Shown here one piece after another: positions 1 to 63,311 of a stretch of 63,311 nt of DNA. The notes beneath the pieces were generated by a model. That model ran no database searches. It saw nothing but the letters and a program-made list of their open reading frames with translations, and was not told the DNA's origin. The stretch covers positions 1-63,311 of IMG/VR virus record IMGVR_UViG_3300017645_000202. One strand, written 5' to 3'. The first letter of the stretch is position 1, and every line of letters starts with the position of its first letter. A program made the translations under genes and the position numbers. The stretch is from a virus. Taxonomy: Duplodnaviria > Caudoviricetes.

Positions 1-408
1 TCAGCCAATTGGGCGGTCGTCTTTCGATTGCTCGACGGTGAGCGTGCGCGACGGCAGCGGCCGCGTGACGACGTAGAGTGCGGAAGCCAGCAGTACCGCC
101 GCGACGGCGGCAGCCAGCCAAAACGTCGGATGGGCGCTGACGAGGAACAAGCCGAATCCGACCGACATGCCGACGCACGCAGCAAGCTTTGCAGCGCCCG
201 ACACGGCACCGGTTTCGTTCCACGCCCGCAACGGCGGGCCGAAGCGCGGATGCCCCAGCAGCCAAGCCTCGAAGCGCGGCGAAGAGCGCGTGAAGAACCA
301 GCTCGCCATGATGAGAAAAATGGTAGTGGGCATCAGAGGCAGGAACGCGCCGATGATGCCGAGCACGACCATCAGCCATCCGAGACAGATGTAGAGGATG
401 CGCCTCAT
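1..408 (-). CDS. ybaN: YbaN/DUF454 family inner membrane protein (host gene flanking the prophage)
   Basis: [48 protein letters not shown] is the typical DUF454 pattern; start placed at ATG 408 rather than the long ORF start at 579. Confidence 0.85.
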
Positions 409-575
409 TCCTCGCCCAGTGCTCGCGCCCGTTGCATGGCCCGCTCGCCTCGCGCTTCGGCCGCCGTGCCATCCGCTCGCGGCGGCGGGCGGCCTCAGCA
501 TCCCCACGCGCCGCATGCGTGGATCGGTGCCGTCGCGACCCTCCCCGATGGTGCGGCCATTCCCCGAGAGGACAC

Positions 576-2222
576 TCAATGGCCTCGCGGGCTGCGGTAA
601 ACGCTCACCTTGTATATGGCGAAGCTGGCCGACGCCAAGGCAGCCAGAGAATGGTTGCGGGGTCCCGCTACCATCGATATAGTCGCCTCAGCTTGATCGA
701 TAGGGTCCAGCATGACGGCGAGATCGCCACGCAGCTCCATACGCATGGTACCGTCGGCTTGGGCCGGATGAACGGTAATGCTCGTTATGAGCTTCCGAAC
801 CAGAGATATAGCTTCTTGGGCGGCTTCGTCCCCACGGCTCAGAGCCTCTGAAATGCGCTCGACCTGCTCGGCATATCGACGAGCCGCCGTGGGATGCAGC
901 TGCAGAACATTTTCATCGATGGTGGATGGCGGCACACGGGCGACCAACGCATCGCGCTCCGCCTCTAGCTCCGCCAGGCGTCCGGAGACGGTCCTGGAAC
1001 TCTCGCCATCCTCAATCGCTCGCACAAGGCGCGCGATCCGCATATCCAACGCCGCGAGCTCCTTCTCTACCTGCCGTGACGCCGCTGCACGCTTTGCGGC
1101 TGTCTCTGCACGTTCTATGCGGTATGCCTCGATGGACGCGCGGACGATCTCTGGGGACCGGAGATGCTTCTGCAAGACACTAAGAACGCGGCTTTCAATT
1201 TTGTCGATATGGATGCTTTTGCGATTCGAGCAAGTTCGCTTGCTACGCGCGTCCGAGCATCCGAAACTTGATTTCGTCACGATAATCATGTTCCCGCCGC
1301 AACATCCGCACCGGATTAGTCCAGAAAGCAGATGCTTCGCCCGGCGGCGATTGTGGAGGTGCTGCCTGGCTGTCGCCATCCGCCGTTCCTGCACAGCATG
1401 GAATGTCGCCTCGTCGACGATGGCAAGTTCCGGGGCTTCTTGAACAATCCACTCGGACCGCGGATTATTGACCGGTTTGCGTTTCCCGGTCGCTGGGTCC
1501 TTCACGAAACGCTGGCGGTTGTAGACAATCTGCCCGACGTACAGCCGGCTCATTATTATGCCGTTTTCTCGCTTCGGGGACCCATTTATCGTGGATGCGT
1601 TCCACTTTCCTCCGAACGGGGCCGGTATGCCATCCCGGTTCAATCCCTCGACGATATCTAGCGGGGAACGGCCAGCGATATATTCGGCGAAGATCCGGCG
1701 CACGATGGTGGCTTCCGCCTCGTTGATGGTGCGCAGTCCCTTTTCCTCACCTTTCACGACGTCATAGCCATACAGCTTTCCGCCCGGGACACGGCCCGCC
1801 TTCAGGCGGCCGATGTGCCCGCGCCGGGTTTTGAGCGCGAGGTTCTCAAGGAACATGTTGGCCATCAGCCCCTTGAGGCCGACTTGCATCGTCCCGACTT
1901 CGCCGTCAGCCAGGGTGATGATCTTCACGCCCCAACTGCGGAGCCGCTTATAGAGGCCGGCGCTGTCTTCCAAATCGCGGGACAGCCGGTCGATATCCTC
2001 GGCCAGAACCGCATCGAACTGCTTGTTCTGGGCCGCTACCATGAGATCGAGCAATCCCGGCCGGTTGTGCAGGGACGAACCTGAAATCGCGGCGTCTGAA
2101 TACTCTGCCACTACAGCCCAGCCTTCGCGCTGGGCCCGCTCACGACACAGGGCGGTTTGGTCCGTTATTGATCGCGCGTCCTGCAGATCGGACGAGAAAC
2201 GCGCGTAGATGGCGCAACGCAT
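576..2222 (-). CDS. Large serine recombinase (phage integrase)
   Basis: N-terminal AIYARFSS catalytic Ser motif, DRLSR, recombinase domain, [12 protein letters not shown] zinc ribbon, coiled coil. Confidence 0.95.
651..674. other. Candidate left attachment site (imperfect palindrome inside the integrase 3' end)
   Basis: ATGGTTGCGGG-GT-CCCGCTACCAT: 11-bp arms with 1 mismatch around a 2-bp centre; minus strand contains CCCCGCAACCA, matching an initiator tRNA-Met 3' end. Confidence 0.6.
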
Positions 2223-2368
2223 GACCTGTCTCCAGCGGCGTCGGCTTCCTGCTGCCGCTCGGCCGCATCATCGTCGCGGGCTGCCTGCCGTGCAAGCGCG
2301 CACCCGATCTTGATGAGAATCGCGTGGATGCCTGGTGGGTTGGCCTGTGGGCGTGGGGCCGACATCAT
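2165..2368 (-). CDS. Small integrase-adjacent protein (LARQAAR motif)
   Basis: ATG with GGAGG RBS; MMSAPRPQANPPGIHAILIKIGCALARQAARDDDAA; overlaps the integrase start. Confidence 0.5.
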   Translation of the reverse strand: MMSAPRPQANPPGIHAILIKIGCALARQAARDDDAAERQQEADAAGDRSCVAPSTRVSRPICRTRDQ

Positions 2369-2538
2369 GCCTCCGCTTGTGCAGGCGGACGCGCGGATCG
2401 GGTGCGTGGCGCCCGCCGGCAGGGCCGGAACAGGCGGGCGACGGCCCATTCTGAGACGCCGACCCAGGCGGCCACCTCTTTGACGCTCGCGCGCTGGGCG
2501 AGCAGCGCCATGCAGTCGGATTCCTGCTCGGCGGTCAT
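2365..2538 (-). CDS. Small HTH protein (57 aa), excisionase/RDF candidate
   Basis: Translated by hand (below track cutoff): MTAEQESDCMALLAQRASVKEVAAWVGVSEWAVARLF; ATGA overlaps on both sides. Confidence 0.6.
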   Translation of the reverse strand: MTAEQESDCMALLAQRASVKEVAAWVGVSEWAVARLFRPCRRAPRTRSARPPAQAEA

Positions 2539-3722
2539 GCCTCGGCGACCTCCCGCGAGCGCTGGGTGGCCGTGGTGGGGCGGGCACCTGGCATGCCGTT
2601 GTGCTCGACGCCATCCAGCAGGCGACCTGCGCGCTTCTTGCCGACGCGGACCATCGCGATCGCAGTTTCGTCGCTGACACCATCTGAGCGGCGGCAGCTC
2701 GGACCATTGACCAATCCGTCGGCGTGGACCCAGTTAGCGCCGTTTGTTGCCATCGAACTGTCGTAGTGGCCGTTCGCGTGCGAGGCGATCTCCCAATCCC
2801 CCCACTGCTTGAAGAAGAACGGGACGCCGGCGGCGGCGCACTGGTCGCGGACCGATCGCGCCCAGTCTGGATGCATCGGGCGGGCGCCGGCCTGGCTCTC
2901 ACCGCCGACGATGACCCAGTCCAGATGGACTGGCGGAATGTCCGGTGGTCCGGCCGGGCTGTCGACATCCCAGTCACCAACATACGGCATGCCGCTTTCG
3001 AAGTATCGGCCGGCTAGCGCATCGAGGTGGATGCCGGCGCGATACGAACCGGGTTTCTGCGGCACAAGGCAGACATAAGTGAGATCGATCGGCCCGAGCA
3101 GCGGCTCGAGAGAAACAAAGCGCACTGCCGCCGGCGTCGCCAGCAGATCGGGGATGCGCGCGTCGGCCTCCTGCTGGCGCTCGGCCGAGACGCCGAGCCA
3201 GACGTTGGAGAGGGGCCAGTCGACGTCTTCGAAAGCTCCGGCTGCGCACGGCGAGTCTGTCAGTTCCACGCACAAGCGGCCGAAGCGCTCGTCCATGCTA
3301 TCGGGACTAGCGTGGAAGGTGTCGACCACGACAGACATGTACGCTCGCATCCGTGCCGACCTCTTCGTCAGCACTTGAAACGTATGCTGCGGGCACAGCG
3401 CCATCACTGCGAACACCTGGTCGATCCATGCATCCGGCACGGACTCGTGGAACAGGTCGCCGTGCGCGCAGACGAAGATCATGCGCGGGCGCTTCCACTT
3501 CAGCGGCTCGAGCAGCGCCTTCTCGTTGAAGCGGACTTCGCCCGTCCATACCGGCCCGGTCTTTGACGGCTTGGTGAGGCCGGCGCGCGTCGGATGGTTC
3601 TTGAGGCGCGTGCCGGCGAGCCGCATGGCATAGCAGTTGGTGCAACCGGGGGAGATGATGGTGCAGCCGGTGACCGGGTTCCACGTCGCGTCGGTCCATT
3701 CGATGGTGGAGTGCTCAGCCAT
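2535..3722 (-). CDS. DUF5131 / phage Gp37-Gp68 family protein (three-Cys, radical-SAM-like)
   Basis: STIEWTDATWNPVTGCTIISPGCTNCYA, DLFHE, QVLTKR, SLEPLLG, WVIVGGES, FFFKQWG motifs. Confidence 0.92.
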   Translation of the reverse strand: MAEHSTIEWTDATWNPVTGCTIISPGCTNCYAMRLAGTRLKNHPTRAGLTKPSKTGPVWTGEVRFNEKALLEPLKWKRPRMIFVCAHGDLFHESVPDAWIDQVFAVMALCPQHTFQVLTKRSARMRAYMSVVVDTFHASPDSMDERFGRLCVELTDSPCAAGAFEDVDWPLSNVWLGVSAERQQEADARIPDLLATPAAVRFVSLEPLLGPIDLTYVCLVPQKPGSYRAGIHLDALAGRYFESGMPYVGDWDVDSPAGPPDIPPVHLDWVIVGGESQAGARPMHPDWARSVRDQCAAAGVPFFFKQWGDWEIASHANGHYDSSMATNGANWVHADGLVNGPSCRRSDGVSDETAIAMVRVGKKRAGRLLDGVEHNGMPGARPTTATQRSREVAEA

Positions 3723-5142
3723 TGGCAGTGCCTCCATCGGTGCCGATACGCTGGAAGCGGGGGAGGATGGAACTGGCACGCAATACCGCCACAAAGGTCT
3801 CATCGAGATTGAGGACTGCATGCCCCTTCCAAGCGCGTTCCAGCCCATCGAACGAATGCAGTGCGTCCGCTAGCGCCTCCACGATCTCCTGCACTGGTGG
3901 GCTGGAGAGCACGGCACGGGCGATGCGCTCGGCGTCGCGCTCCATGAGGCGCGGAGCCACCTTCAAAATCGCGACTGCCACTTCCTCCACCACATCATCG
4001 CTTGCGGTGGATGCAGCGGGGCCTGACTTGGCGAGGAAGTATTCGTGCAACCGCAGCCTAAAATCCGAAAGTTGGCTGAACACAAGCGAGCTTAGGCTCT
4101 CCGACGCATCACACAGCGAACTGTCGATGATCTCGGCGCGGCACCTATCGAATGCGGCCAGTAGCTGCGAGTCCTCGCAGCCTGCGGTGGGTGCAGCGGG
4201 GCCGGTTCCCTTAAGAGCGCAGGAAACACTGCTGCCGTCTTGACCGGCGACGGCCCCACGCTCTCGCTGCAATTTCTTGATCTGCTGTTTGATGCTCTCA
4301 GCAGTGATGACGTCCTCTGGGCCCCCATCTGCGAGCATTCGCTCAAGCGATGCGATATTGGCCGCGACGTAGACATCCCCGCCACCGACAGCCTCAGCCG
4401 CTGGCGGTGTGGGTGATGCTGCGAGCATGGCGCTGTAGCAGGCTCGGAAGAACGACTGCGAACTTGATGCGATTTTCGCTGCCGTCGCTGCGTCGGCCTC
4501 TGCTTCCGTCCCGCCAACGGCGATATATCCAGCGCGAAGCGAAGCGTAGATCATTTCCGGCGTCGGCTCTTTCGGCACCAACCGCCAGCCGTCAGGAGTG
4601 GGGTTTTTACTGAGGTCAGTAAAAACTCCGGGGACGCTCGTCTCTGCTCTTACCTGTGCTTGTGGCCCCGTGGATCGTGCTGCGAGCCGCGTAAAGTGTT
4701 CGATCTGATAGACCGGCACGTGGACGGTGTAGCCGTCCGCCGTACGGCTGTAGTCGTTCAACCACGTCGCGAGCCGAGCGCGATAATCGTCCCGCTCTGC
4801 CTCTAGCTCTGAGACGCGGGAGCGGAGAGATTGTATGTCGCAGCTCTGCTTCAGAGATCCGAGAATGAGCCTGCGCCACTCAGACGGCAGCGAATGGGGC
4901 CACCATCCTGGAACTAGCCGAAAGTTTTCGCCCTCGTCTGCGCTGCCAACCTGCTTGATCAACCCGCTATCGATGCAGAGATTGATCGTGTCGGGGCCTT
5001 GGCCCCTATCGTCGGCGAAATCGTCAATGCGAGGGTCTTCCGTGCTGAGGCCAGCAACCGCGAACACCATGCAAATTAAACGATGGCACTTGTCATCCAG
5101 CCGCTCGATCAGCTTGTCGATGTCCTCAGCCATTGGTGTCAC
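3715..5142 (-). CDS. Hypothetical mosaic early phage protein
   Basis: Long ORF coupled to its neighbours; contains the GWRLVPKEPTPEM segment common in Eaa/Ea22-like early proteins. Confidence 0.65.
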   Translation of the reverse strand: MTPMAEDIDKLIERLDDKCHRLICMVFAVAGLSTEDPRIDDFADDRGQGPDTINLCIDSGLIKQVGSADEGENFRLVPGWWPHSLPSEWRRLILGSLKQSCDIQSLRSRVSELEAERDDYRARLATWLNDYSRTADGYTVHVPVYQIEHFTRLAARSTGPQAQVRAETSVPGVFTDLSKNPTPDGWRLVPKEPTPEMIYASLRAGYIAVGGTEAEADAATAAKIASSSQSFFRACYSAMLAASPTPPAAEAVGGGDVYVAANIASLERMLADGGPEDVITAESIKQQIKKLQRERGAVAGQDGSSVSCALKGTGPAAPTAGCEDSQLLAAFDRCRAEIIDSSLCDASESLSSLVFSQLSDFRLRLHEYFLAKSGPAASTASDDVVEEVAVAILKVAPRLMERDAERIARAVLSSPPVQEIVEALADALHSFDGLERAWKGHAVLNLDETFVAVLRASSILPRFQRIGTDGGTANG

Positions 5143-5366
5143 TCCGTGATCAGAGGCTCAATCCCAGCGTCGCGTAATTGCTGGCGCAGGATGTCTCTGC
5201 CAAGCCGAGCAGCATCCCGTTCTTTGGTGAGGCGGTCGATCTCGTCGGCTGCTTCGAGTTCGATTGGCGATGGATATGCTTCATAGGTTTCCAAGACGCC
5301 GGCGCTGTTGAATTGCGATATTTTGCAAGGCGCGCGCAGCCGCTCTGCGATGCTCTGCTCAGCCAT
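5139..5366 (-). CDS. Hypothetical phage protein
   Basis: IAERLR...EAADEIDRL pattern of small early phage ORFs; overlapping start and stop codons. Confidence 0.7.
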   Translation of the reverse strand: MAEQSIAERLRAPCKISQFNSAGVLETYEAYPSPIELEAADEIDRLTKERDAARLGRDILRQQLRDAGIEPLITE

Positions 5367-5880
5367 GACCGCCTCCGTTAGAGGTGGGAGGGGCGATGCG
5401 GTAGCACTTGGCAGAGGCGTCGTAGGTCATTAGGCCGGGGAAGCGCGCTTTGATCAGATTAAGGTCCGCGCTCGCCTGCGGGACGCTGACCTCGCCGAGT
5501 CGCTGGATGTCAGCGCGGTTGAGAGAGCCGGTTGCCTTGAGATGGCGGATGGCGGCATGCAGTCTGTGGCGCACCTGCAAACGCAGCCCTGCCAACGGAT
5601 CTTCGGTACGCGCCTTGCGCGGTGCAGGCAATTCCTCCATCGAAATCCACTCGCCGCCGTCGTTGACCCAGATGTCGTCATCCCAGGTGAGTTCGATCAC
5701 CGTGTATTTGGTGCCGACGGGACGGCAGGCGATCAGTTCGCGAAGGAAGATGCGCACACGATCATAATCAAAGAACGCGCCTTTCTTCTCGGGAACGCGG
5801 CCTGGCTCGTGCACAAGAATGAACGCGCGCTTCACGCAGCTGTCGTCGAACATGCGCTCCGCGCTCTTTGCCTGTGTCAT
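5359..5880 (-). CDS. Protein with C-terminal CapW/BrxR-type winged helix and no WYL domain
   Basis: RL...GSLNRADI...VSVPQASADL...PGLMTYDASAKCYR resembles the N-terminal wHTH of CapW/BrxR regulators. Confidence 0.7.
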   Translation of the reverse strand: MTQAKSAERMFDDSCVKRAFILVHEPGRVPEKKGAFFDYDRVRIFLRELIACRPVGTKYTVIELTWDDDIWVNDGGEWISMEELPAPRKARTEDPLAGLRLQVRHRLHAAIRHLKATGSLNRADIQRLGEVSVPQASADLNLIKARFPGLMTYDASAKCYRIAPPTSNGGGHG

Positions 5881-6236
5881 GGCGTGGCCTCCCTACGCTG
5901 GGAGATTTTCGGGCCGTGGAACTCCAGCGCAGCGATATCCAGTCGTTCTATTTCCGCGATGATGAGCGCGGCAGCTCGCACGAGGTCGCGGCGTCGTGTC
6001 TTTGGCTTCCACCACGACCAGTCCCATGGCCACATGACACAGCCGTTGATCTTCGCTGTAGCCAGCGCGTAGCAAGCGGCGGCCTTCGCCAACTCGCCGT
6101 CGGCGTGCTGCGCGTCGTGTTCGGGCGTCCAGCCTTCAATCTGTTTTTGGCGCTCACGCTCGTATTGGACATCGGCTATCACGCTCGCCGTCATATGCAG
6201 TTTCCAGACCGCCCCATCTGCTGATGGCTTATCCAT
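5877..6236 (-). CDS. Conserved phage protein, probable MazG-like all-alpha fold
   Basis: ERERQKQIEGWTPEHD...AAACYA...WPWDWSWWKPK..RRDLVRAAALIIAEIERLD, a widespread phage family; fold is inferred. Confidence 0.6.
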   Translation of the reverse strand: MDKPSADGAVWKLHMTASVIADVQYERERQKQIEGWTPEHDAQHADGELAKAAACYALATAKINGCVMWPWDWSWWKPKTRRRDLVRAAALIIAEIERLDIAALEFHGPKISQRREATP

Positions 6237-6248
6237 GGGTGGCTCCCT

Positions 6249-6518
6249 TCAATGACAGGTTGAGCAGACGAGGCCGGGGCGCTTCATGCTCGCCATTACC
6301 TCGGCCGCAGTGGCTTCGGCTTGTTCCCCGGTTTCGGCATCAAGTTCGTCGAGATAAACGGTGACGGAGCCCGGCTCATCGACGAGCGAGATTTCCACGC
6401 TGTCCATATCGCGCTCGCTCAAACCGTATTCGACCATGTAGGCGGTGCGCGCCTGCTGCTCGTCGTCGGCCGCAATCCAATCCGTCTCGGCTGACGTTGA
6501 TATGGCGTACAGCTTCAT
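6249..6518 (-). CDS. Hypothetical acidic protein
   Basis: ATG 6518 overlapping the upstream stop; MKLYAISTSAETDWIAADDEQQA. Confidence 0.65.
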   Translation of the reverse strand: MKLYAISTSAETDWIAADDEQQARTAYMVEYGLSERDMDSVEISLVDEPGSVTVYLDELDAETGEQAEATAAEVMASMKRPGLVCSTCH

Positions 6519-6730
6519 CGTCCCTGCTCCTTGGCTTGTGCGATGAGTGCGCGGTACTCGGCATCCGTCAGACATTTGACGGCGAGCCCGCGCCGGACCC
6601 AGTCGGCAATGATTTCGGCGGTTTGCTCTTCGCACCCGGCATCGTCGCAGCACATGGCGCGCATGGAGCCATCGCTCTTTCGAATGGCGACGTAGATGAG
6701 CGCTTCCGCGTCCGTGAGGTCAGCCTGCAT
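6515..6730 (-). CDS. Hypothetical protein
   Basis: GGAGGGG RBS; coupled within the operon. Confidence 0.65.
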   Translation of the reverse strand: MQADLTDAEALIYVAIRKSDGSMRAMCCDDAGCEEQTAEIIADWVRRGLAVKCLTDAEYRALIAQAKEQGR

Positions 6731-6992
6731 CTACCCCTCCTGTGGCTCGGGAGAGGGCTGCATCGCGCTCCACCATCGCCTGCTTGAGATACACGGCGAG
6801 ATCGAGCGCCTCGGCGTAGGCATCGGCCAGCGCATCGCGGCCGTTGTGCGCCTGCAGCGGCGTGCCATAGCGCGCGCGGCCCACCTGGTCGCGCTCGCGC
6901 ATGTCGGCGATGACGAGCTCCCAGACGGGCACCGAACCGTTCGCCACCGGCGGCGGCTGGTCGATCGATGATGTGGTGCTCTGCTTCGTCAT
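6720..6992 (-). CDS. MazG/dNTP pyrophosphohydrolase-like phage protein
   Basis: RDQVGRARYGTPL..HNGRDALADAYAEALDLAVYL fits the R..G..(K/R)YG...E..D...Y pattern of all-alpha NTP-PPases. Confidence 0.6.
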   Translation of the reverse strand: MTKQSTTSSIDQPPPVANGSVPVWELVIADMRERDQVGRARYGTPLQAHNGRDALADAYAEALDLAVYLKQAMVERDAALSRATGGVDAG

Positions 6993-7195
6993 CGGATCAA
7001 TCCCCGGTCGCGCGCCAGCCATTCCGGCATGCTGATCTCGCCGGCACCGTCGATGCTCACCTGCCCTGCCGGCAGTACGACGCGCCGGGCCGCTGGGCAT
7101 TTCGTGCGGATGACGAGCGCGTGACCGCTGATGCTGACGATTTCGCACGCGATGCCGGTGCGCTCGGCGGTGATGTCGATCGCGGCCATGCTCAT
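6989..7195 (-). CDS. Small conserved phage protein
   Basis: C-terminal ISMPEWLARDRGLI motif; coupled ORF. Confidence 0.65.
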   Translation of the reverse strand: MSMAAIDITAERTGIACEIVSISGHALVIRTKCPAARRVVLPAGQVSIDGAGEISMPEWLARDRGLIR

Positions 7196-7632
7196 GCGCG
7201 GATCCTCACCACCTTGGGCGGACCGTTCGCGAACGGTTCGTCAGCGGGCACCAGCTCATCGCCGACGTGCGCGAACAGCACGTAGCCGGGACCTTCGGCG
7301 ATGACGATATCGAGCAGCGCCGGCCCGATGCGCGCCACCTGAAAGCCGCAGATGGTTTGCGTGAGCACCGGATCGCGCGGCGGCAGCTTGTCCTCGAAGA
7401 AACCTTTCGCCTCATAGAAGGCCTGGCGTGGCGTATCGCCGGCGCCCCAGATGCCGCTGGTGTCGAAGACGGCCCACCTTTTTGCTGACACGGGCGGAAG
7501 CGTCGAAACATTCGACGGAGGTTCAGCGAGCGGATGGCCGGCGCTCGCGCCGGGCGCCGTTGGCGCCTGAGCACCTTCGGTGCTGGGAGCGAGAGAGGCG
7601 GTGGCCGCGCGCGTGTCGTCAATTGGCGGCAT
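7192..7632 (-). CDS. Hypothetical protein
   Basis: ATG 7632 with GGAGG upstream; low-complexity N-terminus followed by a globular part. Confidence 0.55.
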   Translation of the reverse strand: MPPIDDTRAATASLAPSTEGAQAPTAPGASAGHPLAEPPSNVSTLPPVSAKRWAVFDTSGIWGAGDTPRQAFYEAKGFFEDKLPPRDPVLTQTICGFQVARIGPALLDIVIAEGPGYVLFAHVGDELVPADEPFANGPPKVVRIRA

Positions 7633-8059
7633 GGTGGGCCTCCGTGGCTGCGGCGGCGCGCTGGGCGCGGGCGGCGTCCAGCATGCGGATGCGTGCGCGG
7701 GCGCGGGCCCGGGATTGGGCATCGATGGCGCCGGCGTTGTTACCGTCGAGGTCGTGCCGGTTGCGGCCGAGCACGATGCGGCGCAGGTAGGCGCGCGTTG
7801 CCGTGTAGCGTCCCAGGCAATCGCGCAGGCGCTGTGCGTCGGCGCCGGGATAGCGGGCGAGCAGGTCGTAGTAGATGCCGATTTTGAGCGCGCGCGGGCG
7901 CGTGCCGTAGAACACGTCTGGCAGTGCGCGCGGGTCGCAGCGCAGGATCGCGCCCAGCTCGACACGCGCCGTGTGCATGGTGATGTGGTGGTCGGATGCG
8001 CCGGCCGCTGCGTGCTGCGTGCCGAATGCGTGGTGCGTTGCCGTGCTCGTCGTGGTCAT
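7619..8059 (-). CDS. proQ: ProQ/FinO-domain RNA chaperone
   Basis: PRALKIGIYYDLLARYP...LGRYT...YL..IVLG..RHDLDG...GAI are the FinO-domain signature motifs (LKIGI, Y..YL, R.DLDG). Confidence 0.88.
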   Translation of the reverse strand: MTTTSTATHHAFGTQHAAAGASDHHITMHTARVELGAILRCDPRALPDVFYGTRPRALKIGIYYDLLARYPGADAQRLRDCLGRYTATRAYLRRIVLGRNRHDLDGNNAGAIDAQSRARARARIRMLDAARAQRAAAATEAHHAAN

Positions 8060-8136
8060 CGATTCGTGCCCCCTAATCTGCGGGGCGCGGACGGCGGCCG
8101 GGAGGAATGCGCCGCGCCCACGCCCCGCAATGTCCC

Positions 8137-8424
8137 TCAGCCCCCGCTGCGGGAGTGTGCTGCGGCTGGCGCCGCCAACGTGCCGGCAAGCCGGCGTTCG
8201 ACGTCGTCGAGTTTCGCGAGCGCAAGGATGCCGCGCTGCTGTGCGTCGCGTGTGTGCTCGCGCTCGCGCCATGGCAGACGCGCGCCCTGGTCGTGGCGCT
8301 TGGCAACGAGCAGAAGAGCCTCGAGGGTGCCGCGCAGCTCGTCGCGCAGGGCGAACAGCGCGTGGCGCGCGTCGGCCTCTCGTCCCTCCGGGGTGCCGGC
8401 ATAGGCGCGCATGGCGCGCTCCAT
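8137..8424 (-). CDS. Hypothetical protein
   Basis: Helical-looking ORF in the leftward operon; start uncertain. Confidence 0.45.
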   Translation of the reverse strand: MERAMRAYAGTPEGREADARHALFALRDELRGTLEALLLVAKRHDQGARLPWREREHTRDAQQRGILALAKLDDVERRLAGTLAAPAAAHSRSGG

Positions 8425-8456
8425 TTCATCGCCGGAGGTGTCGCGTGACACGCCCA

Positions 8457-8786
8457 TTATCGCGACCTTCCGCGGTCGCTGGCTTCCTTGGCGGCCTGGA
8501 TGCGCTGGGCGCATTCGGTGCTGGAAGAGGGGCCGCCGGCGGCGGCAAGGGCATGAAAGACGACGTCGAGATCTGCCGTATGGGCAATCTCAGACAGCAT
8601 TTGTCTGGCTGCTGGTTCGGAAAGATCCGCTGCATCCACCGTTACGTGGTGCAGTTGTTCGAATTCTTTTGCGGCGAGCAGAACCCGGAAGGCGATATTG
8701 GCGCAGATTAACTCTGATGGCGGATAGACCGGTGGTCTCTCGCTACCCTTTGGTCCGACCTCGAAAATAAATGCTAGCTTCGACAT
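8457..8786 (-). CDS. Hypothetical protein (first gene of the leftward early operon)
   Basis: ORF directly downstream of the OL-like site. Confidence 0.5.
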   Translation of the reverse strand: MSKLAFIFEVGPKGSERPPVYPPSELICANIAFRVLLAAKEFEQLHHVTVDAADLSEPAARQMLSEIAHTADLDVVFHALAAAGGPSSSTECAQRIQAAKEASDRGRSR

Positions 8787-8825
8787 CGCAAATACACCCC
8801 AAACCGGAACGTCCCACATCGACGT

Positions 8826-8865
8826 GTAGGACAAATCCAACGTTCGGGCAATGGATTTGTTGGAT
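8826..8865. promoter_or_regulatory. OL-like operator region
   Basis: GTAGGAC-AA-ATCCAAC and GTTGGAT half-site are variants of the 9632-9647 palindrome. Confidence 0.55.
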
Positions 8866-8921
8866 GCGCTGACCCCAGGCGACGTTCCGGTCAGGAAATC
8901 CCCAGTGGATTACCGCGTAAG

Positions 8922-9554
8922 CTAGGCGCTGGGCGTCCAGCCGAGATCGGTATTCAGCGGATCAATAACGCCCACTATGACCCCGACGATCTGCGCGTCG
9001 TCCCTCTGGGTGTCCAGCGGGACGGCGTTGCCCTTCGAGGAGTTCGTGATGAGCAGCCGCGGGGGCACGTATTGCCGCAATAGCCGCACGGCCCGCCCGG
9101 GTTCGCCTGGCGGATGATAGGCGACCTGAACGGGCCGCAGCGGGCGCAGCGCATCCATCGCAGATTGGGAATCATCGACAACCAGCAGGTGGCCCGGCCG
9201 GATGCCGATGTTGTCGCAAACGTCGGAACCCGCCGTCCAAAGGTAGCGATTTGGGCCAATCAACGCTGCGAAAGGGTCGTTCTGATGAGGCTCATAAGGC
9301 GTCATATCGCTCTCGGTGAACCCTGGGAGCGCCTGCCCGTGACCCGCACCGAGGTGCGTAGGGTCCGCTTGCAGGATGATCGCCAGCTTGACGCGCTCCT
9401 CGAGCGGCAGATGCTTCTGCTTCCCCACCAGATACTCGTGCAAATATCCGCGGTGGCGGCCGAGCTGTGTTGAAACCCTCGACTCGCTAAATCGCATTTC
9501 GCGTAGCCGTTCGCGGATGAAGCGGCGAAGCGCATCCTGTTGGTCATCTTGCAT
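8922..9554 (-). CDS. CI-like phage repressor
   Basis: N-terminal HTH (SESRVSTQLGRHRGYLHEYL), degenerate S24-like C-domain (GIRPGHLLVVD...IVGVIVG), divergent from cro; alternative start 9590. Confidence 0.8.
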   Translation of the reverse strand: MQDDQQDALRRFIRERLREMRFSESRVSTQLGRHRGYLHEYLVGKQKHLPLEERVKLAIILQADPTHLGAGHGQALPGFTESDMTPYEPHQNDPFAALIGPNRYLWTAGSDVCDNIGIRPGHLLVVDDSQSAMDALRPLRPVQVAYHPPGEPGRAVRLLRQYVPPRLLITNSSKGNAVPLDTQRDDAQIVGVIVGVIDPLNTDLGWTPSA

Positions 9555-9586
9555 GGCCGTTAACTTATCCTGCACCCCCAGGTGCG

Positions 9587-9647
9587 GCATCCAACATAAT
9601 TAGCGCCAATTTATGATTGCCTCTTGACGGCGTTGGATGAATCCAAC
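9587..9647 (+). promoter_or_regulatory. OR-like operator and PR promoter
   Basis: TTGACG (9624-9629) followed by perfect inverted repeat GTTGGAT-GA-ATCCAAC (9632-9647); additional ATCCAAC half-site near 9589. Confidence 0.65.
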
Positions 9648-9658
9648 ATCCATGGATC

Positions 9659-9901
9659 ATGGAGACCGTCGAGCAATTCAGGATCCGAGTAGAGGCGTTC
9701 CTCGAAAGTACGGGCATGGCGAAGTCGAAACTCGGTCGTCTTGCCTGCAACGACCCGCGCTTCATCGACGATATGCGGGCCGGGATGGAGTTCCGCTCTG
9801 CGAAGGTTGGGCGCGTCGAGGCGTTCATGCGCGGTTACGAGGCCTGCCTCGCCGCAAGTACCGACGCGAAGGCGCAGGCGCACGAGTTGACGGTAGCGTG
9901 A
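9659..9901 (+). CDS. Cro-like regulator
   Basis: VEAFLESTGMAKSKLGRLACNDPRFIDDMRAG...RVEAFM, the alphaproteobacterial phage Cro-type pattern; divergent from cI. Confidence 0.8.
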   Translation: METVEQFRIRVEAFLESTGMAKSKLGRLACNDPRFIDDMRAGMEFRSAKVGRVEAFMRGYEACLAASTDAKAQAHELTVA

Positions 9902-10238
9902 AGCGGATGCGCTGGGCGCCGGGTTGGCCCCCGCGACGTTCAGAGGGTGCGCGTCCGCCGCACCGTGCCGTCCCTAGACGACGCGACCGATCCGGCTGGG
10001 CCCCATAGCAGCCGCCCGGGTCGGTGACCTCCAAGGGGGACAGGTAACGAGTACCCCCGACTTTTTCGGCCGGCGATGTCGAGCCGAAAGGGTGCCAGCG
10101 TCGAGCGCACCATGTGCGTTCCGCCCTGCCACCCGCCGGTGTGTCAGGACCTGTTGCGTCCGTTGCGTTCGCGTCTCGCTTTTTCTCTCTCACCCGGCCG
10201 GCGCCGCAATCGCCGGCCGGGCAACAGGGACGGGTCCC

Positions 10239-10913
10239 GTGCTCGACAACGTCGACGCCATCGCTGTGATTGCCGGGCTCGCGTGCATCGTGAGCGCGGT
10301 CGGGCTGCGGCTCGTCGACCGGCGCCATGATAAGCGCACCCGGCCGAGTCCCGTCCCCCGTCCCGGGTTGGACCCGGGGCGAGTCCCGGGGCAGGCGAGG
10401 TCCGGCCCGCGGGACGACAGCCGGGCCGGCGCGCCCGTTTCCATCATGCAACTCGGCACGCACGCGACCGCCGTCGAGTTCGTCGGCTGGATGCGCGCGA
10501 TGGGGTTCGCCGGATGCCGCCGCTCCGCTGCCGAGATCGTCGATTTTTACCGGTGGTTCTGCTCCGACCTGCACATCGCCCCGCTCGGCGAGGGCGAGTT
10601 TCTCGCGGCGCTGGGCAACCACCGGCAGGTGCGCAAAAAGCGCGACCGGATCAAGTGCCCCAAGACGGGCAAGGTGCTCAAGCTCGCGAGCGGCACGCCC
10701 GCGCGCACCCGCTATTACACCGTGCTCGATGCCGACACGGTGCGCCTGCCGACCGGCGTGGCGCCCGCTGCGCCCCGTGCTGAGTCCCGGCCCCAGACCC
10801 GGGAGTCCCGGGGGGATGGCCGGGGGCCGGTGCGCGCTCAGCCGCGCAAACAGGCCAATGCACGTCCATCCGCTGACGACCTGATCGCCGGCCACGAAAG
10901 GATCGCGGCATGA
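10239..10913 (+). CDS. Membrane-anchored hypothetical protein with a possible winged-helix domain
   Basis: TM segment AIAVIAGLACIVSAVGL, Pro/Arg linker, YRWFC...LGEGEFLAAL domain; start uncertain. Confidence 0.6.
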   Translation: MLDNVDAIAVIAGLACIVSAVGLRLVDRRHDKRTRPSPVPRPGLDPGRVPGQARSGPRDDSRAGAPVSIMQLGTHATAVEFVGWMRAMGFAGCRRSAAEIVDFYRWFCSDLHIAPLGEGEFLAALGNHRQVRKKRDRIKCPKTGKVLKLASGTPARTRYYTVLDADTVRLPTGVAPAAPRAESRPQTRESRGDGRGPVRAQPRKQANARPSADDLIAGHERIAA

Positions 10914-11338
10914 GCGGCTTTGTCGACAAGGTCGAGCGGCTTCCGCGCACATTCCTCACGGAGCGCGCGCAAGGCAAGCCCGCGCGCCGCAGCGTCGATG
11001 GGCCGACGGAGGAGGAAATTCACCGCTCCGTCATCGCTTGGCTTGAGCGTCGTGGCGCAGATCGTGTGTTTTTCTTCCACGTTCCGAACGGCGAGATTCG
11101 CCATCGCGGCGCGGCCGGAAAGCTGAAGGCGATGGGCACCAGGGCGGGCGTGCCTGACCTCGTGCTCATCAGGGACGGCCACGCGTACGGCCTGGAGATC
11201 AAGGCGGCAGGTGGGCGGCAATCGCCCGCGCAGCGGAACGTCGAGCAGCAATGGGAAAGGGCGGGCGCAACGTATGCCGTGACGCACGGTCTCGACTACG
11301 CGCTCGACCAACTGCGGGAATGGGGGCTGCTGGAATGA
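10910..11338 (+). CDS. VRR-NUC domain nuclease
   Basis: TEEEIH...FFHVPNGE...GTRAGVPDL...LEIKA..GRQSPAQ PD-(D/E)XK pattern. Confidence 0.9.
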   Translation: MSGFVDKVERLPRTFLTERAQGKPARRSVDGPTEEEIHRSVIAWLERRGADRVFFFHVPNGEIRHRGAAGKLKAMGTRAGVPDLVLIRDGHAYGLEIKAAGGRQSPAQRNVEQQWERAGATYAVTHGLDYALDQLREWGLLE

Positions 11339-11529
11339 GCAAGCAGGATTCCGGTTTCGTCGCACGCATCGCCGATGCGCTGCGCGGTGCTGTGCCGGTC
11401 AGCGACAGCGCACGCGCTGCGGCTGAGGGTGTGCGCGCCGCTTCGACCCGCGTCACAGCGTTGCCGAACGGACGGCTGCCGCCGCCGCCGACGCGGCCGG
11501 GGTACGAGGCTGATCTTTTAGACGACTGA
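11335..11529 (+). CDS. Hypothetical small protein
   Basis: ATGA overlap with the VRR-NUC gene. Confidence 0.5.
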   Translation: MSKQDSGFVARIADALRGAVPVSDSARAAAEGVRAASTRVTALPNGRLPPPPTRPGYEADLLDD

Positions 11530-11573
11530 CACGAGGGGATAGAGGCTTTGCTGATGGCGAACGGTTCACGAAC

Positions 11574-11711
11574 TGATGGCCGGCGCACTTGCGCCGAGCG
11601 CCCTTGGCGCTTGAGCCGCTGCGCGGCTGGTACGCGGCAGCCAAGGGCCCGTCATGGCGAAGCCATGCTCCGCATGGACGGCCGTCGCGGCGTTGCCGCG
11701 GCCATCAACGC
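11574..11711 (+). ncRNA. Structured repeat element E1 (multi-hairpin; candidate ncRNA)
   Basis: Closing stem TGATGGCC/GGCCATCA; hairpins CGGCGC-ACTT-GCGCCG, AGCGCC-CTT-GGCGCT, AGCCGC-TGC-GCGGCT, ATGGC-GAA-GCCAT, CGCGGC-GTT-GCCGCG. Confidence 0.55.
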
Positions 11712-11891
11712 TTTCGACAGTTGCCGCTGAGCGCTGCGTATCCGCGGGTGTCAGTAAAAGTTTGAGCCTCCGAGGCGGCAACCGCGGAGGCTCCAAGGTC
11801 GGAGCGCGGGGGGCGCTCCGTAGATGGGCATGGGGGTGCCCAGAACGACGCGCAGAATCTCATTCGCGCCGTTCTCGGTCAAGCCCCGTGA

Positions 11892-13082
11892 ATGAAAGAC
11901 GGGGACGGAGTGGCACACGAACTCTCGGGCATGTGCTGGCTGATCGATTTCCCATCACCGTCGATGAGGCTGGTGATGATGAAGATCTGCGACTGTGCAG
12001 ACGAAGACGGCACGAACATCTTTCCGTCCGTCGCCACGATCCAACGGGAGACGGGGCTCGGCCAGAGTACCGTCCGCGAATGCATCGCTGCGTTCGAGGA
12101 GGCAGGCCTTCTCATCGTGAAGGCGAACAAGTTCGGCAACCGTCAGGGCAAGACGACGACGATCCGGGAGCTGGACACCGACCGACTTCGCCTGATCACG
12201 GGTAAGCGTCGCCGCGGGCAGACGCCGATCCCGTCGACGCACGTTCTGCGTCGCGGCGAGATCGACATTCCAGCACGGTCCGGTGACAGCGACGAAACCA
12301 TTTCCGTCTTCGTGCCGGGCGCTGCGCTGCCCAGCTATGTGGATGCACGCGGTGAGCCGCGCGTCGCGCAAGCGTTTGCGCTTTTTCTGCGGGACGAGCA
12401 TGCCGCTGGTGAAGAGGGCACCCCTCCAGCCAGTGGAGGGGTAGATGCAGGCTCCACCCCTCCAGTGAGTGGAGGGGCACCCCTCCAGCCACTGGAGGGG
12501 TACCCCTCCAGCCAGTGGACCCCACCCCTCCAGCCAGTGGAGGGCACCCCTCCAGTGGCTGGACCCAACCCTTCACTTGACCCTTCCCTTAAAGACTCCC
12601 CCCCTCCCCCCCGCCGGCGGCGGGGGGTGAGAGAAGACGGGCTTCTCGACGAAGTTCGAAAGTCCAAGCGGCACTGTGGACGAGCGTTTGAAAAGCTGTT
12701 GGCGCCCCTGTTGACGAGGTTGCCGCTGAAAGCGCCCAAGCCAACGCAGGCGCTGGAAGCACTGGCAGACCTTGCAGAGGCTCAGCAGGACGACGTTCTG
12801 GACGAAGCGTTGTCGCTACTCACCACGCCGGGCACCAAGAACTATCGCGAGTTCGACGTTCGAGTTCCCAACATCGAAGGCGCCATCGACGCGGCAAACA
12901 AGATCATCACCAACCGCAAGATGCGCGACCATGGCCCGCTACTGTGGCGCGGCTCTGCAGCCTTCAACGAAGCGATTGCCAAGGTTCAAGCCGTCCACCC
13001 GGAATTCGCCTGGGAGCTGAGCCAGCGGGACATGGTCAAGCGTAGCGAGCTCAAGGCCTACGGCGTGGAGCAGCAGCCATGA
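11892..13082 (+). CDS. Phage replication initiator (N-terminal HTH, lambda-O-like layout)
   Basis: RLVMMKICDCADEDG..IFPSVATIQRETGLGQSTVRECI HTH; internal iterons; probable start GTG 11910. Confidence 0.85.
   Translation: MKDGDGVAHELSGMCWLIDFPSPSMRLVMMKICDCADEDGTNIFPSVATIQRETGLGQSTVRECIAAFEEAGLLIVKANKFGNRQGKTTTIRELDTDRLRLITGKRRRGQTPIPSTHVLRRGEIDIPARSGDSDETISVFVPGAALPSYVDARGEPRVAQAFALFLRDEHAAGEEGTPPASGGVDAGSTPPVSGGAPLQPLEGYPSSQWTPPLQPVEGTPPVAGPNPSLDPSLKDSPPPPRRRRGVREDGLLDEVRKSKRHCGRAFEKLLAPLLTRLPLKAPKPTQALEALADLAEAQQDDVLDEALSLLTTPGTKNYREFDVRVPNIEGAIDAANKIITNRKMRDHGPLLWRGSAAFNEAIAKVQAVHPEFAWELSQRDMVKRSELKAYGVEQQP
12420..12563. repeat. Replication origin iterons (6 copies)
   Basis: ACCCCTCCAGnnnnTGGA(GGGG) at 12420, 12456, 12479, 12502, 12524 and 12546; four copies are near-palindromic and two lack the GGG arm. 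Confidence 0.85.
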
Positions 13083-13567
13083 TCGCCGCCGCGCCATACC
13101 ACGAGCCGGCCGAGCGCGATGATCCGCGCAACGCGCTGCTCGACACCATGGCCAACCAGATCGCCGATCTGCTCGAAAGCGCCCTGCGCAACGATGTTCT
13201 CGAGCCGCTGCTCGCGCGCATCGAGAGCCAGGCGCCCGCGCTGCATCGCCGGCTCGGCATCGCAATTCCCGCGCCGGCCGCCGCCGCGGCGCCGTGCGGT
13301 GCTCCCGCAGCACCAGCGGCCGGCGTGGGACGTGTGGATACGACGGAGGCCGAGCTGCGCCTCGCCACCGTGCTGGCGGCGCTGAAGATGGCGGCGCCAA
13401 AGACCACCGCTGCGCGCGAGCTGCACGATAGGGCGCGCATGGTCGTGCTGTCGGACCTCGCTGCGTTGCGTGCCGCCGGCAGCGCCATCGCCGCGCGGCG
13501 GCACCGTGACGTGCCGAAGCCAGAGCCGGTCGGGTTCTTCGCCGACGACGCTGGGGGTGGGATGTGA
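13079..13567 (+). CDS. Hypothetical protein
   Basis: ATGA-coupled to the initiator gene. Confidence 0.65.
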   Translation: MIAAAPYHEPAERDDPRNALLDTMANQIADLLESALRNDVLEPLLARIESQAPALHRRLGIAIPAPAAAAAPCGAPAAPAAGVGRVDTTEAELRLATVLAALKMAAPKTTAARELHDRARMVVLSDLAALRAAGSAIAARRHRDVPKPEPVGFFADDAGGGM

Positions 13568-13620
13568 TGTTTGTTCCTGACACGAGCGGCGGGAAGCATG
13601 GCGTGCGGTTGGCGTTGCCC

Positions 13621-13694
13621 GCGTTGATGGCCGCGCCAACGGCGCGGGGCCCCTTGGGCCCTGGCTACCGCGTGCAAGCGGAGCGGGCGTCAAC
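13621..13694 (+). repeat. Structured repeat element E2
   Basis: GTTGATG/CGTCAAC closing stem; CGCGCC-AAC-GGCGCG, GGGCCC-CTT-GGGCCC, CCGC-GTGCAA-GCGG hairpins; directly before the MT-A70 RBS. Confidence 0.7.
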
Positions 13695-13709
13695 CGGATG
13701 GAGCGCGCC

Positions 13710-14369
13710 ATGAGCATCCATCCGCCAGCCACATCGTTCGTGCAGCCCGGCATGTTCGACGACGTGCGCCACACGAACTGGCCGTTCTCGCCGCTCGAGC
13801 CGCAGGCCTACGACCTCATCATGGCCGACCCGCCGTGGAGGTTCGAACTCTATTCGGAACGCGGCGAGGGCAAGAGCGCCCAGGCGCACTACGCCACCAT
13901 GACGCTCGACGACATCGCACACCTGCCGGTGGCGGATCTGGCGCGCGGAAATTGCCTGCTGTGGCTGTGGGCGACGGCGCCGATGCTCGACAAGCAGATC
14001 GTCATCCTGAAGCGCTGGGGTTTTCGCTTCGTCACCTCCGGCGTGTGGGTGAAGAAGACCGTCACAGGCAAGACCGATTTCGGCACCGGCTACGTGCTGC
14101 GCTCCGCGCACGAGCCCTTCCTCATCGGCGCGATCGGCGAGCCGCAGACCTCGCGCTGTGTGCGCTCGGTGGTCGAAGGCGTGCGGCGCGAGCATTCGCG
14201 AAAGCCGGAAGCAGCTTATCGCGCAGCGGAGGCGCTCGTGCCGGGCAGCGTACGCCGCGCCGATCTCTTCACCCGCGAAACACGCCCGGGCTGGGAAGCC
14301 TGGGGGAATGAAGTCGGGAAGTTTGATGAGCTTTCTGCTTCGGACACGAGCGGAGGGAAGCATGCCTGA
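13710..14369 (+). CDS. MT-A70 family N6-adenine methyltransferase
   Basis: IMADPPW, HYATM, LWLWAT, WGFRF...WVK, GYVLRSAHE, HSRKPE, LFTRE..PGWEAWGNE. Confidence 0.93.
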   Translation: MSIHPPATSFVQPGMFDDVRHTNWPFSPLEPQAYDLIMADPPWRFELYSERGEGKSAQAHYATMTLDDIAHLPVADLARGNCLLWLWATAPMLDKQIVILKRWGFRFVTSGVWVKKTVTGKTDFGTGYVLRSAHEPFLIGAIGEPQTSRCVRSVVEGVRREHSRKPEAAYRAAEALVPGSVRRADLFTRETRPGWEAWGNEVGKFDELSASDTSGGKHA

Positions 14370-14389
14370 TGGCTGCGCATTCGCGAGTG

Positions 14390-14513
14390 GATGGCCGCGG
14401 CAACGCCGCGGGGCCCCTTGGGCCCTGGCTGCCGCTCCTAAGCCGCGCAGCGGCTCAGGCGCGTCATGGCCGAGCCATGCTTCGCATGGACGGGCGCCCG
14501 GCGCGAACGCCGG
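14390..14513 (+). repeat. Structured repeat element E3
   Basis: CGCGGC-AAC-GCCGCG, GGGCCC-CTT-GGGCCC, AGCCGC-GCA-GCGGCT, ATGGC-CGA-GCCAT, CCGGCG-CGAA-CGCCGG; shares direct and inverted blocks with E1. Confidence 0.7.
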
Positions 14514-14539
14514 ATTTCAACACAACGGAGGGCAGATCA

Positions 14540-14962
14540 ATGACTGAGACGACTCCACAGGTGTCAGTAGAAAAAATAGATCGCATGGAGCTGCGCCAGC
14601 GCATCGATATGCACGAAGCGCAACGGGCGAAGATCGTAGACGAGATGAACGAAGCGTCGGCTTCGTTCAATGCGCGCATCGAGGTCATCCAGCGCGAGCG
14701 GATGGAGGCGACGGCGGCCATCCAGGCGCGGCTCGATGCGCACGACAAGGTGCGGGGCATCTATGACGACGTGCTCGAATTCGACGACAGCGATGATGAA
14801 AACCCCATTCGCTGCTGTGTCACCGGGCTGATCCTGCTCGATGACGATGTGCTCGTGAAAGACGCGTACGGCCGCCGGGCGCTGGCCGCCGCCGTGAACT
14901 GGCCGGACCCGCCGCAGGGCCTGCCCGACGTCGAAGAGTATGAGGACGAGGAAGCGGCGTGA
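14540..14962 (+). CDS. Hypothetical coiled-coil protein
   Basis: GGAGG RBS before ATG 14540. Confidence 0.7.
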   Translation: MTETTPQVSVEKIDRMELRQRIDMHEAQRAKIVDEMNEASASFNARIEVIQRERMEATAAIQARLDAHDKVRGIYDDVLEFDDSDDENPIRCCVTGLILLDDDVLVKDAYGRRALAAAVNWPDPPQGLPDVEEYEDEEAA

Positions 14963-15363
14963 TGGATGCGATCGGCAAAAACACCGCGCGGGGCCGCGAT
15001 CTACGCCACCGCGCCGAGACGATCGCGGGCAAAGAGCGCTCGCTCGACGAGCTGAGCGGCCAAGTGAAAGAGCTCAAGGCGGAGATCAGGGACCTCTACA
15101 AGGACGCCGCGAGCAACGGCTATTCGCTCAAGGTTCTGCGCGGCGTGATGAAAGAATTTCACATGCCGGAAGGCGAGCGCGAGGCGCACTACCAGATGGA
15201 GATGGAGTTCGCCGCTGAGGTGGAGATCTATCGGCACGCGCTGGGCTTCGTAAAAGACGACTCCATTGAGACGACGATCTCAATCAACGGCGGCCCGGCC
15301 GCCCCAATCAGCGTCGTGCGGGCGGCCGTCGACGAGGTCAAGCGCGCCAAAGTGCCGGCATGA
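14962..15363 (+). CDS. gapR: GapR/DUF2312 (UPF0335)-like DNA-binding protein
   Basis: KELKAEIRDLYKDAASNGYSLKVLRGVMK..M...ER...YRHALG. Confidence 0.75.
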   Translation: MDAIGKNTARGRDLRHRAETIAGKERSLDELSGQVKELKAEIRDLYKDAASNGYSLKVLRGVMKEFHMPEGEREAHYQMEMEFAAEVEIYRHALGFVKDDSIETTISINGGPAAPISVVRAAVDEVKRAKVPA

Positions 15364-15743
15364 GCATCACCTTGAAAGAACTTCTCGGCGATGGCGCGCG
15401 CGCCGAAGGCTTCGAAGAATTCACGGCCTTCGTCGACGGGCTCGTGGCCCAGAAACCGGAAGGGATGACCCCAGACGATATGTGCTTCGTGCGCCTGGTG
15501 CGCATCATGGCCACCGCGGCAACCGAAGGCGCCAACCAGGAAACGTCGTCGTTTGGCATCGACGTGCCTGTCGTGCTGCTCGAGCTATGCCGCGCGGCCG
15601 GGTTTGCCGTCGCTAGCGCTGCGCTTTCCGTGAGCGACGAGAACACCGACCTCGACCGGCTGCGCGAAGGGATCATGGAGAGTATGGCGCTGGGCGTCGA
15701 CTTCATGATCGAGCACACCCGCAAGCACCGGGTGGCGGCATGA
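15360..15743 (+). CDS. Hypothetical protein
   Basis: ATGA-coupled ORF. Confidence 0.7.
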   Translation: MSITLKELLGDGARAEGFEEFTAFVDGLVAQKPEGMTPDDMCFVRLVRIMATAATEGANQETSSFGIDVPVVLLELCRAAGFAVASAALSVSDENTDLDRLREGIMESMALGVDFMIEHTRKHRVAA

Positions 15744-16057
15744 AGCAGCGCCCCAGCATCGACGACATCATCAACGCCGCATGCGCGGCGACCGCCATCT
15801 CACGGCCGCAGTTCCACGGCGTGCGGCGGCCGGCGCATCTCGCCTATGCGCGCCAGATCGCGGCCCACGTCGCACATGTGCACGGCTATTCGTATCCGCA
15901 GATCGGACGCGCGTTCGGGCGCGACCACACCACGGTTTTGCACAGCGTGCGAAAGATCGAAGCCCTGCGCGACGCGGGGCATGTCGGCATCGTCGCGGCG
16001 CTTGCGCGGGTGCAGGAGCTTGCGGCGTCGTACGCGGCGGGACGGGTGCCGGCATGA
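15740..16057 (+). CDS. Stand-alone DnaA C-terminal (domain IV) HTH protein
   Basis: ARQIA...SYPQIGRAFGRDHTTVLHSVRKIE DnaA signature. Confidence 0.88.
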   Translation: MKQRPSIDDIINAACAATAISRPQFHGVRRPAHLAYARQIAAHVAHVHGYSYPQIGRAFGRDHTTVLHSVRKIEALRDAGHVGIVAALARVQELAASYAAGRVPA

Positions 16058-16236
16058 CGAACAGGCAGATCGCCATTTTCTCCTACGGGCTGGCGTGCGG
16101 GCTGCTGATGGCGGCCGTCGAGCTGTTCGTGCACGCCGCGCTCGACCGCCGGTTGCTGGTGACGGCGCTCGCGGGCGGGGCGGCTCTGACGGGGCTGATC
16201 GGCCTCGTGCATGCGCGGGGGAGGGTTGAGAGATGA
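16054..16236 (+). CDS. Small two-TM membrane protein
   Basis: MTNRQIAIFSYGLACGLLMAAVELFV...; coupled ORF. Confidence 0.6.
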   Translation: MTNRQIAIFSYGLACGLLMAAVELFVHAALDRRLLVTALAGGAALTGLIGLVHARGRVER

Positions 16237-17105
16237 TTTTTTCTGGCACGAGCTTCGAGAAGCTTTGCGTGCGCCAGGCGTTACACGAGGGGATGGCCGC
16301 GGCAACGCCGCGGGCGCCCTTGGCGCCTGAGCGGCCTGCGGCCGCTGGGCGTGTCGTCCCGACGCTGTTCTCGGCGCCGATGGTGCGCGCGAACATCCGC
16401 GAAGTGCAGCGGCCTGGCACCGGCAAGACGCAGACGCGGCGGGTGCTGGCAAAACACAACACGAGCGTTGATGGATGCGGCGCTCGGCTGTTCGATGAGC
16501 TTGAGTTCGAACACGACGACGTCTTCGTCGATTCGGGCCCGAGCCCAACCGGAAATCCAGGACCCTATTTGAAGGTGCCACGCCGCGGCGAAGACACCGT
16601 GCATAGGGTCTATCCCAAGATCGCGGCCGGCGACGTGCTGTGGGTGCGGGAGACGTGGGCTCCGCTCGACGCTCTGACACACGGCGATCCAGGCACGACC
16701 GCGTTAGCGAACAACGGTTTCTACCGCGCCGACAACAGCACCACCGACGGTGAGATCAGGCGCTGGATACCATCTATCCACATGCCCCGCTGGGCGTCCC
16801 GCCTCACGCTCGAAGTGACCGGCGTCAAGGTCGAGCGCCTGCAGGACATCAGCGAGGCTGATGCGATCGCGGAGGGCATTCACCAGCAATCGACGACAGG
16901 ATGGTTTTCTGTTCCCGGCGTCAATGGTGCCGGCACCACCGCCCGAGCGGCGTATGCGCTCCTCTGGAACGCGATCAACGGCGGCGGCGCGTCCGGCCGG
17001 AGACCGGCAATAGATTGGGACGCCAACCCGTGGGTGGTCGCCGTCACCTACAAGCCGCACCTGATGAACGTGGATGCCTTCCTCGCGCAGCGGGTGGCGG
17101 CATGA
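16233..17105 (+). CDS. ASCH/PUA-like conserved phage protein
   Basis: PTLFSAPMVRA...KTQTRR, GDVLWVRETW, WIPSIHMPRWASRLTLEVTGVKVERLQDISEADAIAEG, WDANPWV. Confidence 0.8.
   Translation: MIFSGTSFEKLCVRQALHEGMAAATPRAPLAPERPAAAGRVVPTLFSAPMVRANIREVQRPGTGKTQTRRVLAKHNTSVDGCGARLFDELEFEHDDVFVDSGPSPTGNPGPYLKVPRRGEDTVHRVYPKIAAGDVLWVRETWAPLDALTHGDPGTTALANNGFYRADNSTTDGEIRRWIPSIHMPRWASRLTLEVTGVKVERLQDISEADAIAEGIHQQSTTGWFSVPGVNGAGTTARAAYALLWNAINGGGASGRRPAIDWDANPWVVAVTYKPHLMNVDAFLAQRVAA
16289..16360 (+). repeat. Structured repeat element E4
   Basis: GGGATGGC/GTCGTCCC closing stem with two G-U pairs; CGCGGC-AAC-GCCGCG, GGCGCC-CTT-GGCGCC, AGCGGCC-TGC-GGCCGCT. Confidence 0.7.
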
Positions 17106-17374
17106 CGATCTGCCCGCGATGCAACGGCGCAAAGCGCATCTTTGTCTTCGCCGACGGTCACGATGCCGACGGCAACTTCGTCAGCACCAGCGGCGAGCGA
17201 GATTGCCTGACCTGCAAGGGCGTCGGCGAGATCACCGATGACCATGCGAACCGGATCAAGATCGGCAAGTCGCTGCGCGATGACCGCGTGGCGAAAGGTT
17301 TCGGCCTGCGCGAGGCCGCGCTGCTGCGCGGGTGCACGCCTGCCGAGCTTTCCGCAATCGAGCAAGGCAACTGA
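17102..17374 (+). CDS. Zinc-finger (CxxCxGxx) plus XRE-type HTH protein
   Basis: CPRCNG...CLTCKGVG, then LRDDR...GLREAALLRGCTPAELSAIEQG. Confidence 0.75.
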   Translation: MTICPRCNGAKRIFVFADGHDADGNFVSTSGERDCLTCKGVGEITDDHANRIKIGKSLRDDRVAKGFGLREAALLRGCTPAELSAIEQGN

Positions 17375-17406
17375 CCGGCGGCGTTTTACAGGGGGATCAA
17401 TCGGCG

Positions 17407-17685
17407 ATGACCGACAAACGGGAAGCCAACATCGACGAGCTGCTGACGCTGGACGAGCGGCGACTGGAGCTGATGACCGTCCGCCATAACCTCCGCAAGG
17501 CGCTCTACATCGACGTGGTCGTGTGGGGGTTCTCGCACCGCATCTATCGCTCCGATGCGGAGAAGGTGTTCGCCGACATAGACGCGGCGGCAGGGCGGGA
17601 GCTGAGGGAGATCGAGGAGAAGTTCCGCACCTTGGGCGTCACGCCGTCCGAGTGGACGCCGCCGCCGGGGGACGAGGCGCCATGA
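17407..17685 (+). CDS. Hypothetical protein
   Basis: G-rich RBS; coupled to the methyltransferase gene. Confidence 0.65.
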   Translation: MTDKREANIDELLTLDERRLELMTVRHNLRKALYIDVVVWGFSHRIYRSDAEKVFADIDAAAGRELREIEEKFRTLGVTPSEWTPPPGDEAP

Positions 17686-19253
17686 GCGATCGACGGGGGA
17701 AGCGCGGGCTTATCATTGACAACTTCGCCGGCGGCGGCGGCGCGTCGCTCGGCATCGAGCAGGCGCTGTGGGCGCCGCCAGATTACGCCATCAATCATGA
17801 TCCGATCGCGTTGGGGGTGCACACCGTCAACCACCCGCACACCGAGCACCGCATCGAGGACGTGTTCCACACGGATCCGCGTGAGCTCGCCAAGGGCCGG
17901 CCGATTGCACTCGTGTGGCTGTCGCCGGACTGCAAGCATCACAGCAAAGCCAAGGGCGGCAAGCCGCGCGACAAGAACATCCGCGCGCTGGCGTGGGTGG
18001 CGATCCGCTGGGCGTGCCTACCGCAGCCGATGAAGCCGGCCATCATCGCCCTGGAGAACGTGGAGGAGTTCCAGGACTGGGGGCCGCTCACCGCCGACGA
18101 CATGCCGTGTCCGGCACGCAAGGGGCAAACGTTCGCTCTCTTCGTGCAGCGGCTGCGCCAGGCGGGCTATGCCGTCGAATGGCGGGAGCTGCGCGCCTGC
18201 GATTACGGCGCGCCGACCATCCGCAAGCGACTGTTTCTCATCGCCCGCTCGGACGGCCGGCCGATCCGCTGGCCGGCGCCGACGCACGGCGATCCGAAAT
18301 CCCTCGAAGTGGCGGCGGGCACGCTGAAGCCTTATCGGACGGCGGCGGAATGCATCGACTGGTCGGTGCCGTGCCCGTCCATCTTCGGGCGCGAGCGGCC
18401 GTTGGCCGAGAAGACGATGGCGCGCATCGCCCGCGGGGTGAAGCGCTTCGTGCTCGATGCGGCGGAGCCGTTCATCGTCAATCTGACACATAGGGGCCGC
18501 GTTGAGGCGCTGGGGGAGCCGTTCAAAACGGTAACCGGCGCTCATCGCGGGGAGAAGGCGCTCGTAGCGCCGTTCTTCATTCCGCGTCACGGCGAGCACG
18601 CCGCCCAGGAGCCGCGCTGCCGCGACGTCGAGCAGCCAATGCCCACGGTCACCGCCACCGCCAACGGCGCCGGCCTCGTCGCCGCGTTCATGGCACAGCA
18701 CAACACCGACATGGTCGGGCACCCGATGACGGCGCCGGTTTCCACCATCGTCGGCAAGGGCTGCACGCAGGCTCTGGCGGCCGATTTCCTCACCAAGTTC
18801 TACGGCACGTCAACCGGGCAGGACATGCGTACGCCGTTCTCCACGGTGACGGCTGACGGCACCCACCTCGGCGAGGTGCGCGCCTTCCTGATGAAATACT
18901 ACGGCACCGGCGGGCAACTGCAGAGCCTCGACGTGCCGGCGCACACGTCGACCGCCAAGGCGCGGCTCGGGCTCGTGACGGTGGCCGGTGTCGAGTGGCA
19001 GATCGTCGACATCGGTATGCGCATGCTGCTGCCGCGCGAACTGGCGCGGGCGCAGGGCTTTCCTGACAGCTACGTGCTGGAGCGCCTCGCCGACGGCACG
19101 CCGGTCACCAAGACGGATCAGATCCGCCTCATCGGCAACAGCGTGTGCCCGCCGGTGGCGCGCGCCATCCTCGAGGCGAACTTCGGGAACGAGGTCGTGT
19201 CGGAGACGCGCGGGCCGGATGTGCGGCCGGTGGCGGGGAGGGCAGCAGCGTGA
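17682..19253 (+). CDS. C5-cytosine DNA methyltransferase
   Basis: DNFAGGGGAS, SPDC, LENV, YGAPTIRKRLF, RELARAQGF, IGNSV. Confidence 0.95.
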   Translation: MSDRRGKRGLIIDNFAGGGGASLGIEQALWAPPDYAINHDPIALGVHTVNHPHTEHRIEDVFHTDPRELAKGRPIALVWLSPDCKHHSKAKGGKPRDKNIRALAWVAIRWACLPQPMKPAIIALENVEEFQDWGPLTADDMPCPARKGQTFALFVQRLRQAGYAVEWRELRACDYGAPTIRKRLFLIARSDGRPIRWPAPTHGDPKSLEVAAGTLKPYRTAAECIDWSVPCPSIFGRERPLAEKTMARIARGVKRFVLDAAEPFIVNLTHRGRVEALGEPFKTVTGAHRGEKALVAPFFIPRHGEHAAQEPRCRDVEQPMPTVTATANGAGLVAAFMAQHNTDMVGHPMTAPVSTIVGKGCTQALAADFLTKFYGTSTGQDMRTPFSTVTADGTHLGEVRAFLMKYYGTGGQLQSLDVPAHTSTAKARLGLVTVAGVEWQIVDIGMRMLLPRELARAQGFPDSYVLERLADGTPVTKTDQIRLIGNSVCPPVARAILEANFGNEVVSETRGPDVRPVAGRAAA

Positions 19254-20623
19254 AAAAGCCCCGCAAGCGCTACGACGCAGCCGACAACGGCGCTCGCGGC
19301 TACAACGCCGCTGTCGACGCCATCCGCATGGAAGGCGTAAAGGCCGGGCGCTTCCTGCCGCTGGCCAGCCGGCCGGAGGAAATCAAAGCCTCGCCCATCG
19401 TGGAGGAGGCGCGGCAGATCGGCCCGTGCACGCTCTATCGCGGTGACTGTAGGCAGATCGTGGCACTGCTGGAAGGCATGGCCGCCTGCGTCACCGACCC
19501 TCCCTATGAACTCGGCTTCATGGGCAAGAGCTGGGACTCGAGCGGCATCGCCGCTGACTGGCGCACCTGGGGCGCGGTGCGCATTGCGCTGCGGCCCGGT
19601 GCACACCTCGTCGCCTTTGCCGGCTCGCGCACCTATCACCGCATCGCCAGCGCTGTGGACGATGCCGGGTTCGATGTGCGCGACCAGATCATGTGGATCT
19701 ACGGCTCCGGGTTTCCGAAATCGCGCAAGGTATCCGATGACCTGGAGCGCGCTGGCATTGGTCACTACACCGTCAATGCGTGGGATGGCTGGGGCACCGC
19801 GCTGAAGCCGGCGCACGAGCCGATCGTGTTCGCGCGCAAGCCGCTGAGCGAGGCGACGATTGCCGCCAACGTCCTGCGCTGGGGAACGGCGGCACTGAAT
19901 ATTGATGCCTGCCGCATGACACCGGCCCAGGACCATCAGGACAAGTGCGCCAGTGTCGTGGGCGCCGAGAGCAGGCGCACATCCACCGTGTATAGCGAGA
20001 ACAAGGCTAAGCGGCGCGACAGCTCGCGCAAGGGTGAGGCGAGCGCCGACCGGCGATATGCCGATGAGGGCGTGACGGGGTTTGCGCCCCTGCCTGGGCC
20101 GCGCGGTGGAGACGTGCTCGGCCGCTGGCCGGCGAACATGCTGACGGACGGCTCGCACGAGGTGATCGAGGCGTTCCCCGCTTCGGCGCGCGATGCCATC
20201 CGTTTCTTCTACGCACCCAAGGCCGACAAGGCAGAGCGCGAATTCGGTATGGAGGACGCCCCGACCAAGGCCGGTGGCATGCGCTCCAACACCAGCGGCC
20301 AGCACATCACCCGGCGCGACGGCGGGGCGCCAGGACCGCGCGCCAATCATCACCCGACCGTCAAGCCCGTCGACCTGATGCGCTGGCTGTGCCGGCTGGT
20401 GACGCCGCCGGGAGGCACGGTGCTCGATCCGTTCATGGGCTCCGGCTCGACGGGCATCGCCGCCGTGCGCGAGGGCTTCGGCTTCGTCGGCATCGAGCAG
20501 GACGCCGACTATTTCGACATCGCCTGCCGGCGCATCGAGGCGGCAGTGCGGCTGCTCGACGTGGAGCCCGACATCGTGCGTGCCGTACAGCGTGTCCGTG
20601 CTGAGCAGGGGGAGCTGATCTGA
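19250..20623 (+). CDS. N6-adenine/N4-cytosine DNA methyltransferase (beta class)
   Basis: VTDPPY near the N-terminus; HPTVKP and VLDPFMGSGSTG near the C-terminus. Confidence 0.93.
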   Translation: MKKPRKRYDAADNGARGYNAAVDAIRMEGVKAGRFLPLASRPEEIKASPIVEEARQIGPCTLYRGDCRQIVALLEGMAACVTDPPYELGFMGKSWDSSGIAADWRTWGAVRIALRPGAHLVAFAGSRTYHRIASAVDDAGFDVRDQIMWIYGSGFPKSRKVSDDLERAGIGHYTVNAWDGWGTALKPAHEPIVFARKPLSEATIAANVLRWGTAALNIDACRMTPAQDHQDKCASVVGAESRRTSTVYSENKAKRRDSSRKGEASADRRYADEGVTGFAPLPGPRGGDVLGRWPANMLTDGSHEVIEAFPASARDAIRFFYAPKADKAEREFGMEDAPTKAGGMRSNTSGQHITRRDGGAPGPRANHHPTVKPVDLMRWLCRLVTPPGGTVLDPFMGSGSTGIAAVREGFGFVGIEQDADYFDIACRRIEAAVRLLDVEPDIVRAVQRVRAEQGELI

Positions 20624-20624
20624 G

Positions 20625-20924
20625 ATGACCGCCGCGCCGCCAGCGTGCGAGCAAACCATCGGCGCCCTGCGCGCCGCCGGTCAGCGGCTGCACATCCTGT
20701 GCCGCGGCTGCGGGTGGGAGCGCGAATATCGCCTCGACCGCGGTGCATTCGCCCGCGTGCCGGATGCGGCGGCGCTGGGCGCGGTGCGTGCGCGCCTTTC
20801 CTGCACGCAATGCGGCGAGCGGCAGAAGGTCTGGGTGGCCGCCGAGTACGCCGACGCCGACGCCGCCGCACGCCGCGAGTGGGGCTGGACGGAGGAAGAG
20901 ATCGCGGCGGGTTCGAAGGGCTGA
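20625..20924 (+). CDS. Zinc-ribbon protein (paralog of 30180-30494)
   Basis: CRGC...CTQC; WGWTEEE C-terminus. Confidence 0.7.
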   Translation: MTAAPPACEQTIGALRAAGQRLHILCRGCGWEREYRLDRGAFARVPDAAALGAVRARLSCTQCGERQKVWVAAEYADADAAARREWGWTEEEIAAGSKG

Positions 20925-20944
20925 AACGAGAGGGCACTATTCGC

Positions 20945-21439
20945 ATGACCGACGATTATGCAGGACTCGGAATTCGCTGGTGGCGGTGGCGGGACCGCCT
21001 GGTGCAGCCGTTCCGGCTGGTGAAGTCGCTCGCCGCCGAGATGCGCGCACCGCTGAACATCGAGCGATGCGACGAGTGCGGCTACTACTTCGACGCCGCC
21101 GATAGACGCGGCAGCGTGCCCAAGACGCGAGAAGAAGCTCTCCGCTACGGCAAGCACTGCCCTGCCTGCTGGCAGGAGCGGCATGGCGGTGCCGATGGCT
21201 GGGCGCTGTGGAACGGATGCCAAGGCGTGTTCGCCAACGCCGTGACTCACACCAGGGCTGAGGCAAAGGCGCTTTGGGAGGAACTCGGCTGGGGCGATGT
21301 TATCGAGAAGGTTGTGCCTGTGCGCATCCACGTCGAGCGGGAAGATGGCGTCTGGCACCGAGAGTGGCAGGAGAGGGAAATGGAGCAGCACGCCAGCGGC
21401 GTAGATCATAAGCACAATGGAGGCTCGAACCATGCATGA
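20945..21439 (+). CDS. Hypothetical protein with a CxxC pair
   Basis: CDEC...CPAC. Confidence 0.6.
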   Translation: MTDDYAGLGIRWWRWRDRLVQPFRLVKSLAAEMRAPLNIERCDECGYYFDAADRRGSVPKTREEALRYGKHCPACWQERHGGADGWALWNGCQGVFANAVTHTRAEAKALWEELGWGDVIEKVVPVRIHVEREDGVWHREWQEREMEQHASGVDHKHNGGSNHA

Positions 21440-21716
21440 GACGTTGCCGCAGGTGTCATCCGCGGGAAATCAACCCGAAGAGCCGCAGTGGCTGGTATCG
21501 CAGCACGAAAGGCAGCACCGGCCCGGCGATGAAGGCCTGCCAGGCGTGCGCGCGGATGCCTCCGCCGAGGCATACCGCATGGTCGAGATGCTGACGCGCG
21601 CATCCGAAATCACGCCGGAGGGGCAGGTCGTGATCTCGTTCTGGGCCGTGCACCGCATGGCGCTGCGCATCGCCAAGATCGCCGAGACGGGCGAAGCCGC
21701 GTTCGAGGGGGTGTGA
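21432..21716 (+). CDS. Hypothetical protein
   Basis: GGAGG RBS; coupled ORF. Confidence 0.55.
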   Translation: MHETLPQVSSAGNQPEEPQWLVSQHERQHRPGDEGLPGVRADASAEAYRMVEMLTRASEITPEGQVVISFWAVHRMALRIAKIAETGEAAFEGV

Positions 21717-22216
21717 TGGCGGTCGATCCAGAAGCGGCAGCGGCCGCGGCGGCGCGCACGGACGCATGGCAATCGGGGCCGATGGGGCAGGGGTGGGATT
21801 CGTCCTACGCCTACGTCGACAGGATGGCGAACATCCTGATCGAGCATCAGAGTGCGCTCCACCAGTTTAGTTTCTGGATGACAGCGCTCGCCAGCCTCGG
21901 GTTCGTGGTGGCGTGCGTCGCCATTTATTCGTTGGGTCTGCATTGGTGGCAGGCGCGGCGCGAGCAGAAGCGGCTCGATGGGCTGGCCAATAATCTCGCG
22001 CGAGCGTCATTCATTGACATGCGGCTCGAGGATCTGGCCGAGGCACAGCGGCGATGGCCGTCGCTATACCATCTGGCGGCTGAACTCGACGCCGACAGCC
22101 GCGGGCGCGCGCTCAAGGAGGTGCAGGAGCGCGCGCGGGCCGAACTCGACGAATGGTTCGAAGCGCAGCGCGATGATGCGCTGTTGACGCCAGCCACAGC
22201 GATGGGGGCACCATGA
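21716..22216 (+). CDS. Hypothetical single-TM protein
   Basis: FWMTALASLGFVVACVAIYSLGLHWW hydrophobic segment. Confidence 0.65.
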   Translation: MAVDPEAAAAAAARTDAWQSGPMGQGWDSSYAYVDRMANILIEHQSALHQFSFWMTALASLGFVVACVAIYSLGLHWWQARREQKRLDGLANNLARASFIDMRLEDLAEAQRRWPSLYHLAAELDADSRGRALKEVQERARAELDEWFEAQRDDALLTPATAMGAP

Positions 22217-23136
22217 CCGAAACATTTTATCCGATCACGCCCACGATCCCCGCCGTTGGCGTGCGCGTTGTCGTGATCTGGGCGGGACGCCAGTTTGCGG
22301 CCGCGCGCGCTGTCGACAAGAAGGCGCACACGGTGCGCTGGGTGGAAGAATGCGGCGGCAAACTCGTGTGGCTCAACGATGAGCCGGACTGCTGGCGACC
22401 GGAGAAGTCAGAGCTTTGGAAAGCGCCGCTGCCTGAGCCGTTGGCGACTACCATGCCGCGCATGGCCGATATTCGTCCGCATCGCAATCGCTATTCCGCC
22501 ATGAGCGTACAAGCCGATCAGTCAGCACGCACGCAGGCCGAGATCCGTGAGGAACTGGGCGATGCCGAGGAGGCGTTGGAGCAGCTTGCGGGGGACCACC
22601 GCTGGTGGCTCACGCAGAAGCCGACGTATTCCAAGCCGGGCGCGATCAGCGAGCGCGAGGCCGAGGGACGCGTTGCGATTGCTATTCTCGTCGATGGTAT
22701 CTGCGGCCGCTTTGGGGCGCCGAGCGGCATAACGGAGACGTCGAGTGCATTGTCGGGAATGGTGCACGAGACGCTGACGTCGGCGGACAGCGACGCATAC
22801 GTGCGCTTCGATCCGAGCCCGCGCGATAATTCGGATTACCCGCTCGCCTTCGCTTGGTTCACGGCGCTGAACCCGCCGGAGCTTTGGTGGGATAGCCGAG
22901 AGCCGTGGTCGCTCAGCCAGGCTCAATGCGTGCTCGTGTGGCGCGTGATCGGGCTGTCTTGGCGGCAGATCGGGCGGCGCATCGGGCGCAGCCATACGGG
23001 CGCACGGAAGATCTACGGGGCGGCACTTTCCGGTGTGCATCGCGCGGCAAACGGCAAGCCGGTGTTGAAGCACGTGATGGTGCGCGATCGGATGAAGGCG
23101 CTGCGGGAAAGAAATCGCGCGTTTGCTTCGCGCTGA
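22213..23136 (+). CDS. Protein with C-terminal sigma-r4-like HTH (possible late-gene regulator)
   Basis: VLVWRVIGLSWRQIGRRIGRSHTGARKIY. Confidence 0.6.
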   Translation: MTETFYPITPTIPAVGVRVVVIWAGRQFAAARAVDKKAHTVRWVEECGGKLVWLNDEPDCWRPEKSELWKAPLPEPLATTMPRMADIRPHRNRYSAMSVQADQSARTQAEIREELGDAEEALEQLAGDHRWWLTQKPTYSKPGAISEREAEGRVAIAILVDGICGRFGAPSGITETSSALSGMVHETLTSADSDAYVRFDPSPRDNSDYPLAFAWFTALNPPELWWDSREPWSLSQAQCVLVWRVIGLSWRQIGRRIGRSHTGARKIYGAALSGVHRAANGKPVLKHVMVRDRMKALRERNRAFASR

Positions 23137-23152
23137 TACTGAAGGGGGTACG

Positions 23153-23572
23153 ATGGCACTATTCACAGCAGACCAGCTCGTCGCGCACGCGGTTGGCGAT
23201 TACATCCTGCAATCGGACTGGATGGCAGACAATAAGACTAAGCAGCATTTTGCTGCGGCGGCGCACGCCGTCACCTACACGCTGCCGTTTCTGTTCATCA
23301 CGCAGAGCCCCGCGGCGTTGGCAGCGATCTGCGGCACACACTTCGTCATCGATCGATGGCGCTTGGCGCGTTTCGTCGTGTGGCTGAAGAATGGGCCGAT
23401 CTACAGGTATTGGTCGGAGCCCTTTCGCTGCTGGTCTTGGGAGCTTCGGCCGCTCACCACCACCGGGTATCCCGACAGCAAGCCGCCCTTCCTCGCAGTC
23501 TGGCTGCTGATCATCGCCGACAACATCCTGCACGTGATCTGCAACGGCCTCGCGATTTGGTGGCTCGCATGA
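23153..23572 (+). CDS. DUF3307 family His-rich membrane protein
   Basis: AHAVGDYILQSDWMA..K, HAVTY, THFVID, ADNILH. Confidence 0.85.
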   Translation: MALFTADQLVAHAVGDYILQSDWMADNKTKQHFAAAAHAVTYTLPFLFITQSPAALAAICGTHFVIDRWRLARFVVWLKNGPIYRYWSEPFRCWSWELRPLTTTGYPDSKPPFLAVWLLIIADNILHVICNGLAIWWLA

Positions 23573-24180
23573 ACCAGATCCAATCTCTCAAGCAGACCTA
23601 CAACCTGATGACGGGCGATCAGATCCAGCCGCCGCGGCCCAAGCCTATCGACGATCATGGGCAAACGCGCGTGCGCTGGAGCACGGCGAAGAAGCATGCC
23701 TTCCGCGAGATGCGACCGGCGGCGCTGTGCATCGTCGCCACCGACGGGCCGGTATCGGTCGTCACCTATGACCGCGGCATGAATGTCGCCAAACGTTACG
23801 GGCACAACCGGGGCTGCTGGCCGATGCGCATTGCCACTACTGCGGCGTGGGAAGACAACATAACAGGCGCCTACGACCGCAACCCGTTCGTGCGCACCGG
23901 CGTGCAGATCCGCACCTGGTGCTCCGATGCGCGTCGGCGCGACCGGCTGGTCACGTCAGTGACCGATCTGCTCGGTGAGATGAGCGAGAACGCAATGGGG
24001 GCCGAACTCGAGAACGGCTTCACCGATGCCGGTCCCGACGTCGATCTCGAGCTGTTCGAGGTGGAGATCCATGCCATCGCCGAGCGGTTGGGTTTCGGCG
24101 TGTGGGACGACGCTGGCCTCTCTGCCTGGCTCGACGAAATCGTGACGCGCGAGGAAATGCGGAAGGTGGGGGCGAGATGA
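23569..24180 (+). CDS. Hypothetical protein
   Basis: ATGA overlaps at both ends. Confidence 0.7.
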   Translation: MNQIQSLKQTYNLMTGDQIQPPRPKPIDDHGQTRVRWSTAKKHAFREMRPAALCIVATDGPVSVVTYDRGMNVAKRYGHNRGCWPMRIATTAAWEDNITGAYDRNPFVRTGVQIRTWCSDARRRDRLVTSVTDLLGEMSENAMGAELENGFTDAGPDVDLELFEVEIHAIAERLGFGVWDDAGLSAWLDEIVTREEMRKVGAR

Positions 24181-25898
24181 TCGCAAAACCGTGCCCTATT
24201 CCCGATGACGCCCTCGACGACCGTCAGGGCTTCGTCGGCACGAGCGGATCGGGAAAGACGTTCGGCGCCGGCGTTGCGGCTGAGCGCCTGCTGAACCGAA
24301 AAAGCCGCATTATCATCCCCGATGCGCTGGGAGTCTGGTGGGGTCTGCGTGTCATGGCGGATGGCAAGGAGCCATCGCCCTGGCCGGTTGTGATTTTCGG
24401 CGGCCCGCATGGCGACCTGCCGATCACGGAAGCCTCGGGCGCGCTGATCGGTGAGGCGTGCGCCAGCATGGCCGAAAGCGCCATCGTCGATTTGTCGGAG
24501 ATCGGCACCAAAGCGGGCGAGCGCCGTTTCATGCTGGCATTTCTTACGGCGCTCTACCGCAAGGCCAGCGGCGAGCCGGTTCACGTCATCTTCGACGAAG
24601 CCGACATGTGGGCGCCGCAGCAGGTCCGCGACAAGGATGGCGAAGCGGCAAAGCTATTGGGCATGATGGAAACGATCGTGCGCCGCGGCCGCGTGAAGGG
24701 GTTCATTCCCTGGCTCATCACGCAGCGGCCCGCCGTGCTGAACAAGGACGTGCTCAGTCAGGTGGACGGGCTTGCCGCGTTTAAGCTGACATCTACGCAG
24801 GACCGGGACGCCCTATCGGCATGGGTCGAAGGCCAAGCGGACAAGGTAACGTGGCGCAAGACATACGGGGAACTCGCCGGGCTCGAGCGCGGCCGCGCCG
24901 TCATCTGGCAGCCTGGTCACGGAGAACTCGATGTCGCTCAGTTCCCACGCAAGATTTCGTTCGATTCCTCTGCATCGCCGAAGCGCGGCGAGAAGAAGCG
25001 CACGGCGACCCTGAAGCCGCTCGACCTGCCGGCGCTGAAGGAGAAACTGGCGGCCATCCGCGCCGAGGCGGAAGCCACGGACCCCAGGAAGCTGCAGAAG
25101 GAGGTCGAGCGTCTCACGCGGGAGCTGGCAAAGAAGGCACCTTCGGACGCGCCCAACCCCGGCGCGATCGCTGATGCGGAGGCGCGGGGGGAAGAACGCG
25201 GGCGTCTGGCTGGTTTCACTGAAGGCTTTGCCGCGGGCGAGGCCAAGGGCCGGTCGGGCATCGGACAGGCTATCGCCGCGCTCCAACGCTTCCTCGGTAC
25301 CAAGCCCGATGCAACGGCCGCCCAGGTTTATGCACCGCGGGCGCTGAAAGATGCGCCGGACGTCTCGCGCCACGCAACGCCGCCCGCCCCGCGCGCAGCG
25401 TCACCTCCGAATACCCAGGCGGACGGCTCGTTGCCGAGGGGCGAATGGCAGTGCCTCACCGCCATTGCGCAGCATCAGCGCGGCGTCACCCGCCCGCAAT
25501 TGACGGTGCTAACCGGCTTCAAGCGCTCGACACGAGACAAGTACATCCAACTGCTGCGGGCCAAGGAGCTGGTCGACCAGGCGGGCGAGCGCATCACAGC
25601 CACGCCGGCCGGTCTGGATGCCCTCGGCGACGGCTTCGAGCCGCTGCCGACCGGATCTGCATTGCGCGACAAGGTGCTGTCGACGCTGCCCCCCGGCGAG
25701 GCCCGCGTGCTCGACATCGCGATCAACTTCTACCCCGCATCCGTGGGCCGCGACGATGTTTCGGAGCGCAGCGGCTTCAAGCGCTCGACGCGTGACAAGT
25801 ACATCCAATTGCTCGCCGCGCGCGAGCTCATCACGGTCGTTGCCGCCGGCGAAGTCCGCGCGAGCGATGATTTGTTCGATAATCACGAACGTGAATGA
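24177..25898 (+). CDS. HerA/DUF87-like P-loop ATPase with two C-terminal winged-helix repeats
   Basis: GTSGSGKT, VIFDEAD, RRGRVKG, ITQRPA; duplicated GFKRSTRDKYIQLL. Confidence 0.85.
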   Translation: MIAKPCPIPDDALDDRQGFVGTSGSGKTFGAGVAAERLLNRKSRIIIPDALGVWWGLRVMADGKEPSPWPVVIFGGPHGDLPITEASGALIGEACASMAESAIVDLSEIGTKAGERRFMLAFLTALYRKASGEPVHVIFDEADMWAPQQVRDKDGEAAKLLGMMETIVRRGRVKGFIPWLITQRPAVLNKDVLSQVDGLAAFKLTSTQDRDALSAWVEGQADKVTWRKTYGELAGLERGRAVIWQPGHGELDVAQFPRKISFDSSASPKRGEKKRTATLKPLDLPALKEKLAAIRAEAEATDPRKLQKEVERLTRELAKKAPSDAPNPGAIADAEARGEERGRLAGFTEGFAAGEAKGRSGIGQAIAALQRFLGTKPDATAAQVYAPRALKDAPDVSRHATPPAPRAASPPNTQADGSLPRGEWQCLTAIAQHQRGVTRPQLTVLTGFKRSTRDKYIQLLRAKELVDQAGERITATPAGLDALGDGFEPLPTGSALRDKVLSTLPPGEARVLDIAINFYPASVGRDDVSERSGFKRSTRDKYIQLLAARELITVVAAGEVRASDDLFDNHERE

Positions 25899-26356
25899 GC
25901 GCTGGGGGTGAGATGAGGAGCGCCACGCCTATCACATGGGCAGAATCCCTCATGGGAATTGCCCGACACGCGGCGACCAAGAGTAAAGACGCAACGAAGG
26001 TGGGCGCCGTTCTGGTTGCTCCGGATCAGCGGACCACACTGTTCACGGCATTCAATGGCCCGCCGGCCGGTGTGCACGATACGCCGGAGCGGTTCGAGCG
26101 GCCGGAGAAGTATCGCTTCGCCTCCCATGCCGAGCAGAACATCGTGGCTTTTGCCGCCCGTCACGGCATCCGTACCGATGGATGCACCATCTACGTCACG
26201 CATCGCCCGTGTTCCGCGTGCGCACGATCGCTGATCCAGGCGGGTATCGCCAGGATTGTCTACGGAGACGGCTCCACGTCGATGCCGGCGGAGGAATTTG
26301 AAGCCGCGGCGGTGATGTTCGCCGAGGCAGGCGTCGCGTTTATGTCCGAGGTCTGA
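25895..26356 (+). CDS. dCMP deaminase
   Basis: SKD.TKVGAVL, HAEQN, PCSAC, LIQAGI. Confidence 0.92.
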   Translation: MSAGGEMRSATPITWAESLMGIARHAATKSKDATKVGAVLVAPDQRTTLFTAFNGPPAGVHDTPERFERPEKYRFASHAEQNIVAFAARHGIRTDGCTIYVTHRPCSACARSLIQAGIARIVYGDGSTSMPAEEFEAAAVMFAEAGVAFMSEV

Positions 26357-26430
26357 CAGAGAGATGAAGAGCTGGGGGCGCCACGGCGATGATCGAGTGA
26401 TCTGCCGGGTTAAGAGGGAAGAACAAATGA

Positions 26431-26550
26431 GCGGAGTGGAAGCAAAAGGCGCGTGCGTCCCATCCGGACAGGGGCGGCTCGACGGCAGCGATGGCGGAAA
26501 TCAACCGTGCGCGCGATGAGGCGCTGAAAGCGGCGGCGGAGCAACGGTGA
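26431..26550 (+). pseudogene. J-domain (DnaJ-like) remnant
   Basis: AEWKQKARASHPDRGGSTAAMAEINRARDEALK preceded by in-frame TGA (26428-26430); no start codon upstream of the HPD motif. Confidence 0.6.
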
Positions 26551-26927
26551 TGGTGCCTCTCGCCTGGCTGGCAGTGCTGCTGACCGTGACGGCCGCTGAC
26601 ATCCGCGTCATCGACGGCGATACCATCGCCGCCCACGGGGAGAACTGGCGGCTGTCTGGGTACGATACACCCGAGACAATATTCGCCCGCTGCGCGCGCG
26701 AGCGCATCCTCGGGCACGCCGCCACGCTTCGGCTGCGGGCGCTGATCGACGGCGCCGGGCACATCGAGATCGTCGCGCGGTCGGGGCGGGACCGCTACGG
26801 GCGCCGTCTCGGCGCGTTGCTGCTCGACGGCGAGGACGTTGCCGACATCATGATCGCGGAGGGGCTGGCGCGGCGCTACCGGGGCGGCCGGCGGCAGGGA
26901 TGGTGCGGGGACGGGTGGCCACGGTAA
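26550..26927 (+). CDS. Thermonuclease (SNase-like), with signal peptide
   Basis: VIDGDT, RLSGYDTPE, DRYGRRL. Confidence 0.9.
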   Translation: MVPLAWLAVLLTVTAADIRVIDGDTIAAHGENWRLSGYDTPETIFARCARERILGHAATLRLRALIDGAGHIEIVARSGRDRYGRRLGALLLDGEDVADIMIAEGLARRYRGGRRQGWCGDGWPR

Positions 26928-27272
26928 CGGTACGAGCGCATAAAGCTGGGGCTGGTGATTGGCGCCCCAGAGTCACGCGCGAGCAGAACTCGACGATGAT
27001 GCGCTGGGGGCGCCTCCGGTCTTCTTCTATGGAAGTCAGCCGGCGGAGCAACAATGATGGTGATGTTCGCCTGGCTGGGTCATCGACGGCTACGCTCTGG
27101 AGGGCGAGACCTATGGTTGTGCCTTTCCCGCCACACGAAAGCTGATTGGTACCCCCGGGGACATATTCATAACAAATTGTAAATCCCTGTACCCGGATCT
27201 AGCGTCAGGGGGAGAGGCGGCTTATATTGAGCGCACGTGTGTGCGCGTCCAACTTATGCTCGAGGTGGAGTT

Positions 27273-27596
27273 GTGACGGCAAAACCCCCCTTTAAGGGAA
27301 CTGCGCACCCCGATGACGCTAGCGAAGCCGCGATAGCGGAGCCGCAACTTCTCCAAGATATGCGGGTTAACCCGGCAGGCGATTGGAAGAAGAGAGATGT
27401 GGAGGCGCTATGTGATCAAATTGGTTTGACATGCAAAAATCCAAAACGCGGGTCACACTTTAAGGTGGTCAGTAACCTGCTGGGATATATTCTCACCATT
27501 CCGACCGCACGTCCTATCAAGGCGTGCTACATCCGCCAGCTCGTAAGAATGGCCATTGAACAATTAGCTGCTGTGCAGCACCGAAGGGACAAATAG
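27273..27596 (+). CDS. hicA: HicA-like toxin
   Basis: NP..DW...DVEALC..IG...GSHFKV...LTIP..RPIKACYIRQ; directly upstream of hicB. Confidence 0.75.
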   Translation: MTAKPPFKGTAHPDDASEAAIAEPQLLQDMRVNPAGDWKKRDVEALCDQIGLTCKNPKRGSHFKVVSNLLGYILTIPTARPIKACYIRQLVRMAIEQLAAVQHRRDK

Positions 27597-27598
27597 CG

Positions 27599-28021
27599 AT
27601 GGATAAGATCAGCTATCCGATCGTGATTACAGCAATAGACCAAGAAGATGGCGGTGGCTTCGTTGCCTACGTTCCAGATCTTCGCGGCTGTATGTCTGAC
27701 GGTGCAACCCACGAGGAGGCCGCGCGGAATATTGTTGACGCCATACGTGAATGGATCGACGAGGCGGAGGAATCTGGGATCCCTGTGCCTCAACCGGGCG
27801 ATTACGCGCGTGCCGCAGCAGAGGCGTGGAATCAATTAGCCGAGGTCGTCAAGAGCCAGGATAAGATTATTCAGGAGTTAGAGGGCGACTTGACGAATCT
27901 GCGGCGTAGAACAGCTCGCATTCTGGAATCGTACTGCGTTGAAGAAGATAGGTGGGAAACTTCCACCCGAGCAACATCGCAGGTCATTGCGAATCTTTGC
28001 CTTGAACGTTCCTTCAATTAG
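27599..28021 (+). CDS. hicB: HicB family antitoxin
   Basis: YPIVI...DGGGFVAYVPDLRGCMSDGATHEEA..N..DAI.EWI. Confidence 0.9.
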   Translation: MDKISYPIVITAIDQEDGGGFVAYVPDLRGCMSDGATHEEAARNIVDAIREWIDEAEESGIPVPQPGDYARAAAEAWNQLAEVVKSQDKIIQELEGDLTNLRRRTARILESYCVEEDRWETSTRATSQVIANLCLERSFN

Positions 28022-28079
28022 CGTGCAGCGATCTTAGGCGCTGGCGTTTTATTTGCGCGGTTCGTGACCGCACGACGCC

Positions 28080-28739
28080 ATGTGCAACCTCTACTCCCAG
28101 ACGCGGAACGTCGAAGCCATCCGGCGGCTGTTCCGCGTCTCCCATAACCGCGCCGCGGCGCTCGACCCGCTGCCGGCGATCTTCCCCGGCTATCGCGCGC
28201 CCATTGTCCGCCAAGCCGACGACGGCGAGCGCGAGCTCGTCATGCTCAACTGGGGCTTCATGCTCCTGCAAAAGGACCGCGCACCGCGCCGCGTCACCAA
28301 CGTGCGCGACGACAAGATCCTGACGAGCCCGTTCTGGCGGCCGTCGTTCGAGCAGCGTCGTTGCCTCGTGCCGGCGTCATCCTACTGCGAGCCGAAGGGC
28401 GTGAAGCCTGCCGTGTGGCACTGGTTTGCGCTGCATGGCGCGGAGCCGCGGCCGCTGTTCGCGTTCCCCGGCGTGTGGACGCGCTACCGCGGGCCTTTGA
28501 AGAAGGACGGCGAGCCGGTGGAGCAGCAGGTATTTGCCTTCATGACGACCGAGCCCAATGCCCTGACGGCCTCCATCAACCACGAGCGCATGCCGGTGCT
28601 GATCACCGATCCGGCCGACTTCGAGACCTGGCTGACGGCACCGCCGCAGGAAGCGTTCAAGCTGGCGCGCAGCTATGCCGCCGACCAGATGCTCATCGTG
28701 CAATCGGGCGCCGACCGGGAGGACCGGCTGGCGGCGTAA
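28080..28739 (+). CDS. SRAP/YedK-HMCES family abasic-site protection protein
   Basis: N-terminal MCNLY (Cys2), RRCLVPA, TTEPN, HERMPV. Confidence 0.92.
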   Translation: MCNLYSQTRNVEAIRRLFRVSHNRAAALDPLPAIFPGYRAPIVRQADDGERELVMLNWGFMLLQKDRAPRRVTNVRDDKILTSPFWRPSFEQRRCLVPASSYCEPKGVKPAVWHWFALHGAEPRPLFAFPGVWTRYRGPLKKDGEPVEQQVFAFMTTEPNALTASINHERMPVLITDPADFETWLTAPPQEAFKLARSYAADQMLIVQSGADREDRLAA

Positions 28740-28826
28740 AGGGTGAGGCACTCGGCACGCCACGTCCACGCGAAACCTTTTCTCTTTCGCGATGTTAAGG
28801 GAAGACGCCCTTCGCGGAGTGGCCCG

Positions 28827-29186
28827 ATGGCAGAAGACGCACCGATCAGCCTCGAAGAATACCTTGCGCGGCAGCTCGGCAGCGACGTGGTCTCGTCACT
28901 GCCGTTCCGCGAAGCGCTGGCGTGCTACCGCGCGCTGCACGGCAAGCGGCGGCCCTACACGGGACCGGCCTTCGAGCTGTCCCCGGTGGCCATCAGGCCG
29001 GCACGGGTTGGCGAGGGCTTCGAGGCGGAGCTGCGCGGCGACAGCCTGATCAACGGCGAGGGCGGCTACTGGATCTCCATCGTTGGCTGGGGCGGCACCG
29101 AGGACGAGGCGCGGGCCAGCCTCGGCGTTGCGCTCGTCAACCTGATCGAGGATGCCGCCGCGATCGCCACCGGCGGCCAACGGTAG
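28827..29186 (+). CDS. Hypothetical protein
   Basis: GGAG RBS; lies between the SRAP and ligase genes. Confidence 0.6.
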   Translation: MAEDAPISLEEYLARQLGSDVVSSLPFREALACYRALHGKRRPYTGPAFELSPVAIRPARVGEGFEAELRGDSLINGEGGYWISIVGWGGTEDEARASLGVALVNLIEDAAAIATGGQR

Positions 29187-29196
29187 GGAACCGCCC

Positions 29197-29904
29197 GTGC
29201 CGCCGCGCCGCTCAACCCACCGTTCGCCGGCGCGCTTCCTGGGCCGTGTCGTCGAGGGCGCGGGAGCTGGGCCGTTTCCGGGCTTCGTGCAGCCCTGCCG
29301 GCCCACCGAGCGCAGCGAACCGCCCTCAGGCGAAGTCTGGCTGCACGAGATCAAGCACGACGGCTACCGCGTGCAGGCACACGTGCGCGAGGGCGAGCCG
29401 CGGCTCTACACGATGAACGGCCACGACTGGACCGCGCGCATGCCGGCGCTCGCCGCCTCGGTGCGTGCGCTCCCGGTCAACAACGTCATCCTCGATGGCG
29501 AGGTCGTCGCGGTGGATGCCAAGGGGCTGCCGTCGTTCTTCGAGCTGCCGTCGGCGCTGGGCGTTCCCACGCGCGTAAAAGGGCGGCTCGTCTACTATGC
29601 GTTCGACATGCTCTATCTCGACGGGTTCGATCTGCGCGGCGCGGCGCTCGTCGACCGCAAGCGTGTGCTGGACGCGCTGCTCGTGAACACGCGCGGGGTG
29701 CAGCTCGTCAAATACGTCGAACACATCGAGGGCGATGGCGCCGTCGTGCTGGAGCACGCCTGCAAGCTCGGGCTCGAAGGCATCGTCTCGAAGCTGGCGG
29801 ACAGCAAATACCGTTCCGGCCTGCGCCGGGAATGGATCAAGACCAAATGCTCCGCCTGGAAATACGCCAACCGGACCCGGTTCGAGAAGATGCGGGGGCG
29901 GTGA
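29197..29904 (+). CDS. ATP-dependent DNA ligase adenylation domain (LigD-like, no OB fold)
   Basis: WLHEIKHDGYR, ILDGE, AFDML, LEGIVSK, WIKTK; ends soon after motif V; alternative start 29152. Confidence 0.88.
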   Translation: MPPRRSTHRSPARFLGRVVEGAGAGPFPGFVQPCRPTERSEPPSGEVWLHEIKHDGYRVQAHVREGEPRLYTMNGHDWTARMPALAASVRALPVNNVILDGEVVAVDAKGLPSFFELPSALGVPTRVKGRLVYYAFDMLYLDGFDLRGAALVDRKRVLDALLVNTRGVQLVKYVEHIEGDGAVVLEHACKLGLEGIVSKLADSKYRSGLRREWIKTKCSAWKYANRTRFEKMRGR

Positions 29905-29929
29905 CTCAGGGGCCGCCAGCCTTCGCCAG

Positions 29930-29959
29930 TTGACAGGAACAAAGCAGGAACAATATCCT
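29930..29959 (+). promoter_or_regulatory. Sigma70 promoter overlapped by an alphaproteobacterial LexA (SOS) box
   Basis: TTGACA (29930-29935), GAAC-AAAGCAG-GAAC (29937-29951), TATCCT (29954-29959). Confidence 0.8.
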
Positions 29960-29990
29960 CGCGCCATCGAGGCAACGGCACGGGGGCGTC

Positions 29991-30164
29991 ATGCGCGTTT
30001 ACGAGTTCAAGCGGGAACGGGAAGTGGCAATCACCCTGGTGCGAGACGGCAGCAATTTGCCGGGCGGTCTCGTCTGGGAGCCGACGTGCGTCGTCGATTC
30101 ACAGAGCCTGCGGGACGACATCGCGGAGGTGGTCAGAAGCGTCGGGTTTTTCGTGTGGGCGTGA
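29991..30164 (+). CDS. Small hypothetical protein (57 aa), likely SOS-regulated
   Basis: Hand translation MRVYEFKREREVAITLVRDGSNLPGG...; G-rich RBS. Confidence 0.6.
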   Translation: MRVYEFKREREVAITLVRDGSNLPGGLVWEPTCVVDSQSLRDDIAEVVRSVGFFVWA

Positions 30165-30179
30165 GGAAGACGGAGTCGC

Positions 30180-30494
30180 ATGAGTACCGAACCCACAGGC
30201 CCCGTCACAGTTGGGATGCTGCGCGCCGAGGGTAAGCGTCTGCACATCATCTGCGGCTCATGCTGGCGCGATCGCGAGCCGCGCATGGACAAGCCGCCAT
30301 TCGACGCCTGGCGCGACGATCTCGCCGTCCCGGAGATCAGCGCACGCAAGCTCATCTCGTGCGGCGTATGCGGAGAAAGGGAGCGCATCTGGGTGCAGAC
30401 GGAGAGCGCGGGCGCCACGCCAGCAGACAGACTGAAATGGGGTTGGACCGAGGAAGAGGTCAAAGCAGCGGGGAAGACGATGGGACTGCGGTGA
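30180..30494 (+). CDS. Zinc-ribbon protein (paralog of 20625-20924)
   Basis: CGSC...CGVC; WGWTEEE. Confidence 0.7.
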   Translation: MSTEPTGPVTVGMLRAEGKRLHIICGSCWRDREPRMDKPPFDAWRDDLAVPEISARKLISCGVCGERERIWVQTESAGATPADRLKWGWTEEEVKAAGKTMGLR

Positions 30495-30511
30495 AGAGCT
30501 TAACGGCTGCA

Positions 30512-30772
30512 TTAACGCGGCTGAGCGCCCAGCTGATCACCGCTCTTGGGATCCAGATAGATTTTCTTCTTCGTTCCAGTCTTTGTGTAAAATTTGACCT
30601 CTAAGGCGTTGCCCTCCCACTCCACTTCGTCGATGTATCCGAAATCGGGGGTCTTTTCGATGCTTTGCAGCAGTTCGCTGACCGGTTTTGAGCCTGGAGG
30701 GGGCGGAGGGTCCGCGAATGCTGTCGTACTGTAAAACCCGATCAGTAGGGCGGGTGCTGCCAGGATGCGCAT
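30512..30772 (-). CDS. Secreted PepSY-like protein
   Basis: Signal peptide; IDEVEWEG..LEVKF....KIYLDPKSG. Confidence 0.75.
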   Translation of the reverse strand: MRILAAPALLIGFYSTTAFADPPPPPGSKPVSELLQSIEKTPDFGYIDEVEWEGNALEVKFYTKTGTKKKIYLDPKSGDQLGAQPR

Positions 30773-31032
30773 AGCATGATCCTTTGGATGAACTGTTCAA
30801 CAGCCGGTCAACCGCCAACAACGAGTCGAGTTCCACGTTTGGACGGTATTCGAGTTCGTCGATGGCCAGCGACGTCGCTATTTCGCAACAGCGCCGCGGC
30901 GAACGCAGCGTCGGCGTCCACCCAACCTTGTCCATGGCCCGTGACCGTCGTCGAGCACGCCGCTAGAGCAAAAACCCCGGCGCTGGGGGCACCAGCACCG
31001 GGGCAACTATTAGAAAATCTCGAATAGTTCGA

Positions 31033-32139
31033 TTACGTCGTTTCGAGCGCCTTGCAGCGCCCGCGCACCGTTCTCGCCGGGATGAGGCCGGCGGCCTCCC
31101 ACTCGCGGACCCACTCCGACATCGTCGACTTGGCGACGCCGTACCGTTCGCGCAGCTCGTCCTGCGAGCCGAACCGTTCGCCGAGGGCAAGACGCGTCAG
31201 CAGGTCGGCAATGGCCTCGTTCTTGGTGTAGCCGCCGCGGCGTGGACGGTTGGGACGGTTCGGCGAACCGTTCGGCTGGCGAACCGTCGTGCCGCCGCCG
31301 CCCTTATCCGAACCGTTCGGCGCTGGGGCGGGTTCGGCGAACCGTTCACGCAGGGCGGTGAGTTCGGCATCGGAGACCGAACCCAGAGCGGTGGGCGTCG
31401 TAACGGCCTTCTCGGGGCCCCACGCGCGTAGGGTTGGCGTGGCGGCTACGCGCGTGGGGGCAAATGGCCGGAACGCGTAGTGCAGGCTCATCGTAAAGCC
31501 GAACTCGAACAGGATGGTGATGAAGTAAGGCATCACCAGCATGCTCAGCGCCTTCGCCTTTGTGCCGTTGCGGCCGAGCGCGTTGGCGAGGTTGGCGAAG
31601 GCTTCGGCGGAAGCATCCACCGGCTTTGGAGTTTCGAGGCGGGCGATGCGTGCTTCATAGCCCTCCGCGCTGTTCTCGTAGAACGCCACGGTCGCCCGTG
31701 CCGCCCGGCACTTCGGGCCTTCGCCTGTGGCGCATTCCTTGTCGGCCACGGCCCGCTTCTCGGCGATGGCGGCGCGATCGCGAGCCAGAGAAGCTTCAAG
31801 ACCGCTGCGTTGGGATATGATTTTGTCGTAACCCTCACTCGCCATCATCACTCCCTCGGTCTGCCGCCCGAGCGAATTCCACACGATGACGGCAGAGCCG
31901 GCGAGGGCGAGCAGGAGAAAGCCGATACCTGCGCCGACGTGCCACTTTTTGAATGCGCTGGTGCATACCATCCACGCCAGTGTGGTGGCGGCGACGATGG
32001 TGATGGTCTGGAAGTGCTTCTGGGTGAACGCGGCGTCGCCGAAGATGACGTCGCCGAAGAGGAGAGACGTGCCGCCGGCGCCGAGCGCCACCGCGCACAC
32101 GATTGCGGCCAGGCGGCCGCCTATGTTATCGATGGTCAT
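31033..32139 (-). CDS. Multi-TM coiled-coil protein with C-terminal HTH
   Basis: Three N-terminal TM segments, coiled coil, fourth TM, linker, SQDELRERYGVAKSTMSEWVREW HTH. Confidence 0.8.
   Translation of the reverse strand: MTIDNIGGRLAAIVCAVALGAGGTSLLFGDVIFGDAAFTQKHFQTITIVAATTLAWMVCTSAFKKWHVGAGIGFLLLALAGSAVIVWNSLGRQTEGVMMASEGYDKIISQRSGLEASLARDRAAIAEKRAVADKECATGEGPKCRAARATVAFYENSAEGYEARIARLETPKPVDASAEAFANLANALGRNGTKAKALSMLVMPYFITILFEFGFTMSLHYAFRPFAPTRVAATPTLRAWGPEKAVTTPTALGSVSDAELTALRERFAEPAPAPNGSDKGGGGTTVRQPNGSPNRPNRPRRGGYTKNEAIADLLTRLALGERFGSQDELRERYGVAKSTMSEWVREWEAAGLIPARTVRGRCKALETT
31141..31347. repeat. Cluster of GAACCGTTC palindromes inside the ORF
   Basis: CGAACCGTTC at about 31170, 31264, 31309 and 31338 plus variants; 17-bp direct repeat GGTTCGGCGAACCGTTC at 31257 and 31331. 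Confidence 0.7.
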
Positions 32140-32174
32140 AGCAATGTTCCTTGCAGAGGTTCGTTGCGGTTCAG

Positions 32175-32209
32175 AGCCCGGGGCGGTGCCAGCCGCTTCC
32201 GGGCTTTTT
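32175..32209 (+). terminator. Terminator-like hairpin
   Basis: AGCCCGG...CCGGGCT followed by TTTT; the T tract is opposite to the flanking genes. Confidence 0.45.
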
Positions 32210-32225
32210 GTGTTTCTGATGGGCC

Positions 32226-32402
32226 TCAGTGTTCATGCTTCCAGTCCGCCCATGCCATCAGTGCCAAGACGGGCGCGTTGAAAGCGTTGAGAGTGAGCAT
32301 AATGCGCACGCCCGTTCCCACGTCGGACGTGAACGCCGCCGGGAGGAACAGGACCGACAGGGCTGCGAAGATCGTGAAGGTGATTGCGAGAAAGAGGTTC
32401 AT
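32226..32402 (-). CDS. Small membrane protein (58 aa)
   Basis: Hand translation MNLFLAITFTIFAALSVLFLPAAF...; GGAG RBS. Confidence 0.55.
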   Translation of the reverse strand: MNLFLAITFTIFAALSVLFLPAAFTSDVGTGVRIMLTLNAFNAPVLALMAWADWKHEH

Positions 32403-32444
32403 CTAAATACTCCATGTGCTTGGCTGACTTCATAAATATAGCAT

Positions 32445-32538
32445 TCGCGTATATACGCGACAATACCCGCAATTACGTTCCCCTTCTTATTATTCGATCA
32501 CATTTTCGTGAATTGACGCGTGATGTCGTGTATATACG
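32445..32538. promoter_or_regulatory. Divergent promoter region with palindromic operators
   Basis: TCGCGTATATACGCGA perfect palindrome (32445-32460); CGTGTATATACG downstream of TTGACG (32513). Confidence 0.6.
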
Positions 32539-32547
32539 GTCGCGCAC

Positions 32548-32703
32548 ATGGAAAAGAAGCGCATTCCCATTTCGTTGAAGCTGCCGCCGGATCTATTGGA
32601 AAAGCTGGATGCCTACTGCAAGAAGCAGCCGCATCCGCCGACGCGCACGCAGGTCATCGAGGACGCGATTCGAGCCATCGTGGAGAAGGGGAAGCGCAAA
32701 TGA
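32548..32703 (+). CDS. Ribbon-helix-helix (CopG/Arc-like) regulator (51 aa)
   Basis: Hand translation MEKKRIPISLKLPPDLLEKLDAYCKKQPHPPTRTQVIEDAIRAIVEK. Confidence 0.8.
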   Translation: MEKKRIPISLKLPPDLLEKLDAYCKKQPHPPTRTQVIEDAIRAIVEKGKRK

Positions 32704-33053
32704 AGTGGTGGATTGTCGGATCCATGGTGGCAGCTGCATCGGTTGCGCCAGCTGGAGCCGGCGACTTTCCAGAAGAGTGTTACGGAGCGTATGCTGTTGC
32801 GGTCCTCGGAACGGTCATGAAGTCCTGTCCGGACCTCCGGGTCACGGCAGCGGGACTGAAACTGGTCACTGCGGCGGGGAAACAGTCTGCGTTCAAGAGG
32901 TGCCAGCCGAAAGCCAAGTCGCGGCTGATGTTCGAGATGGTTCTGCTGTTGTCGTCCGTCGACGGTGACGAGACCATCGGAGCGCGCCTCTGGTGCGATC
33001 AGACGCTTGCTGCGCTGGAATCCAACGGGCCTGATCTGGTGGAGCGGCGATAA
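32700..33053 (+). CDS. Secreted Cys-containing hypothetical protein
   Basis: Signal peptide MKWWIVGSMVAAASVAPAGA. Confidence 0.65.
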   Translation: MKWWIVGSMVAAASVAPAGAGDFPEECYGAYAVAVLGTVMKSCPDLRVTAAGLKLVTAAGKQSAFKRCQPKAKSRLMFEMVLLLSSVDGDETIGARLWCDQTLAALESNGPDLVERR

Positions 33054-33264
33054 CGCCAAATGCATCGGAAGTTGGCCGCCGCATCCTCTGCGAGTGCGAG
33101 GCGGTCATCGTCGTCCCGTCGGCGGAATAACAGGCCCCGACAAAGCGCAACAGAATATTCGCCGTGGCGCTGGGCAGCCAGCGAGACCGTTGTATAGTGC
33201 TCGCAGGTGACATTAGGCGCACTGATTTTTTCGCACTGATATTGCGGCCCGTTCGGGGGGCAAC

Positions 33265-33657
33265 ATGTTGAAATGGGCTACGCTGCCGACAGCGTTTTCA
33301 CTCGTCGTGCTGGCAGGCTGCGCAACGGTGCTGGAAGGCACCAGCCAGACAATCACGGTGGATGTGGCTCCGCCCAGCGGCATTTGCGAGGTGCGACGAC
33401 AGGGGGAATACCTCGGTACATCTACGCCGCAGCGGCGAGCTGTGACGGTCGGCAAATCACAGCATGATCTGGAATTTACATGCTCGGCGCCAGGTTACCA
33501 GACGAAGACTGAGACGCTGAGCTCTGCAATGGCGGCGGCAACAGTGGCAAGCTTCTTCCTGCTCGATCTCGGGATTGTCGATGCGGCAACCGGTGCCTGG
33601 AAGAAGTATCCGGACCGCGTCGGGATCATGCTGGTGCCCGTAGTTGGCGATCGATAG
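33265..33657 (+). CDS. Lipoprotein
   Basis: LAGC lipobox; GCATVLEGTSQTITV...VDAATGAWKKYP. Confidence 0.8.
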   Translation: MLKWATLPTAFSLVVLAGCATVLEGTSQTITVDVAPPSGICEVRRQGEYLGTSTPQRRAVTVGKSQHDLEFTCSAPGYQTKTETLSSAMAAATVASFFLLDLGIVDAATGAWKKYPDRVGIMLVPVVGDR

Positions 33658-33690
33658 CGTGCAGAGAAATGCAAAAAAGGGAGAAGCGTG

Positions 33691-34002
33691 ATGGCGGGGG
33701 AAACGGTGACGCGCAGGATGATCGAGAAGCGCAAGCGCGGCGTCTTCGGATGGCTGTTCCTGCTGATCTTTTGGGGCTGGAACGCGCTGATGGCGTGGGC
33801 GGTGTTAGCCGGCGCTGGGGCAACGGATTGTGCGCGGTATGCATCTGAAGCCGAGCGCACTGGCTGCCAGGCGGGTACTGGCATCGGCATCATGATGCTG
33901 CTCGTATTCTGGGCGGTCGGCTCGGTCGTATTCGGATTGTTGGCCTATTTTGCGCGCGGCAGGAAGGAGCTGATCGAGGTGACGACGCAGGCCGGGCGGT
34001 AG
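33691..34002 (+). CDS. Two-TM membrane protein
   Basis: EKRKRGVFGWLFLLIFWGWNALM... Confidence 0.75.
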   Translation: MAGETVTRRMIEKRKRGVFGWLFLLIFWGWNALMAWAVLAGAGATDCARYASEAERTGCQAGTGIGIMMLLVFWAVGSVVFGLLAYFARGRKELIEVTTQAGR

Positions 34003-34185
34003 AGGCGGCGGCGCGCTGGCGATGCCGCCTTCGCGTGGAATTTGAGCGCTAGGAACGTTGACTGCTCCCTGATGCAGGCGTTTCTTGGCGAACATCGGCG
34101 ACCGCGACTCGACTTCGTGAAGGATCTGGCGCGGCTTCCCGGCGGGCGGAAGAGTAGAGGTTCATACAATTATTTTGAGGGATCA

Positions 34186-34722
34186 ATGAAGCTTAGCGAT
34201 GGTGAAAAGCTCATTCTGGTGATGCTGACGGATCTGTACGAGAAGCTTGGCATTGATAGCGGCATCGACGCGAAGCTTGTGCGGGCAGCCGTCTATTCAG
34301 GCAATGAATGGGGGCTGAAACAGGGTCTCCCAGGGGTCTTCAGCGACAGGACGATTGACCCAAGTCTCGTAACCGAGGTCGGCAACATCCTTCAGATGTG
34401 GTGGGGGCTAGAAGAGGCGTATGCAAGACTAACCCCCGAGGAGAAGAAGCGTGTTGATAAGGCGATAGACCCGTTCAGTGTCCAGTTTGACGGTTTCGAC
34501 GGCAACAACGAAAGCGAGCACCTGAGCATCGCACACTTCGTGATTAATCAGCTGAATCAGTTTGGGCACTTTAAAGGCCGCGCAATGAATTCTCACAGCC
34601 CATCTCTGGCACCATCGAGGCGAATGCTAAGTGCATACGATAGCATGCTCCAGCAAAACGACGGTCGACGCATGAATGGCGACGATATTATCGCGGTCGT
34701 AAATGCGAGAAGGTGTCAGTGA
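34186..34722 (+). CDS. yfbU: YfbU/UPF0304 family protein
   Basis: MKLSDGEKLIL, ILQMW, FDGFDGNNE, NSHSP....RRML. Confidence 0.88.
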   Translation: MKLSDGEKLILVMLTDLYEKLGIDSGIDAKLVRAAVYSGNEWGLKQGLPGVFSDRTIDPSLVTEVGNILQMWWGLEEAYARLTPEEKKRVDKAIDPFSVQFDGFDGNNESEHLSIAHFVINQLNQFGHFKGRAMNSHSPSLAPSRRMLSAYDSMLQQNDGRRMNGDDIIAVVNARRCQ

Positions 34723-34737
34723 TGGTCAAACGGATCG

Positions 34738-34911
34738 ATGCGCACGGGTATGAGCGCTGAGGTAATCAAAGTGGGCAACGGTCCAAAAACATTCGCCGAG
34801 GAGCTTAACGAAGCAAGCTCCGACGGATGGCGCCTTCAATCTTGGAAGGTCATTCTCGAGCCAGGGTGCGGTTATATCTATTTCGCTGTGCTGGAGAGGG
34901 ACCCCAATTGA
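34738..34911 (+). CDS. Small DUF4177-like protein
   Basis: Hand translation ...EELNEASSDGWRLQ...FAVLER. Confidence 0.45.
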   Translation: MRTGMSAEVIKVGNGPKTFAEELNEASSDGWRLQSWKVILEPGCGYIYFAVLERDPN

Positions 34912-35029
34912 AGTTCTGTAATTTGACTGCCCTGATATGCCTATGTCGCGGCGCGACAGGCGGGAGCTGTGAGCTTCTGCTCATTTGCCGATCTCAGACC
35001 TGATCGTTGTCTAGAAAGCGGAGAGACCG

Positions 35030-35371
35030 GTGGCTGAAATTTGGAACCTAGTGCCATCAGAAGCGGTGACCAATGGTTCGATGACGCTTGCCAAAGGGCC
35101 CGATGGCGTCACCTTGCACCTTAGGACCGCTGAACAGGGATGGGTTTTGATCCGTTGCACGGATCTAGAGGCAGTCCGCATTGGTGCGATGATCATCAGC
35201 AGCGTAGGAGACCACGTCCAACAGCGGGCGCGCCTAATTAAAGAGGCCCGTTCATGGTTGCGCTGGGCGAATAGCCTAACAACTGACAGTGAGGCGGGCG
35301 CCGGCGATGTTCGCCGGTTCGCAGAGGCGGTGCTCACTATTCTAAATGTCGAAACCGCTGAGGCAGATTAG
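35030..35371 (+). CDS. Hypothetical protein
   Basis: GGAG RBS, GTG start. Confidence 0.5.
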   Translation: MAEIWNLVPSEAVTNGSMTLAKGPDGVTLHLRTAEQGWVLIRCTDLEAVRIGAMIISSVGDHVQQRARLIKEARSWLRWANSLTTDSEAGAGDVRRFAEAVLTILNVETAEAD

Positions 35372-35420
35372 GCTGGATGCGTGGCAAACGGGGTGATGTA
35401 CCGATTGAAGGTTCCCTAAC

Positions 35421-35642
35421 ATGACGACCTATCTCGTAATTGGTTTCATCCCCGAGGAGAGCAACAGGCTATCCGGCCTTCAAATTCCGGTACTTGAAGA
35501 CTCCGGTGGGGTGCATACGCCATTGCGACAGGACGGCTATTATGGATCTGTCGAGAGTGCGCGTGGGCTCGCTGAGCTCTGGCGGGAAAACAAAGTCCAT
35601 CCTAGAGAGTGCGTGGCGGTGGTTAAGGTCGTAGACGAGTAG
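35421..35642 (+). CDS. Hypothetical protein
   Basis: Short ORF in the lower-GC moron region. Confidence 0.45.
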   Translation: MTTYLVIGFIPEESNRLSGLQIPVLEDSGGVHTPLRQDGYYGSVESARGLAELWRENKVHPRECVAVVKVVDE

Positions 35643-35745
35643 TGCTCGCGAGCGTTTTACGCGAGTGAGCGCGGAAGCGCTATCTGGGATGCCGTGCGAT
35701 TACACGCCCTGGACCCATTGGCTTAGCATCGAAGTCCCTCTGCAC

Positions 35746-36036
35746 TTACTCGGCCGCCGGCTTTGTTGACAGCCGAATGCCGAGCGCCTTCAACACGCCT
35801 AGCAACGTGCTGAGCCGGGGGTCGCCATCCTCGCTGAGAGCCTTATAGAGCGCCTCGCGGGTGACGCCGGCCTCTCTGGCAATCGCCGTCATTCCGCGTG
35901 CGCGGGCGACGACGCCAAGCGCGTTCTTGATGATGGCGGGGTCGCCGTCCTCGAATGCGGCCTCAATGTAGGCCACCACATCCTCCGCGGTTTCGAGGTA
36001 TTCGGCGGCGTCATATCTTGTCGTCTTGATAGGCAT
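35746..36036 (-). CDS. Addiction-module antitoxin (HI1420 family HTH)
   Basis: YDAAEYL...ALGVVARARGMTAIAREAGVTREALYKALSEDGDPRLSTL. Confidence 0.92.
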   Translation of the reverse strand: MPIKTTRYDAAEYLETAEDVVAYIEAAFEDGDPAIIKNALGVVARARGMTAIAREAGVTREALYKALSEDGDPRLSTLLGVLKALGIRLSTKPAAE

Positions 36037-36326
36037 CACTCTAACTCCTCGGCCATCTTGATAGCCTTTTTAATGTCCTTCGATTGGGTGGACTTGTCGC
36101 CCCCGCAGAGCAGAACCACCACGGTGGCGCCCTGCTTGCGGATGTAAACCCGATAACCGGGGCCATAGTCGACGCGTAGCTCGCCGATGCCGTCAAAGAA
36201 TTTCGCGTCGCCGAACAGGCCGAGTGCGAGACGCTCGAGGCGGATCTGAATGCGAGCGCGGGCCCGAACGTCTTTCAGGCTGCGGAGCCATTCGGCGAAT
36301 TCGGATGTTTGGCGAACTTCGATCAT
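36036..36326 (-). CDS. RelE/ParE-like addiction-module toxin (HI1419 family)
   Basis: FAEWL..LKD..ARARI..RLERL..G.FGD, ELRVDYGPGYRVY, LLCGGDKSTQ. Confidence 0.92.
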   Translation of the reverse strand: MIEVRQTSEFAEWLRSLKDVRARARIQIRLERLALGLFGDAKFFDGIGELRVDYGPGYRVYIRKQGATVVVLLCGGDKSTQSKDIKKAIKMAEELE

Positions 36327-36330
36327 GTGA

Positions 36331-36375
36331 GAACTATAGTTCACGCCACCAAGACAGCCAACTATAATTCACGCC
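36331..36375. promoter_or_regulatory. Toxin-antitoxin operator pair
   Basis: Palindrome GAACTATAGTTC; direct repeat AACTATA(G/A)TTCACGCC at 36332 and 36360. Confidence 0.65.
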
Positions 36376-36836
36376 GACCTCCGTTCATGCCGCAAAATCG
36401 GAACGCGTCGGAAAACTGAAAATATAGGTTTACACTTAGGCCCGAATCACGCGAATCAATGGATAGTCTCAGACGAGACGTGCGCCCGCAGGTGAAAACC
36501 CGCGGGCTTTTTCGTTTCTGACGGCACGCGGGTGATGCAGCCAAGCGCGGCGATGACCACCGAACGCGGCCACGAAATCAAGCACCGGGGTGAATTCCCC
36601 GGTGGTCGGTGCGGTGATGCAAGGGGGGCGGCTGAGCCGCTTCTGACCGATCTAGAGCCGAATACCAGAGCGAGCGACGAACCCGCACCGGCTGCCGCGT
36701 CAGGCTACGTTGGGCAGCCGGTGGGCGGGAGATGGGCGGACATGGCCATGCACGTCGAAGACGCCGTCGTTCTCTTTATCGTAGCGCTGAACGCCAGCGC
36801 CTTCGCTGCGTTCATTGTCGCCTCGCTGCTCGTGCA

Positions 36837-36995
36837 GTGAAACAGCAGCACATCGACTACATTGCCGAAATCGTCGCCGAGCTGGAGCTGATAGCCATCA
36901 AGGCAGGATGCCAGCGGCTCGCCACGATACTGCGCTTTGCGCACGCCGAGGCTCGGCGTCAGCGCGACGGCGCGAAAGATCATCCACCGGCCTGA
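36837..36995 (+). CDS. Small helical hypothetical protein
   Basis: VKQQHIDYIAEIVAELELIAIKAGCQRLATILRFAHAEA. Confidence 0.5.
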   Translation: MKQQHIDYIAEIVAELELIAIKAGCQRLATILRFAHAEARRQRDGAKDHPPA

Positions 36996-37063
36996 TCCAG
37001 GCAGGCAACAACACCGAACATCCGTTTCGCACAGTGGCCATACGCCAGCGAAGACGGCCGGAG

Positions 37064-37330
37064 ATGATTACGACGGTGATGATGACACAGGTACCGAGCC
37101 CCATACCGCCGAAGCCGCCTCCTTTACGCCAAGAGCGCGCTGGGTTTGGCGTCCGTGACTTGTTCGTCGGCGCGGCGGCAGCTGCCGTGGCGTTCGCTTG
37201 GTCGATAGCGATCTATAACATCGGGTGGCGCGAAGGTGCCTATGTGGGCTGCCGATTTTCATGGTCGACGGTTGAGGTGGCGCCAGCTGTGTGGGAGCAC
37301 TGTCAGCGCCGGTACGATCTGGGGCGCTGA
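37064..37330 (+). CDS. Small membrane protein
   Basis: GGAG RBS; LFVGAAAAAVAFAWSIAIY TM segment. Confidence 0.5.
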   Translation: MITTVMMTQVPSPIPPKPPPLRQERAGFGVRDLFVGAAAAAVAFAWSIAIYNIGWREGAYVGCRFSWSTVEVAPAVWEHCQRRYDLGR

Positions 37331-37333
37331 GCA

Positions 37334-37699
37334 GTGGCGCCGAAGCTAAGAACGCTGCCTGCTCGTGTAGCGACTATGGCGCCGCGGCTCGGCTACGCCA
37401 AGGACGACGCGGCGGCGACCAGTCGCTATCGACGGAACAATCACCCGTCGAAGGCTTGGTACAACACGGCGTGGTGGCTGAAGACGCGCCAGCGCATCCT
37501 GGCGCGTGATCTCTACACTTGCCAGAGTTGCGGCGTGCTGGTGGCTGGCAAGGGCGAGGCGCACATCGACCACGTTGCCCCTCACAACGAGGATCGGTCG
37601 CTGTTCTTCTGTGAAGATAGCGGGCTGCAGACGCTCTGCCAGCACTGTCACAACAGCAAGAAACAATCCGAGGAGCGGCGCTCCGCCGGCTGCCGGTGA
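37334..37699 (+). CDS. HNH endonuclease (packaging cofactor, HK97 gp74-like)
   Basis: RDLYTCQSCG, IDHVAPH, LQTLCQHCHNSKK; directly upstream of terS. Confidence 0.9.
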   Translation: MAPKLRTLPARVATMAPRLGYAKDDAAATSRYRRNNHPSKAWYNTAWWLKTRQRILARDLYTCQSCGVLVAGKGEAHIDHVAPHNEDRSLFFCEDSGLQTLCQHCHNSKKQSEERRSAGCR

Positions 37700-37707
37700 C
37701 GCTTGGT

Positions 37708-37821
37708 GCCGGGGGGGGTACGCATAAAATCGCGAGAGGCGCGAGCCGGAAGACCGGCGCCCCCCGCACGCAGAGATTTTTTCCGTTTTGGAGGTTCGCA
37801 GGTGCGAACCTGGCGCGAACC
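37708..37821. other. Probable cos/packaging region
   Basis: Between HNH and terS: G8 run, CCCCCC tract, GAGATTTTTT, inverted repeat GGTTCGCA-GG-TGCGAACC. Confidence 0.55.
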
Positions 37822-37822
37822 G

Positions 37823-38356
37823 ATGGCCAAAAAAGACAAACCAATTGACTGGGTTGGCATAGAAAACGACTTCACGGCCGGACGTATGAGCGTACGAGAA
37901 ATTGCACGCTGGTATGGGATTTCCGAAGCGGCGATCCGCAAGAAAGCCAAGAAGACGGGTTGGGTTCGGAAGGCTACTCCCGGCCACATCGAACGCGAGC
38001 CCATCGTGGTTCGCACGACGCCCCCTGCGACGCAGCCGAAGGACCTCGCCGACCGGGCCCGGGTGCTCGCAGGCCGGATGATGGACGAACTCGACGCCGT
38101 CACATCGCTGCACGGTGAACTCGAGGACATGATATGTCAGGAAGAGAGCGACCCGCGCCGCCGCCAGGCGCTGTTGAAAGCGATCTCGCTCGGTGAGCGC
38201 GCGAAGACGCTCAAGGACCTCGGTCTGACACTGAAGACGCTCGCCGATGCGGTGCCCGAGGGCAAGAAGGCGCAGAAGCAAGCCGATGCCGAACAGATGG
38301 CAGCGCCGGGCGGTCGTTATGCGCCGCGTCCTGGGCCTAGGCCCGCGGTCAACTGA
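37823..38356 (+). CDS. terS: Terminase small subunit
   Basis: IDWVGIENDFTAG.MSVREIARWYGISEAAIRKKAKK HTH; directly upstream of terL. Confidence 0.85.
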   Translation: MAKKDKPIDWVGIENDFTAGRMSVREIARWYGISEAAIRKKAKKTGWVRKATPGHIEREPIVVRTTPPATQPKDLADRARVLAGRMMDELDAVTSLHGELEDMICQEESDPRRRQALLKAISLGERAKTLKDLGLTLKTLADAVPEGKKAQKQADAEQMAAPGGRYAPRPGPRPAVN

Positions 38357-40032
38357 TGCTGAGTTGGTCGACGGCGTGCCTTGACTGGGAAAGGCGCATC
38401 GTCGCTGGCCAAAGCCTGATTCCGTTCGCTCCGCTGTACGCCAGCGAGGCGGAGTACGCTTTGAGCGTCTTCAAGTCGCTCCGAGTCGTGGACGTCCCCG
38501 GCCAGCCGACCTTCGGCGAGTGCTGCGAGCAGTGGGTGTTCGACTTCGTCGCAGCGATCTTCGGGGCCAACTCGCCTGAGACTGGCGAGCAGCTGATCAG
38601 CGAATTCTTCCTGCTGATCTCGAAGAAGAATTCCAAGAGCACGATCGCCGCCGGCATCATGCTAACGGCCTTGATCGTCAACTGGCGCCACAACGAAGAA
38701 TTGCTCATCCTAGCGCCGACAATCGAGGTGGCGCAGAACAGCTACAAGCCGGCTGCCGCCATGGTGCGCGCGGATCCGGAACTCGAAGTTCTCCTGCATG
38801 TGCAGGATCATCTCCGGACCATTACGCATCGCACCACCAAGGCGGCGCTGAAGGTGGTTGCCGCCGATACGGAGACGGTATCAGGCAAGAAGTCTGGTCG
38901 CATCCTGATCGACGAGCTGTGGGTGTTCGGCAAGCGCAAGCACGCCGACGCGATGCTGCGGGAAGCAACCGGCGGGCTCGTTTCACGGCCAGAGGGGTTT
39001 GTCATCTTCCTCTCAACGCAGAGTGATGAGCCGCCAGCGGGGGTGTTCAAGGCCAAGCTGGATTACGCCCGCGATGTGCGCGACGGGAGGATTCAGGACA
39101 ACCGCTTCCTGCCCGTCCTCTACGAGTATCCGAAGGGGATGATCAAGGCGCAGGCCTACCTGAAGCCTGAAAACCTCTATGTCACCAATCCAAACCTCGG
39201 CCGCTCGGTGCGGCAAGATTGGCTCGAAGCGGAACTTCGCAAGGAGCTGGCCAAGGGGCCGGAGACGCGCAACGTCTTCCTTGCCAAGCATCTCAACGTC
39301 GAGATCGGGCAGAACCTGCGCGCCAACCGCTGGCCTGGGGCGGAATTCTGGCCGCGCCGTGTTTACGAGGGACTGACCCTCGAGCTGCTGCTGTCGCTGA
39401 GTGAGGTTGTCGTTGCCGGCATCGACGGCGGCGGTCTGGATGACCTTTACGGCTTCTCGGTCATTGGACGGCACCGGGAAACCAAAGAGTGGCTGGTGTG
39501 GTGCCACGCCTGGTGCCACGCCGGCGTGCTCGATCGGCGGCAATCGATCGCGACGCAGCTCAGTGACTTTGCGCAGGCCGGCGATCTCACCATCGTCAGC
39601 GATGAGCTGGATGACATCGAACAGATCGTCGAGATCATCGACGACATCAATCAGCGCGGGCTGCTGGCGGCAGTGGCTGTCGACCCGGCTGGCCTGGGCG
39701 AGATGATCGATGCCCTGGCTGGCATCGGCGTCAAGCCGGAGGCGGAAAACCTTATCGGCGCACCGCAGGGCTACGCCATGATGAACGCCATCAAGACGGC
39801 AGAGCGCAAGCTGGCAAATGGCACGATGCGGCACGACGGCTCCGCCATGATGGCGTGGTGCGTCGGCAATCTGAAGATTGAGCCAACCGCCACTGCCATT
39901 CGAGCCAGCAAGCAGTCAGCCGGCGACGCCAAGATCGATCCAGTGATGGCAATGTTCGACGCCGTCACCGTAATGGCACGCAATCCGGAACCGAAGCGCA
40001 AAGCAACGTTCCAGATGATGATCTACGGCTGA
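38356..40032 (+). CDS. terL: Terminase large subunit (cos-type)
   Basis: ISKKNSKS Walker A variant, ILIDELW, GIDGGGLDD, KIDPVMA. Confidence 0.95.
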   Translation: MLSWSTACLDWERRIVAGQSLIPFAPLYASEAEYALSVFKSLRVVDVPGQPTFGECCEQWVFDFVAAIFGANSPETGEQLISEFFLLISKKNSKSTIAAGIMLTALIVNWRHNEELLILAPTIEVAQNSYKPAAAMVRADPELEVLLHVQDHLRTITHRTTKAALKVVAADTETVSGKKSGRILIDELWVFGKRKHADAMLREATGGLVSRPEGFVIFLSTQSDEPPAGVFKAKLDYARDVRDGRIQDNRFLPVLYEYPKGMIKAQAYLKPENLYVTNPNLGRSVRQDWLEAELRKELAKGPETRNVFLAKHLNVEIGQNLRANRWPGAEFWPRRVYEGLTLELLLSLSEVVVAGIDGGGLDDLYGFSVIGRHRETKEWLVWCHAWCHAGVLDRRQSIATQLSDFAQAGDLTIVSDELDDIEQIVEIIDDINQRGLLAAVAVDPAGLGEMIDALAGIGVKPEAENLIGAPQGYAMMNAIKTAERKLANGTMRHDGSAMMAWCVGNLKIEPTATAIRASKQSAGDAKIDPVMAMFDAVTVMARNPEPKRKATFQMMIYG

Positions 40033-40077
40033 TCGCCGTCCAACCAACCCGACAACGCATCGCAATGGAGGTCCGTC

Positions 40078-40728
40078 ATGGAAATGACGCGACGCGCTTA
40101 CTCGCTGCTCGATATCAAGGCGGTGAACGAGGACAGGCGCATCATCCGCGGTGTCGCCACCACGCCGGCCGTGGACCGCGTCGGCGACATCGTCGAGCCG
40201 CTAGGCGTCAAGTTCAAGAACCCGCTGCCGTTCCTCTGGCAGCATCGGCACGACAAGCCGATCGGAACGGTGAAGTTCGACAAGCCAACGAAGGACGGCA
40301 TCACCTTCGAGGCCGAAATTCCCATCGTCCAGGAGCTGGGGACGCTGAAGGATCGCGTCGATGAGGCGTGGCAGTCCATCCGCATCGGTCTCGTGCGCGC
40401 CGTCAGCATCGGGTTCCGGGTTATCGAATACGCGTTCATGGACGAGACGCACGGCATCCGGTTCATCGAGACTGAGGTGTTCGAACTCTCCGCCGTCACG
40501 ATTCCAGCCAACGCAGAGGCGGTCATCACGTCGAAGAACTTCGACTCCAAGGCGGTCGCTCTCATCAAATCATTCGACGTCGGGGCGCCTGCCGCTGCTG
40601 ACGGCAACCCAATCCAGCCGCCCAATGCGCCTGCCGCGATCGGCAAGAAGGCGCGTGTGGTCCGGCTCGATGCCCCCGCCCGCGATCGGGCAGAACCTTT
40701 CATAATTCGCTCGATCAAGAGGATATGA
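40078..40728 (+). CDS. HK97-type prohead protease
   Basis: DRVGDIVEP, LWQH...PIG, VSIGF, ELSAVTIPAN. Confidence 0.93.
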   Translation: MEMTRRAYSLLDIKAVNEDRRIIRGVATTPAVDRVGDIVEPLGVKFKNPLPFLWQHRHDKPIGTVKFDKPTKDGITFEAEIPIVQELGTLKDRVDEAWQSIRIGLVRAVSIGFRVIEYAFMDETHGIRFIETEVFELSAVTIPANAEAVITSKNFDSKAVALIKSFDVGAPAAADGNPIQPPNAPAAIGKKARVVRLDAPARDRAEPFIIRSIKRI

Positions 40729-42104
40729 CCATGAGCAAGTATGCAGAACAGATTGCTGCCTTCGAGCAGAAGCGGGCAGCCACGATCGCCGCCAACGAGG
40801 CCATCATGGCCAAGGCGGCCGAGGATGGCAGCACGCTTGACGCGGAGCAGAAGGAAGCCTTCGACGGCAACGAAGCCGATATCGTCGCCATCGACGATCA
40901 CCTGAAGCGCCTGCGCGCCATGGAAAAGGCGTCGGCCGCCACGGCCAAGCCGATTGCGGGGCAGACGCAGAAGGAAGGCTCTGCCGCTCGCGGCACCGGC
41001 CCGATCATCCTGCAGAAGGGCGACAAGGACGAGGCGTTCCCGGGCCAGAATTACACGCGCATGGTCATCGCCAAGACGCTGGCGCGCATCGACGACGTGT
41101 CAGCAGTCGGCATCGCTCACAAGCGTTGGGGGCAGAGCAACCCGAACCTCGTCGGTAGTATCAAGGCGGCGGTCGCCGGTGGCAGCACCGAGGCGGGAGA
41201 GTGGGGTGCTGAGCTGGTCCATATCGACCGGTATACGGCCGACTTCATCGAGTACCTCTACAGCCGCACGGTTTTCGACAAGCTTCCCCTGCGCGAGGTC
41301 CCGGCCAACGTGAACATCGCGGGCCAGGACGGCGCAGCCACTGGCTACTGGGTGGGGCAATCGAAGTCGATTCCGCTCAGCAAGGCCGATTTCATGGACG
41401 TGAACCTCACGCCCCTGAAGGTCGCGGCTCTGGCCGTTGTCTCGAAAGAATTGCTGCGCGATTCGTCGCCGGCAGCTGAGAAGCTCGTGCGCGACGCTCT
41501 CGTGGAGGCGTCTGCTCAGCGTGTCGACCAGACGTTCCTGGGGACGGCGGCGGCGTCGGCTGGCGTATCGCCTGCAGGTATCCTCAATGGTGTCTCGGCT
41601 GGGTCGAGCGCGGGCGCGGACATCGACGGTGTCATCGCCGATGTGAAGGCGCTGTATGCCTCGTTCATCGCAGCGAACAATGCCGACGGGCTGCAGTTCG
41701 TCACGACGCAGTCGCTGTCTAAGGCACTCGGGCTGATGCAGAATGCCCTCGGCAACTGGGCATTTCCTGGTATCTCGGCCAACGGCGGTTCGCTGCTCGG
41801 AGATCCGCTGGTTGCCGGCGGAAACGTGGGGGCGGGTGATCTCATCCTGCTGAAGCCGTCGGACATCTACAAGATCGGCGATCGCGGCGTCGAGGTGTCG
41901 TTATCAACCGAGGCGGCTCTCCAGATGGACAATGCTCCGGACGGGGCATCCGACACGCCGACGGCGAACACCAGCGTCGTCTCGATGTTCCAGACGGACT
42001 CGGTGGCGATCAAGGTCGTGCGGCCGCTCAACTTCGCCAAGCGCCGTGCCTCGGCCGTCGCCTTCATCGGCGACGCCAACTACGGCGCCGTCACCGGCTC
42101 GTAG
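40725..42104 (+). CDS. Major capsid protein (HK97 fold with N-terminal delta domain)
   Basis: Coiled-coil N-terminus, YWVGQ..SIP, KVAAL...SKELLRDS, SMFQTDSVAIK. Confidence 0.93.
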   Translation: MTMSKYAEQIAAFEQKRAATIAANEAIMAKAAEDGSTLDAEQKEAFDGNEADIVAIDDHLKRLRAMEKASAATAKPIAGQTQKEGSAARGTGPIILQKGDKDEAFPGQNYTRMVIAKTLARIDDVSAVGIAHKRWGQSNPNLVGSIKAAVAGGSTEAGEWGAELVHIDRYTADFIEYLYSRTVFDKLPLREVPANVNIAGQDGAATGYWVGQSKSIPLSKADFMDVNLTPLKVAALAVVSKELLRDSSPAAEKLVRDALVEASAQRVDQTFLGTAAASAGVSPAGILNGVSAGSSAGADIDGVIADVKALYASFIAANNADGLQFVTTQSLSKALGLMQNALGNWAFPGISANGGSLLGDPLVAGGNVGAGDLILLKPSDIYKIGDRGVEVSLSTEAALQMDNAPDGASDTPTANTSVVSMFQTDSVAIKVVRPLNFAKRRASAVAFIGDANYGAVTGS

Positions 42105-42131
42105 GCCCGGCACGCTCAGCGCGAACAAAGG

Positions 42132-42155
42132 AGCGAGGCGGTTCGCCGCCTCGCT
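42132..42155 (+). terminator. Stable hairpin after the capsid gene
   Basis: AGCGAGGCGG-TTCG-CCGCCTCGCT; no U tract. Confidence 0.5.
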
Positions 42156-42179
42156 TCCAGCCAACCCGAGGGACAGACC

Positions 42180-42551
42180 ATGAAGCGCATGCTGATCGCA
42201 ACCCGGCCACTTACCTACGGGACACGCCGACTGAAAGCGGGGGATGAGTTCGAGGCATCACGCGCGCATGCGCGCGTCCTGGTCGCGATCAAGAAAGCAT
42301 CTCCGGTACGCGATCGGGTCGATATCGCCCCCCCGCCCATGAAGATCGCGCAGAAGATTCAAGAGAGCGTCGCAACTGCGGCAGCGCTCGATCACGACGG
42401 CGACGGTCGCCCGGGAGGCAGTATTGCCCCGGAGCAGACTGACGTCCTGAAAACGTTGCGGGCCGAATACAAGGAAGTGCTCGGCAAAAACCCGTTCCCC
42501 GGCTGGAGCGCTGACGTGTTGCGCGAGAAGATCGCCGCGGCCCGCGCGTGA
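42180..42551 (+). CDS. Head-associated hypothetical protein
   Basis: YGTRRLKAGDEF N-terminus; LRAEY...GW.ADVLREKI helical C-domain. Confidence 0.75.
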   Translation: MKRMLIATRPLTYGTRRLKAGDEFEASRAHARVLVAIKKASPVRDRVDIAPPPMKIAQKIQESVATAAALDHDGDGRPGGSIAPEQTDVLKTLRAEYKEVLGKNPFPGWSADVLREKIAAARA

Positions 42552-42835
42552 TGTCGGAGGTCGGCATCACAAATCTCGGGCCCGTGCCGGAAGGAATGAC
42601 GTTCCTGCAGGCGACCGACGCGGCCAAGGCGAAGCGCAAATACCGGATCAATCCAGAGCACCATTCCAAACGACTTACGCTCTGCGAAACGGCGCGGGAG
42701 ATCCATCGCATCGCCGCGCGCCTGCCGGAGCCGGACCGCAGCCGGCTGCAATTGCTGGCCGGCGCTGCCTTCGACTACGGCAAGCGCATGGATGCGCGGA
42801 TGAAAGAACTCAAGGCCATGCACGCCGATGACTGA
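42551..42835 (+). CDS. Hypothetical protein
   Basis: Coupled ORF in the head module. Confidence 0.65.
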   Translation: MSEVGITNLGPVPEGMTFLQATDAAKAKRKYRINPEHHSKRLTLCETAREIHRIAARLPEPDRSRLQLLAGAAFDYGKRMDARMKELKAMHADD

Positions 42836-43757
42836 GCCGCTTCGCGTCCTCACCTGGCTCTGGCAACAGCCGAGCGGGCGTACCAGCTATCAGCCATGGC
42901 ACGTGCGGGTGTGGGCGGCGATGGTGCGCCGTCATCTGTCGCTACCGCATACCCTGGCGGTGGTGACCGATGTACCGGGCGACTATGGCGACGTGCAGGT
43001 GATTGCCCCGCCGCGCGACTTCGAGGACGTGCGCATCCCTACCTGGGGCGAGCGCATGCCGCAATGCCTGCGGCGGTTGGCAATGTTCCGGCCGGACGCA
43101 GCCGAGATCTTCGGCGCAGAGCGGTTTGTTTCGATGGACCTCGATTGCGTCATCAGCGGCCTGCTCGATCCCTTGTTCGATCGCGACGAAGACGCTGTGT
43201 TCTATCGCGGGACTACTCAGTCGCGGCCGTACAACGGCAGCATGACCATGCTGCGCGCTGGATGCCGCCCGCAGGTCTACACGGAGTTCACACCGGACCG
43301 CGCCGTTGAAGCCGGCCAAAAATATCTCGGCTCCGACCAAGCGTGGGTGTCATATATCCTCGGCCCTGGCGAAGCCGTCTGGGATGCACGTGACGGCGTG
43401 CATGCATGGGGCAGTCGCCGCAACGTCGGTGACCCGCGCGTGACGTTCTTCCTGCAGCCGGAAAAGCCGTGGGATTTCGTGGCGATGGGGGAGCGGTTCG
43501 TGATGGACCACTATCGCGGATCGCACGAGGGCAGGTGCCTGGTGCTCGGCTACGCGTCCTGCGTGTGGGACGATCTCGACATCGCACTGTCGCGCGGAAG
43601 CTTCGACGCGGTGATCGCCTCCCCGGAGGCGGCCGCACATTGGCCCGGTGACATTCTTGCGGTAGCGCGCGACGACGAGCATGCCGCGCGGCTCGCGCGC
43701 CTGCATGGGTTCAGCGACGTGATCTGGTGCGGACGGTCGGCGAGGGCGGCAGCATGA
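42828..43757 (+). CDS. GT-A-like glycosyltransferase
   Basis: MVRRHL..PH...VVTD, RRLAMF, FVSMDLDCVI (DxD), YNGSM, GSDQAWV, KPW. Confidence 0.78.
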   Translation: MTEPLRVLTWLWQQPSGRTSYQPWHVRVWAAMVRRHLSLPHTLAVVTDVPGDYGDVQVIAPPRDFEDVRIPTWGERMPQCLRRLAMFRPDAAEIFGAERFVSMDLDCVISGLLDPLFDRDEDAVFYRGTTQSRPYNGSMTMLRAGCRPQVYTEFTPDRAVEAGQKYLGSDQAWVSYILGPGEAVWDARDGVHAWGSRRNVGDPRVTFFLQPEKPWDFVAMGERFVMDHYRGSHEGRCLVLGYASCVWDDLDIALSRGSFDAVIASPEAAAHWPGDILAVARDDEHAARLARLHGFSDVIWCGRSARAAA

Positions 43758-45085
43758 AAATCTTCGGCTTTCCGCGCACCAAGAAAAAGGCGATGTCGCC
43801 GGTCCCGGAGCGGGGCGGCTGGTGGCCGATCATCCGCGAGTCCTTTCCGGGCGCATGGCAGCGCAACGTCGAGGTCAAATTCGACAGTGTGCTGTCGCAC
43901 CATGCGGATTTCGCTTGCCGGACGCTGATTGCATCGGACATCGCCAAGCTGCGCGTGAAGCTGGTGCAGAAGGATGACGACGGCATCTGGGAAGAGATCA
44001 CGAACTCGGCCTACTCGCCGGTGCTGCGCAAGCCGAATGCCTTCCAGAACCGCATCCAGTTCTTCGAAAGTTGGATGCTGTCTAAGCTGCAGCGCGGCAA
44101 CACCTATGTGCTGAAGGAGCGCGATGGGCGCGGTGTGGTCAAGCGGCTTCACGTGCTTGACCCGACGCTGGTCACGCCGCTGGTGGCCGACAACGGCGAC
44201 GTGTACTACCAGCTCGCCGATGATCGGTTGGCTGGCATTCATCACCAGCTTGTCGCTCCCGCCAGCGAGATCATCCACGACCGCTTCAATACGTTCTTCC
44301 ACCCACTGATCGGCCTGTCGCCCATCTTCGCCTCGGGGCTGGCCGCCATGCAGGGCCTGGCAATCCAGAACGACAATACGCTCTTTTTCCAGAACGGTGC
44401 GCAACCGGGCGGCGTGCTAACAGCTCCCGGAGCCATCCACGACGAGACGGCGGCGCGCATCAAGGAAAAATGGGATACCAACTTCAGCGGGAAGAACTCA
44501 GGCAAGGTTGCCGTTCTCGGTGATGGCCTCAAATACGAGCCGATGCGCGCCAAGGCGGTCGACTCGCAGGTTATCGACCAGCTGAAGTGGACCGCCGAGG
44601 TGGTGTGCGGCGTCTATCACGTGCCGGCGTTCATGGCCGGCGTCGGCTCGGAGCCTAACTACAACAACGTGCAGAACCTCACGCTGCGCTACTACAGCCA
44701 GTGCCTGCAGGTGCACATGGAGTCGATCGAGGCGTGCCTCGATGAAGGCCTGAACATGGACGGAGTGACGATCGGCACCGAGTTTGACACGGACGAACTG
44801 ATGCGCATGGACGAGAGCACCCAGATGGAAGTGCTCGAAAAGTCAAAGGGCAAGCTGACCGTCAACGAGCAGCGCCGGCGCCTGAATCGCAAGCCGGTTG
44901 AGGGTGGCGACACCGTCTACCTGCAGGAGCAGGACCACAGCCTCGAATGGCTGGCCCGCCGCGATGCGCAGCCGATCGATCCGCCGGCGTCACCATCGGC
45001 CCCAGTCGAGCCCGAGATTGACGATGACGCCAAGGCGCTGCTGATGCGCGCCACGCTGCGCAAAGAACTCGGCCTCGCGGCCTAA
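43754..45085 (+). CDS. Portal protein (HK97 family)
   Basis: IASDIAKL, KPNAFQ, GNTYV, IIHDR, GLSPI, FFQNGAQPGG, TVNEQRR. Confidence 0.95.
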   Translation: MKIFGFPRTKKKAMSPVPERGGWWPIIRESFPGAWQRNVEVKFDSVLSHHADFACRTLIASDIAKLRVKLVQKDDDGIWEEITNSAYSPVLRKPNAFQNRIQFFESWMLSKLQRGNTYVLKERDGRGVVKRLHVLDPTLVTPLVADNGDVYYQLADDRLAGIHHQLVAPASEIIHDRFNTFFHPLIGLSPIFASGLAAMQGLAIQNDNTLFFQNGAQPGGVLTAPGAIHDETAARIKEKWDTNFSGKNSGKVAVLGDGLKYEPMRAKAVDSQVIDQLKWTAEVVCGVYHVPAFMAGVGSEPNYNNVQNLTLRYYSQCLQVHMESIEACLDEGLNMDGVTIGTEFDTDELMRMDESTQMEVLEKSKGKLTVNEQRRRLNRKPVEGGDTVYLQEQDHSLEWLARRDAQPIDPPASPSAPVEPEIDDDAKALLMRATLRKELGLAA

Positions 45086-45100
45086 GCACAGGATGCCGGG

Positions 45101-46651
45101 ATGAAATACGCCGACATTGCGTCGATGATCCGGGAAATTGCGCCCGTCATCCGCGAGTATACGGCGGCAGCGCTGGCGCCCATCGCCGAAAAGGTGGACG
45201 CGCTGGCTCTGCGCCTGGACGACATGCCGGTGCCGAAAAACGGCGAGGATGCCGACGAGGACGCGATTGCTGCGCGGCTGCGCAGTGAGTTCGATGGAGA
45301 CATAAAGCAGCTTCGCGGTGCGGTGTCCCACGAGATCGGAACGCTGCACGAGCGACTGACCGCCGTGGCGGGAGAACTGCCCGAGATGATCGCGCAGGCA
45401 GTCGCGGAGATACCGAAGCCGAAAGACGGCAATGACGCTGATGAGTCCGCCATTGCAGCGCTGGTTCGAGATGAGATCGGCAAGGATATGGCCGAGATCC
45501 GCGATGCCCTGGGCGAATTGCAGGCGATGCCGCGTAGCGATGAGTTCGACATCGAGGCGGTCGTCAGCCAGGTGCTGGCGCTGGTGCCGAAGCCGAAGGA
45601 CGGAGACCCTGGCAAGAGCATCCGCATCGACGAGATCCTGCCGCACATCGATGAGCGCGTGCGCGCGGCCGTTGCCGCGCTGCCGAACGCCAAGGATGGC
45701 GTCGGGTTGGCCGGCGCGGTGATCGACCGCGATGGCGAACTCGTCATCACGCTGTCCGACGGACGCCACCAGAAGCTGGGACCGGTGGTCGGCACGAGCG
45801 TCGATGAGCGTGTGATCATGCAGCGCCTGTGTGCCGAGGTTTCCGACCGCATCGAGGCGCTGAAAGCGGAAGTGTCTGCCGCGCAGGCGCGGGCCGAGGC
45901 CGTGCAGATGCCGGATGTCGCCGGAATGATCGCCGATGCCATCAGAGCGCTGCCGGTGGCGCTAACACGTGCTGACGTGGCCGGGATGATTGAGGCGGTG
46001 CAGAGCAAGACACCCACGCTGGATGCCGCTGCTGTCGACTCCGCGATTACAAGACAGGTCGCCAAGGCCGTGGAAGAGCTTCCCAAGCCCCGCGACGGGG
46101 CATCGGTCACTGTCGACGACGTGCGGCCACTGATCGAAGCGGAGGTTGCGGCCGCGGTGGCGCGGATCCCAAAGCCGCGTGACGGCATCGATGGCCGTGG
46201 TCTGGCGTCGATGTTGATCGACCGGGATGGCGAGCTGGTAGCATCGATGACGGACGGCCGCACGGAGAAACTCGGACGCGTGGTCGGCCGGAATGGCATC
46301 GATGCGGATATGGCGGCGCTGGAGCGTCACATCGCGGATAGTCTCGCAGCGCTGCCAAGGCCGAAGGACGGGATCGACGGGGTCGGCTTCGACGACCTCG
46401 ACCTGGAGGAGACCGACGACGGCCTGTTCCTCAAGTTCGAGCGTGGCGAGCGCACGAAGCGCTACCGCCTGCCAGCGGTTATCGACCGGGGCGTATACCG
46501 CCAGGGCACGAGCTACGGCAAAGGCAGCGGCGTCACCTGGGGTGGCTGTTTCTGGATCGCCCAGAAGGATACCGAGGAAAAGCCGGGCAACGGTGAGGCC
46601 TGGCGTCTGGCGGTCAAGAAGGGCCGCGACGGAAAGGACGCCCGGACATGA
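45101..46651 (+). CDS. Portal-adjacent structural protein with PKPKDG repeats
   Basis: Recurrent P(K/R)DG units; duplicated IDRDGELV..(S/T)DGR..KLG.VVG; C-terminal WRLAVKKGRDG. Confidence 0.8.
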   Translation: MKYADIASMIREIAPVIREYTAAALAPIAEKVDALALRLDDMPVPKNGEDADEDAIAARLRSEFDGDIKQLRGAVSHEIGTLHERLTAVAGELPEMIAQAVAEIPKPKDGNDADESAIAALVRDEIGKDMAEIRDALGELQAMPRSDEFDIEAVVSQVLALVPKPKDGDPGKSIRIDEILPHIDERVRAAVAALPNAKDGVGLAGAVIDRDGELVITLSDGRHQKLGPVVGTSVDERVIMQRLCAEVSDRIEALKAEVSAAQARAEAVQMPDVAGMIADAIRALPVALTRADVAGMIEAVQSKTPTLDAAAVDSAITRQVAKAVEELPKPRDGASVTVDDVRPLIEAEVAAAVARIPKPRDGIDGRGLASMLIDRDGELVASMTDGRTEKLGRVVGRNGIDADMAALERHIADSLAALPRPKDGIDGVGFDDLDLEETDDGLFLKFERGERTKRYRLPAVIDRGVYRQGTSYGKGSGVTWGGCFWIAQKDTEEKPGNGEAWRLAVKKGRDGKDART

Positions 46652-47010
46652 GCGCGCTCGTCTCCGTCGAAGCCGTCAACGATGCACTGCGGCTCGACCT
46701 CGATTTCGACATCGACCCCTATGCGGGTGACGACGAAGCCTCGCGCGTGGCCGACATCGTGGCGAAGATCGCCCAGGCATCCGACATCGTGCTCGATTAT
46801 CTAAAACACCCGGCCGGCTCAGACACGTGGACTTACGACACAACGCCGGAGCGGGTTAAGGCCGCGACCATTATAGTCGTCCGCTGCCTGCTCGATGACG
46901 CCGACGACAGCATGGCGATGCTCTCGGGGCTGTCTGGTCTCGATCAAGGCAATCTGAAGAACCCCATCGTCGCGCTACTGCACCGGCTGCGCGACCCGGC
47001 ATTGGCGTGA
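46648..47010 (+). CDS. Head-tail connector (gp6-like)
   Basis: LRLD...ASDIVLDYL...VKAA...LLHRLRDPALA. Confidence 0.85.
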   Translation: MSALVSVEAVNDALRLDLDFDIDPYAGDDEASRVADIVAKIAQASDIVLDYLKHPAGSDTWTYDTTPERVKAATIIVVRCLLDDADDSMAMLSGLSGLDQGNLKNPIVALLHRLRDPALA

Positions 47011-47016
47011 GGCGAC

Positions 47017-47358
47017 ATGCAGCCCGGCAAACTGCGTGAGCGCATCACGCTGCAGCGGAACATGGCGCAGCCCGATTGGTCCGGGCACCCCGCTCCGCCG
47101 GATTGGCGCGATCAGTTCACCGTGTGGGCTGGTATCCGCTTTCTGCGGGGCAGCGAATCGGTTCTGGCCGCTCGGCTGAGCGCCCGCCAGCCGGCAATCA
47201 TGACGATCCGCACCAGCTCCCAGGCACGCTCCATTCTGCCGTCCGATCGCGCCGTCAATGCGCGGACGGGGGAGATATTCAATATTCGCGAAGTGCCGCG
47301 TGAGGCGCGCGACAGCCGTGCCTTCCTCGAGGTGCTGATCGAGGCCGGAGCCACGTGA
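47017..47358 (+). CDS. Head closure / head-tail adaptor
   Basis: GKLRERITLQR...VWAGI..LRGSE. Confidence 0.85.
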   Translation: MQPGKLRERITLQRNMAQPDWSGHPAPPDWRDQFTVWAGIRFLRGSESVLAARLSARQPAIMTIRTSSQARSILPSDRAVNARTGEIFNIREVPREARDSRAFLEVLIEAGAT

Positions 47359-47624
47359 TGGCACAACTCGTTCGCACGCTCACGGTCGAAATGGATCTGG
47401 TGGGTGACGCCATCGACGACGTCGAGCGGATATTCCGCGCGCTTGCAAGGAAGCACGGGCCGGCGTTTCGCGCACTGGAGCGGGAGGTCGAGCGCTTGAT
47501 GAATGGTGACGCCGAGCTGTCGCCTCCGCCGTTTCATCACATTGGCGGCGGGTGCTACGTCGCCGAGCCATATCCAGAACTCGCTGCAATCGTTCGCGAA
47601 GCACGTGCGCTGGGGGTGATCTGA
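47358..47624 (+). CDS. Hypothetical protein
   Basis: Coupled ORF in the neck module. Confidence 0.65.
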   Translation: MAQLVRTLTVEMDLVGDAIDDVERIFRALARKHGPAFRALEREVERLMNGDAELSPPPFHHIGGGCYVAEPYPELAAIVREARALGVI

Positions 47625-48172
47625 TGGTCAAGTTCAAGATCGAGGGACTCCGTGAATTGGAGTCCGCCCTTACGGAGTTGTCGAAAGGCGCGGCCAAAGG
47701 CGCGCTGAAGCGTGCCTTGATCAAATCGGCGGAGCCCATGCGCGTCGCCGCCGTACGCAATGCGCCCGAAGACAAGGAGGGCCTAAAGCGCGGGATCCAG
47801 ATCGGCGTGAAGATCGCCAAGGACAAAAGCAAAGATCCTGGCAGCCGCGCCTTTGCCGCGACGATGGCCGCCGGCGGCACCCGCGGTGAAGCGGTGCAGG
47901 CGCTGCGCAATGCCCGGCGCGCTCAGGGCGTAGGCGAAACATTCGCTGAGGCCTATCTCGGGCCTGTGCGGGCTAACAAGAAGAACTCGATTAAGGCGAT
48001 GGCGCAGGAGTTCGGCAGCGTCAATCATCCGGCGCACCCCTATATGCGTCCCGCGTTCGATAGCGAGGCCGGAAACGTCGTCAGCCGCATCAAGGGCGAA
48101 CTGACGAGCGAGATCGCCAAGTCGGTGAAGCGCGCCCGGGCGCGCGCAGCGCGGCTGGCATCCAAGAGGTAG
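47624..48172 (+). CDS. HK97 gp10-like neck protein
   Basis: IEGLRELE..L, QEFGS..HPAHPYMRPAFD. Confidence 0.88.
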   Translation: MVKFKIEGLRELESALTELSKGAAKGALKRALIKSAEPMRVAAVRNAPEDKEGLKRGIQIGVKIAKDKSKDPGSRAFAATMAAGGTRGEAVQALRNARRAQGVGETFAEAYLGPVRANKKNSIKAMAQEFGSVNHPAHPYMRPAFDSEAGNVVSRIKGELTSEIAKSVKRARARAARLASKR

Positions 48173-48175
48173 GCC

Positions 48176-48544
48176 GTGGAAGAGCAGTTGACCGGCCTTC
48201 TCGCCACGGCCGTGCCGCGAAGGTTCTGGGGGCGTGCGCCGCAGTCGCCCCCACCAGCAAGGCCGTATGCTGTTCTGTCGCGCATTTCTGGGGCGCGCGA
48301 TTACCACGCGCAGGGTCCGTCCGGATATGTCATCAGCCGCGTGCAGATTGATGTCTATGCTGAGAGCTACGTCGCGGCACACGGGACCGCCCAAAGCATC
48401 GTCGCGGCTGTCTCGGGATACAGCGGCGACGGTATCCACGCCGTATTCATCGACGGCCAGCGCGACCTGAGCGGGCTCGAAGCTGGCGACCCGAACGAAC
48501 TCTATCGCGTGTCGATCGACGTGATCGTACATCACGCGGAGTGA
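48176..48544 (+). CDS. Tail terminator (DUF3168-like)
   Basis: RVQIDVYA, YRVSID; position before the tail tube gene. Confidence 0.8.
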   Translation: MEEQLTGLLATAVPRRFWGRAPQSPPPARPYAVLSRISGARDYHAQGPSGYVISRVQIDVYAESYVAAHGTAQSIVAAVSGYSGDGIHAVFIDGQRDLSGLEAGDPNELYRVSIDVIVHHAE

Positions 48545-48607
48545 CCACCCGCATCAGCAACTTCATCCAGCCGCCTTGCGCGGCCAATTCCGCATGGGGA
48601 ACTTACG

Positions 48608-49297
48608 ATGTCTGACGCAATGATCGGCTATGGCTCTTTCTTCCACATCAGTCAGGACGGCGGCGCGACCTGGTTCGAGATGGGAGAGGTGTTCAACATC
48701 ACCCCGCCGAGCGACACTGTGGATCAGCAGGATGTTACGCATATGCAGTCGCCACAGCGACGTCGCGAGTTTATCCCTGGCCTGTCGGATCCGGGGTCTG
48801 CCAGCTTCGAGCAGAATTTTATTCCCGGGTCTGCCTCCGACCTCAAGGTTCAGGATATCCGAGCTGCTGGTGAGCAAGTGCTCTGTCGGATCACGTTTCC
48901 GAATGCCGTGACGTGGAAATTTACGGGTCAGGTCGAAAGCTATGAACCCGCGGTCCCGACCGAAGACAAGATGACGTGCACCGTTTCGTGGAAGGTGTCG
49001 GGATCGACCCTGGCGACCGCAGCTGCTGCGCCGGTCAACTCCGTTCTGCCGGCCGTTGCTGGCATCGCACAGCAGGGCCAGGTGCTCACCGCGTTCGAGG
49101 GGGTCTGGAGCGTCGCTGCTTCTTACTCGTATCAGTGGGAGCTTGACGCCACGCCCATCAACGGAGCCACGGGGAAGGCTTACACGGTTGTCGCCGATGA
49201 CATCGGAAAGGCGATCACAGTGACCATAACGGCCACCAATTCGGCCGGCTCCGCCAGCGCGACGAGTGCTCCCACCGCTGACGTGGCCGGAGAGTAA
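48608..49297 (+). CDS. Major tail tube protein with C-terminal Ig-like domain
   Basis: DVTHMQSP..RREFIPGL.D.G, WKVSG; PVNSVLPAV.G...GQVLT...YSYQW. Confidence 0.9.
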   Translation: MSDAMIGYGSFFHISQDGGATWFEMGEVFNITPPSDTVDQQDVTHMQSPQRRREFIPGLSDPGSASFEQNFIPGSASDLKVQDIRAAGEQVLCRITFPNAVTWKFTGQVESYEPAVPTEDKMTCTVSWKVSGSTLATAAAAPVNSVLPAVAGIAQQGQVLTAFEGVWSVAASYSYQWELDATPINGATGKAYTVVADDIGKAITVTITATNSAGSASATSAPTADVAGE

Positions 49298-49301
49298 TTC
49301 A

Positions 49302-49643
49302 ATGGCCAACATTCATCGTGGACAGGTGTCGCTCGCCGTGGGCGACACCACCTACACCCTTTCCCTCTCGACGAACGCGCTCTGCGATCTGGAGGACCTG
49401 TTCAATAAGAACGTGACCGAAGTCGCTGCTCTGCTTGGCGCAGACAACGTCAGCATGAAGACTGTGCGCGGCATGTTCTGGGCGGCCTTGCAGGATTATC
49501 ATCCCGACGTTGATCTCAAAGCGGCCGGCCGGATTATCACCGATGCTGGCATGCCGACGGCAATGGAGGCCATCGGCAAGGCGTTCAAGGCGGCGTTCCC
49601 GGAGAACAGCGGCTCGCACCCTCGGAAGGCAGCGAAGGCATAG
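49302..49643 (+). CDS. Tail assembly chaperone (gpG-like)
   Basis: MANIHRGQV...YTL.L..NALCDLE. Confidence 0.85.
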   Translation: MANIHRGQVSLAVGDTTYTLSLSTNALCDLEDLFNKNVTEVAALLGADNVSMKTVRGMFWAALQDYHPDVDLKAAGRIITDAGMPTAMEAIGKAFKAAFPENSGSHPRKAAKA

Positions 49644-49939
49644 ACTGGTCTTCGCTGCTGGAATCCTGGGTTGCCGCGGAGCAGCCGGCAGCGTTGTTCT
49701 GGCGGCTCACACTCCGCGAGATCTCCGTTATCTTGAAGGGCGCCAACGCAAACTTGCGCAGGCGGCACGACGAGGCGGCCTGGCTCGCCTGGCACATCGA
49801 GGCGCTAGCTCGCGCCAAGAAGCTGCCGAAGCTTGAAAACATGCAATCGAAGGCGCCGCAGCGATCTCGCCGGATGAGCCCGGGCGAGATGATCGCGATG
49901 GCGCATCTGTGGACGGCGGCGACTGCGCGTTCGTCTTGA
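49634..49939 (+). CDS. Tail assembly chaperone C-terminal part (gpT-like, -1 frame)
   Basis: FWRLTLRE motif; no good independent start; overlaps the end of gpG. Confidence 0.75.
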   Translation, partial: EGIDWSSLLESWVAAEQPAALFWRLTLREISVILKGANANLRRRHDEAAWLAWHIEALARAKKLPKLENMQSKAPQRSRRMSPGEMIAMAHLWTAATARSS

Positions 49940-49948
49940 TCCGGAGGA

Positions 49949-52639
49949 GTGGCTTTGGCTAGCACCGTTATTGGCTCGCTGCGTGTCAACCTCGGTATTA
50001 ACACGGCCGCATTTGTTGGCGGCCTGCAGAATGCCACGAAGCATCTCGATCGCGTCGGGAAGCAGATGCAGGCCATCGGCCGCCGGATGTCGAGCTCCAT
50101 CACCGCGCCGATGGCCATCGCGGGCACTGGCATCCTCAAGATGTCGGCCGACTTCGAGCAGGCCATGTCAAACATGTCTGCCGTGCTGCGCCCCACCCAG
50201 GAGGAGTTCAAAAAGCTCAGCGATCTTGCTGTGCTGCTGGCACAAACAACGAAGTACACGGCGAAGGAAGCGGCGGACGGCATGGAGATGCTGGCTCGCA
50301 ACGGCATCGACGCGGCAAACATTCTGGGCGGAGCGGCGACGGCCACCCTCAATCTCGCCTCGGCCGCCAATGCCAGTCTGCCTTCGGCCGCTGACGCGAT
50401 GACGGACGTCATGGTCGCGTTCAAAAAGACGGGGCCAGAGCTGACCGACGTTGTGAATAACATCGCCGGTACGCTCGTGAACTCAAAGATGGGCTGGGAA
50501 GATTATTTCGGTGCCATGAGCCAGGCGGCGGGCATCGCCGGTTCATCCGGCATGTCGTTCTCCGACATGAATGCCATCCTCGCTGCGACGGCACCTGCGT
50601 TCAAGAATGGTACTGAGGCCGGCACGTCGTTCAAGGGGTTCCTGTTGAAACTGGCGCCGTCCAGCAAACAGGCAAAGGAGATCATGCGCGATCTCAATCT
50701 CGAGTTTTTCAATGCCCAAGGGTTCATGAAAACGGCGGGCGAAATTGCCGAAGAGTTGCGCACCAAGGTCGGCAAGTTGACGAAACAGTCTCAAGTGGAG
50801 GTTCTTGGGGCGCTGTTCGGGCAACGCACGATCCGAACTGCTCTGCGCCTGATGGAGGAAGGGGCCGCAGGTATCGAGCGGTTTCGCGAAAAGATCGCCA
50901 AGGGGGACGCGGAGCAGATGGCCAAGACGCGTCTGGATAACTTCTGGGGCTCCTGGAACATGCTGAGGGCGGCCGTTGAGAGCGCAGCAATAGCGATCGG
51001 CAATTCCGGGTTTCTGGCGTGGGCACGTTCTGCTGTTGATAGCGTTGCCGAGTTCGCCCGTTCGGTCGCGGCCCTCAATCCGGAGTTGCTCCGTTTCATC
51101 GCAATTATGGGAATGCTGGTCACTGTTGCTGGTCCGGCGATCGCCGGCATCGGGCTTTTGGTGGCAGGCATTGTGGCGATTGGCGGGCCCGTCTCGTGGA
51201 CGATCGTCGCGATCGCGGCCCTGGTCACAGCGATCACGGCTTACTGGGACGAGATCAAGATCGCTACGCGGATGCTGACCAACGTGTTCTCGGACGTTTA
51301 CGAGAGCATAAAGGGGTGGTGCGTGTCAGTTTACGGCGCGGTGAAAGAGTGGCTCGTCGATAAGTTCGGATGGGCCATTGATGGGCTGACGAGCATGATG
51401 GAACGTGTGAGCAACACGTTCAGCGGCCTCACCGAGTTGGATGACGTCAAGCGGGAAGCTCAAAACACTCAGATGGCCATCGACAAGGCGTTCGATGGCA
51501 TGAAGGCGAGCGGCGTGGCCGCCGGGAAGGCCGTCGCATTCGCCTGGCGGCAAGCGGCGGCGGACATCAAGCGAGAGGCCGATGAGGCGAAGCTGAAGCT
51601 TGAGAAAATGGCAAAATGGCGAAAGGTGTTTGCGCGCCGCCGCGGACCGTCGAAAGACCAGCTTGCATCAGGGCTACCCACACGCCGCTCATCCGACGAA
51701 GTCGATCTCGGCACCTACGGCACCGAAGCGTTCGACTCCAGTCAGCATGAGGATGGCGAGCGCATCATCAAACAGTTGAAGAAGAGCACGGAAGCGCTCG
51801 CTCGGGAGGGGAAGCGCGTTTTCGATGAGACGCGTACACCAGCGGAAGCACTGCGCATCGAGTTGACACGCCTGGACAACCTGGTGAATTCCGGTTCGAT
51901 CGACTTCGAGACGTACTCGCGGGCGGTCAAGGCGGCGAAGGACGAGTTCTCCGGCTATAATGATCTCGTGCGCGAGGGAAAAAGTGTCTTCGAGGCAACG
52001 CGGACGCCTGCAGAAGCGCTGCGCCTAGAGTTCGAGCGCCTGAATAAGCTGGTGAATGTCGGAGCTATAGACTTCGATACATATACACGAGCCGTAGCCC
52101 AGGCGCAGGACGAGTTCACGGGCCTCAATCGTGTTGCCGAGAATGTCAGCCAGTCGTTCGGTTCTGCGCTGGAAGACATGCTAATCGATGGCGCAAACTG
52201 GCGCGATTCACTTGCCGGGTTCCTGAAGGACATCGCCCGCGAAATCCTGCGCGTTGCGGCTCTTACGCCGCTGATGAACTCGATCAAGCAAGGCATCACG
52301 TCCGCGTTCGGATCGGGTGGCGGCGGCTTCAACCTCGGCAGCCTGTTCAGCTCACTGCCCGGGTTTGCCGACGGTGGATCGTTCCAGGTTGGCGGCACGG
52401 GTGGCATCGATAGTCAGCTCGTGGCGTTCCGCGCCTCGCCTAACGAACGCGTTACGATCACGAAGCCAGGACAGGCGCGCGGCGCGGTATCCGTCAGCAT
52501 CCCCATTCAGATCGACGCCTCCGGCGCGGACACGGCAGCAGTTGTGCGTCTGGAGCGTGGTCTCGAACAAGCTATCGGCAGCATGCGCCGCGTGGCAGTC
52601 GAAGCGGTCAGCGAAGCCATGGATAGGAATATCGCGTGA
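49949..52639 (+). CDS. Tape measure protein (TP901 family core)
   Basis: IGSLRVNLG, DFEQAMS, helical Ala/Gly-rich body, GFADGG; 896 aa. Confidence 0.95.
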   Translation: MALASTVIGSLRVNLGINTAAFVGGLQNATKHLDRVGKQMQAIGRRMSSSITAPMAIAGTGILKMSADFEQAMSNMSAVLRPTQEEFKKLSDLAVLLAQTTKYTAKEAADGMEMLARNGIDAANILGGAATATLNLASAANASLPSAADAMTDVMVAFKKTGPELTDVVNNIAGTLVNSKMGWEDYFGAMSQAAGIAGSSGMSFSDMNAILAATAPAFKNGTEAGTSFKGFLLKLAPSSKQAKEIMRDLNLEFFNAQGFMKTAGEIAEELRTKVGKLTKQSQVEVLGALFGQRTIRTALRLMEEGAAGIERFREKIAKGDAEQMAKTRLDNFWGSWNMLRAAVESAAIAIGNSGFLAWARSAVDSVAEFARSVAALNPELLRFIAIMGMLVTVAGPAIAGIGLLVAGIVAIGGPVSWTIVAIAALVTAITAYWDEIKIATRMLTNVFSDVYESIKGWCVSVYGAVKEWLVDKFGWAIDGLTSMMERVSNTFSGLTELDDVKREAQNTQMAIDKAFDGMKASGVAAGKAVAFAWRQAAADIKREADEAKLKLEKMAKWRKVFARRRGPSKDQLASGLPTRRSSDEVDLGTYGTEAFDSSQHEDGERIIKQLKKSTEALAREGKRVFDETRTPAEALRIELTRLDNLVNSGSIDFETYSRAVKAAKDEFSGYNDLVREGKSVFEATRTPAEALRLEFERLNKLVNVGAIDFDTYTRAVAQAQDEFTGLNRVAENVSQSFGSALEDMLIDGANWRDSLAGFLKDIAREILRVAALTPLMNSIKQGITSAFGSGGGGFNLGSLFSSLPGFADGGSFQVGGTGGIDSQLVAFRASPNERVTITKPGQARGAVSVSIPIQIDASGADTAAVVRLERGLEQAIGSMRRVAVEAVSEAMDRNIA

Positions 52640-53331
52640 TGGCTCTCATCATGCCGCCCTACGAGTTCCCGCGCGAGATGCCGCTGCGGAAAGGATTCCA
52701 TCCGTTCGAATCCGGTCAGTTCGAGCCGAGCTATGGGCTTGTGCGCGCACCAACGCGCGGGAGCCGCGTGCAAGTGGTCAACGTGGCGACGCCGCTGTGG
52801 GCGATGGAGTTCGCCTCCCATGTAATGCCGCACGACGAAGCCCAAGCCTATCTGGCGTGGATGCAATCACTGCGGGGTGGTGCGCGGCTCTTCAAGGCGT
52901 GGCACCCGCTGTGCAAATACCCGTATGCCTATCGCGAGGGATGGGGCTCGCTGGTGCATGCCGATGGCTCGACGCCGTTTAGTGGCTCAGGCGTGTTGAG
53001 CAGTATCGGCGAGCAGCGCGACGCGGTGACCGTTGCCGACCTTCCGGCAGGCTTCAAACTTACCTTTGGCGATATGCTGAGCATTCCGCTCGGTGCGACC
53101 GGGCGCTCGCTGCACCGCGTGATGGTGCCGGCGACGGCCAACGGCCTGGGCGTGGCTGTTGTCACGATAGAACCGTCTATTCCGCTCTCGCTCGCCATTG
53201 GCGAGGCACCTCCGGCGGTGCTGTTTGAAAAGCCGTGGTGCCTCGCCGTTATCGATGCCGACAGCATACGCGGGCCTTGGCAGCCGGGTGCATTCGGTCG
53301 GGTTTCATTTTCAGCGGTGCAGACCTTCTAA
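52639..53331 (+). CDS. Distal tail protein
   Basis: Position after the tape measure; AWMQSLRGG. Confidence 0.7.
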   Translation: MALIMPPYEFPREMPLRKGFHPFESGQFEPSYGLVRAPTRGSRVQVVNVATPLWAMEFASHVMPHDEAQAYLAWMQSLRGGARLFKAWHPLCKYPYAYREGWGSLVHADGSTPFSGSGVLSSIGEQRDAVTVADLPAGFKLTFGDMLSIPLGATGRSLHRVMVPATANGLGVAVVTIEPSIPLSLAIGEAPPAVLFEKPWCLAVIDADSIRGPWQPGAFGRVSFSAVQTF

Positions 53332-53967
53332 ATGCGCATTCTATCGAACGACGCTCTGGCGGCGCTGGACAGCGGCCGCTTCGCGGTCCGCTGCCTGCTC
53401 ACCGTCGAAATGGACGATCCCGAGGATCTATTCGCGATCTGGGATGACATCGGCAGCATCACGATCGACGGCGTCACCTACACGGGTTCGGCCGGCCGCT
53501 TCACCGTGCAGACTTCGCAATCGGTGAAGGACCTGTCGATCCAGAACCTCGATGTCACCCTGTCCGGTCTCGATAGCGAGGTTGCGAACATGATCGACAG
53601 CGCTGCGTGGCATCAGCGCCCGATCACCATTACGCGCGCAATCATCGGCACCGAAGTCCCGGCCGTGCTGCACCTGATGCCGGAGTTTGTCGGGTTTCTC
53701 GATCAGATGATCTGGCGGGAGACCCAGGGCGGCACAACTGAGCTCCGGTTCCGGGCAGAATCGACATCGCGAGAGTTCAACCGCGCCGGCGCGCGCACCC
53801 GCTCATCGGCCGATCAAAAGCAACGTGACCCGACGGACGGCCTGTTCGATTTCGCCACGGCCGCAATCACGACCCAGATCAACTGGGGGCACAGTCCGCA
53901 GGACCCGGCGGCAATGGCTAAACCGAAGCAATCCGGGCTCGCCAAACTGTTGAGCAAGATATTCTGA
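53332..53967 (+). CDS. Tail tip/hub protein
   Basis: GVTYTG, LDVTLSGL, RSSADQKQRDPTD. Confidence 0.7.
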   Translation: MRILSNDALAALDSGRFAVRCLLTVEMDDPEDLFAIWDDIGSITIDGVTYTGSAGRFTVQTSQSVKDLSIQNLDVTLSGLDSEVANMIDSAAWHQRPITITRAIIGTEVPAVLHLMPEFVGFLDQMIWRETQGGTTELRFRAESTSREFNRAGARTRSSADQKQRDPTDGLFDFATAAITTQINWGHSPQDPAAMAKPKQSGLAKLLSKIF

Positions 53968-54383
53968 TGCTCGAGCTCAAGCGACGGCCGGACTGGCCAG
54001 AACGGCTGATGTCGACGGTGGAGCACCACCGCAACGCGGCGTTCGAATGGGGTGCCTTTGACTGCGCGACGCTGTTTGCCGACGCGGTTGCAGCGCTTAC
54101 GGACGTGGATCCGCTGGCCAGGTACAGGCCGTGGAAAAACGAGCGTTCGGCCCGCATGAAAATGATCCGCGCTGGCTTCAAGACGATGCAGACCTTCACG
54201 CGCGCGAACTTTCCGGAGATCAACCCGGCGCAGGTGCAACGTGGCGACATCGGGTTTGCGCACGAGGCAGGCAATCTTTCGTGCCCAGCCGTCGTCGTCG
54301 GTGCCCATGCGGTGTCCCGTGATGAACAGGGGTGGATCGTCATCCCGACGTCTCTGCTGACGCTGGCCTTCAAGGTAGGCTGA
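53967..54383 (+). CDS. NlpC/P60-like tail protein (DUF6950-like)
   Basis: DWPERL, FEWGAFDCATLFADAV.ALT. Confidence 0.8.
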   Translation: MLELKRRPDWPERLMSTVEHHRNAAFEWGAFDCATLFADAVAALTDVDPLARYRPWKNERSARMKMIRAGFKTMQTFTRANFPEINPAQVQRGDIGFAHEAGNLSCPAVVVGAHAVSRDEQGWIVIPTSLLTLAFKVG

Positions 54384-54390
54384 CCAATCC

Positions 54391-56958
54391 ATGGCTTTTG
54401 TTGCGCCCTTATTGGGTGCCGTCCTTGGCGGCATCACGGCGACGGCTGTCGGGCAGGCTGTCCTCGGCATTGGCTTGACGGTGGCTGCAAACTATCTCAC
54501 GCGCCGCAAGCAGCCTGAAAGCTCATCGGCGGCGCGCGGCATGTCGCTCTCCCTTCGGGTGGAGAGCAACGAGTTCCGTGAAGTCATTCTCGGAAAGGCC
54601 GCTTCCGCCGGGTCGCTCAAGTACCACAACACCTACGGGCCCAACGGGAACGACTACCTACAGCTGCTCTACGTCTTGGCCGACCACGAATGTGACGGTC
54701 TCGACGGCATTCTTGTCGACGGTCAGCCGGTCACACGCTCCGGCAACACGGTCAACGAATATGCCGGGCACATGTGGGTGAGCTTTTTCTCCGGCGCGTG
54801 GGATCAGCCGGCCGCCGCCGAGCTCGTTGCAGAGAATGCCAACTGGAGCAGCAACAATCGCGGTCGCGGCGTATGCTACGCCGTCGTCACGCTGAAATTC
54901 GACGCGACTCGGTTTCCCAACGGGATCCCATCGTTCTTGTTCGTGGTGCGCGGGGCAAAGCTCTACGACTGGCGCAAGGATTCCACCAACGGCGGCTTGG
55001 GCTCTCAGCGCTGGGGGCAGCCGAGCACCTACGAGTGGAGCGATAATCCGACCGTCTGCCTCTACAATTGGAAGCGCGGCATCTACGTCAACGACGATCG
55101 CCTTGCCGGCATGAACGCGCCGGCGTCGTCACTGCCGCTTTCCGAATGGACCGCGGCCGCCAACGCCTGCGACGAACTCGTTGCGCGCAAAGACGGTGGT
55201 TTCGAGAAGCGTTACCGCATGGGCGGCGTGATCCCAGTCGATACGCAGAACTCTGTGGTCGTCACCGAGAACCTAGCGAGCAAGGCCGGTGAGCTGGTTG
55301 ACAGCGGCGGCGTGTTCAAGCCGCTCGCTGGCGTGGCGCAGGCTTCGGTGATGACGATCACTGATGACGATCTGATGGCCGGCGAGCCGGTCGAGATCAC
55401 GCCTAAGCTTTCGCGCGGCAGCTTGATCAATGCGGTCTTCGGAACGATTCAAGACCCGGAGCAAGCCTATCAGGCTACAGCGCTGCCGCCGCGCATTTCG
55501 CCATCGGACGAAGCGGCGGACGGCGGCATCCGGCTCGAAGATCACTTCAACTTCGCCTTTGTCCAGTTCCCCACGCAGGGGCAGCGCATCCTGGAGATTT
55601 TGCGCCGCAAGGGCCGGTTCCAGAGGCAAGTATCGGTTCCCCTACGCTCGCGCTTCGCGGTTCTTGAAGCCGGAGACTGGATCACCTGGAAATCGGACCG
55701 TTACCGGTACTCCGGAGCGCGGTTCGAGGTGATGAATGTCGGCTTGAACCGCGATCTGACTGTTTTGCTCACGCTGCGGGAGATCGACGAGTCCATCTTC
55801 GCGTGGTCCCCGGCAACGGACGAACTCGATCCTGACAATCCGATGCCAGTTGCCGCCGGAGGGTCCACATTCAGTACGGTTCTGGGCGTACAGCTCTCTA
55901 CGGTCGAGATAGCGGCGACGGAAACCGTCAGGCGCCCTGGCCTGCGAATCACTTGGACGCCAATCGACGACGGCACGGTAGTCAGCCTCGAGCTGGAATA
56001 CCGCAAGGTCGGCGATACGCATTCCTTGGCTCGCAGCATCCTCGACCTCTCGGCGAGCGAATACACTTGGCTCGACGGCGTGCAGGGCGGTGTGCAATAC
56101 GAGGCGCGTCTGCGGCCCTCGGTGCAGCCCGACCGAGCAGTCAACTGGACCGGCTGGCATCAGACAGCGGAAAACACCGGCGCGCAGGTAGTTGATGCGG
56201 CGGCGCTCGCCGAGGCCGTGCCGACCGACACGATCACGCCCGAAATGCTCTCGGCGCAAACCCGCTTCGAACTCTCGTTGGCGACCGCGAAATCGGAGAT
56301 CCAGGGGTCCGTTGCTGCGCAGATCGCCGAGGCCTTCGAGTGGGCCCAGAAGACCGGCGAGGCGGCGCTGCAGGCGCTGGCCAATGGCCACGAGAACGGT
56401 GCGCAGCTGCTCACCGAGCGGGTGGAGCGCGTTAATGGGCAGAACGCGCTCGCCCAGCAGATCACGCAGGCGATGACGTGGATCGACGACAATGCGCTGG
56501 TCGTTTCGGAGGTGATCGAGAGCGTCGACGGCATCAAGGGGCGCTGGGGCGTCTCGATCAATGCCAATGGGGTTGCCACCGGGTTCGCAACGCTTTCGGG
56601 CGAGGGCCCGACGACCGATTTCGTGGTGGCGGCGAACAGCTTCACCTATGCCGATCCCGATATCGCCGGAGGCGAGCCGCAGCCGGTGTTCATCATCTCC
56701 GAAGACCCTTTGAACCCGGGCCAGCACCGCGCCTATCTCAACGGCGAGTTGATCGCGGAGGCCATCCGGGCGGGGAAGGTGAGTGTGGGCGAACTGTCGG
56801 CGATCTCGGCGAATGCCGGAGAGCTCGTCTCGGCGTTGATGCGCGATCCCAACAATATCGTGCGCTGGGAAGTGAACGACGAGATCCAGAAGATCTGGCG
56901 AACGGACGGCACGATGACGTTCGATTTCGGCAACAAAATAGTCAGGATGGAGTTTTGA
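54391..56958 (+). CDS. Central tail tip / host-specificity protein (gpJ-like)
   Basis: VRGAKLYDWR, WSDNP, AANACDE, FN3-like region, coiled coil. Confidence 0.88.
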   Translation: MAFVAPLLGAVLGGITATAVGQAVLGIGLTVAANYLTRRKQPESSSAARGMSLSLRVESNEFREVILGKAASAGSLKYHNTYGPNGNDYLQLLYVLADHECDGLDGILVDGQPVTRSGNTVNEYAGHMWVSFFSGAWDQPAAAELVAENANWSSNNRGRGVCYAVVTLKFDATRFPNGIPSFLFVVRGAKLYDWRKDSTNGGLGSQRWGQPSTYEWSDNPTVCLYNWKRGIYVNDDRLAGMNAPASSLPLSEWTAAANACDELVARKDGGFEKRYRMGGVIPVDTQNSVVVTENLASKAGELVDSGGVFKPLAGVAQASVMTITDDDLMAGEPVEITPKLSRGSLINAVFGTIQDPEQAYQATALPPRISPSDEAADGGIRLEDHFNFAFVQFPTQGQRILEILRRKGRFQRQVSVPLRSRFAVLEAGDWITWKSDRYRYSGARFEVMNVGLNRDLTVLLTLREIDESIFAWSPATDELDPDNPMPVAAGGSTFSTVLGVQLSTVEIAATETVRRPGLRITWTPIDDGTVVSLELEYRKVGDTHSLARSILDLSASEYTWLDGVQGGVQYEARLRPSVQPDRAVNWTGWHQTAENTGAQVVDAAALAEAVPTDTITPEMLSAQTRFELSLATAKSEIQGSVAAQIAEAFEWAQKTGEAALQALANGHENGAQLLTERVERVNGQNALAQQITQAMTWIDDNALVVSEVIESVDGIKGRWGVSINANGVATGFATLSGEGPTTDFVVAANSFTYADPDIAGGEPQPVFIISEDPLNPGQHRAYLNGELIAEAIRAGKVSVGELSAISANAGELVSALMRDPNNIVRWEVNDEIQKIWRTDGTMTFDFGNKIVRMEF

Positions 56959-57431
56959 TGTCCGGTGTGCTGCAGGTGAAAGATGGTGTCTGCGCCATCT
57001 GGACCGGTGCGACAGACGATCTCCCATTCACCCAGCCTCTCAATCACCTCGGGCGTGTCAAGTTTCACTCGGCGCTACCGTACACGAAGATCATTGACGT
57101 TCGTCCGATCACCCTCAATCTCCCAGGTGTCTCCGGTACGGCGCTTAGAACTGCGAGTTATGCGCTGTTCGCCCATGGGCGTCCCGGGCAGCCGTGGATC
57201 CTCGGCAAACTGACAGTGAAGGGGTACGAGGTGGCCTTTACCGGCAGCGTGCCTGTGCAGCAGGTTTCGGGGACGCCATATGCGCGCTTTCTCGCGCTCG
57301 GAGCTGACGCGACGTACGTTTACATCCACGAATATTGCCCGATGCAGGGCAGCGCGCAGGGTAACAACTGGACGTCGCTGCCCGCCCTCAGCGTGCCGAT
57401 GACGGTTTATGTCACTGACGAGCTACTCTAA
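56958..57431 (+). CDS. Minor tail protein
   Basis: TGATG coupling; RVKFHSALPY. Confidence 0.7.
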   Translation: MSGVLQVKDGVCAIWTGATDDLPFTQPLNHLGRVKFHSALPYTKIIDVRPITLNLPGVSGTALRTASYALFAHGRPGQPWILGKLTVKGYEVAFTGSVPVQQVSGTPYARFLALGADATYVYIHEYCPMQGSAQGNNWTSLPALSVPMTVYVTDELL

Positions 57432-57685
57432 TGACGACAGCCTTTGAAATTACCCCCGGATACATGCGGATGGCTGGCGGGCTGTTCGACACTCGCAACC
57501 GCTATATTCGCAAGGTGTCGGGTGGCGCTACGATGTCCATCGTCAACGGCGCCTCGATGGCGGCTGCGTTCGTATCCGGGAATCCGGGGCAGGTTCACTG
57601 GAGATGGCAAGTCGGTGGCGCGACGTTTACCGGCGGCGGCAGCCCGCCGGGGACGCCTAGCGCTCAAACACTCATCGCGCTCTGA
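57431..57685 (+). CDS. Minor tail protein
   Basis: TAATG coupling. Confidence 0.65.
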   Translation: MTTAFEITPGYMRMAGGLFDTRNRYIRKVSGGATMSIVNGASMAAAFVSGNPGQVHWRWQVGGATFTGGGSPPGTPSAQTLIAL

Positions 57686-58179
57686 TGCTGCTGATCGCTG
57701 ACGGGCGGCTGCGCATCAGCGGCGCGGATGGCGGTACGCGCTTCGATAGCGACGAGGGCCTCTTTCACCCGATCTCGTCCGTGCAGGGTGCGCTCAGCAT
57801 GGGACAGTACACCACTGGAAACGGCGTATCGATCAACGTGGCCGATAGCTTTTTTCTCGGTAATTGCCACGCAGCCTGCACGCACGTCATTGGCGCGATG
57901 AAGTTCACCCTCAACAACTACGCCGCCGGCATGGCATTCGATCGCTGGCATACGATCATGGGCGGCTCGGCGCTCTGGGTTCTCGACGGAGAAGCGGGAT
58001 TTCAATCTGTTGTCGGGTCGAACCAGTCCGACATCATTCAGTTCGTCGCCTATTCGTTCCGAGTGACATCAGGTCAAGTGTACATGGACCGACGCGTGGC
58101 CATGGGCGGAACGCCAGCCATTTACGCCGTTCTGCCGCACCAGATCCAATACAAGCTCAAGGCTGGGTATTTCACCTAA
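57685..58179 (+). CDS. Minor tail protein
   Basis: TGATG coupling; beta-rich. Confidence 0.7.
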   Translation: MLLIADGRLRISGADGGTRFDSDEGLFHPISSVQGALSMGQYTTGNGVSINVADSFFLGNCHAACTHVIGAMKFTLNNYAAGMAFDRWHTIMGGSALWVLDGEAGFQSVVGSNQSDIIQFVAYSFRVTSGQVYMDRRVAMGGTPAIYAVLPHQIQYKLKAGYFT

Positions 58180-58266
58180 GCCGCCGCGTCCCGTGGCGCG
58201 GCCCACCACTTGCTCGGCCCGTGCCGAGCATTGCCTCTTTCCATCCGTGTCATCTAGGAATCCAAC

Positions 58267-60141
58267 ATGGCCATCTGGTATCGGCAGGGCGCCGCTTCGG
58301 TCGAGAACGGCGCGACATCCGTCACCGGCACGCTCACGGGCTGGCTCAACCAGGTGAAGCCGGGCGACGGCATCACCTTCGACGACGGATGCTCGTGGTA
58401 CGAGATTGCCGCCGAGCCCGTCAGCAACACCGCGTTGGTGCTGGCGACGCCGTATGCAGGCGAGACCGTCTCCGGCGCCGCCTACGCCATCGACCGGCGG
58501 AGCCCACAGTGGTCGCTCGCTTCCGATCTTGCGGTGAAGGTCGCGGCGCTGCTGGGTAAAATCACCACGCTGCTGCTCACCAACGGCAAGCCGAACGATG
58601 GCATCGGCAACGACGGTGCCATCGCATTCGATTCCGGCGCGCAGCTGTTCTATTTCAAGTCCGGCGGCGAATGGGACGAAGGGACGAGCCTCAAGGGTGA
58701 CGGCGGTTGGTCACCCGTATTCGCGCTGGCCAGTGACGGCGAGCGCCGCGTGTTGCAGGTTGTCGATTGGGTGGGCGGTGAAAGTGAAAAGCCGCCTGTC
58801 GATCTCTACGTCGGGGTCAGCGGCCTGACAGAAACCATCGGTGAGGCGGCGGACGTCCGTGGGGCGCAAGGCGTGTCGGGCGATGACGGCAGCGATGGCG
58901 CAGACGGAAACGACGGATGGTCTCCCATCCTCGCCGCCATTGCCGATAGTGATCGGCGCGTCTTCCGGGTGGTTGATTGGGTTGGCGGTGAAGGAACGAA
59001 GCCCGCCGCCGGCAAATATCTCGGGCCCTCCGGTCTTGTCGATGCGGTTGGCGATGGTACGGACGTGCGCGGCCCTGCGGGCTCTGGCGCGGGCGATGTC
59101 GTAGGCCCTGGTGCAACGGTAATCGCAGGCGAGATCGCGGTATTCAGCGACACGACGGGAGAGGCGATCGAGGGCGCTGGCGTAACGATTGGCGCCATAG
59201 GTGCCGCCATCGCTGGCAAGATGGATACGATCACCGAGGCGCTCGCGCTGCCGGAAGTCGAGGACGACCCGGAGACGCCGAGCGCGGGCACGAAGCTGCT
59301 CTATGCCAAGGACGACGGCAAGGTTTACACGAAGAACAGTGCTGGCGCCGTCGTAGAGGTTGGCGCGGGAGCCGCCGGCGGCCGTGAAGTGCTGACAGCG
59401 AACCGCACCTACTACGTGCGAACAGACGGCAGCGATAGCAACAACGGCCTGTCGAACACGTCTGGCGGCGCGTTCCTCACGATCCAGAAGGCGATCGACA
59501 CTGTGGCCGGGCTGGATCTCGGCATCTACACCGTCACGATTTCAGTCGGTGCCGGCACCTTCACGGGTGCCAATATACTTAAGAAACTGACGGGCGCGGG
59601 ATCAGCCGCCATTAAAGGCGCCGGCGCAACAACTATCGTATCGGTGTCGAGCGGGAACTGCTTTTATGCCAACGGCGGCGTTCTAAATTGGTTGCTAGAA
59701 GATATGAAGATGGCAGCCCCAGCAGGCTCGGCTATCGTCGCGGACAACTTCTCCTATATCACCTTCGCCAATGTCGAATTTGGCGCCGTCAGTTCCAGCG
59801 GGCGGCACCTTTACGCAACAGGCGGCGCGAAGATTGAAGCGACAGGCAACTATACGATCAGCGGCGGGGGGCAGATCCACGCCCTAGCCACATGGACTGG
59901 GCAAGTCGCAGTCGTCGGCCGGGCTGTCACCCTAAGCGGCACGCCAGTATTTCCGACGGCGTTTGTCTACGCCTCCCGCCTTGGGAAGATCGAAGCGAAC
60001 GGAATTACCTTTTCCGGATCGGCGACAGGGCCGCGCTACCTTTCGGATAACAACTCGATCGTCTTCACGAACGGCGGTGGAGCAAACTACTTCCCCGGCA
60101 ACGCGGCTGGTTCCGTGACATCGGGAGGCATCTACTCATGA
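58267..60141 (+). CDS. Tail fibre / tailspike
   Basis: WYRQG..SV.NG...VTGT.T.W anchor; duplicated GWSP...DWVGG repeat; YYVRTDGSDSNNGL...FLTIQKA followed by a beta-helix-like region. Confidence 0.88.
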   Translation: MAIWYRQGAASVENGATSVTGTLTGWLNQVKPGDGITFDDGCSWYEIAAEPVSNTALVLATPYAGETVSGAAYAIDRRSPQWSLASDLAVKVAALLGKITTLLLTNGKPNDGIGNDGAIAFDSGAQLFYFKSGGEWDEGTSLKGDGGWSPVFALASDGERRVLQVVDWVGGESEKPPVDLYVGVSGLTETIGEAADVRGAQGVSGDDGSDGADGNDGWSPILAAIADSDRRVFRVVDWVGGEGTKPAAGKYLGPSGLVDAVGDGTDVRGPAGSGAGDVVGPGATVIAGEIAVFSDTTGEAIEGAGVTIGAIGAAIAGKMDTITEALALPEVEDDPETPSAGTKLLYAKDDGKVYTKNSAGAVVEVGAGAAGGREVLTANRTYYVRTDGSDSNNGLSNTSGGAFLTIQKAIDTVAGLDLGIYTVTISVGAGTFTGANILKKLTGAGSAAIKGAGATTIVSVSSGNCFYANGGVLNWLLEDMKMAAPAGSAIVADNFSYITFANVEFGAVSSSGRHLYATGGAKIEATGNYTISGGGQIHALATWTGQVAVVGRAVTLSGTPVFPTAFVYASRLGKIEANGITFSGSATGPRYLSDNNSIVFTNGGGANYFPGNAAGSVTSGGIYS

Positions 60142-60590
60142 TCTTGTTCGATCCTCGCGACTGGTTCTGGATTGTCGGCGCAGACGAGAGCAGAGCGTGG
60201 TCGAGTGCGGCGGGGCAGTACGTCACTGAATACCCCGGCGACTGCACAACGCGCATCGGAACTGAGGAAGAGCTCGCGGACGTCCTGCGCCCATACGGTC
60301 TGCCGCTCCCGCTCTATGTTCTCGACGACTATCGCAAGACCGCGCAAGCCCATATCGATGCTGTAGCTGGCACGCGCAATTACGATAGCGGCGCCTCCAT
60401 GGCCGGCTATGTAAATTCTTCGGTGCCGTCGTGGGCAGCTGAAGCCGCGGCTTTCGTCGCGTGGCGTGATGCAGTGTGGGTCTACCTCTTCGCACAGATT
60501 GAAGCGGTGCTAGAGGGCCAGCGCAGCCAGCCGACGCCGGCGGGGCTCGTGGCCGAAATACCCGCGATCGAATGGCCGGTCATCGATTAG
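60138..60590 (+). CDS. Tail fibre assembly-like protein
   Basis: HIDAVA..RNYD...Y..S..P.W.AEA..FVAWRD.VW...P.IEWP. Confidence 0.75.
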   Translation: MILFDPRDWFWIVGADESRAWSSAAGQYVTEYPGDCTTRIGTEEELADVLRPYGLPLPLYVLDDYRKTAQAHIDAVAGTRNYDSGASMAGYVNSSVPSWAAEAAAFVAWRDAVWVYLFAQIEAVLEGQRSQPTPAGLVAEIPAIEWPVID

Positions 60591-60689
60591 CCCGCGCCGG
60601 GCGGAATTCACCAGCTGAACGGATAGAGTTTGCGGCCCACGCCCTGGCGCCGCAAAGATCAGCGCGCGCACATTCAGGGGACGTTCCGC

Positions 60690-60857
60690 ATGCGGGAGCA
60701 CATTGACCCGGTTGTTGACGGAAGGCCGACACCGCCGCCCTGGCTGCTGAAAGTCTGCAGACCGCTTCTCAGGGTGCTGGTCTTCGGCAGTCTGTTCGTC
60801 CTGCTCTTTGCGTGGCTGGCCGCGCAGCGGCTTAAGCGTCGCGCTTTCGGGGGCTGA
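60690..60857 (+). CDS. Small membrane protein
   Basis: AGGGG RBS; one TM segment. Confidence 0.45.
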   Translation: MREHIDPVVDGRPTPPPWLLKVCRPLLRVLVFGSLFVLLFAWLAAQRLKRRAFGG

Positions 60858-60875
60858 CCAGCCGCCCTTTCTGCC

Positions 60876-60897
60876 GCCGCCTCCGGGCGGCTTTTTT
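60876..60897 (+). terminator. Rho-independent terminator before the lysis cassette
   Basis: GCCGCC-TCCG-GGCGGC-TTTTTT. Confidence 0.75.
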
Positions 60898-60923
60898 GAT
60901 TCCAGAACATCAACGGGGGAGCC

Positions 60924-62090
60924 ATGACCTACAGCGTCATGAACGACCGGCTGCTGCAAGGCGGCCGGGCGGTGCCGTTCGTGCCGACGCCCAACCAGGG
61001 CGGACGCATCGAGCCGGCATTGATCGTGGTGCACTTCACAGCCGACCACCTCGATCCGGAGGATTCGGTGCGCTGGTTCGCGCAGGAGAAATCGAAGGTC
61101 TCGGCGCACCTTATCATCGGCCGTGACGGTTCCATCACGCAGATGGTCGACCTCGACCGGCGCGCATGGCATTGCGACCCGAGTTCCTGGAACGGGAAAC
61201 CCAGCGTCAACGGTTTCTCGATCGGCATCGAGATGGACAACCCCGGCAAGCTCACGCTTCGCGGCAACGATGGCGTCGCCTGGTTCGGCACCAGATTCGA
61301 CCGCGCAGAATACGGCCTCGTCGAGCACCGCAGCGACAAGTACGGCCACGGCCTGTGGATGCCTTACACGTCGGAGCAGATGGAGGCCCTGCGCGGCGTC
61401 ATCGTCGCGCTGCTCGAGGCGTACCCCTCGATCGTCGACATCTGCGGCCACGACGAGATCTGCGTGCCCGCCAAGCGCAAGGACGATCCCGGGCCGCTGA
61501 TGGATATGGACGCCTTGCGCGCCATGCTCGGCAACCGCAGGCCGCAAAGCGCCGGCTCGGTCACCGACGCGCAGGAGGCGCTGGCGCAGCTCGGATACGC
61601 ACCGGGCGACGTCGACGGCCTGATGGGCCCGCGCACGCGCGCCGCCATCCGTGCCTTCCAGGAGCAGAACGGGCTGCACGTCACCGGTGCGCTTGATGGC
61701 ATCACTGGCCAGCGGCTCTTCAGCGAGACCGCCAAGCCGATGCCGACGGGGACGCGAGAGGATCAGCCCGTCGCGCAAGCGCCGGGAACATGGGTCGTCA
61801 AGCGCGGCGCCGAGGGGACGGCGTCAACGACACTGATCGAGGCGGCGGCGAACTACGCCGACCCGCTGCAGGCAATCGACGGCGCCGACAAGGCCATCGC
61901 GCACGCCGAGAAGGGGCGCGCCGTGGTGGAGCGCTCCACCGGCATCCTCGACTGGCTCATCGCCTACCTGCAGACGCCGCAGGGGCTGCGCGTCGGCATC
62001 GTGCTCACGCTCTGCGTGGCCACCTGGATCATCGCCCACCGGACCGATGTGCGCGCGCGGCTGGCGCGGCTCACCGGCCGGCCGGCCTAA
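60924..62090 (+). CDS. Endolysin: N-acetylmuramoyl-L-alanine amidase plus PG-binding domain plus C-terminal TM
   Basis: IVVHFTA, VSAH, RAWH, NGFSIGIE, GHDEI...KDDPG; QEALAQLGY.PG.VDG.MGPRTRAAIRAFQ. Confidence 0.93.
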   Translation: MTYSVMNDRLLQGGRAVPFVPTPNQGGRIEPALIVVHFTADHLDPEDSVRWFAQEKSKVSAHLIIGRDGSITQMVDLDRRAWHCDPSSWNGKPSVNGFSIGIEMDNPGKLTLRGNDGVAWFGTRFDRAEYGLVEHRSDKYGHGLWMPYTSEQMEALRGVIVALLEAYPSIVDICGHDEICVPAKRKDDPGPLMDMDALRAMLGNRRPQSAGSVTDAQEALAQLGYAPGDVDGLMGPRTRAAIRAFQEQNGLHVTGALDGITGQRLFSETAKPMPTGTREDQPVAQAPGTWVVKRGAEGTASTTLIEAAANYADPLQAIDGADKAIAHAEKGRAVVERSTGILDWLIAYLQTPQGLRVGIVLTLCVATWIIAHRTDVRARLARLTGRPA

Positions 62091-62102
62091 CGGAGGCGTC
62101 TC

Positions 62103-62546
62103 ATGATCTTTGTCACCGCAATCAAATGGGCGTGGGCGCTGGTGTTGCCCTGGGTCGGCCCGCTGCTGCCGCCGCTGCTGCGCAACATCCCCGCGCTGGC
62201 CACCCTTCGGCGCTGGGCGCGGCGGGGGTTCATCGCCGCGCTCGTCCTGGCGGCACTCCTCAGTCTCTACGTTGCCATGCGGACGTTGCGAAACCCCGTC
62301 GAGGAGCGTGTCTCCGCCGCCGAGGTCAACGCCAGTCTCTACGCCGAGCGCAACCGGCAGCTCACCCGATCGGTCGCGCAGCTGGAGCGCTCGCTGGCCA
62401 TCCGCGAGCGAGAGAAGGCCGCCGCCGAGAACGAAATCGCCGAACTTCGCGCAACCATGGAGGCATCCCGTGCGCAATCTCCGAATCCCGATGCTGTTGT
62501 GTTTCCCGCTGACGATCCTTGGCTGCGCGCAAAGCAGCGCCGTTAA
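62103..62546 (+). CDS. i-spanin (Rz-like)
   Basis: TM segment plus coiled coil directly after the lysin. Confidence 0.7.
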   Translation: MIFVTAIKWAWALVLPWVGPLLPPLLRNIPALATLRRWARRGFIAALVLAALLSLYVAMRTLRNPVEERVSAAEVNASLYAERNRQLTRSVAQLERSLAIREREKAAAENEIAELRATMEASRAQSPNPDAVVFPADDPWLRAKQRR

Positions 62547-62826
62547 ACCGCCCCCGGCGATCGTGACGCCGGCGAATACGCAGGATCTCGCCGCCGTTCG
62601 TTGTCCGCCCGCCGATCAGCGCGCGGTAGCCGAGTTCAAGCGCACGACGCGGCCGCCCGCGGGCGGGATCACCAAACGCGCGGCGCAGGAGTGGCTCGAC
62701 GCCTACGAGGAGGCAGAGCGGCGCAAGAACCGCGCCGGCCAGCGGCTGCTGTCGGAGTACGAATCCTGCCGGTCGGGCAGCGATGACACCTGGCAGGCCG
62801 TCACGCGGGCGCTGGGGGCGGTCTAG
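62470..62826 (+). CDS. o-spanin (Rz1-like) lipoprotein
   Basis: Overlapping frame; MRNLRIPMLLCFPLTILGC lipobox followed by a Pro-rich segment. Confidence 0.7.
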   Translation: MRNLRIPMLLCFPLTILGCAQSSAVKPPPAIVTPANTQDLAAVRCPPADQRAVAEFKRTTRPPAGGITKRAAQEWLDAYEEAERRKNRAGQRLLSEYESCRSGSDDTWQAVTRALGAV

Positions 62827-62885
62827 GCGGCGACGGTAGGCGTACGGCGTAGGGTGAGGCACTGGCAGAGGGAAAGCCATGCGCG

Positions 62886-63311
62886 ATGGGCCACGGCGAA
62901 ATGAACGGATACCCGAGCTGGCCGCAGTTGGTGGAGGTGATGGACCGCGGTTTCGACCGCATGGATCACCGCCTGACGGTTTCGACGAATCGCATCCACG
63001 ACCGGCTGACCACTTCGGAGGGGGTGCTGCACAAGCGGATCGATGGCGTGCGGGGGGAGGTGATCCGGCTTGGTGCCGCCATCGCGGCGCAGCAGTCGGC
63101 GCTGCCATCCCCGCCGGCGCCGGGACGTCTCGCCAGGGCGAAGGCCTGGGCGGAGCAGATAGCGGCCTTGAGGGAGCTATTGCTGCTGCTGTGTCTGGCT
63201 ATCGCCGGTCTAACGGCGGTGGTGCAGGCCCCGGAGATCAAATCGGGGCTGCGGGAGGCGGCGGCGCTGCTGGCGTCCCACCGGAGCCTGCATTTGAAAA
63301 CGTCCGACTGA
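62886..63311 (+). CDS. Holin-like membrane protein
   Basis: Coiled coil plus TM LLLLLCLAIAGLTAVV; lysis context. Confidence 0.5.
   Translation: MGHGEMNGYPSWPQLVEVMDRGFDRMDHRLTVSTNRIHDRLTTSEGVLHKRIDGVRGEVIRLGAAIAAQQSALPSPPAPGRLARAKAWAEQIAALRELLLLLCLAIAGLTAVVQAPEIKSGLREAAALLASHRSLHLKTSD

Follow-up and report, generated by a model that had tools for sequence, protein, structure and literature searches.

All characterized winged helix-turn-helix (wHTH) heads of the BrxR/CapW type are parts of ssDNA-sensing repressors of anti-phage systems, in which the head is followed by a WYL domain and a WCX domain. CapW belongs to CBASS (structures 7TB6 from S. maltophilia, 7TB5 from P. aeruginosa, and 9C5G from R. 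leguminosarum), and BrxR to BREX and defense islands (7T8K/7T8L from Acinetobacter and 7QFZ from E. fergusonii). The R32A and S42A/Q45A/S47A mutants of S. maltophilia CapW were made to disrupt DNA binding, and the equivalent mutants of E. coli CapW had lost detectable DNA binding (PMC9122588). A phage-borne branch of such heads lacks the sensor and has no function described in the literature searched; these searches found no study of stand-alone phage proteins having only WHD_BrxR (PF26109). Phage lambda Ea22 is a pro-lysogenic protein whose gene is located between exo and xis-int. It is tetrameric, and its C-terminal domain (CTD, 8DSX) follows a short N-terminal segment and a coiled coil. The NMR structure of the CTD is a dimer formed by all four strands, and its authors call the function of the CTD unknown (PMC10834534).

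The window, by which we mean the whole 63,311-nucleotide stretch of phage DNA analyzed, encodes a 173-amino acid protein composed of an Ea22-CTD-like domain, a linker, and a BrxR/CapW-type winged helix, in that order. Its features are listed from the 5' to the 3' end of the gene.

5888–5894, minus strand: Shine-Dalgarno sequence AGGGAGG, 7 nt 5' of the ATG, read from the sequence
5359–5880, minus strand: whole gene, 173 amino acids with an ATG start, from the open reading frame list and translation
5629–5841, minus strand: N-terminal domain, residues ~14–84, β1-β2-α1-β3-β4-α2, AF2 pLDDT 85–90
5581–5628, minus strand: linker, residues 85–100 (PAPRKARTEDPLAGLR), from AF2 pLDDT and alignment A1
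5386–5580, minus strand: winged helix-turn-helix of the BrxR/CapW type (Pfam 38.1 PF26109, WHD_BrxR), residues ~101–165, from profile and structure matches
5515–5517, minus strand: R122, which aligns with R32 of S. maltophilia CapW
5443–5487, minus strand: recognition helix region, residues 132–146 (SVPQASADLNLIKAR), from alignment to S. maltophilia CapW
5359–5361, minus strand: stop codon

The open reading frame reads as quoted in a preliminary description of this DNA, and its codon composition (GC3 0.75 versus GC2 0.46) is typical for real genes in the window. It shares 4 nt (ATGA) with the upstream gene and 8 nt with the downstream gene. Seven homologs were found at E ≤ 1e-3, the protein itself excluded, with identities of up to 71%. 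The linker is basic and conserved in full-length homologs (alignment A1), and its residues 85–91 have AF2 pLDDT values below 50; the relative position of the two domains is not fixed by the AF2 model of the whole protein (pTM 0.45). Searches with the whole protein yielded nothing significant in Pfam (best match Phage_gene29, E 0.015, 16 bits versus a cut-off of 29) or PHROGs (E 0.26 and 0.37) and no match in PADLOC or NCBIfam. Four homologs were likewise blank in PADLOC, with NCBIfam giving only two weak sub-threshold rows, both for P0008. The BFVD viral structure library returned nothing interpretable (one row, E 3.1e-4, rmsd 13). Among isolated phages, megablast with positions 3000–12000 and tblastn with the 173-amino acid protein or P0011 gave no match, and P0021 gave one; a genome collection searched with the 173-amino acid protein alone also gave none.

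Residues ~98–165 form a winged helix of the CapW/BrxR type, as the preliminary description had proposed, with significant matches to both families by profile and by structure. The best match of a single-sequence phmmer search of the PDB was S. maltophilia CapW (7tb6, E 2.1e-4, query 105–164 versus chain 15–74). A profile of eight homologs matched CapW (7tb6, E 2.5e-12; 7tb5, 1.9e-10; 9c5g, 3e-8) and BrxR (7t8k, 1.2e-5), and a profile of the stand-alone family matched CapW at 1.1e-22 and BrxR at 7.8e-10 (overall range 1.1e-22 to 1.2e-9). With both profiles, no PDB sequences other than CapW and BrxR matched significantly. CapW and BrxR also account for the five best structural matches of the head (Z 11.3 to 8.8, rmsd 1.2–2.3, 67–71 residues). 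BrxR 7qfz was the best of these (Z 11.3, rmsd 1.2 over 71 residues); other superpositions were on 7t8k, a DNA complex (Z 9.3), 7tb5 (Z 9.0), 7tb6 (Z 8.8, rmsd 1.2 over 68 residues), and 9c5g (Z 7.9). Sequence identity to the solved CapW chains is 28–31%. The AF2 model of the head consists of three helices (101–117, 122–129, and 133–146) and a two-strand wing (151–154 and 159–162). PF26109 is precomputed on four of the seven homologs, and the aligned part of the Atlas structure row reaches the naming bar for this family. The wHTH pattern given in the preliminary description is present overall, the exception being an isoleucine at one position of its ..Y...P element (LNLIKARFP). In the phmmer alignment, S132, Q135, and S137 correspond to S42, Q45, and S47 of S. 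maltophilia CapW, and R122, the equivalent of R32, is the sole invariant column of alignment A1. Like CapW, the protein is expected to bind DNA as a dimer. Winged helices may also mediate protein-protein or RNA binding.

Neither a WYL nor a WCX domain is present, whether in the protein or in the rest of the window, which bears out what had been noted from the translation. Pfam detected no WYL in the 173-amino acid protein, and a six-frame search of the whole window with PF13280 gave no matches (the positive control was found in 7 of 14 genomes). Only 12 residues remain after the wing, leaving no room for a WCX or BrxR_CTD domain, and an HMM built from 13 full-length regulators, covering their last 205 residues, did not match the protein. 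Unlike CapW, the protein therefore lacks ssDNA sensing. Its predicted dimerizing domain is unrelated to that of CapW and precedes the head instead of following it, and its gene lies in a phage operon and not beside a defense system. The same differences hold with respect to BrxR, and where Acinetobacter BrxR has its base-reading motif SRQQ, the 173-amino acid protein has SVPQ.

The N-terminal domain, correctly described earlier as unrelated to WYL and WCX, is homologous to the dimeric CTD of lambda Ea22. This dimerization module is a new finding here. A profile search of the PDB had 8dsx, the Ea22 CTD, as its sole match (E 0.0035), and hhalign aligned the domain with Ea22 at 91% (E 1.1e-6, 32% identity over 62 columns), the match spanning Ea22 residues 110–173 only. 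Structural comparison with the Ea22 CTD gave a Foldseek TM of 0.62 by target (30% identity) and a VIA Z of 7.0. The order of strands and helices (β-β-α-β-β-α) is the same in the model and the NMR structure, and the dimer face appears to be shared as well, as judged from the models. In contrast to Ea22, the domain comes first in the protein (from residue ~14), lacks a preceding coiled coil, and is followed by a winged helix.

Prediction of an N-terminal domain homodimer gave a score of 0.55, versus 0.00 for the best of three controls. The mark for a homodimer was reached by 20 of 30 proteins solved as same-chain pairs and 1 of 23 solved as single chains, and is approximate here since our own alignment was used. 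At least 90% of contacts agreed among the runs, and the partner pLDDT was at least 70. The predicted interface (residues 17–24, 29–35, 58–64, and 68–77) comprises the four strands. The domain is thus predicted to homodimerize through its β-sheet face, although the prediction may reflect resemblance to the Ea22 CTD dimer structure released in 2023 and not be independent evidence. The domain would take over the role of dimer scaffold that WYL-WCX has in CapW and BrxR. The fusion is apparently the first functional hint for the Ea22 CTD, a module that here would pair DNA-binding domains.

As judged from sequence relationships, the head belongs to an old and diversified clade that lacks the sensor. 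It sits in a set of 59 rows (SH-aLRT 97) that contains none of the 17 WYL-bearing rows. Its identity to any of the 17 WYL-bearing heads is at most 45%, as compared to 62–74% to sensor-less heads, and it was therefore not copied recently from a host repressor. Small stand-alone proteins make up most of its nearest relatives, and their clusters carry mainly viral labels. Among the best 150 representatives, 119 match the C-terminal domain only, and 75 of these are stand-alone; both domains occur over the full length only in P0002, P0003, P0004, and P0100 among the representatives listed. Stand-alone phage proteins having only PF26109, such as CPT_Sonora_088, belong to the same sensor-less clade, and the window protein differs from them by its additional Ea22-CTD-like domain. 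The N-terminal part of another relative, P0037, resembles a winged HTH at E 0.3–0.8 only, which we do not count as evidence.

The gene is part of a tightly packed leftward operon, with no intergenic DNA upstream of it, and a large serine integrase is encoded on the same strand ~3.1 kb downstream. In two further viral contigs, L013 and L014, genes for the N-terminal domain likewise precede a homologous integrase by ~2 kb, and the position of lambda ea22 in the leftward operon, close to int, is similar. The label 'early operon' is inferred from gene order; a consensus scan of positions 2000–12000 gave no sigma-70-like promoters. Neighboring genes are small and without assigned function, with no defense-family match in Pfam or PHROGs, and the upstream neighbor (5877–6236) has no PDB sequence match.

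We consider the protein, with a probability of about 0.6, to be a constitutively dimeric, sensor-less, sequence-specific DNA-binding regulator expressed from the leftward prophage operon close to the integrase. The Ea22-CTD-like β-sheet domains of two copies would pair, and the dimer would offer two BrxR/CapW-type winged helices to a two-fold symmetric site of ~20 bp, acting as a non-inducible regulator and most simply as a repressor. Because the ssDNA-sensing WYL-WCX portion is missing, DNA damage or infection signals could not release binding, and the protein is probably an always-on DNA binder. The dedicated dimerization domain, absent from stand-alone copies, suggests a DNA-binding dimer that is self-sufficient and non-inducible. 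Of these properties, the dimer is predicted, whereas we infer that the protein binds DNA, recognizes a palindromic site, and represses. Phage sites or non-defense host sites are at least as likely to be the target as host defense operators, and the ea22-like position suggests a role in lysis-lysogeny or early-gene control. A target on the phage would mean that one DNA-binding module serves both the defense regulators and a group of phage regulators.

The preliminary description had instead proposed a candidate super-repressor of host defense. In this reading, the dimer, lacking the WYL sensor, would hold CapW/BrxR defense operators shut despite ssDNA or damage. Such an activity would be a new kind of counter-defense, at the level of transcription. 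We find this reading possible but doubtful, and we are equally hesitant about its wider form, in which the phage branch of sensor-less heads, here equipped with an Ea22-like dimerizer, locks host WYL-regulated defense promoters at basal activity. In its favor, the characterized relatives of the head are defense-operon repressors only, the DNA-binding residues of CapW are conserved in the aligned sequence, and the gene is within what seems to be an accessory early region. Where the recognition helix begins, WYL-bearing P0077 has the same sequence, VSVPQASADL, and WYL-bearing P0107 departs from it at one position. The nearest Atlas clusters are stand-alone heads, with a viral label on 50–100% of the few members having a record, and of 49 matches in sampled Burkholderiales genomes, 45 fall in open frames at least 269 amino acids long, which matches full regulators in size. 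The stand-alone 75-amino acid homolog CPT_Sonora_088 is encoded in a row of small hypothetical genes in Stenotrophomonas phage Sonora, which infects the species that CapW 7TB6 comes from. According to a preprint (10.1101/2025.11.13.688357), a WYL-controlled BREX system yields more defense protein when derepressed, which helps cells overcome phage counter-defense, so that blocking derepression could pay for a phage. The same preprint also reports that parallel WYL repressors in one cell act without crosstalk and that blocking a first infection needs no derepression, both of which speak against a super-repressor. So does the system specificity of the published CapW and BrxR operators, the CapW proteins of three species each binding their own distinct palindrome (PMC9122588). 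The S-x-PQAS residues are conserved family-wide, and the main base-reading residue of Acinetobacter BrxR is R38, the second residue of the SRQQ motif. By manual alignment R38 falls at the variable x position, and the shared motif therefore does not imply a shared site. The 59-row set without a WYL row and the low identity to WYL-bearing heads give no sign of recent mimicry, and relatives of the head are joined to unrelated partners such as YqaJ exonuclease. Good coverage of the stretch among sequencing runs is confined to soil metagenomes.

It is improbable that the protein is a developmental factor in which the Ea22-CTD-like domain is the functional part and the winged helix merely localizes it to DNA; the lambda relative of this domain favors lysogeny through some host partner. 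The homology to the Ea22 CTD and the position by int fit such a factor, as does the wide occurrence of the domain by itself: 27 of the best 150 representatives match it alone, 20 of these being stand-alone, and it was confirmed in eight viral contigs with no winged-helix gene within the stretches examined. The mobile β3/β4 loop of Ea22 has been proposed as a ligand for a host protein, although Ea22 is not known to have a partner (PMC10834534). However, this conserved loop (HRYYGVGG) is not kept in the window family, which has LTWDxDLW there, and the conserved surface of the modeled domain appears to be the dimer interface itself. A search for partner domains of the N-terminal domain gave none: nine of ten proteins carry no Pfam family, and the tenth, L003, is a winged-helix locus with YqaJ. 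Genes for the N-terminal domain and for the head are never adjacent in 14 viral stretches, and there is thus no split-gene support for a functional link between them. Anti-CRISPR-associated (Aca) HTH proteins repress the promoter of the gene block they sit in, and by analogy the winged helix could repress the promoter of its own accessory, possibly anti-defense, gene block. The gene does lie among small genes without assigned function in the early-left arm, and BrxR and CapW are themselves autoregulators. However, since the gene overlaps the preceding one by 4 nt, it lacks both intergenic DNA on its upstream side and its own promoter, and no inverted repeat adjoins it, which makes this reading very improbable. 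We regard as extremely unlikely that the protein is a poison subunit or decoy, disturbing the host regulator rather than replacing it, through pairing of the phage head with a host CapW or BrxR winged helix or titration of the operator-bound form. The two heads are adjacent in CapW and BrxR dimers, and head-to-head contacts are thus conceivable. In the published structures, however, these dimers are held together by a domain-swapped linker, WYL, and WCX, all missing from the phage protein, whose own predicted dimerization domain argues for a self-sufficient dimer. A disturbed repressor would also raise defense expression and thereby harm the phage.

A palindrome search of positions 1–12000 gave none assignable to the 173-amino acid protein. 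A 30-bp AT-rich palindrome (4600–4629) was set aside, as it falls within coding sequence and there is no clear repetition of its half-site. ATCCAAC half-sites are clustered at two intergenic places, for which a phage repressor is the simpler explanation. The candidate repressor at 8922–9590 had no PDB sequence match and a single weak PHROG match, which was UmuD-like (E 5e-4).

The gene at 5359-5880 on the minus strand encodes a 173-amino acid protein, here the window protein, that presents a BrxR/CapW-type DNA-binding head in a new architecture: it lacks the ligand-sensing and dimerizing WYL-WCX part (the sensor), carries an Ea22-like domain as its probable dimerizer, and lies within a large, unstudied phage branch. 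The C-terminal sequence quoted in the preliminary description is an exact translation of this frame. Codon-position GC content (GC3 0.75, GC2 0.46) is as in real genes of the window; at its start the gene shares 4 nt with the stop of the gene before it, and at its stop it shares 8 nt with the start of the next gene. In a collection of 5.8 billion proteins, the window protein has seven other matches at E <= 1e-3, three of which span both halves with 59–71% identity. No significant match to it was found in Pfam, PHROGs, PADLOC, or NCBIfam.

The C-terminal domain (residues ~98–165) is a BrxR/CapW head. S. maltophilia (Sm) CapW 7tb6 is the top PDB match of the single sequence (E 2.1e-4, residues 105–164 against chain residues 15–74), and a profile of eight homologs matches CapW 7tb6 (2.5e-12), 7tb5 (1.9e-10), and 9c5g (3e-8), and BrxR 7t8k (1.2e-5). 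The same CapW/BrxR chains are matched at 1.1e-22 to 1.2e-9 by a profile of the C-terminal part with 75 stand-alone relatives. In the AlphaFold2 model, the head forms three helices and a two-strand wing, with pLDDT of 83–92 over most of it (whole-protein mean 78). In structural comparison, the top five matches are all of this kind, led by BrxR 7qfz (Z 11.3, rmsd 1.2 across 71 residues), 7t8k (Z 9.3), and 7t8l (Z 9.1) and followed by CapW 7tb5 (Z 9.0) and 7tb6 (Z 8.8); a Foldseek comparison, suggested previously, ranked CapW 7tb6 and 7tb5 first. The ESM Atlas family name is WHD_BrxR (PF26109, Pfam 38.1), and the aligned part reaches the Atlas naming bar. These matches bear out the earlier recognition of a CapW/BrxR-type winged helix at the C terminus. 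R122, S132, Q135, and S137 lie opposite R32, S42, Q45, and S47 of Sm CapW in the PDB sequence alignment. The R32A and S42A/Q45A/S47A mutants of Sm CapW were made with the aim of disrupting its binding to DNA, and the corresponding mutants of E. coli CapW are described as having no detectable DNA binding (PMC9122588). The claimed absence of the sensor also holds: only 12 residues remain after the wing, Pfam detects no WYL in the protein, and a six-frame search of all 63,311 bases yielded no match to PF13280 (the positive control matched in 7 of 14 genomes).

The N-terminal domain (N-domain, residues ~14–84) is modeled as β1-β2-α1-β3-β4-α2 (pLDDT 85–90) and is like the C-terminal domain (CTD) of lambda Ea22, and is unrelated to WYL or WCX, in agreement with the earlier description of an unrelated N-terminal domain. 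For a 30-relative profile, the Ea22 CTD (8dsx, E 0.0035) was the sole PDB chain at E <= 1. Aligning this domain's profile to lambda Ea22 with hhalign gave 91% (E 1.1e-6, 32% identity over 62 columns, Ea22 residues 110–173), and pairwise BLASTP gave 6e-7. Structural comparison to the Ea22 CTD gave a TM of 0.62 by target with 30% identity in Foldseek, and Z 7.0 with an rmsd of 2.9 over 62/65 residues in VIA. [quoted passage not shown] The N-domain probably dimerizes as well, as suggested by a homodimer prediction scoring 0.55 versus 0.00 for the best of three controls, with at least 90% of contacts agreeing between runs and a partner pLDDT of at least 70. Among proteins of known structure, 20 of 30 same-chain pairs and 1 of 23 single chains pass the mark for this prediction, counts that hold only roughly because our own alignment was used. 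The predicted interface (residues 17–24, 29–35, 58–64, and 68–77) corresponds to the four strands; since the Ea22 dimer had already been solved, the passed prediction may reflect this likeness rather than independent evidence.

An exhaustive profile search of 1.84 billion representatives returned 1659 proteins at E <= 1e-3, of which 419 were at E <= 1e-10. Among the best 150 of these 1659 matches, and with stand-alone defined as flanks under 50 amino acids, 119 have the head only (75 stand-alone, 25 N-terminally extended, and 19 C-terminally extended), 27 have the N-domain only (20 stand-alone), and four have both. In two of the latter (P0004 and P0100), the match takes in both domains wholly or for the most part; in the other two (P0007 and P0014), it covers the N-domain in part. 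Pfam WYL occurs in only 4 of the 44 extension-bearing heads among the matches listed; other domains on these 44 are HTH_3 (2), HTH_31 (2), YqaJ (1), MqsA (1), and an Xre-like HTH (1). For 147 heads (those listed, 17 with WYL, six from viral loci, and that of the window protein), we inferred a quick maximum-likelihood tree. The tree rests on only 100 columns and leaves many forks unresolved; in it, the head of the window protein belongs to a 59-row set (SH-aLRT 97) of 43 stand-alone, 12 N-extended, and 3 C-extended heads plus itself, with none of the 17 WYL-bearing heads. It is 62–74% identical to its nearest sensor-less relatives, versus at most 45% to any WYL-bearing head in the tree. The nearest Atlas clusters consist of 68–87-amino acid proteins; of the few members that have a record, 50–100% are labeled Viruses (Uroviricota). 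One further viral contig, L003, carries a fusion:

5287-6216, plus strand (L003): YqaJ (lambda-Exo-like) nuclease domain and sensor-less BrxR-type head in one stop-to-stop frame

In another viral contig, L002, a BrxR-type head lies midway in a longer open frame (3-1025, plus strand) with repeats of the peptide ALPAPHVPKQEP, which recurs in the next ORF.

In cellular genomes, the picture differs. The 13 loci confirmed in a collection of species-representative genomes are all 303–336-amino acid open frames (34–40% identity), and WYL follows above the Pfam cut-off just downstream in the same frame in all five of those genomes tested. In a Burkholderiales sample (order by record titles), 42 of 301 genomes have a head match, in 49 places; 45 of these are in open frames of at least 269 amino acids, frame length being the only criterion, and four are in frames of 105–145 amino acids, at least two of them no more than 500 bases from a contig end. 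The sole relative surfacing among isolated phages is CPT_Sonora_088 of Stenotrophomonas phage Sonora, a 75-amino acid hypothetical protein whose gene is one of a long series of small genes. In openly searchable full-text papers, we found no description of phage-borne sensor-less BrxR/CapW heads and no link of Ea22 to a DNA-binding domain.

The window comes from an IMG/VR provirus with an estimated completeness of 78%; among sequencing runs, only soil metagenomes cover the stretch well.

Features of the window
579-2222, minus strand: large serine integrase
5877-6236, minus strand: 119-amino acid gene just upstream of the gene studied (phrog_9434, E 2.8e-36)
5888-5894, minus strand: strong Shine-Dalgarno sequence AGGGAGG ahead of the gene studied
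8922-9590, minus strand: candidate repressor (weak UmuD-like PHROG match, E 5e-4)
11892-13082: replication-type HTH protein
38356-40032: terminase
40725-42104: major head
43727-45085: portal
49949-52639: tape measure
54391-56958: tail fiber

From ~8840 down to the integrase, every gene is on the minus strand and tightly packed. There are 12 copies of the heptamer ATCCAAC in the window where 5.3 are expected, and five of them are in two intergenic spots. At 8835-8865, directly before the first leftward gene, there is an inverted pair, ATCCAAC-N17-GTTGGAT. At 9589-9647, between the candidate repressor, which has no PDB match, and a small ORF (9659-9901, plus strand), there are three copies, one pair forming GTTGGAT-GA-ATCCAAC. 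These spots look like putative left and right operators of an immunity region. The gene therefore most likely belongs to an early-left operon, but a sigma-70-like consensus scan of 2000-12000 returned no promoters. Its placement resembles that of ea22 in lambda, between exo and xis-int, in that int lies a few kb downstream; in two other viral contigs (L013 and L014), a serine integrase homolog (39% identity) is likewise found ~2 kb downstream of an N-domain gene. The product of 5877-6236 aligns with the C-terminal ends of many PHROG families of greater length (phrog_9434 and nine more); it gave no PDB sequence match and, in Pfam, nothing at E <= 0.01. A homolog in viral contig L008 comes after the N-domain gene.

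CapW and BrxR bind imperfect palindromes of ~19–25 bp as dimers held by a swapped linker, WYL, and WCX (PMC9122588 for CapW), and it is proposed that, once ligand occupies WYL, the heads rotate and come off the DNA. The window protein retains the head, with the residues on which DNA binding depends, but is without the dimer-holding and ligand-sensing parts and has another dimerizer instead. The simplest reading, to which we give a probability of about 60%, is a predicted constitutive, non-inducible dimer: the protein would pair through its own dimerizer, the paired heads would bind a two-fold symmetric DNA site, and, without the sensor, they could not be induced off it. No site assignable to the protein was found among the palindromes in 1-12000.

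The preliminary description, whose observation is confirmed and whose interpretation is partly supported, proposed the protein as a candidate super-repressor of host defense operons. The defense-only pedigree of the head's characterized relatives, the largely viral labeling of the sensor-less branch, and the accessory early position of the gene agree with such a role, as does the start of the recognition helix, VSVPQASADL, which is identical in P0077 and differs once in P0107, both of them WYL-bearing representatives. We nevertheless consider it improbable, as the sensor-less clade is old and diverse with varied fusion partners, and CapW/BrxR operators are system-specific. Moreover, 10.1101/2025.11.13.688357 reports that crosstalk is lacking among WYL repressors and that derepression is unnecessary for stopping a first infection. 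R38, the second residue of the SRQQ motif, is described as the residue of Acinetobacter BrxR that chiefly reads the bases; in our own manual alignment, it falls on the variable x of S-x-PQAS, so conservation of this motif says little about specificity.

The window has several other features. The leftward operon also encodes a ProQ/FinO-domain protein (7619-8272, minus strand; Pfam E 4.3e-17), a candidate phage RNA chaperone, and a DUF5131 (phage Gp37/Gp68) protein (2535-3848, minus strand) adjoins the integrase. A 30-bp AT-rich near-perfect palindrome (4600-4629; 14-nt arms, 13/14 paired, 2-nt spacer) lies inside a 475-amino acid ORF (3715-5142, minus strand), in its phrog_5913-matching part; its half-site has no exact copy elsewhere and three one-mismatch copies (5 matches versus 0.5 expected). 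Two DNA methyltransferases are encoded on the plus strand, an MT-A70 (13698-14369) and a 576-amino acid phrog_116 match (17523-19253). The loci 35746-36344 (minus strand) and 34042-34722 (plus strand) are in a lower-GC stretch (GC 0.57–0.59) between the phage's two halves, which contains a toxin-antitoxin-like pair, Gp49/HigB-like (E 3.5e-4, under the Pfam cut-off) and an HI1420-type HTH antidote (E 2e-27), with a YfbU-domain protein (E 1.8e-17) nearby.

What the first reader, a model, noticed from the sequence alone, without database searches (positions are those of the whole stretch)
11526..16360. Family of four dispersed cloverleaf-like hairpin elements with conserved triloops and covarying stems
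Seen: E1 (11574-11711), E2 (13621-13694), E3 (14390-14513) and E4 (16289-16360) all contain GATGGCC at the start and are each preceded by ACACGAG plus a purine tract (11529, 13580, 14344, 16283). Each is a run of short GC hairpins. Hairpin 1 is CGCGGC-AAC-GCCGCG in E3/E4 and CGCGCC-AAC-GGCGCG in E2, a compensatory pair swap. Hairpin 2 keeps loop CTT on three different stems (GGGCCC, GGCGCC, AGCGCC/GGCGCT). Hairpin 3 keeps loop TGC (AGCCGC/GCGGCT, AGCGGCC/GGCCGCT). The closing stems of E2 and E4 need G-U pairs that work only on the + (transcribed) strand. All sit at or near gene starts in the rightward early operon. Inference: a structure-selected RNA (or ssDNA) motif that I do not recognise. 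It could be a protein-binding, antitermination or processing element repeated along the operon.
Basis: partly seen in the sequence, partly recalled or inferred. Interest (0 to 1): 0.88.

Follow-up and report, generated by a model that had tools for sequence, protein, structure and literature searches.

The report
Host-type hairpin repeats inside a prophage
The four "cloverleaf" elements are copies of a small hairpin-rich DNA repeat that is scattered by the dozen over Hyphomicrobium-like bacterial chromosomes and has inserted itself between the early genes of this prophage, so it is not a phage-specific regulatory RNA.

Summary
The sequences are real and non-random, but the unit is longer than described. 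It has a T-rich leader, a CTGACACGAGC box, GATGGCC exactly 45 nt after the ACGAG core, then three GC hairpins. The window holds six copies, not four.

The same unit occurs in 28 of 39 genomes of one genus-level group that includes a MAG titled Hyphomicrobium sp. There are up to 63 scored copies per genome, and the genomes tested lack this prophage.

A provirus with a 97%-identical methyltransferase lacks E2, E3 and E4. E3 is a clean 199-nt insertion.

Stems covary strongly, almost only by GC/CG swaps and without strand-specific wobble. Units sit just after stop codons or tRNA 3' ends in sense orientation (37 of 60). In 33 of 33 contigs they lie on the G-rich strand.

No Rfam family matches. 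No Y1 transposase was found in 15 genomes.

Best reading: a REP/BIME-like dispersed repeat, apparently undescribed, probably spread as single-stranded DNA hairpins at replication forks. It was secondarily inserted into the prophage early operons.

The parts
7473..7600 (+). It lies in the leftward operon, antisense to transcription, and overlaps the 5' end of the minus-strand ORF that starts at 7634.
   Evidence: R1 hit at 7483-7572, 47.4 bits. Sequence and ORF are shown. An orthologous copy is present in the related provirus G186 (L253 2233-2322, 43 bits).
11512..11632 (+). E1 forward unit: leader, box, hairpins 1-3.
   Evidence: R1 hit at 11524-11616, 56 bits. The same site is occupied in L168 (1755-1845, 70.8 bits), but its hairpin 1 and 2 stems differ in a compensatory way.
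11651..11679 (+). Nested 29-nt module D (GTC...GAC double hairpin) inside E1.
   Evidence: Exact pattern match. The same 29-mer, with up to 3 mismatches, is found 27 times in G001, 6 in G155, 3 in G092, 2 in G185 and 1 in G157. The reversed-pattern control gives 0.
11639..11756 (-). E1 inverted unit, with its box at 11745-11755 read on the minus strand. Module D is nested in its hairpin-2 region.
   Evidence: R1 hits of 32.9 and 40.2 bits. Inverted repeats I1, I2, I5 and I8 support it.
13568..13697 (+). E2 unit, inserted at the stop/start overlap between ORF162 and the MT-A70 methyltransferase gene.
   Evidence: R1 hit at 13575-13666, 99 bits. In L168 this junction is 48 nt against 194 nt here, and it carries an ATGA overlap.
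14324..14522 (+). E3: one unit, then module D (14463-14491), then a terminal hairpin. It now encodes the last codons and the stop of the methyltransferase.
   Evidence: R1 hit at 14339-14430, 93 bits. L168 positions 4572 and 4573 are contiguous where the window has these 199 nt. Module D is matched.
16234..16357 (+). E4 unit, directly after the stop of a 60-aa ORF (16054-16236). It is read through in frame as the N-terminus of the phrog_874 gene (16233 or 16293 to 17105).
   Evidence: R1 hit at 16241-16332, 91 bits. The phrog_874 match starts at residue 41 of the ORF. L168 has a different 213-nt stretch with a small ORF here, and its homologue begins MNKPKPILFSAPMVRANIR.

Best explanation
The elements are copies of a dispersed, mosaic, hairpin-rich chromosomal repeat of the REP/BIME/RIME kind. 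The repeat belongs to a Hyphomicrobium-like group of bacteria and has inserted into this prophage.

Shown:
- The unit is about 110 nt. It has a TGA/T-rich leader, a CTGACACGAGC box, a second CGCGAG box, GATGGCC, and three GC-only hairpins.
- The stems covary, and the hairpin-2 loop stays CTT.
- The unit occurs singly, in tandem arrays and as inverted pairs.
- It usually lies 4-16 nt after a stop codon or a tRNA 3' end, in sense orientation.
- In the five high-copy genomes sampled it always lies on the G-rich strand.
- Its presence differs between orthologous sites in chromosomes and between related proviruses.

Inferred:
- The top strand equals the lagging-strand template. The unit therefore probably spreads as folded single-stranded DNA at replication forks, in a fixed orientation and without target duplication. 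This is the manner of IS200/IS605-type elements, but the enzyme is not identified.
- In the prophage the copies are passengers. E2-E4 are recent, because they score near the consensus and are missing in the nearest relative. U0 and E1 are older.
- The copies are co-transcribed with the early operons. There they break ATGA stop/start couplings and supply a new C-terminus to the methyltransferase and a new N-terminus to the phrog_874 protein.
- They may act as REP-like 3'-UTR hairpins that slow mRNA decay or attenuate read-through.
For: Architecture. ACGAG-N40-ATGG is present in all four elements and in three chromosomal loci found by pattern search. Alignments A1 and A2 show the shared unit.

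Chromosomal spread.
- 28 of 39 genomes of the genus-level group have R1 hits at E<=1e-5, 433 hits in all, up to 62 per genome with only 110 candidates scored per genome. G185 alone gives 63 hits.
- 8 of 151 genomes of the family sample have hits.
- None of 5 unit-bearing genomes holds window 9600-29000 beyond the repeats themselves, apart from one 79%-identical gene in G013.

Indel polymorphism.
- E3 is a clean 199-nt insertion relative to L168. E2 adds about 146 nt. E4 is replaced by a small ORF in L168.
- Only 2 R1 hits occur in 80 methyltransferase-related viral loci totalling 596,081 bases.
- Orthologous chromosomal sites hold 1 versus 6 copies (L124 and L133), and 2 or 3 copies (L126, L052, L080).

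Structure. 98.3% of cells pair, with 147 double-change cells against 47 shuffled. Pair types are CG 418 and GC 375, with AT+TA 5, GT+TG 7 and AC+CA 5.

Position. Of 60 array-first copies, 33 follow a long high-GC3 sense ORF and 4 follow tRNA-Val or tRNA-Asp. The opposite-strand control gives 9 of 60.

Strand.
- All 67 units in 40 of 40 windows, from 33 of 33 contigs, lie on the G-rich strand (binomial p = 2e-10).
- In G185, 59 of 63 hits are on one strand. The exact box is found 0 times forward and 10 times reverse in a strand-symmetric scan.
- Coding content in the G185 windows is balanced: 32,090 aa on + against 27,621 on - (summed).
- The window is G-rich on + in all 7 bins, and 5 of its 6 units are on +.

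No match to any Rfam family at gathering score or at E<=1.
Against: - The provirus comes from a metagenome, and its own host genome was not found: 0 of 39 genomes matched the late genes. 'Host repeat' therefore rests on related genomes.
- The window has 6 copies in 63 kb, all within 9 kb. This is denser than the capped chromosomal counts (63 in 4.1 Mb), so selection for them in the phage is not excluded.
- No mobilising enzyme was found. Y1_Tnp: 0 of 15 genomes. Y2_Tnp: 1 of 6 high-copy and 1 of 8 copy-free genomes. IS110: 2 of 6 against 5 of 8.
- No target duplication or defined ends could be derived. L169 carries a methyltransferase tail that resembles the 5' part of E3, so loss in L168 instead of gain here is not fully excluded for E3.
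- The replication reading rests on GC skew alone. G185 shows negative skew in 20 of 20 windows with no switch. G079 has 6 hits on + in its low-skew half.
- Inverted pairs are common in low-copy genomes.
- No RNA data exist for any copy.
Confidence: 0.8

Rival explanations
1. A functional RNA element of 3' UTRs. The unit is kept because, once transcribed behind a gene or tRNA, its hairpins block 3' exonucleases or attenuate read-through, as described for E. coli REPs. Its orientation follows transcription, and copies spread by recombination or an unknown route. This partly overlaps the best explanation, which allows the same effect after insertion.
For: - Sense orientation 4-16 nt after stop codons or tRNA ends in 37 of 60 array-first copies, against 9 of 60 in the control.
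- Inverted pairs between convergent genes place each box next to its own gene's stop.
- Stable GC hairpins.
- A REP acting as both terminator and stabiliser is reported in bioRxiv 10.64898/2026.03.23.713779 (abstract read).
- REPs lie mostly downstream of coding regions (PMC3733652, abstract).
Against: - G-U does not exceed A-C (7 against 5 cells), and A-U pairs are almost absent. This is not the usual signature of RNA stems.
- Orientation follows the G-rich strand in 33 of 33 contigs, although genes are near balanced between strands. Transcription alone does not explain this.
- U0 in the window is antisense to its operon.
- No U-tract follows the hairpins.
Confidence: 0.25
2. One reading: a phage-encoded cis-acting RNA (antitermination, processing or protein binding) repeated along the rightward early operon.
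For: - Five of six copies share the operon's strand and sit between early genes.
- The copies are locally dense.
- The hairpins are stable, with + strand z-scores from -1.06 to -3.05.
Against: - E2, E3 and E4 are absent from the provirus whose methyltransferase is 97% identical.
- Only 2 hits occur in 80 related viral loci.
- Hundreds of copies lie on chromosomes without the phage.
- One copy lies antisense in the leftward operon.
- No Rfam match, including no c4 RNA match.
Confidence: 0.04
3. A classical REP/REPIN family moved by a RAYT, or an ordinary MITE with terminal inverted repeats moved by a DDE transposase.
For: - High copy number, intergenic location, palindromic hairpins, inverted doublets.
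- Module D starts with a (C)GTC tag and A-T first pairs, like the CGTC-tagged REPs of alphaproteobacteria (PMC3733652, section 6).
Against: - PF01797 was found in 0 of 15 genomes while positive controls matched.
- The three main hairpins carry no GTAG or CGTC foot.
- Single units have one box only, so they have no terminal inverted repeats.
- No duplication is seen at the E3 empty site.
- The paper itself says CGTC REPs lack a dedicated transposase (abstract).
Confidence: 0.07
4. A chromosome-polarity signal. The strict G-rich-strand orientation would reflect selection for a replication- or segregation-oriented function, in the way that Chi or FtsK-orienting sequences are polar.
For: 33 of 33 contigs agree in orientation. 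G185 has 59 of 63 hits on one strand.
Against: - 11 of 39 genomes of the group have no copy at all, and counts range from 1 to 63. An essential polarity signal would not vary like this.
- The units are 110 nt long and occur in tandem arrays.
- Copies come and go between orthologous sites.
Confidence: 0.04

Closest known systems
REP / BIME elements of enterobacteria and pseudomonads (REPINs, with RAYT/TnpAREP)
   Same: - Dispersed, high-copy, GC-rich palindromic units in intergenic DNA.
- Mostly found behind genes.
- Combined into mosaics, tandem arrays and inverted doublets.
- Stems kept by compensatory change.
- Copy sites differ between relatives.
   Different: - The unit is about 110 nt with three hairpins and two conserved boxes, not a single 20-40 nt palindrome with a GTAG foot.
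- No Y1 transposase was found in 15 genomes.
- Orientation is strictly on the G-rich strand.
CGTC-tagged REPs of alphaproteobacteria (Di Nocera et al. 2013, PMC3733652; abstract and section 6 read)
   Same: - Alphaproteobacterial host.
- Located downstream of coding regions.
- No dedicated transposase known.
- Some copies lie inside genes.
- The nested module D begins with (C)GTC followed by A-T pairs.
   Different: - The paper describes stems of 8-9 bp, loops of 4-5 nt and CCA tails. Module D and hairpins 1-3 do not fit these measures.
- Hyphomicrobium does not occur in the paper's main text. Its supplementary species lists could not be read.
Rhizobium-specific intergenic mosaic elements (RIME), Sm-repeats
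   Same: Mosaic intergenic repeats of Hyphomicrobiales/Rhizobiales with conserved sequence and secondary structure and unknown function (passages of PMC2573895).
   Different: No sequence comparison was possible, because no RIME reference is held by the tools. The host group here is different.
IS200/IS605 family (IS608, ISDra2) and their non-autonomous derivatives
   Same: - Hairpins recognised in single-stranded DNA.
- Insertion into the lagging-strand template at forks (PMC6006769, passages).
- Hence a strong orientation bias.
- No target duplication.
   Different: - No TnpA (Y1) in the genomes searched.
- The unit has no left and right ends flanking a cargo.
- The mechanism here is inferred from strand bias only.
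Rickettsia palindromic elements (RPE), Correia/ERIC-type co-transcribed repeats
   Same: - Small repeats that land inside or at the ends of genes and are read through in frame. Here these are E4, U0 and the methyltransferase tail in E3.
- They are co-transcribed with neighbouring genes.
   Different: These families are unrelated in sequence and host. What is said of them here is recalled, not tested.

Membership tests
REP/REPIN-RAYT system | A cognate Y1 HUH transposase (RAYT, Pfam PF01797) in the genome | tested here: not met
   0 of 15 genomes: 5 high-copy, 5 copy-free and 5 further unit-bearing. The control genomes matched in 6 of 14. MAG incompleteness is a caveat.
REP/REPIN-RAYT system | A single 20-40 nt imperfect palindrome with a GTAG/GTGG (or CGTC) tetranucleotide at its foot | tested here: not met
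   Hairpins 1-3 have no such tag in alignments A1 and A2. Only the nested module D starts with (C)GTC.
REP/BIME-like dispersed repeats in the broad sense | Many copies, intergenic, palindromic, combined in mosaics, variable between relatives | tested here: met
   433 hits in 28 of 39 genomes. Tandem arrays and inverted pairs are seen. Orthologous sites hold 1 versus 6 copies.
MITE | Terminal inverted repeats and target-site duplication | tested here: not met
   Single units carry one box only. The E3 filled site shows no duplication when compared with the empty site in L168.
MITE | A parent insertion sequence with matching ends | not tested
   Only phyletic checks of Y2_Tnp and IS110 were run, and neither tracks copy number.
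IS200/IS605-type single-strand elements | Orientation bias with respect to replication | tested here: met
   Units lie on the G-rich strand in 33 of 33 contigs. G185 has 59 of 63 hits on one strand. Replication direction is inferred from GC skew, not measured.
IS200/IS605-type single-strand elements | TnpA Y1 transposase | tested here: not met
   PF01797 in 0 of 15 genomes.
Integron attC sites / gene cassettes | Sites bound cassettes that move as units within an array | tested here: not met
   The methyltransferase flanked by E2 and E3 is present without either element in L168 and L169. Units are dispersed over whole chromosomes. intI was not searched.
Phage antitermination or processing RNAs (nut, put and the like); c4 RNA | Conserved at fixed operon positions among related phages; for c4, a match to the Rfam model | tested here: not met
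   E2-E4 are absent in the nearest relative. There are 2 hits in 80 related loci. No Rfam match at gathering score or at E<=1.
RIME (Rhizobium-specific intergenic mosaic elements) | Sequence likeness to RIME1 or RIME2 | not testable with these tools
   No reference sequence is held. Only descriptive passages were read.

The most novel reading that the evidence does not exclude
The unit represents an undescribed class of replication-strand-locked repeat. It is a three-hairpin, roughly 110-nt element that inserts as single-stranded DNA just behind stop codons and tRNA ends, always on the lagging-strand template. It is moved by an enzyme that is not a Y1 transposase. It is active enough to have entered temperate phage genomes recently, where it rewires translational coupling and donates gene termini. 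Its presence in a virus would then also serve as a marker of the host genus.
Probability: 0.3. Interest if true: 0.62.

Novelty: new variant of a known kind. Interest (0 to 1): 0.42.

Why it matters
For the scan, the lesson is that a striking "structured RNA family" in a prophage can be host-type selfish or repetitive DNA. Covariation alone does not show an RNA function.

For mobile-DNA biology, this family combines three things. The units sit next to stop codons and tRNA ends. They keep complete co-orientation with GC skew in the genomes sampled. No RAYT gene was found. That combination points to a mobilising activity still to be found.

For phage biology, there are two consequences. The copies give a sequence-based hint to the host group of an uncultured soil provirus. 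They also show how such repeats remodel operons, through lost ATGA coupling, a new methyltransferase C-terminus and a new N-terminus of a conserved phage protein.

Tried and rejected
- RNAalifold on the MAFFT alignment A1 found almost nothing, because the hairpins were out of register. I replaced it with a hand-specified structure on A2 and a covariance model.
- The first genome-contig scan used a 20-mer that was too loose. Only 3 loci (L027, L052, L080) carried the full element. The first viral scan gave 2 chance hits in portal genes.
- I first read the GTGTCAG at 14558-14567 and the GTTCGTGCAG at 13733 as right-hand inverted ends of E3 and E2. Comparison with L168 shows both are native coding sequence, so I withdrew this.
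- A peptide reading (MAAPTARGPLGP...) is rejected. The compensatory stem changes alter the residues, and the frames differ between copies.
- A sigma-54 or sigma-70 promoter reading of the box was considered from the sequence. It was dropped for lack of a fitting second element, and I did not run the promoter scan.
- I suspected that the one-strand bias in G185 was an artefact of the capped first look. A strand-symmetric exact-pattern scan (0 forward, 10 reverse) and full cmsearch on fetched windows (30 on -, 4 on +) reject that.
- Host search: no genome of the genus-level group matched the late genes (0 of 39, with only 7 candidates scored each).
- Sequencing runs: no RNA holder is listed. The holders are soil-metagenome DNA runs that may be the source of the window.
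- Literature: searches turned up no paper describing such repeats in Hyphomicrobium. I saw listings and abstract starts only, and many journals are not in the library. PMC8266576 holds none of the words lagging, orientation bias, replication fork or leading strand.
- Supplementary files were not opened. Di Nocera's Additional file 1 could list further species.
- My first closing-stem counter mishandled bulges. One search replaces it.
- Rows dropped: the three L139 hits (the same DNA as L080) were left out. L128, L127, L167(-), L137, window 11639(-), L052(+), L136 and L165 were left out of the fold counts.

Full report
**1. Observation**

The region was read directly. GATGGCC followed by hairpin 1 occurs at 13626, 14390 and 16292 on the + strand, and inverted at 11685-11706. 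With up to three mismatches this gives 4 matches against 0.01 expected, and none of 100 shuffles reached 4.

Fold z-scores are modest and not clearly better on the + strand (+: -3.05, -2.17, -1.06, -2.02; -: -3.27, -1.41, -1.76, -1.70).

In all four elements ACGAG lies exactly 45 nt before ATGGCC, and a T-rich leader precedes the box CTGACACGAGC. In E4 the homologous box is at 16246.

E1 is a forward unit plus an inverted unit. E1 and E3 each contain a 29-nt double-hairpin module, called D here, at 11651-11679 and 14463-14491.

**2. Context**

The window is a 63.3-kb IMG/VR provirus record with 64% G+C. The elements lie in the early and replication module:
- a replication initiator with HTH_36 (11892-13082)
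- ORF162
- an MT-A70 methyltransferase
- ORF140
- a GapR-like gene
- a Bac_DnaA_C HTH gene
- a phrog_874 gene

A covariance model (R1) covering the box through hairpin 2 finds six copies in the window when run with filters off:
- 7483-7572 (+), 47 bits
- 11524-11616 (+), 56 bits
- 11756-11680 (-), 33 bits (40 bits over 11639-11756)
- 13575-13666 (+), 99 bits
- 14339-14430 (+), 93 bits
- 16241-16332 (+), 91 bits

The next best hit scores 20 bits. The copy at 7483 lies antisense in the leftward operon, inside the 5' part of a minus-strand ORF.

**3. The same unit on chromosomes**

A pattern scan of species-representative genomes gave mostly chance hits. Three loci, however, carried the whole element with the same 45-nt spacing but different hairpin-2 stems. 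Two of them are the same chromosomal site between convergent genes. That site holds three tandem units in one genome and an inverted pair with module D in the other.

The genomes behind these loci hold many more copies on many contigs, often at contig ends.

With R1 the distribution is as follows:
- 8 of 151 genomes sampled from the family have a hit at E<=1e-5.
- 28 of 39 genomes of the genus-level group have hits. This group contains a MAG titled Hyphomicrobium sp.
- That group gives 433 hits in all, with up to 62 per genome although only 110 candidates per genome were scored.
- One 4.1-Mb single-contig genome, G185, gives 63 hits.

Five unit-bearing genomes were searched with 19.4 kb of the prophage. 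They share only the repeats and one 79%-identical gene. Module D is an independent repeat, with 27 copies in G001, 6 in G155 and 3 in G092 (which has no R1 hit), and a reversed-pattern control of 0.

**4. Insertion polymorphism in phages**

Of 80 viral loci encoding relatives of the methyltransferase (596,081 bases), only the two closest carry any unit, one each. Against L168, whose methyltransferase is 97% identical in protein, the window compares as follows:
- **E3.** Window 14324-14522 (199 nt) is missing cleanly. L168 positions 4572 and 4573 are adjacent, and its methyltransferase stop overlaps the next start.
- **E2.** The junction is 48 nt in L168, with an ATGA overlap, against 194 nt in the window.
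- **E4.** A different 213-nt stretch with a small ORF stands in its place.
- **E1 and U0.** The E1 forward unit is shared with L168, and U0 is shared with G186, the provirus record that holds L168.

The shared copies score 43-71 bits, and the window-only copies score 91-99 bits. This fits older and younger insertions.

The insertions have consequences for the genes, read directly from the sequence:
- The methyltransferase now ends inside E3 (...KFDELSASDTSGGKHA*, against ...KFNGGQNDD* in L168).
- The phrog_874 ORF runs in frame through E4. Its family match begins only at residue 41.

One caveat applies. L169 has a methyltransferase tail that resembles the first 30 nt of E3. Loss in L168 rather than gain here is therefore not fully excluded for that site.

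**5. Structure and covariation**

On 73 copies aligned to R1 (70 distinct), 98.3% of cells form pairs. There are 147 double-change cells against 47 +/- 4.5 in shuffles, and 9 of 12 pairs vary on both sides. Slid controls pair at 37-54%. This alignment is fitted to the model, which favours the structure.

The changes are almost only GC/CG swaps: CG 418, GC 375, AT+TA 5, GT+TG 7 and AC+CA 5. G-U does not exceed its antisense counterpart A-C. The data therefore give no sign of selection on the sense RNA as opposed to DNA hairpins.

The hairpin-2 loop is CTT in 48 of 70 copies. A closing stem around three hairpins appears in only 18 of 62 fixed-frame folds.

**6. Position and orientation**

Sixty copies are the first of their array. 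Of these, 33 begin within 16 nt after the stop codon of a long, high-GC3 ORF on the same strand. Four more begin 7-8 nt after tRNA-Val or tRNA-Asp. The mirror-image control gives 9 of 60.

In five high-copy genomes, all 67 units in 40 windows from 33 contigs lie on the strand that is G-rich over the surrounding 10-20 kb (40 of 40 windows, 33 of 33 contigs, binomial p = 2e-10).

In G185, 59 of 63 hits are on the minus strand. The exact box occurs 0 times forward and 10 times reverse. Coding capacity in the sampled windows is near balanced between strands.

By the established rule that the leading strand is G-rich, the unit's top strand has the sequence of the lagging-strand template. IS608 and ISDra2 insert into that template at forks (PMC6006769, passages). 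This step is inference.

It is complicated by two observations:
- G185 has negative skew in 20 of 20 windows from 0.10 to 4.02 Mb, with dnaA at 2.77 Mb.
- G079 has hits on + in a half of the chromosome with near-zero skew.

**7. Known families**

No Rfam family matches, either at gathering score over the whole window or at E<=1 over 7300-16600. The only weak hits there are microRNA models on the iteron-like repeats at 12382-12564.

Transposase searches gave these results:
- Y1_Tnp (RAYT, IS200/IS605): 0 of 15 genomes, with working controls.
- Y2_Tnp: 1 of 6 high-copy and 1 of 8 copy-free genomes.
- IS110: 2 of 6 high-copy and 5 of 8 copy-free genomes.

Neither Y2_Tnp nor IS110 follows copy number.

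The family works like REP/BIME or RIME repeats. It shares features with the CGTC-tagged REPs of alphaproteobacteria: it lies downstream of genes, no dedicated transposase is known, and some copies lie inside genes (PMC3733652, abstract and section 6). It does not meet the defining features of REP-RAYT, MITE, attC or phage antitermination RNAs.

**8. Verdict**

What is there is a dispersed, strand-locked repeat that follows gene ends, belongs to a Hyphomicrobium-like group of bacteria, and has repeatedly entered proviruses. How it moves is inferred, not shown.

Noticed in passing
window 12416-12574: Five roughly 22-nt direct repeats (CACCCCTCCAGCCAGTGGAGGGG-like, each partly palindromic) lie inside the replication-initiator gene. 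They look like iterons of a phage origin placed within the initiator gene. They also draw spurious microRNA hits from Rfam.
   Followed up: no
G185:C1 (loci L257-L276): In this 4.10-Mb single-contig genome, GC skew is negative in 20 of 20 sampled 20-kb windows from 0.10 to 4.02 Mb (-0.013 to -0.101), although dnaA lies at 2.77 Mb. No polarity switch was seen, which would be a chromosome-wide departure from strand parity.
   Followed up: partly
window 11651-11679 and 14463-14491; G001 and other genomes: The 29-nt module D (GTC...GAC, two overlapping hairpins) is a separate dispersed repeat that nests inside other repeats and hairpin loops. It has 27 copies in G001 and also occurs in G092, which has no main unit. 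It begins with the (C)GTC tag typical of alphaproteobacterial REPs.
   Followed up: partly
L161 570-750 and 1500-1675; L162 1420-1590 and 2404-2578: In two genomes the units follow tRNA-Val and tRNA-Asp genes by 7-8 nt, in sense orientation.
   Followed up: partly
L169 4570-4650: The methyltransferase of this relative has a C-terminal tail (KFDASLSATGDS...) whose DNA resembles the leader and box of E3. It may be a decayed unit or the ancestral tail.
   Followed up: no
window 13627-13713: E2 creates a 28-codon ORF that starts at the element's ATG. Its TGA overlaps the methyltransferase ATG at 13710 as an ATGA. This may restore translational coupling that the insertion broke (read, not tested).
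   Followed up: no
window 58161-58255 (-) and 19519-19596 (+): Weak model hits of 20.1 and 18.6 bits in the late region. They may be decayed units or chance.
   Followed up: no
window 17523-19253 and 13698-14369: The provirus carries two DNA methyltransferases: a C-5 cytosine methylase (PF00145) and an MT-A70 enzyme. It also carries GapR-like and DnaA_C-type DNA-binding genes.
   Followed up: no
L248, L249, L252 (IMG/VR contigs): Only 5 viral contigs in the whole collection match the box-plus-GATGG pattern. Three of them hold 2-7 units each. The unit may therefore mark viruses of this host group.
   Followed up: partly
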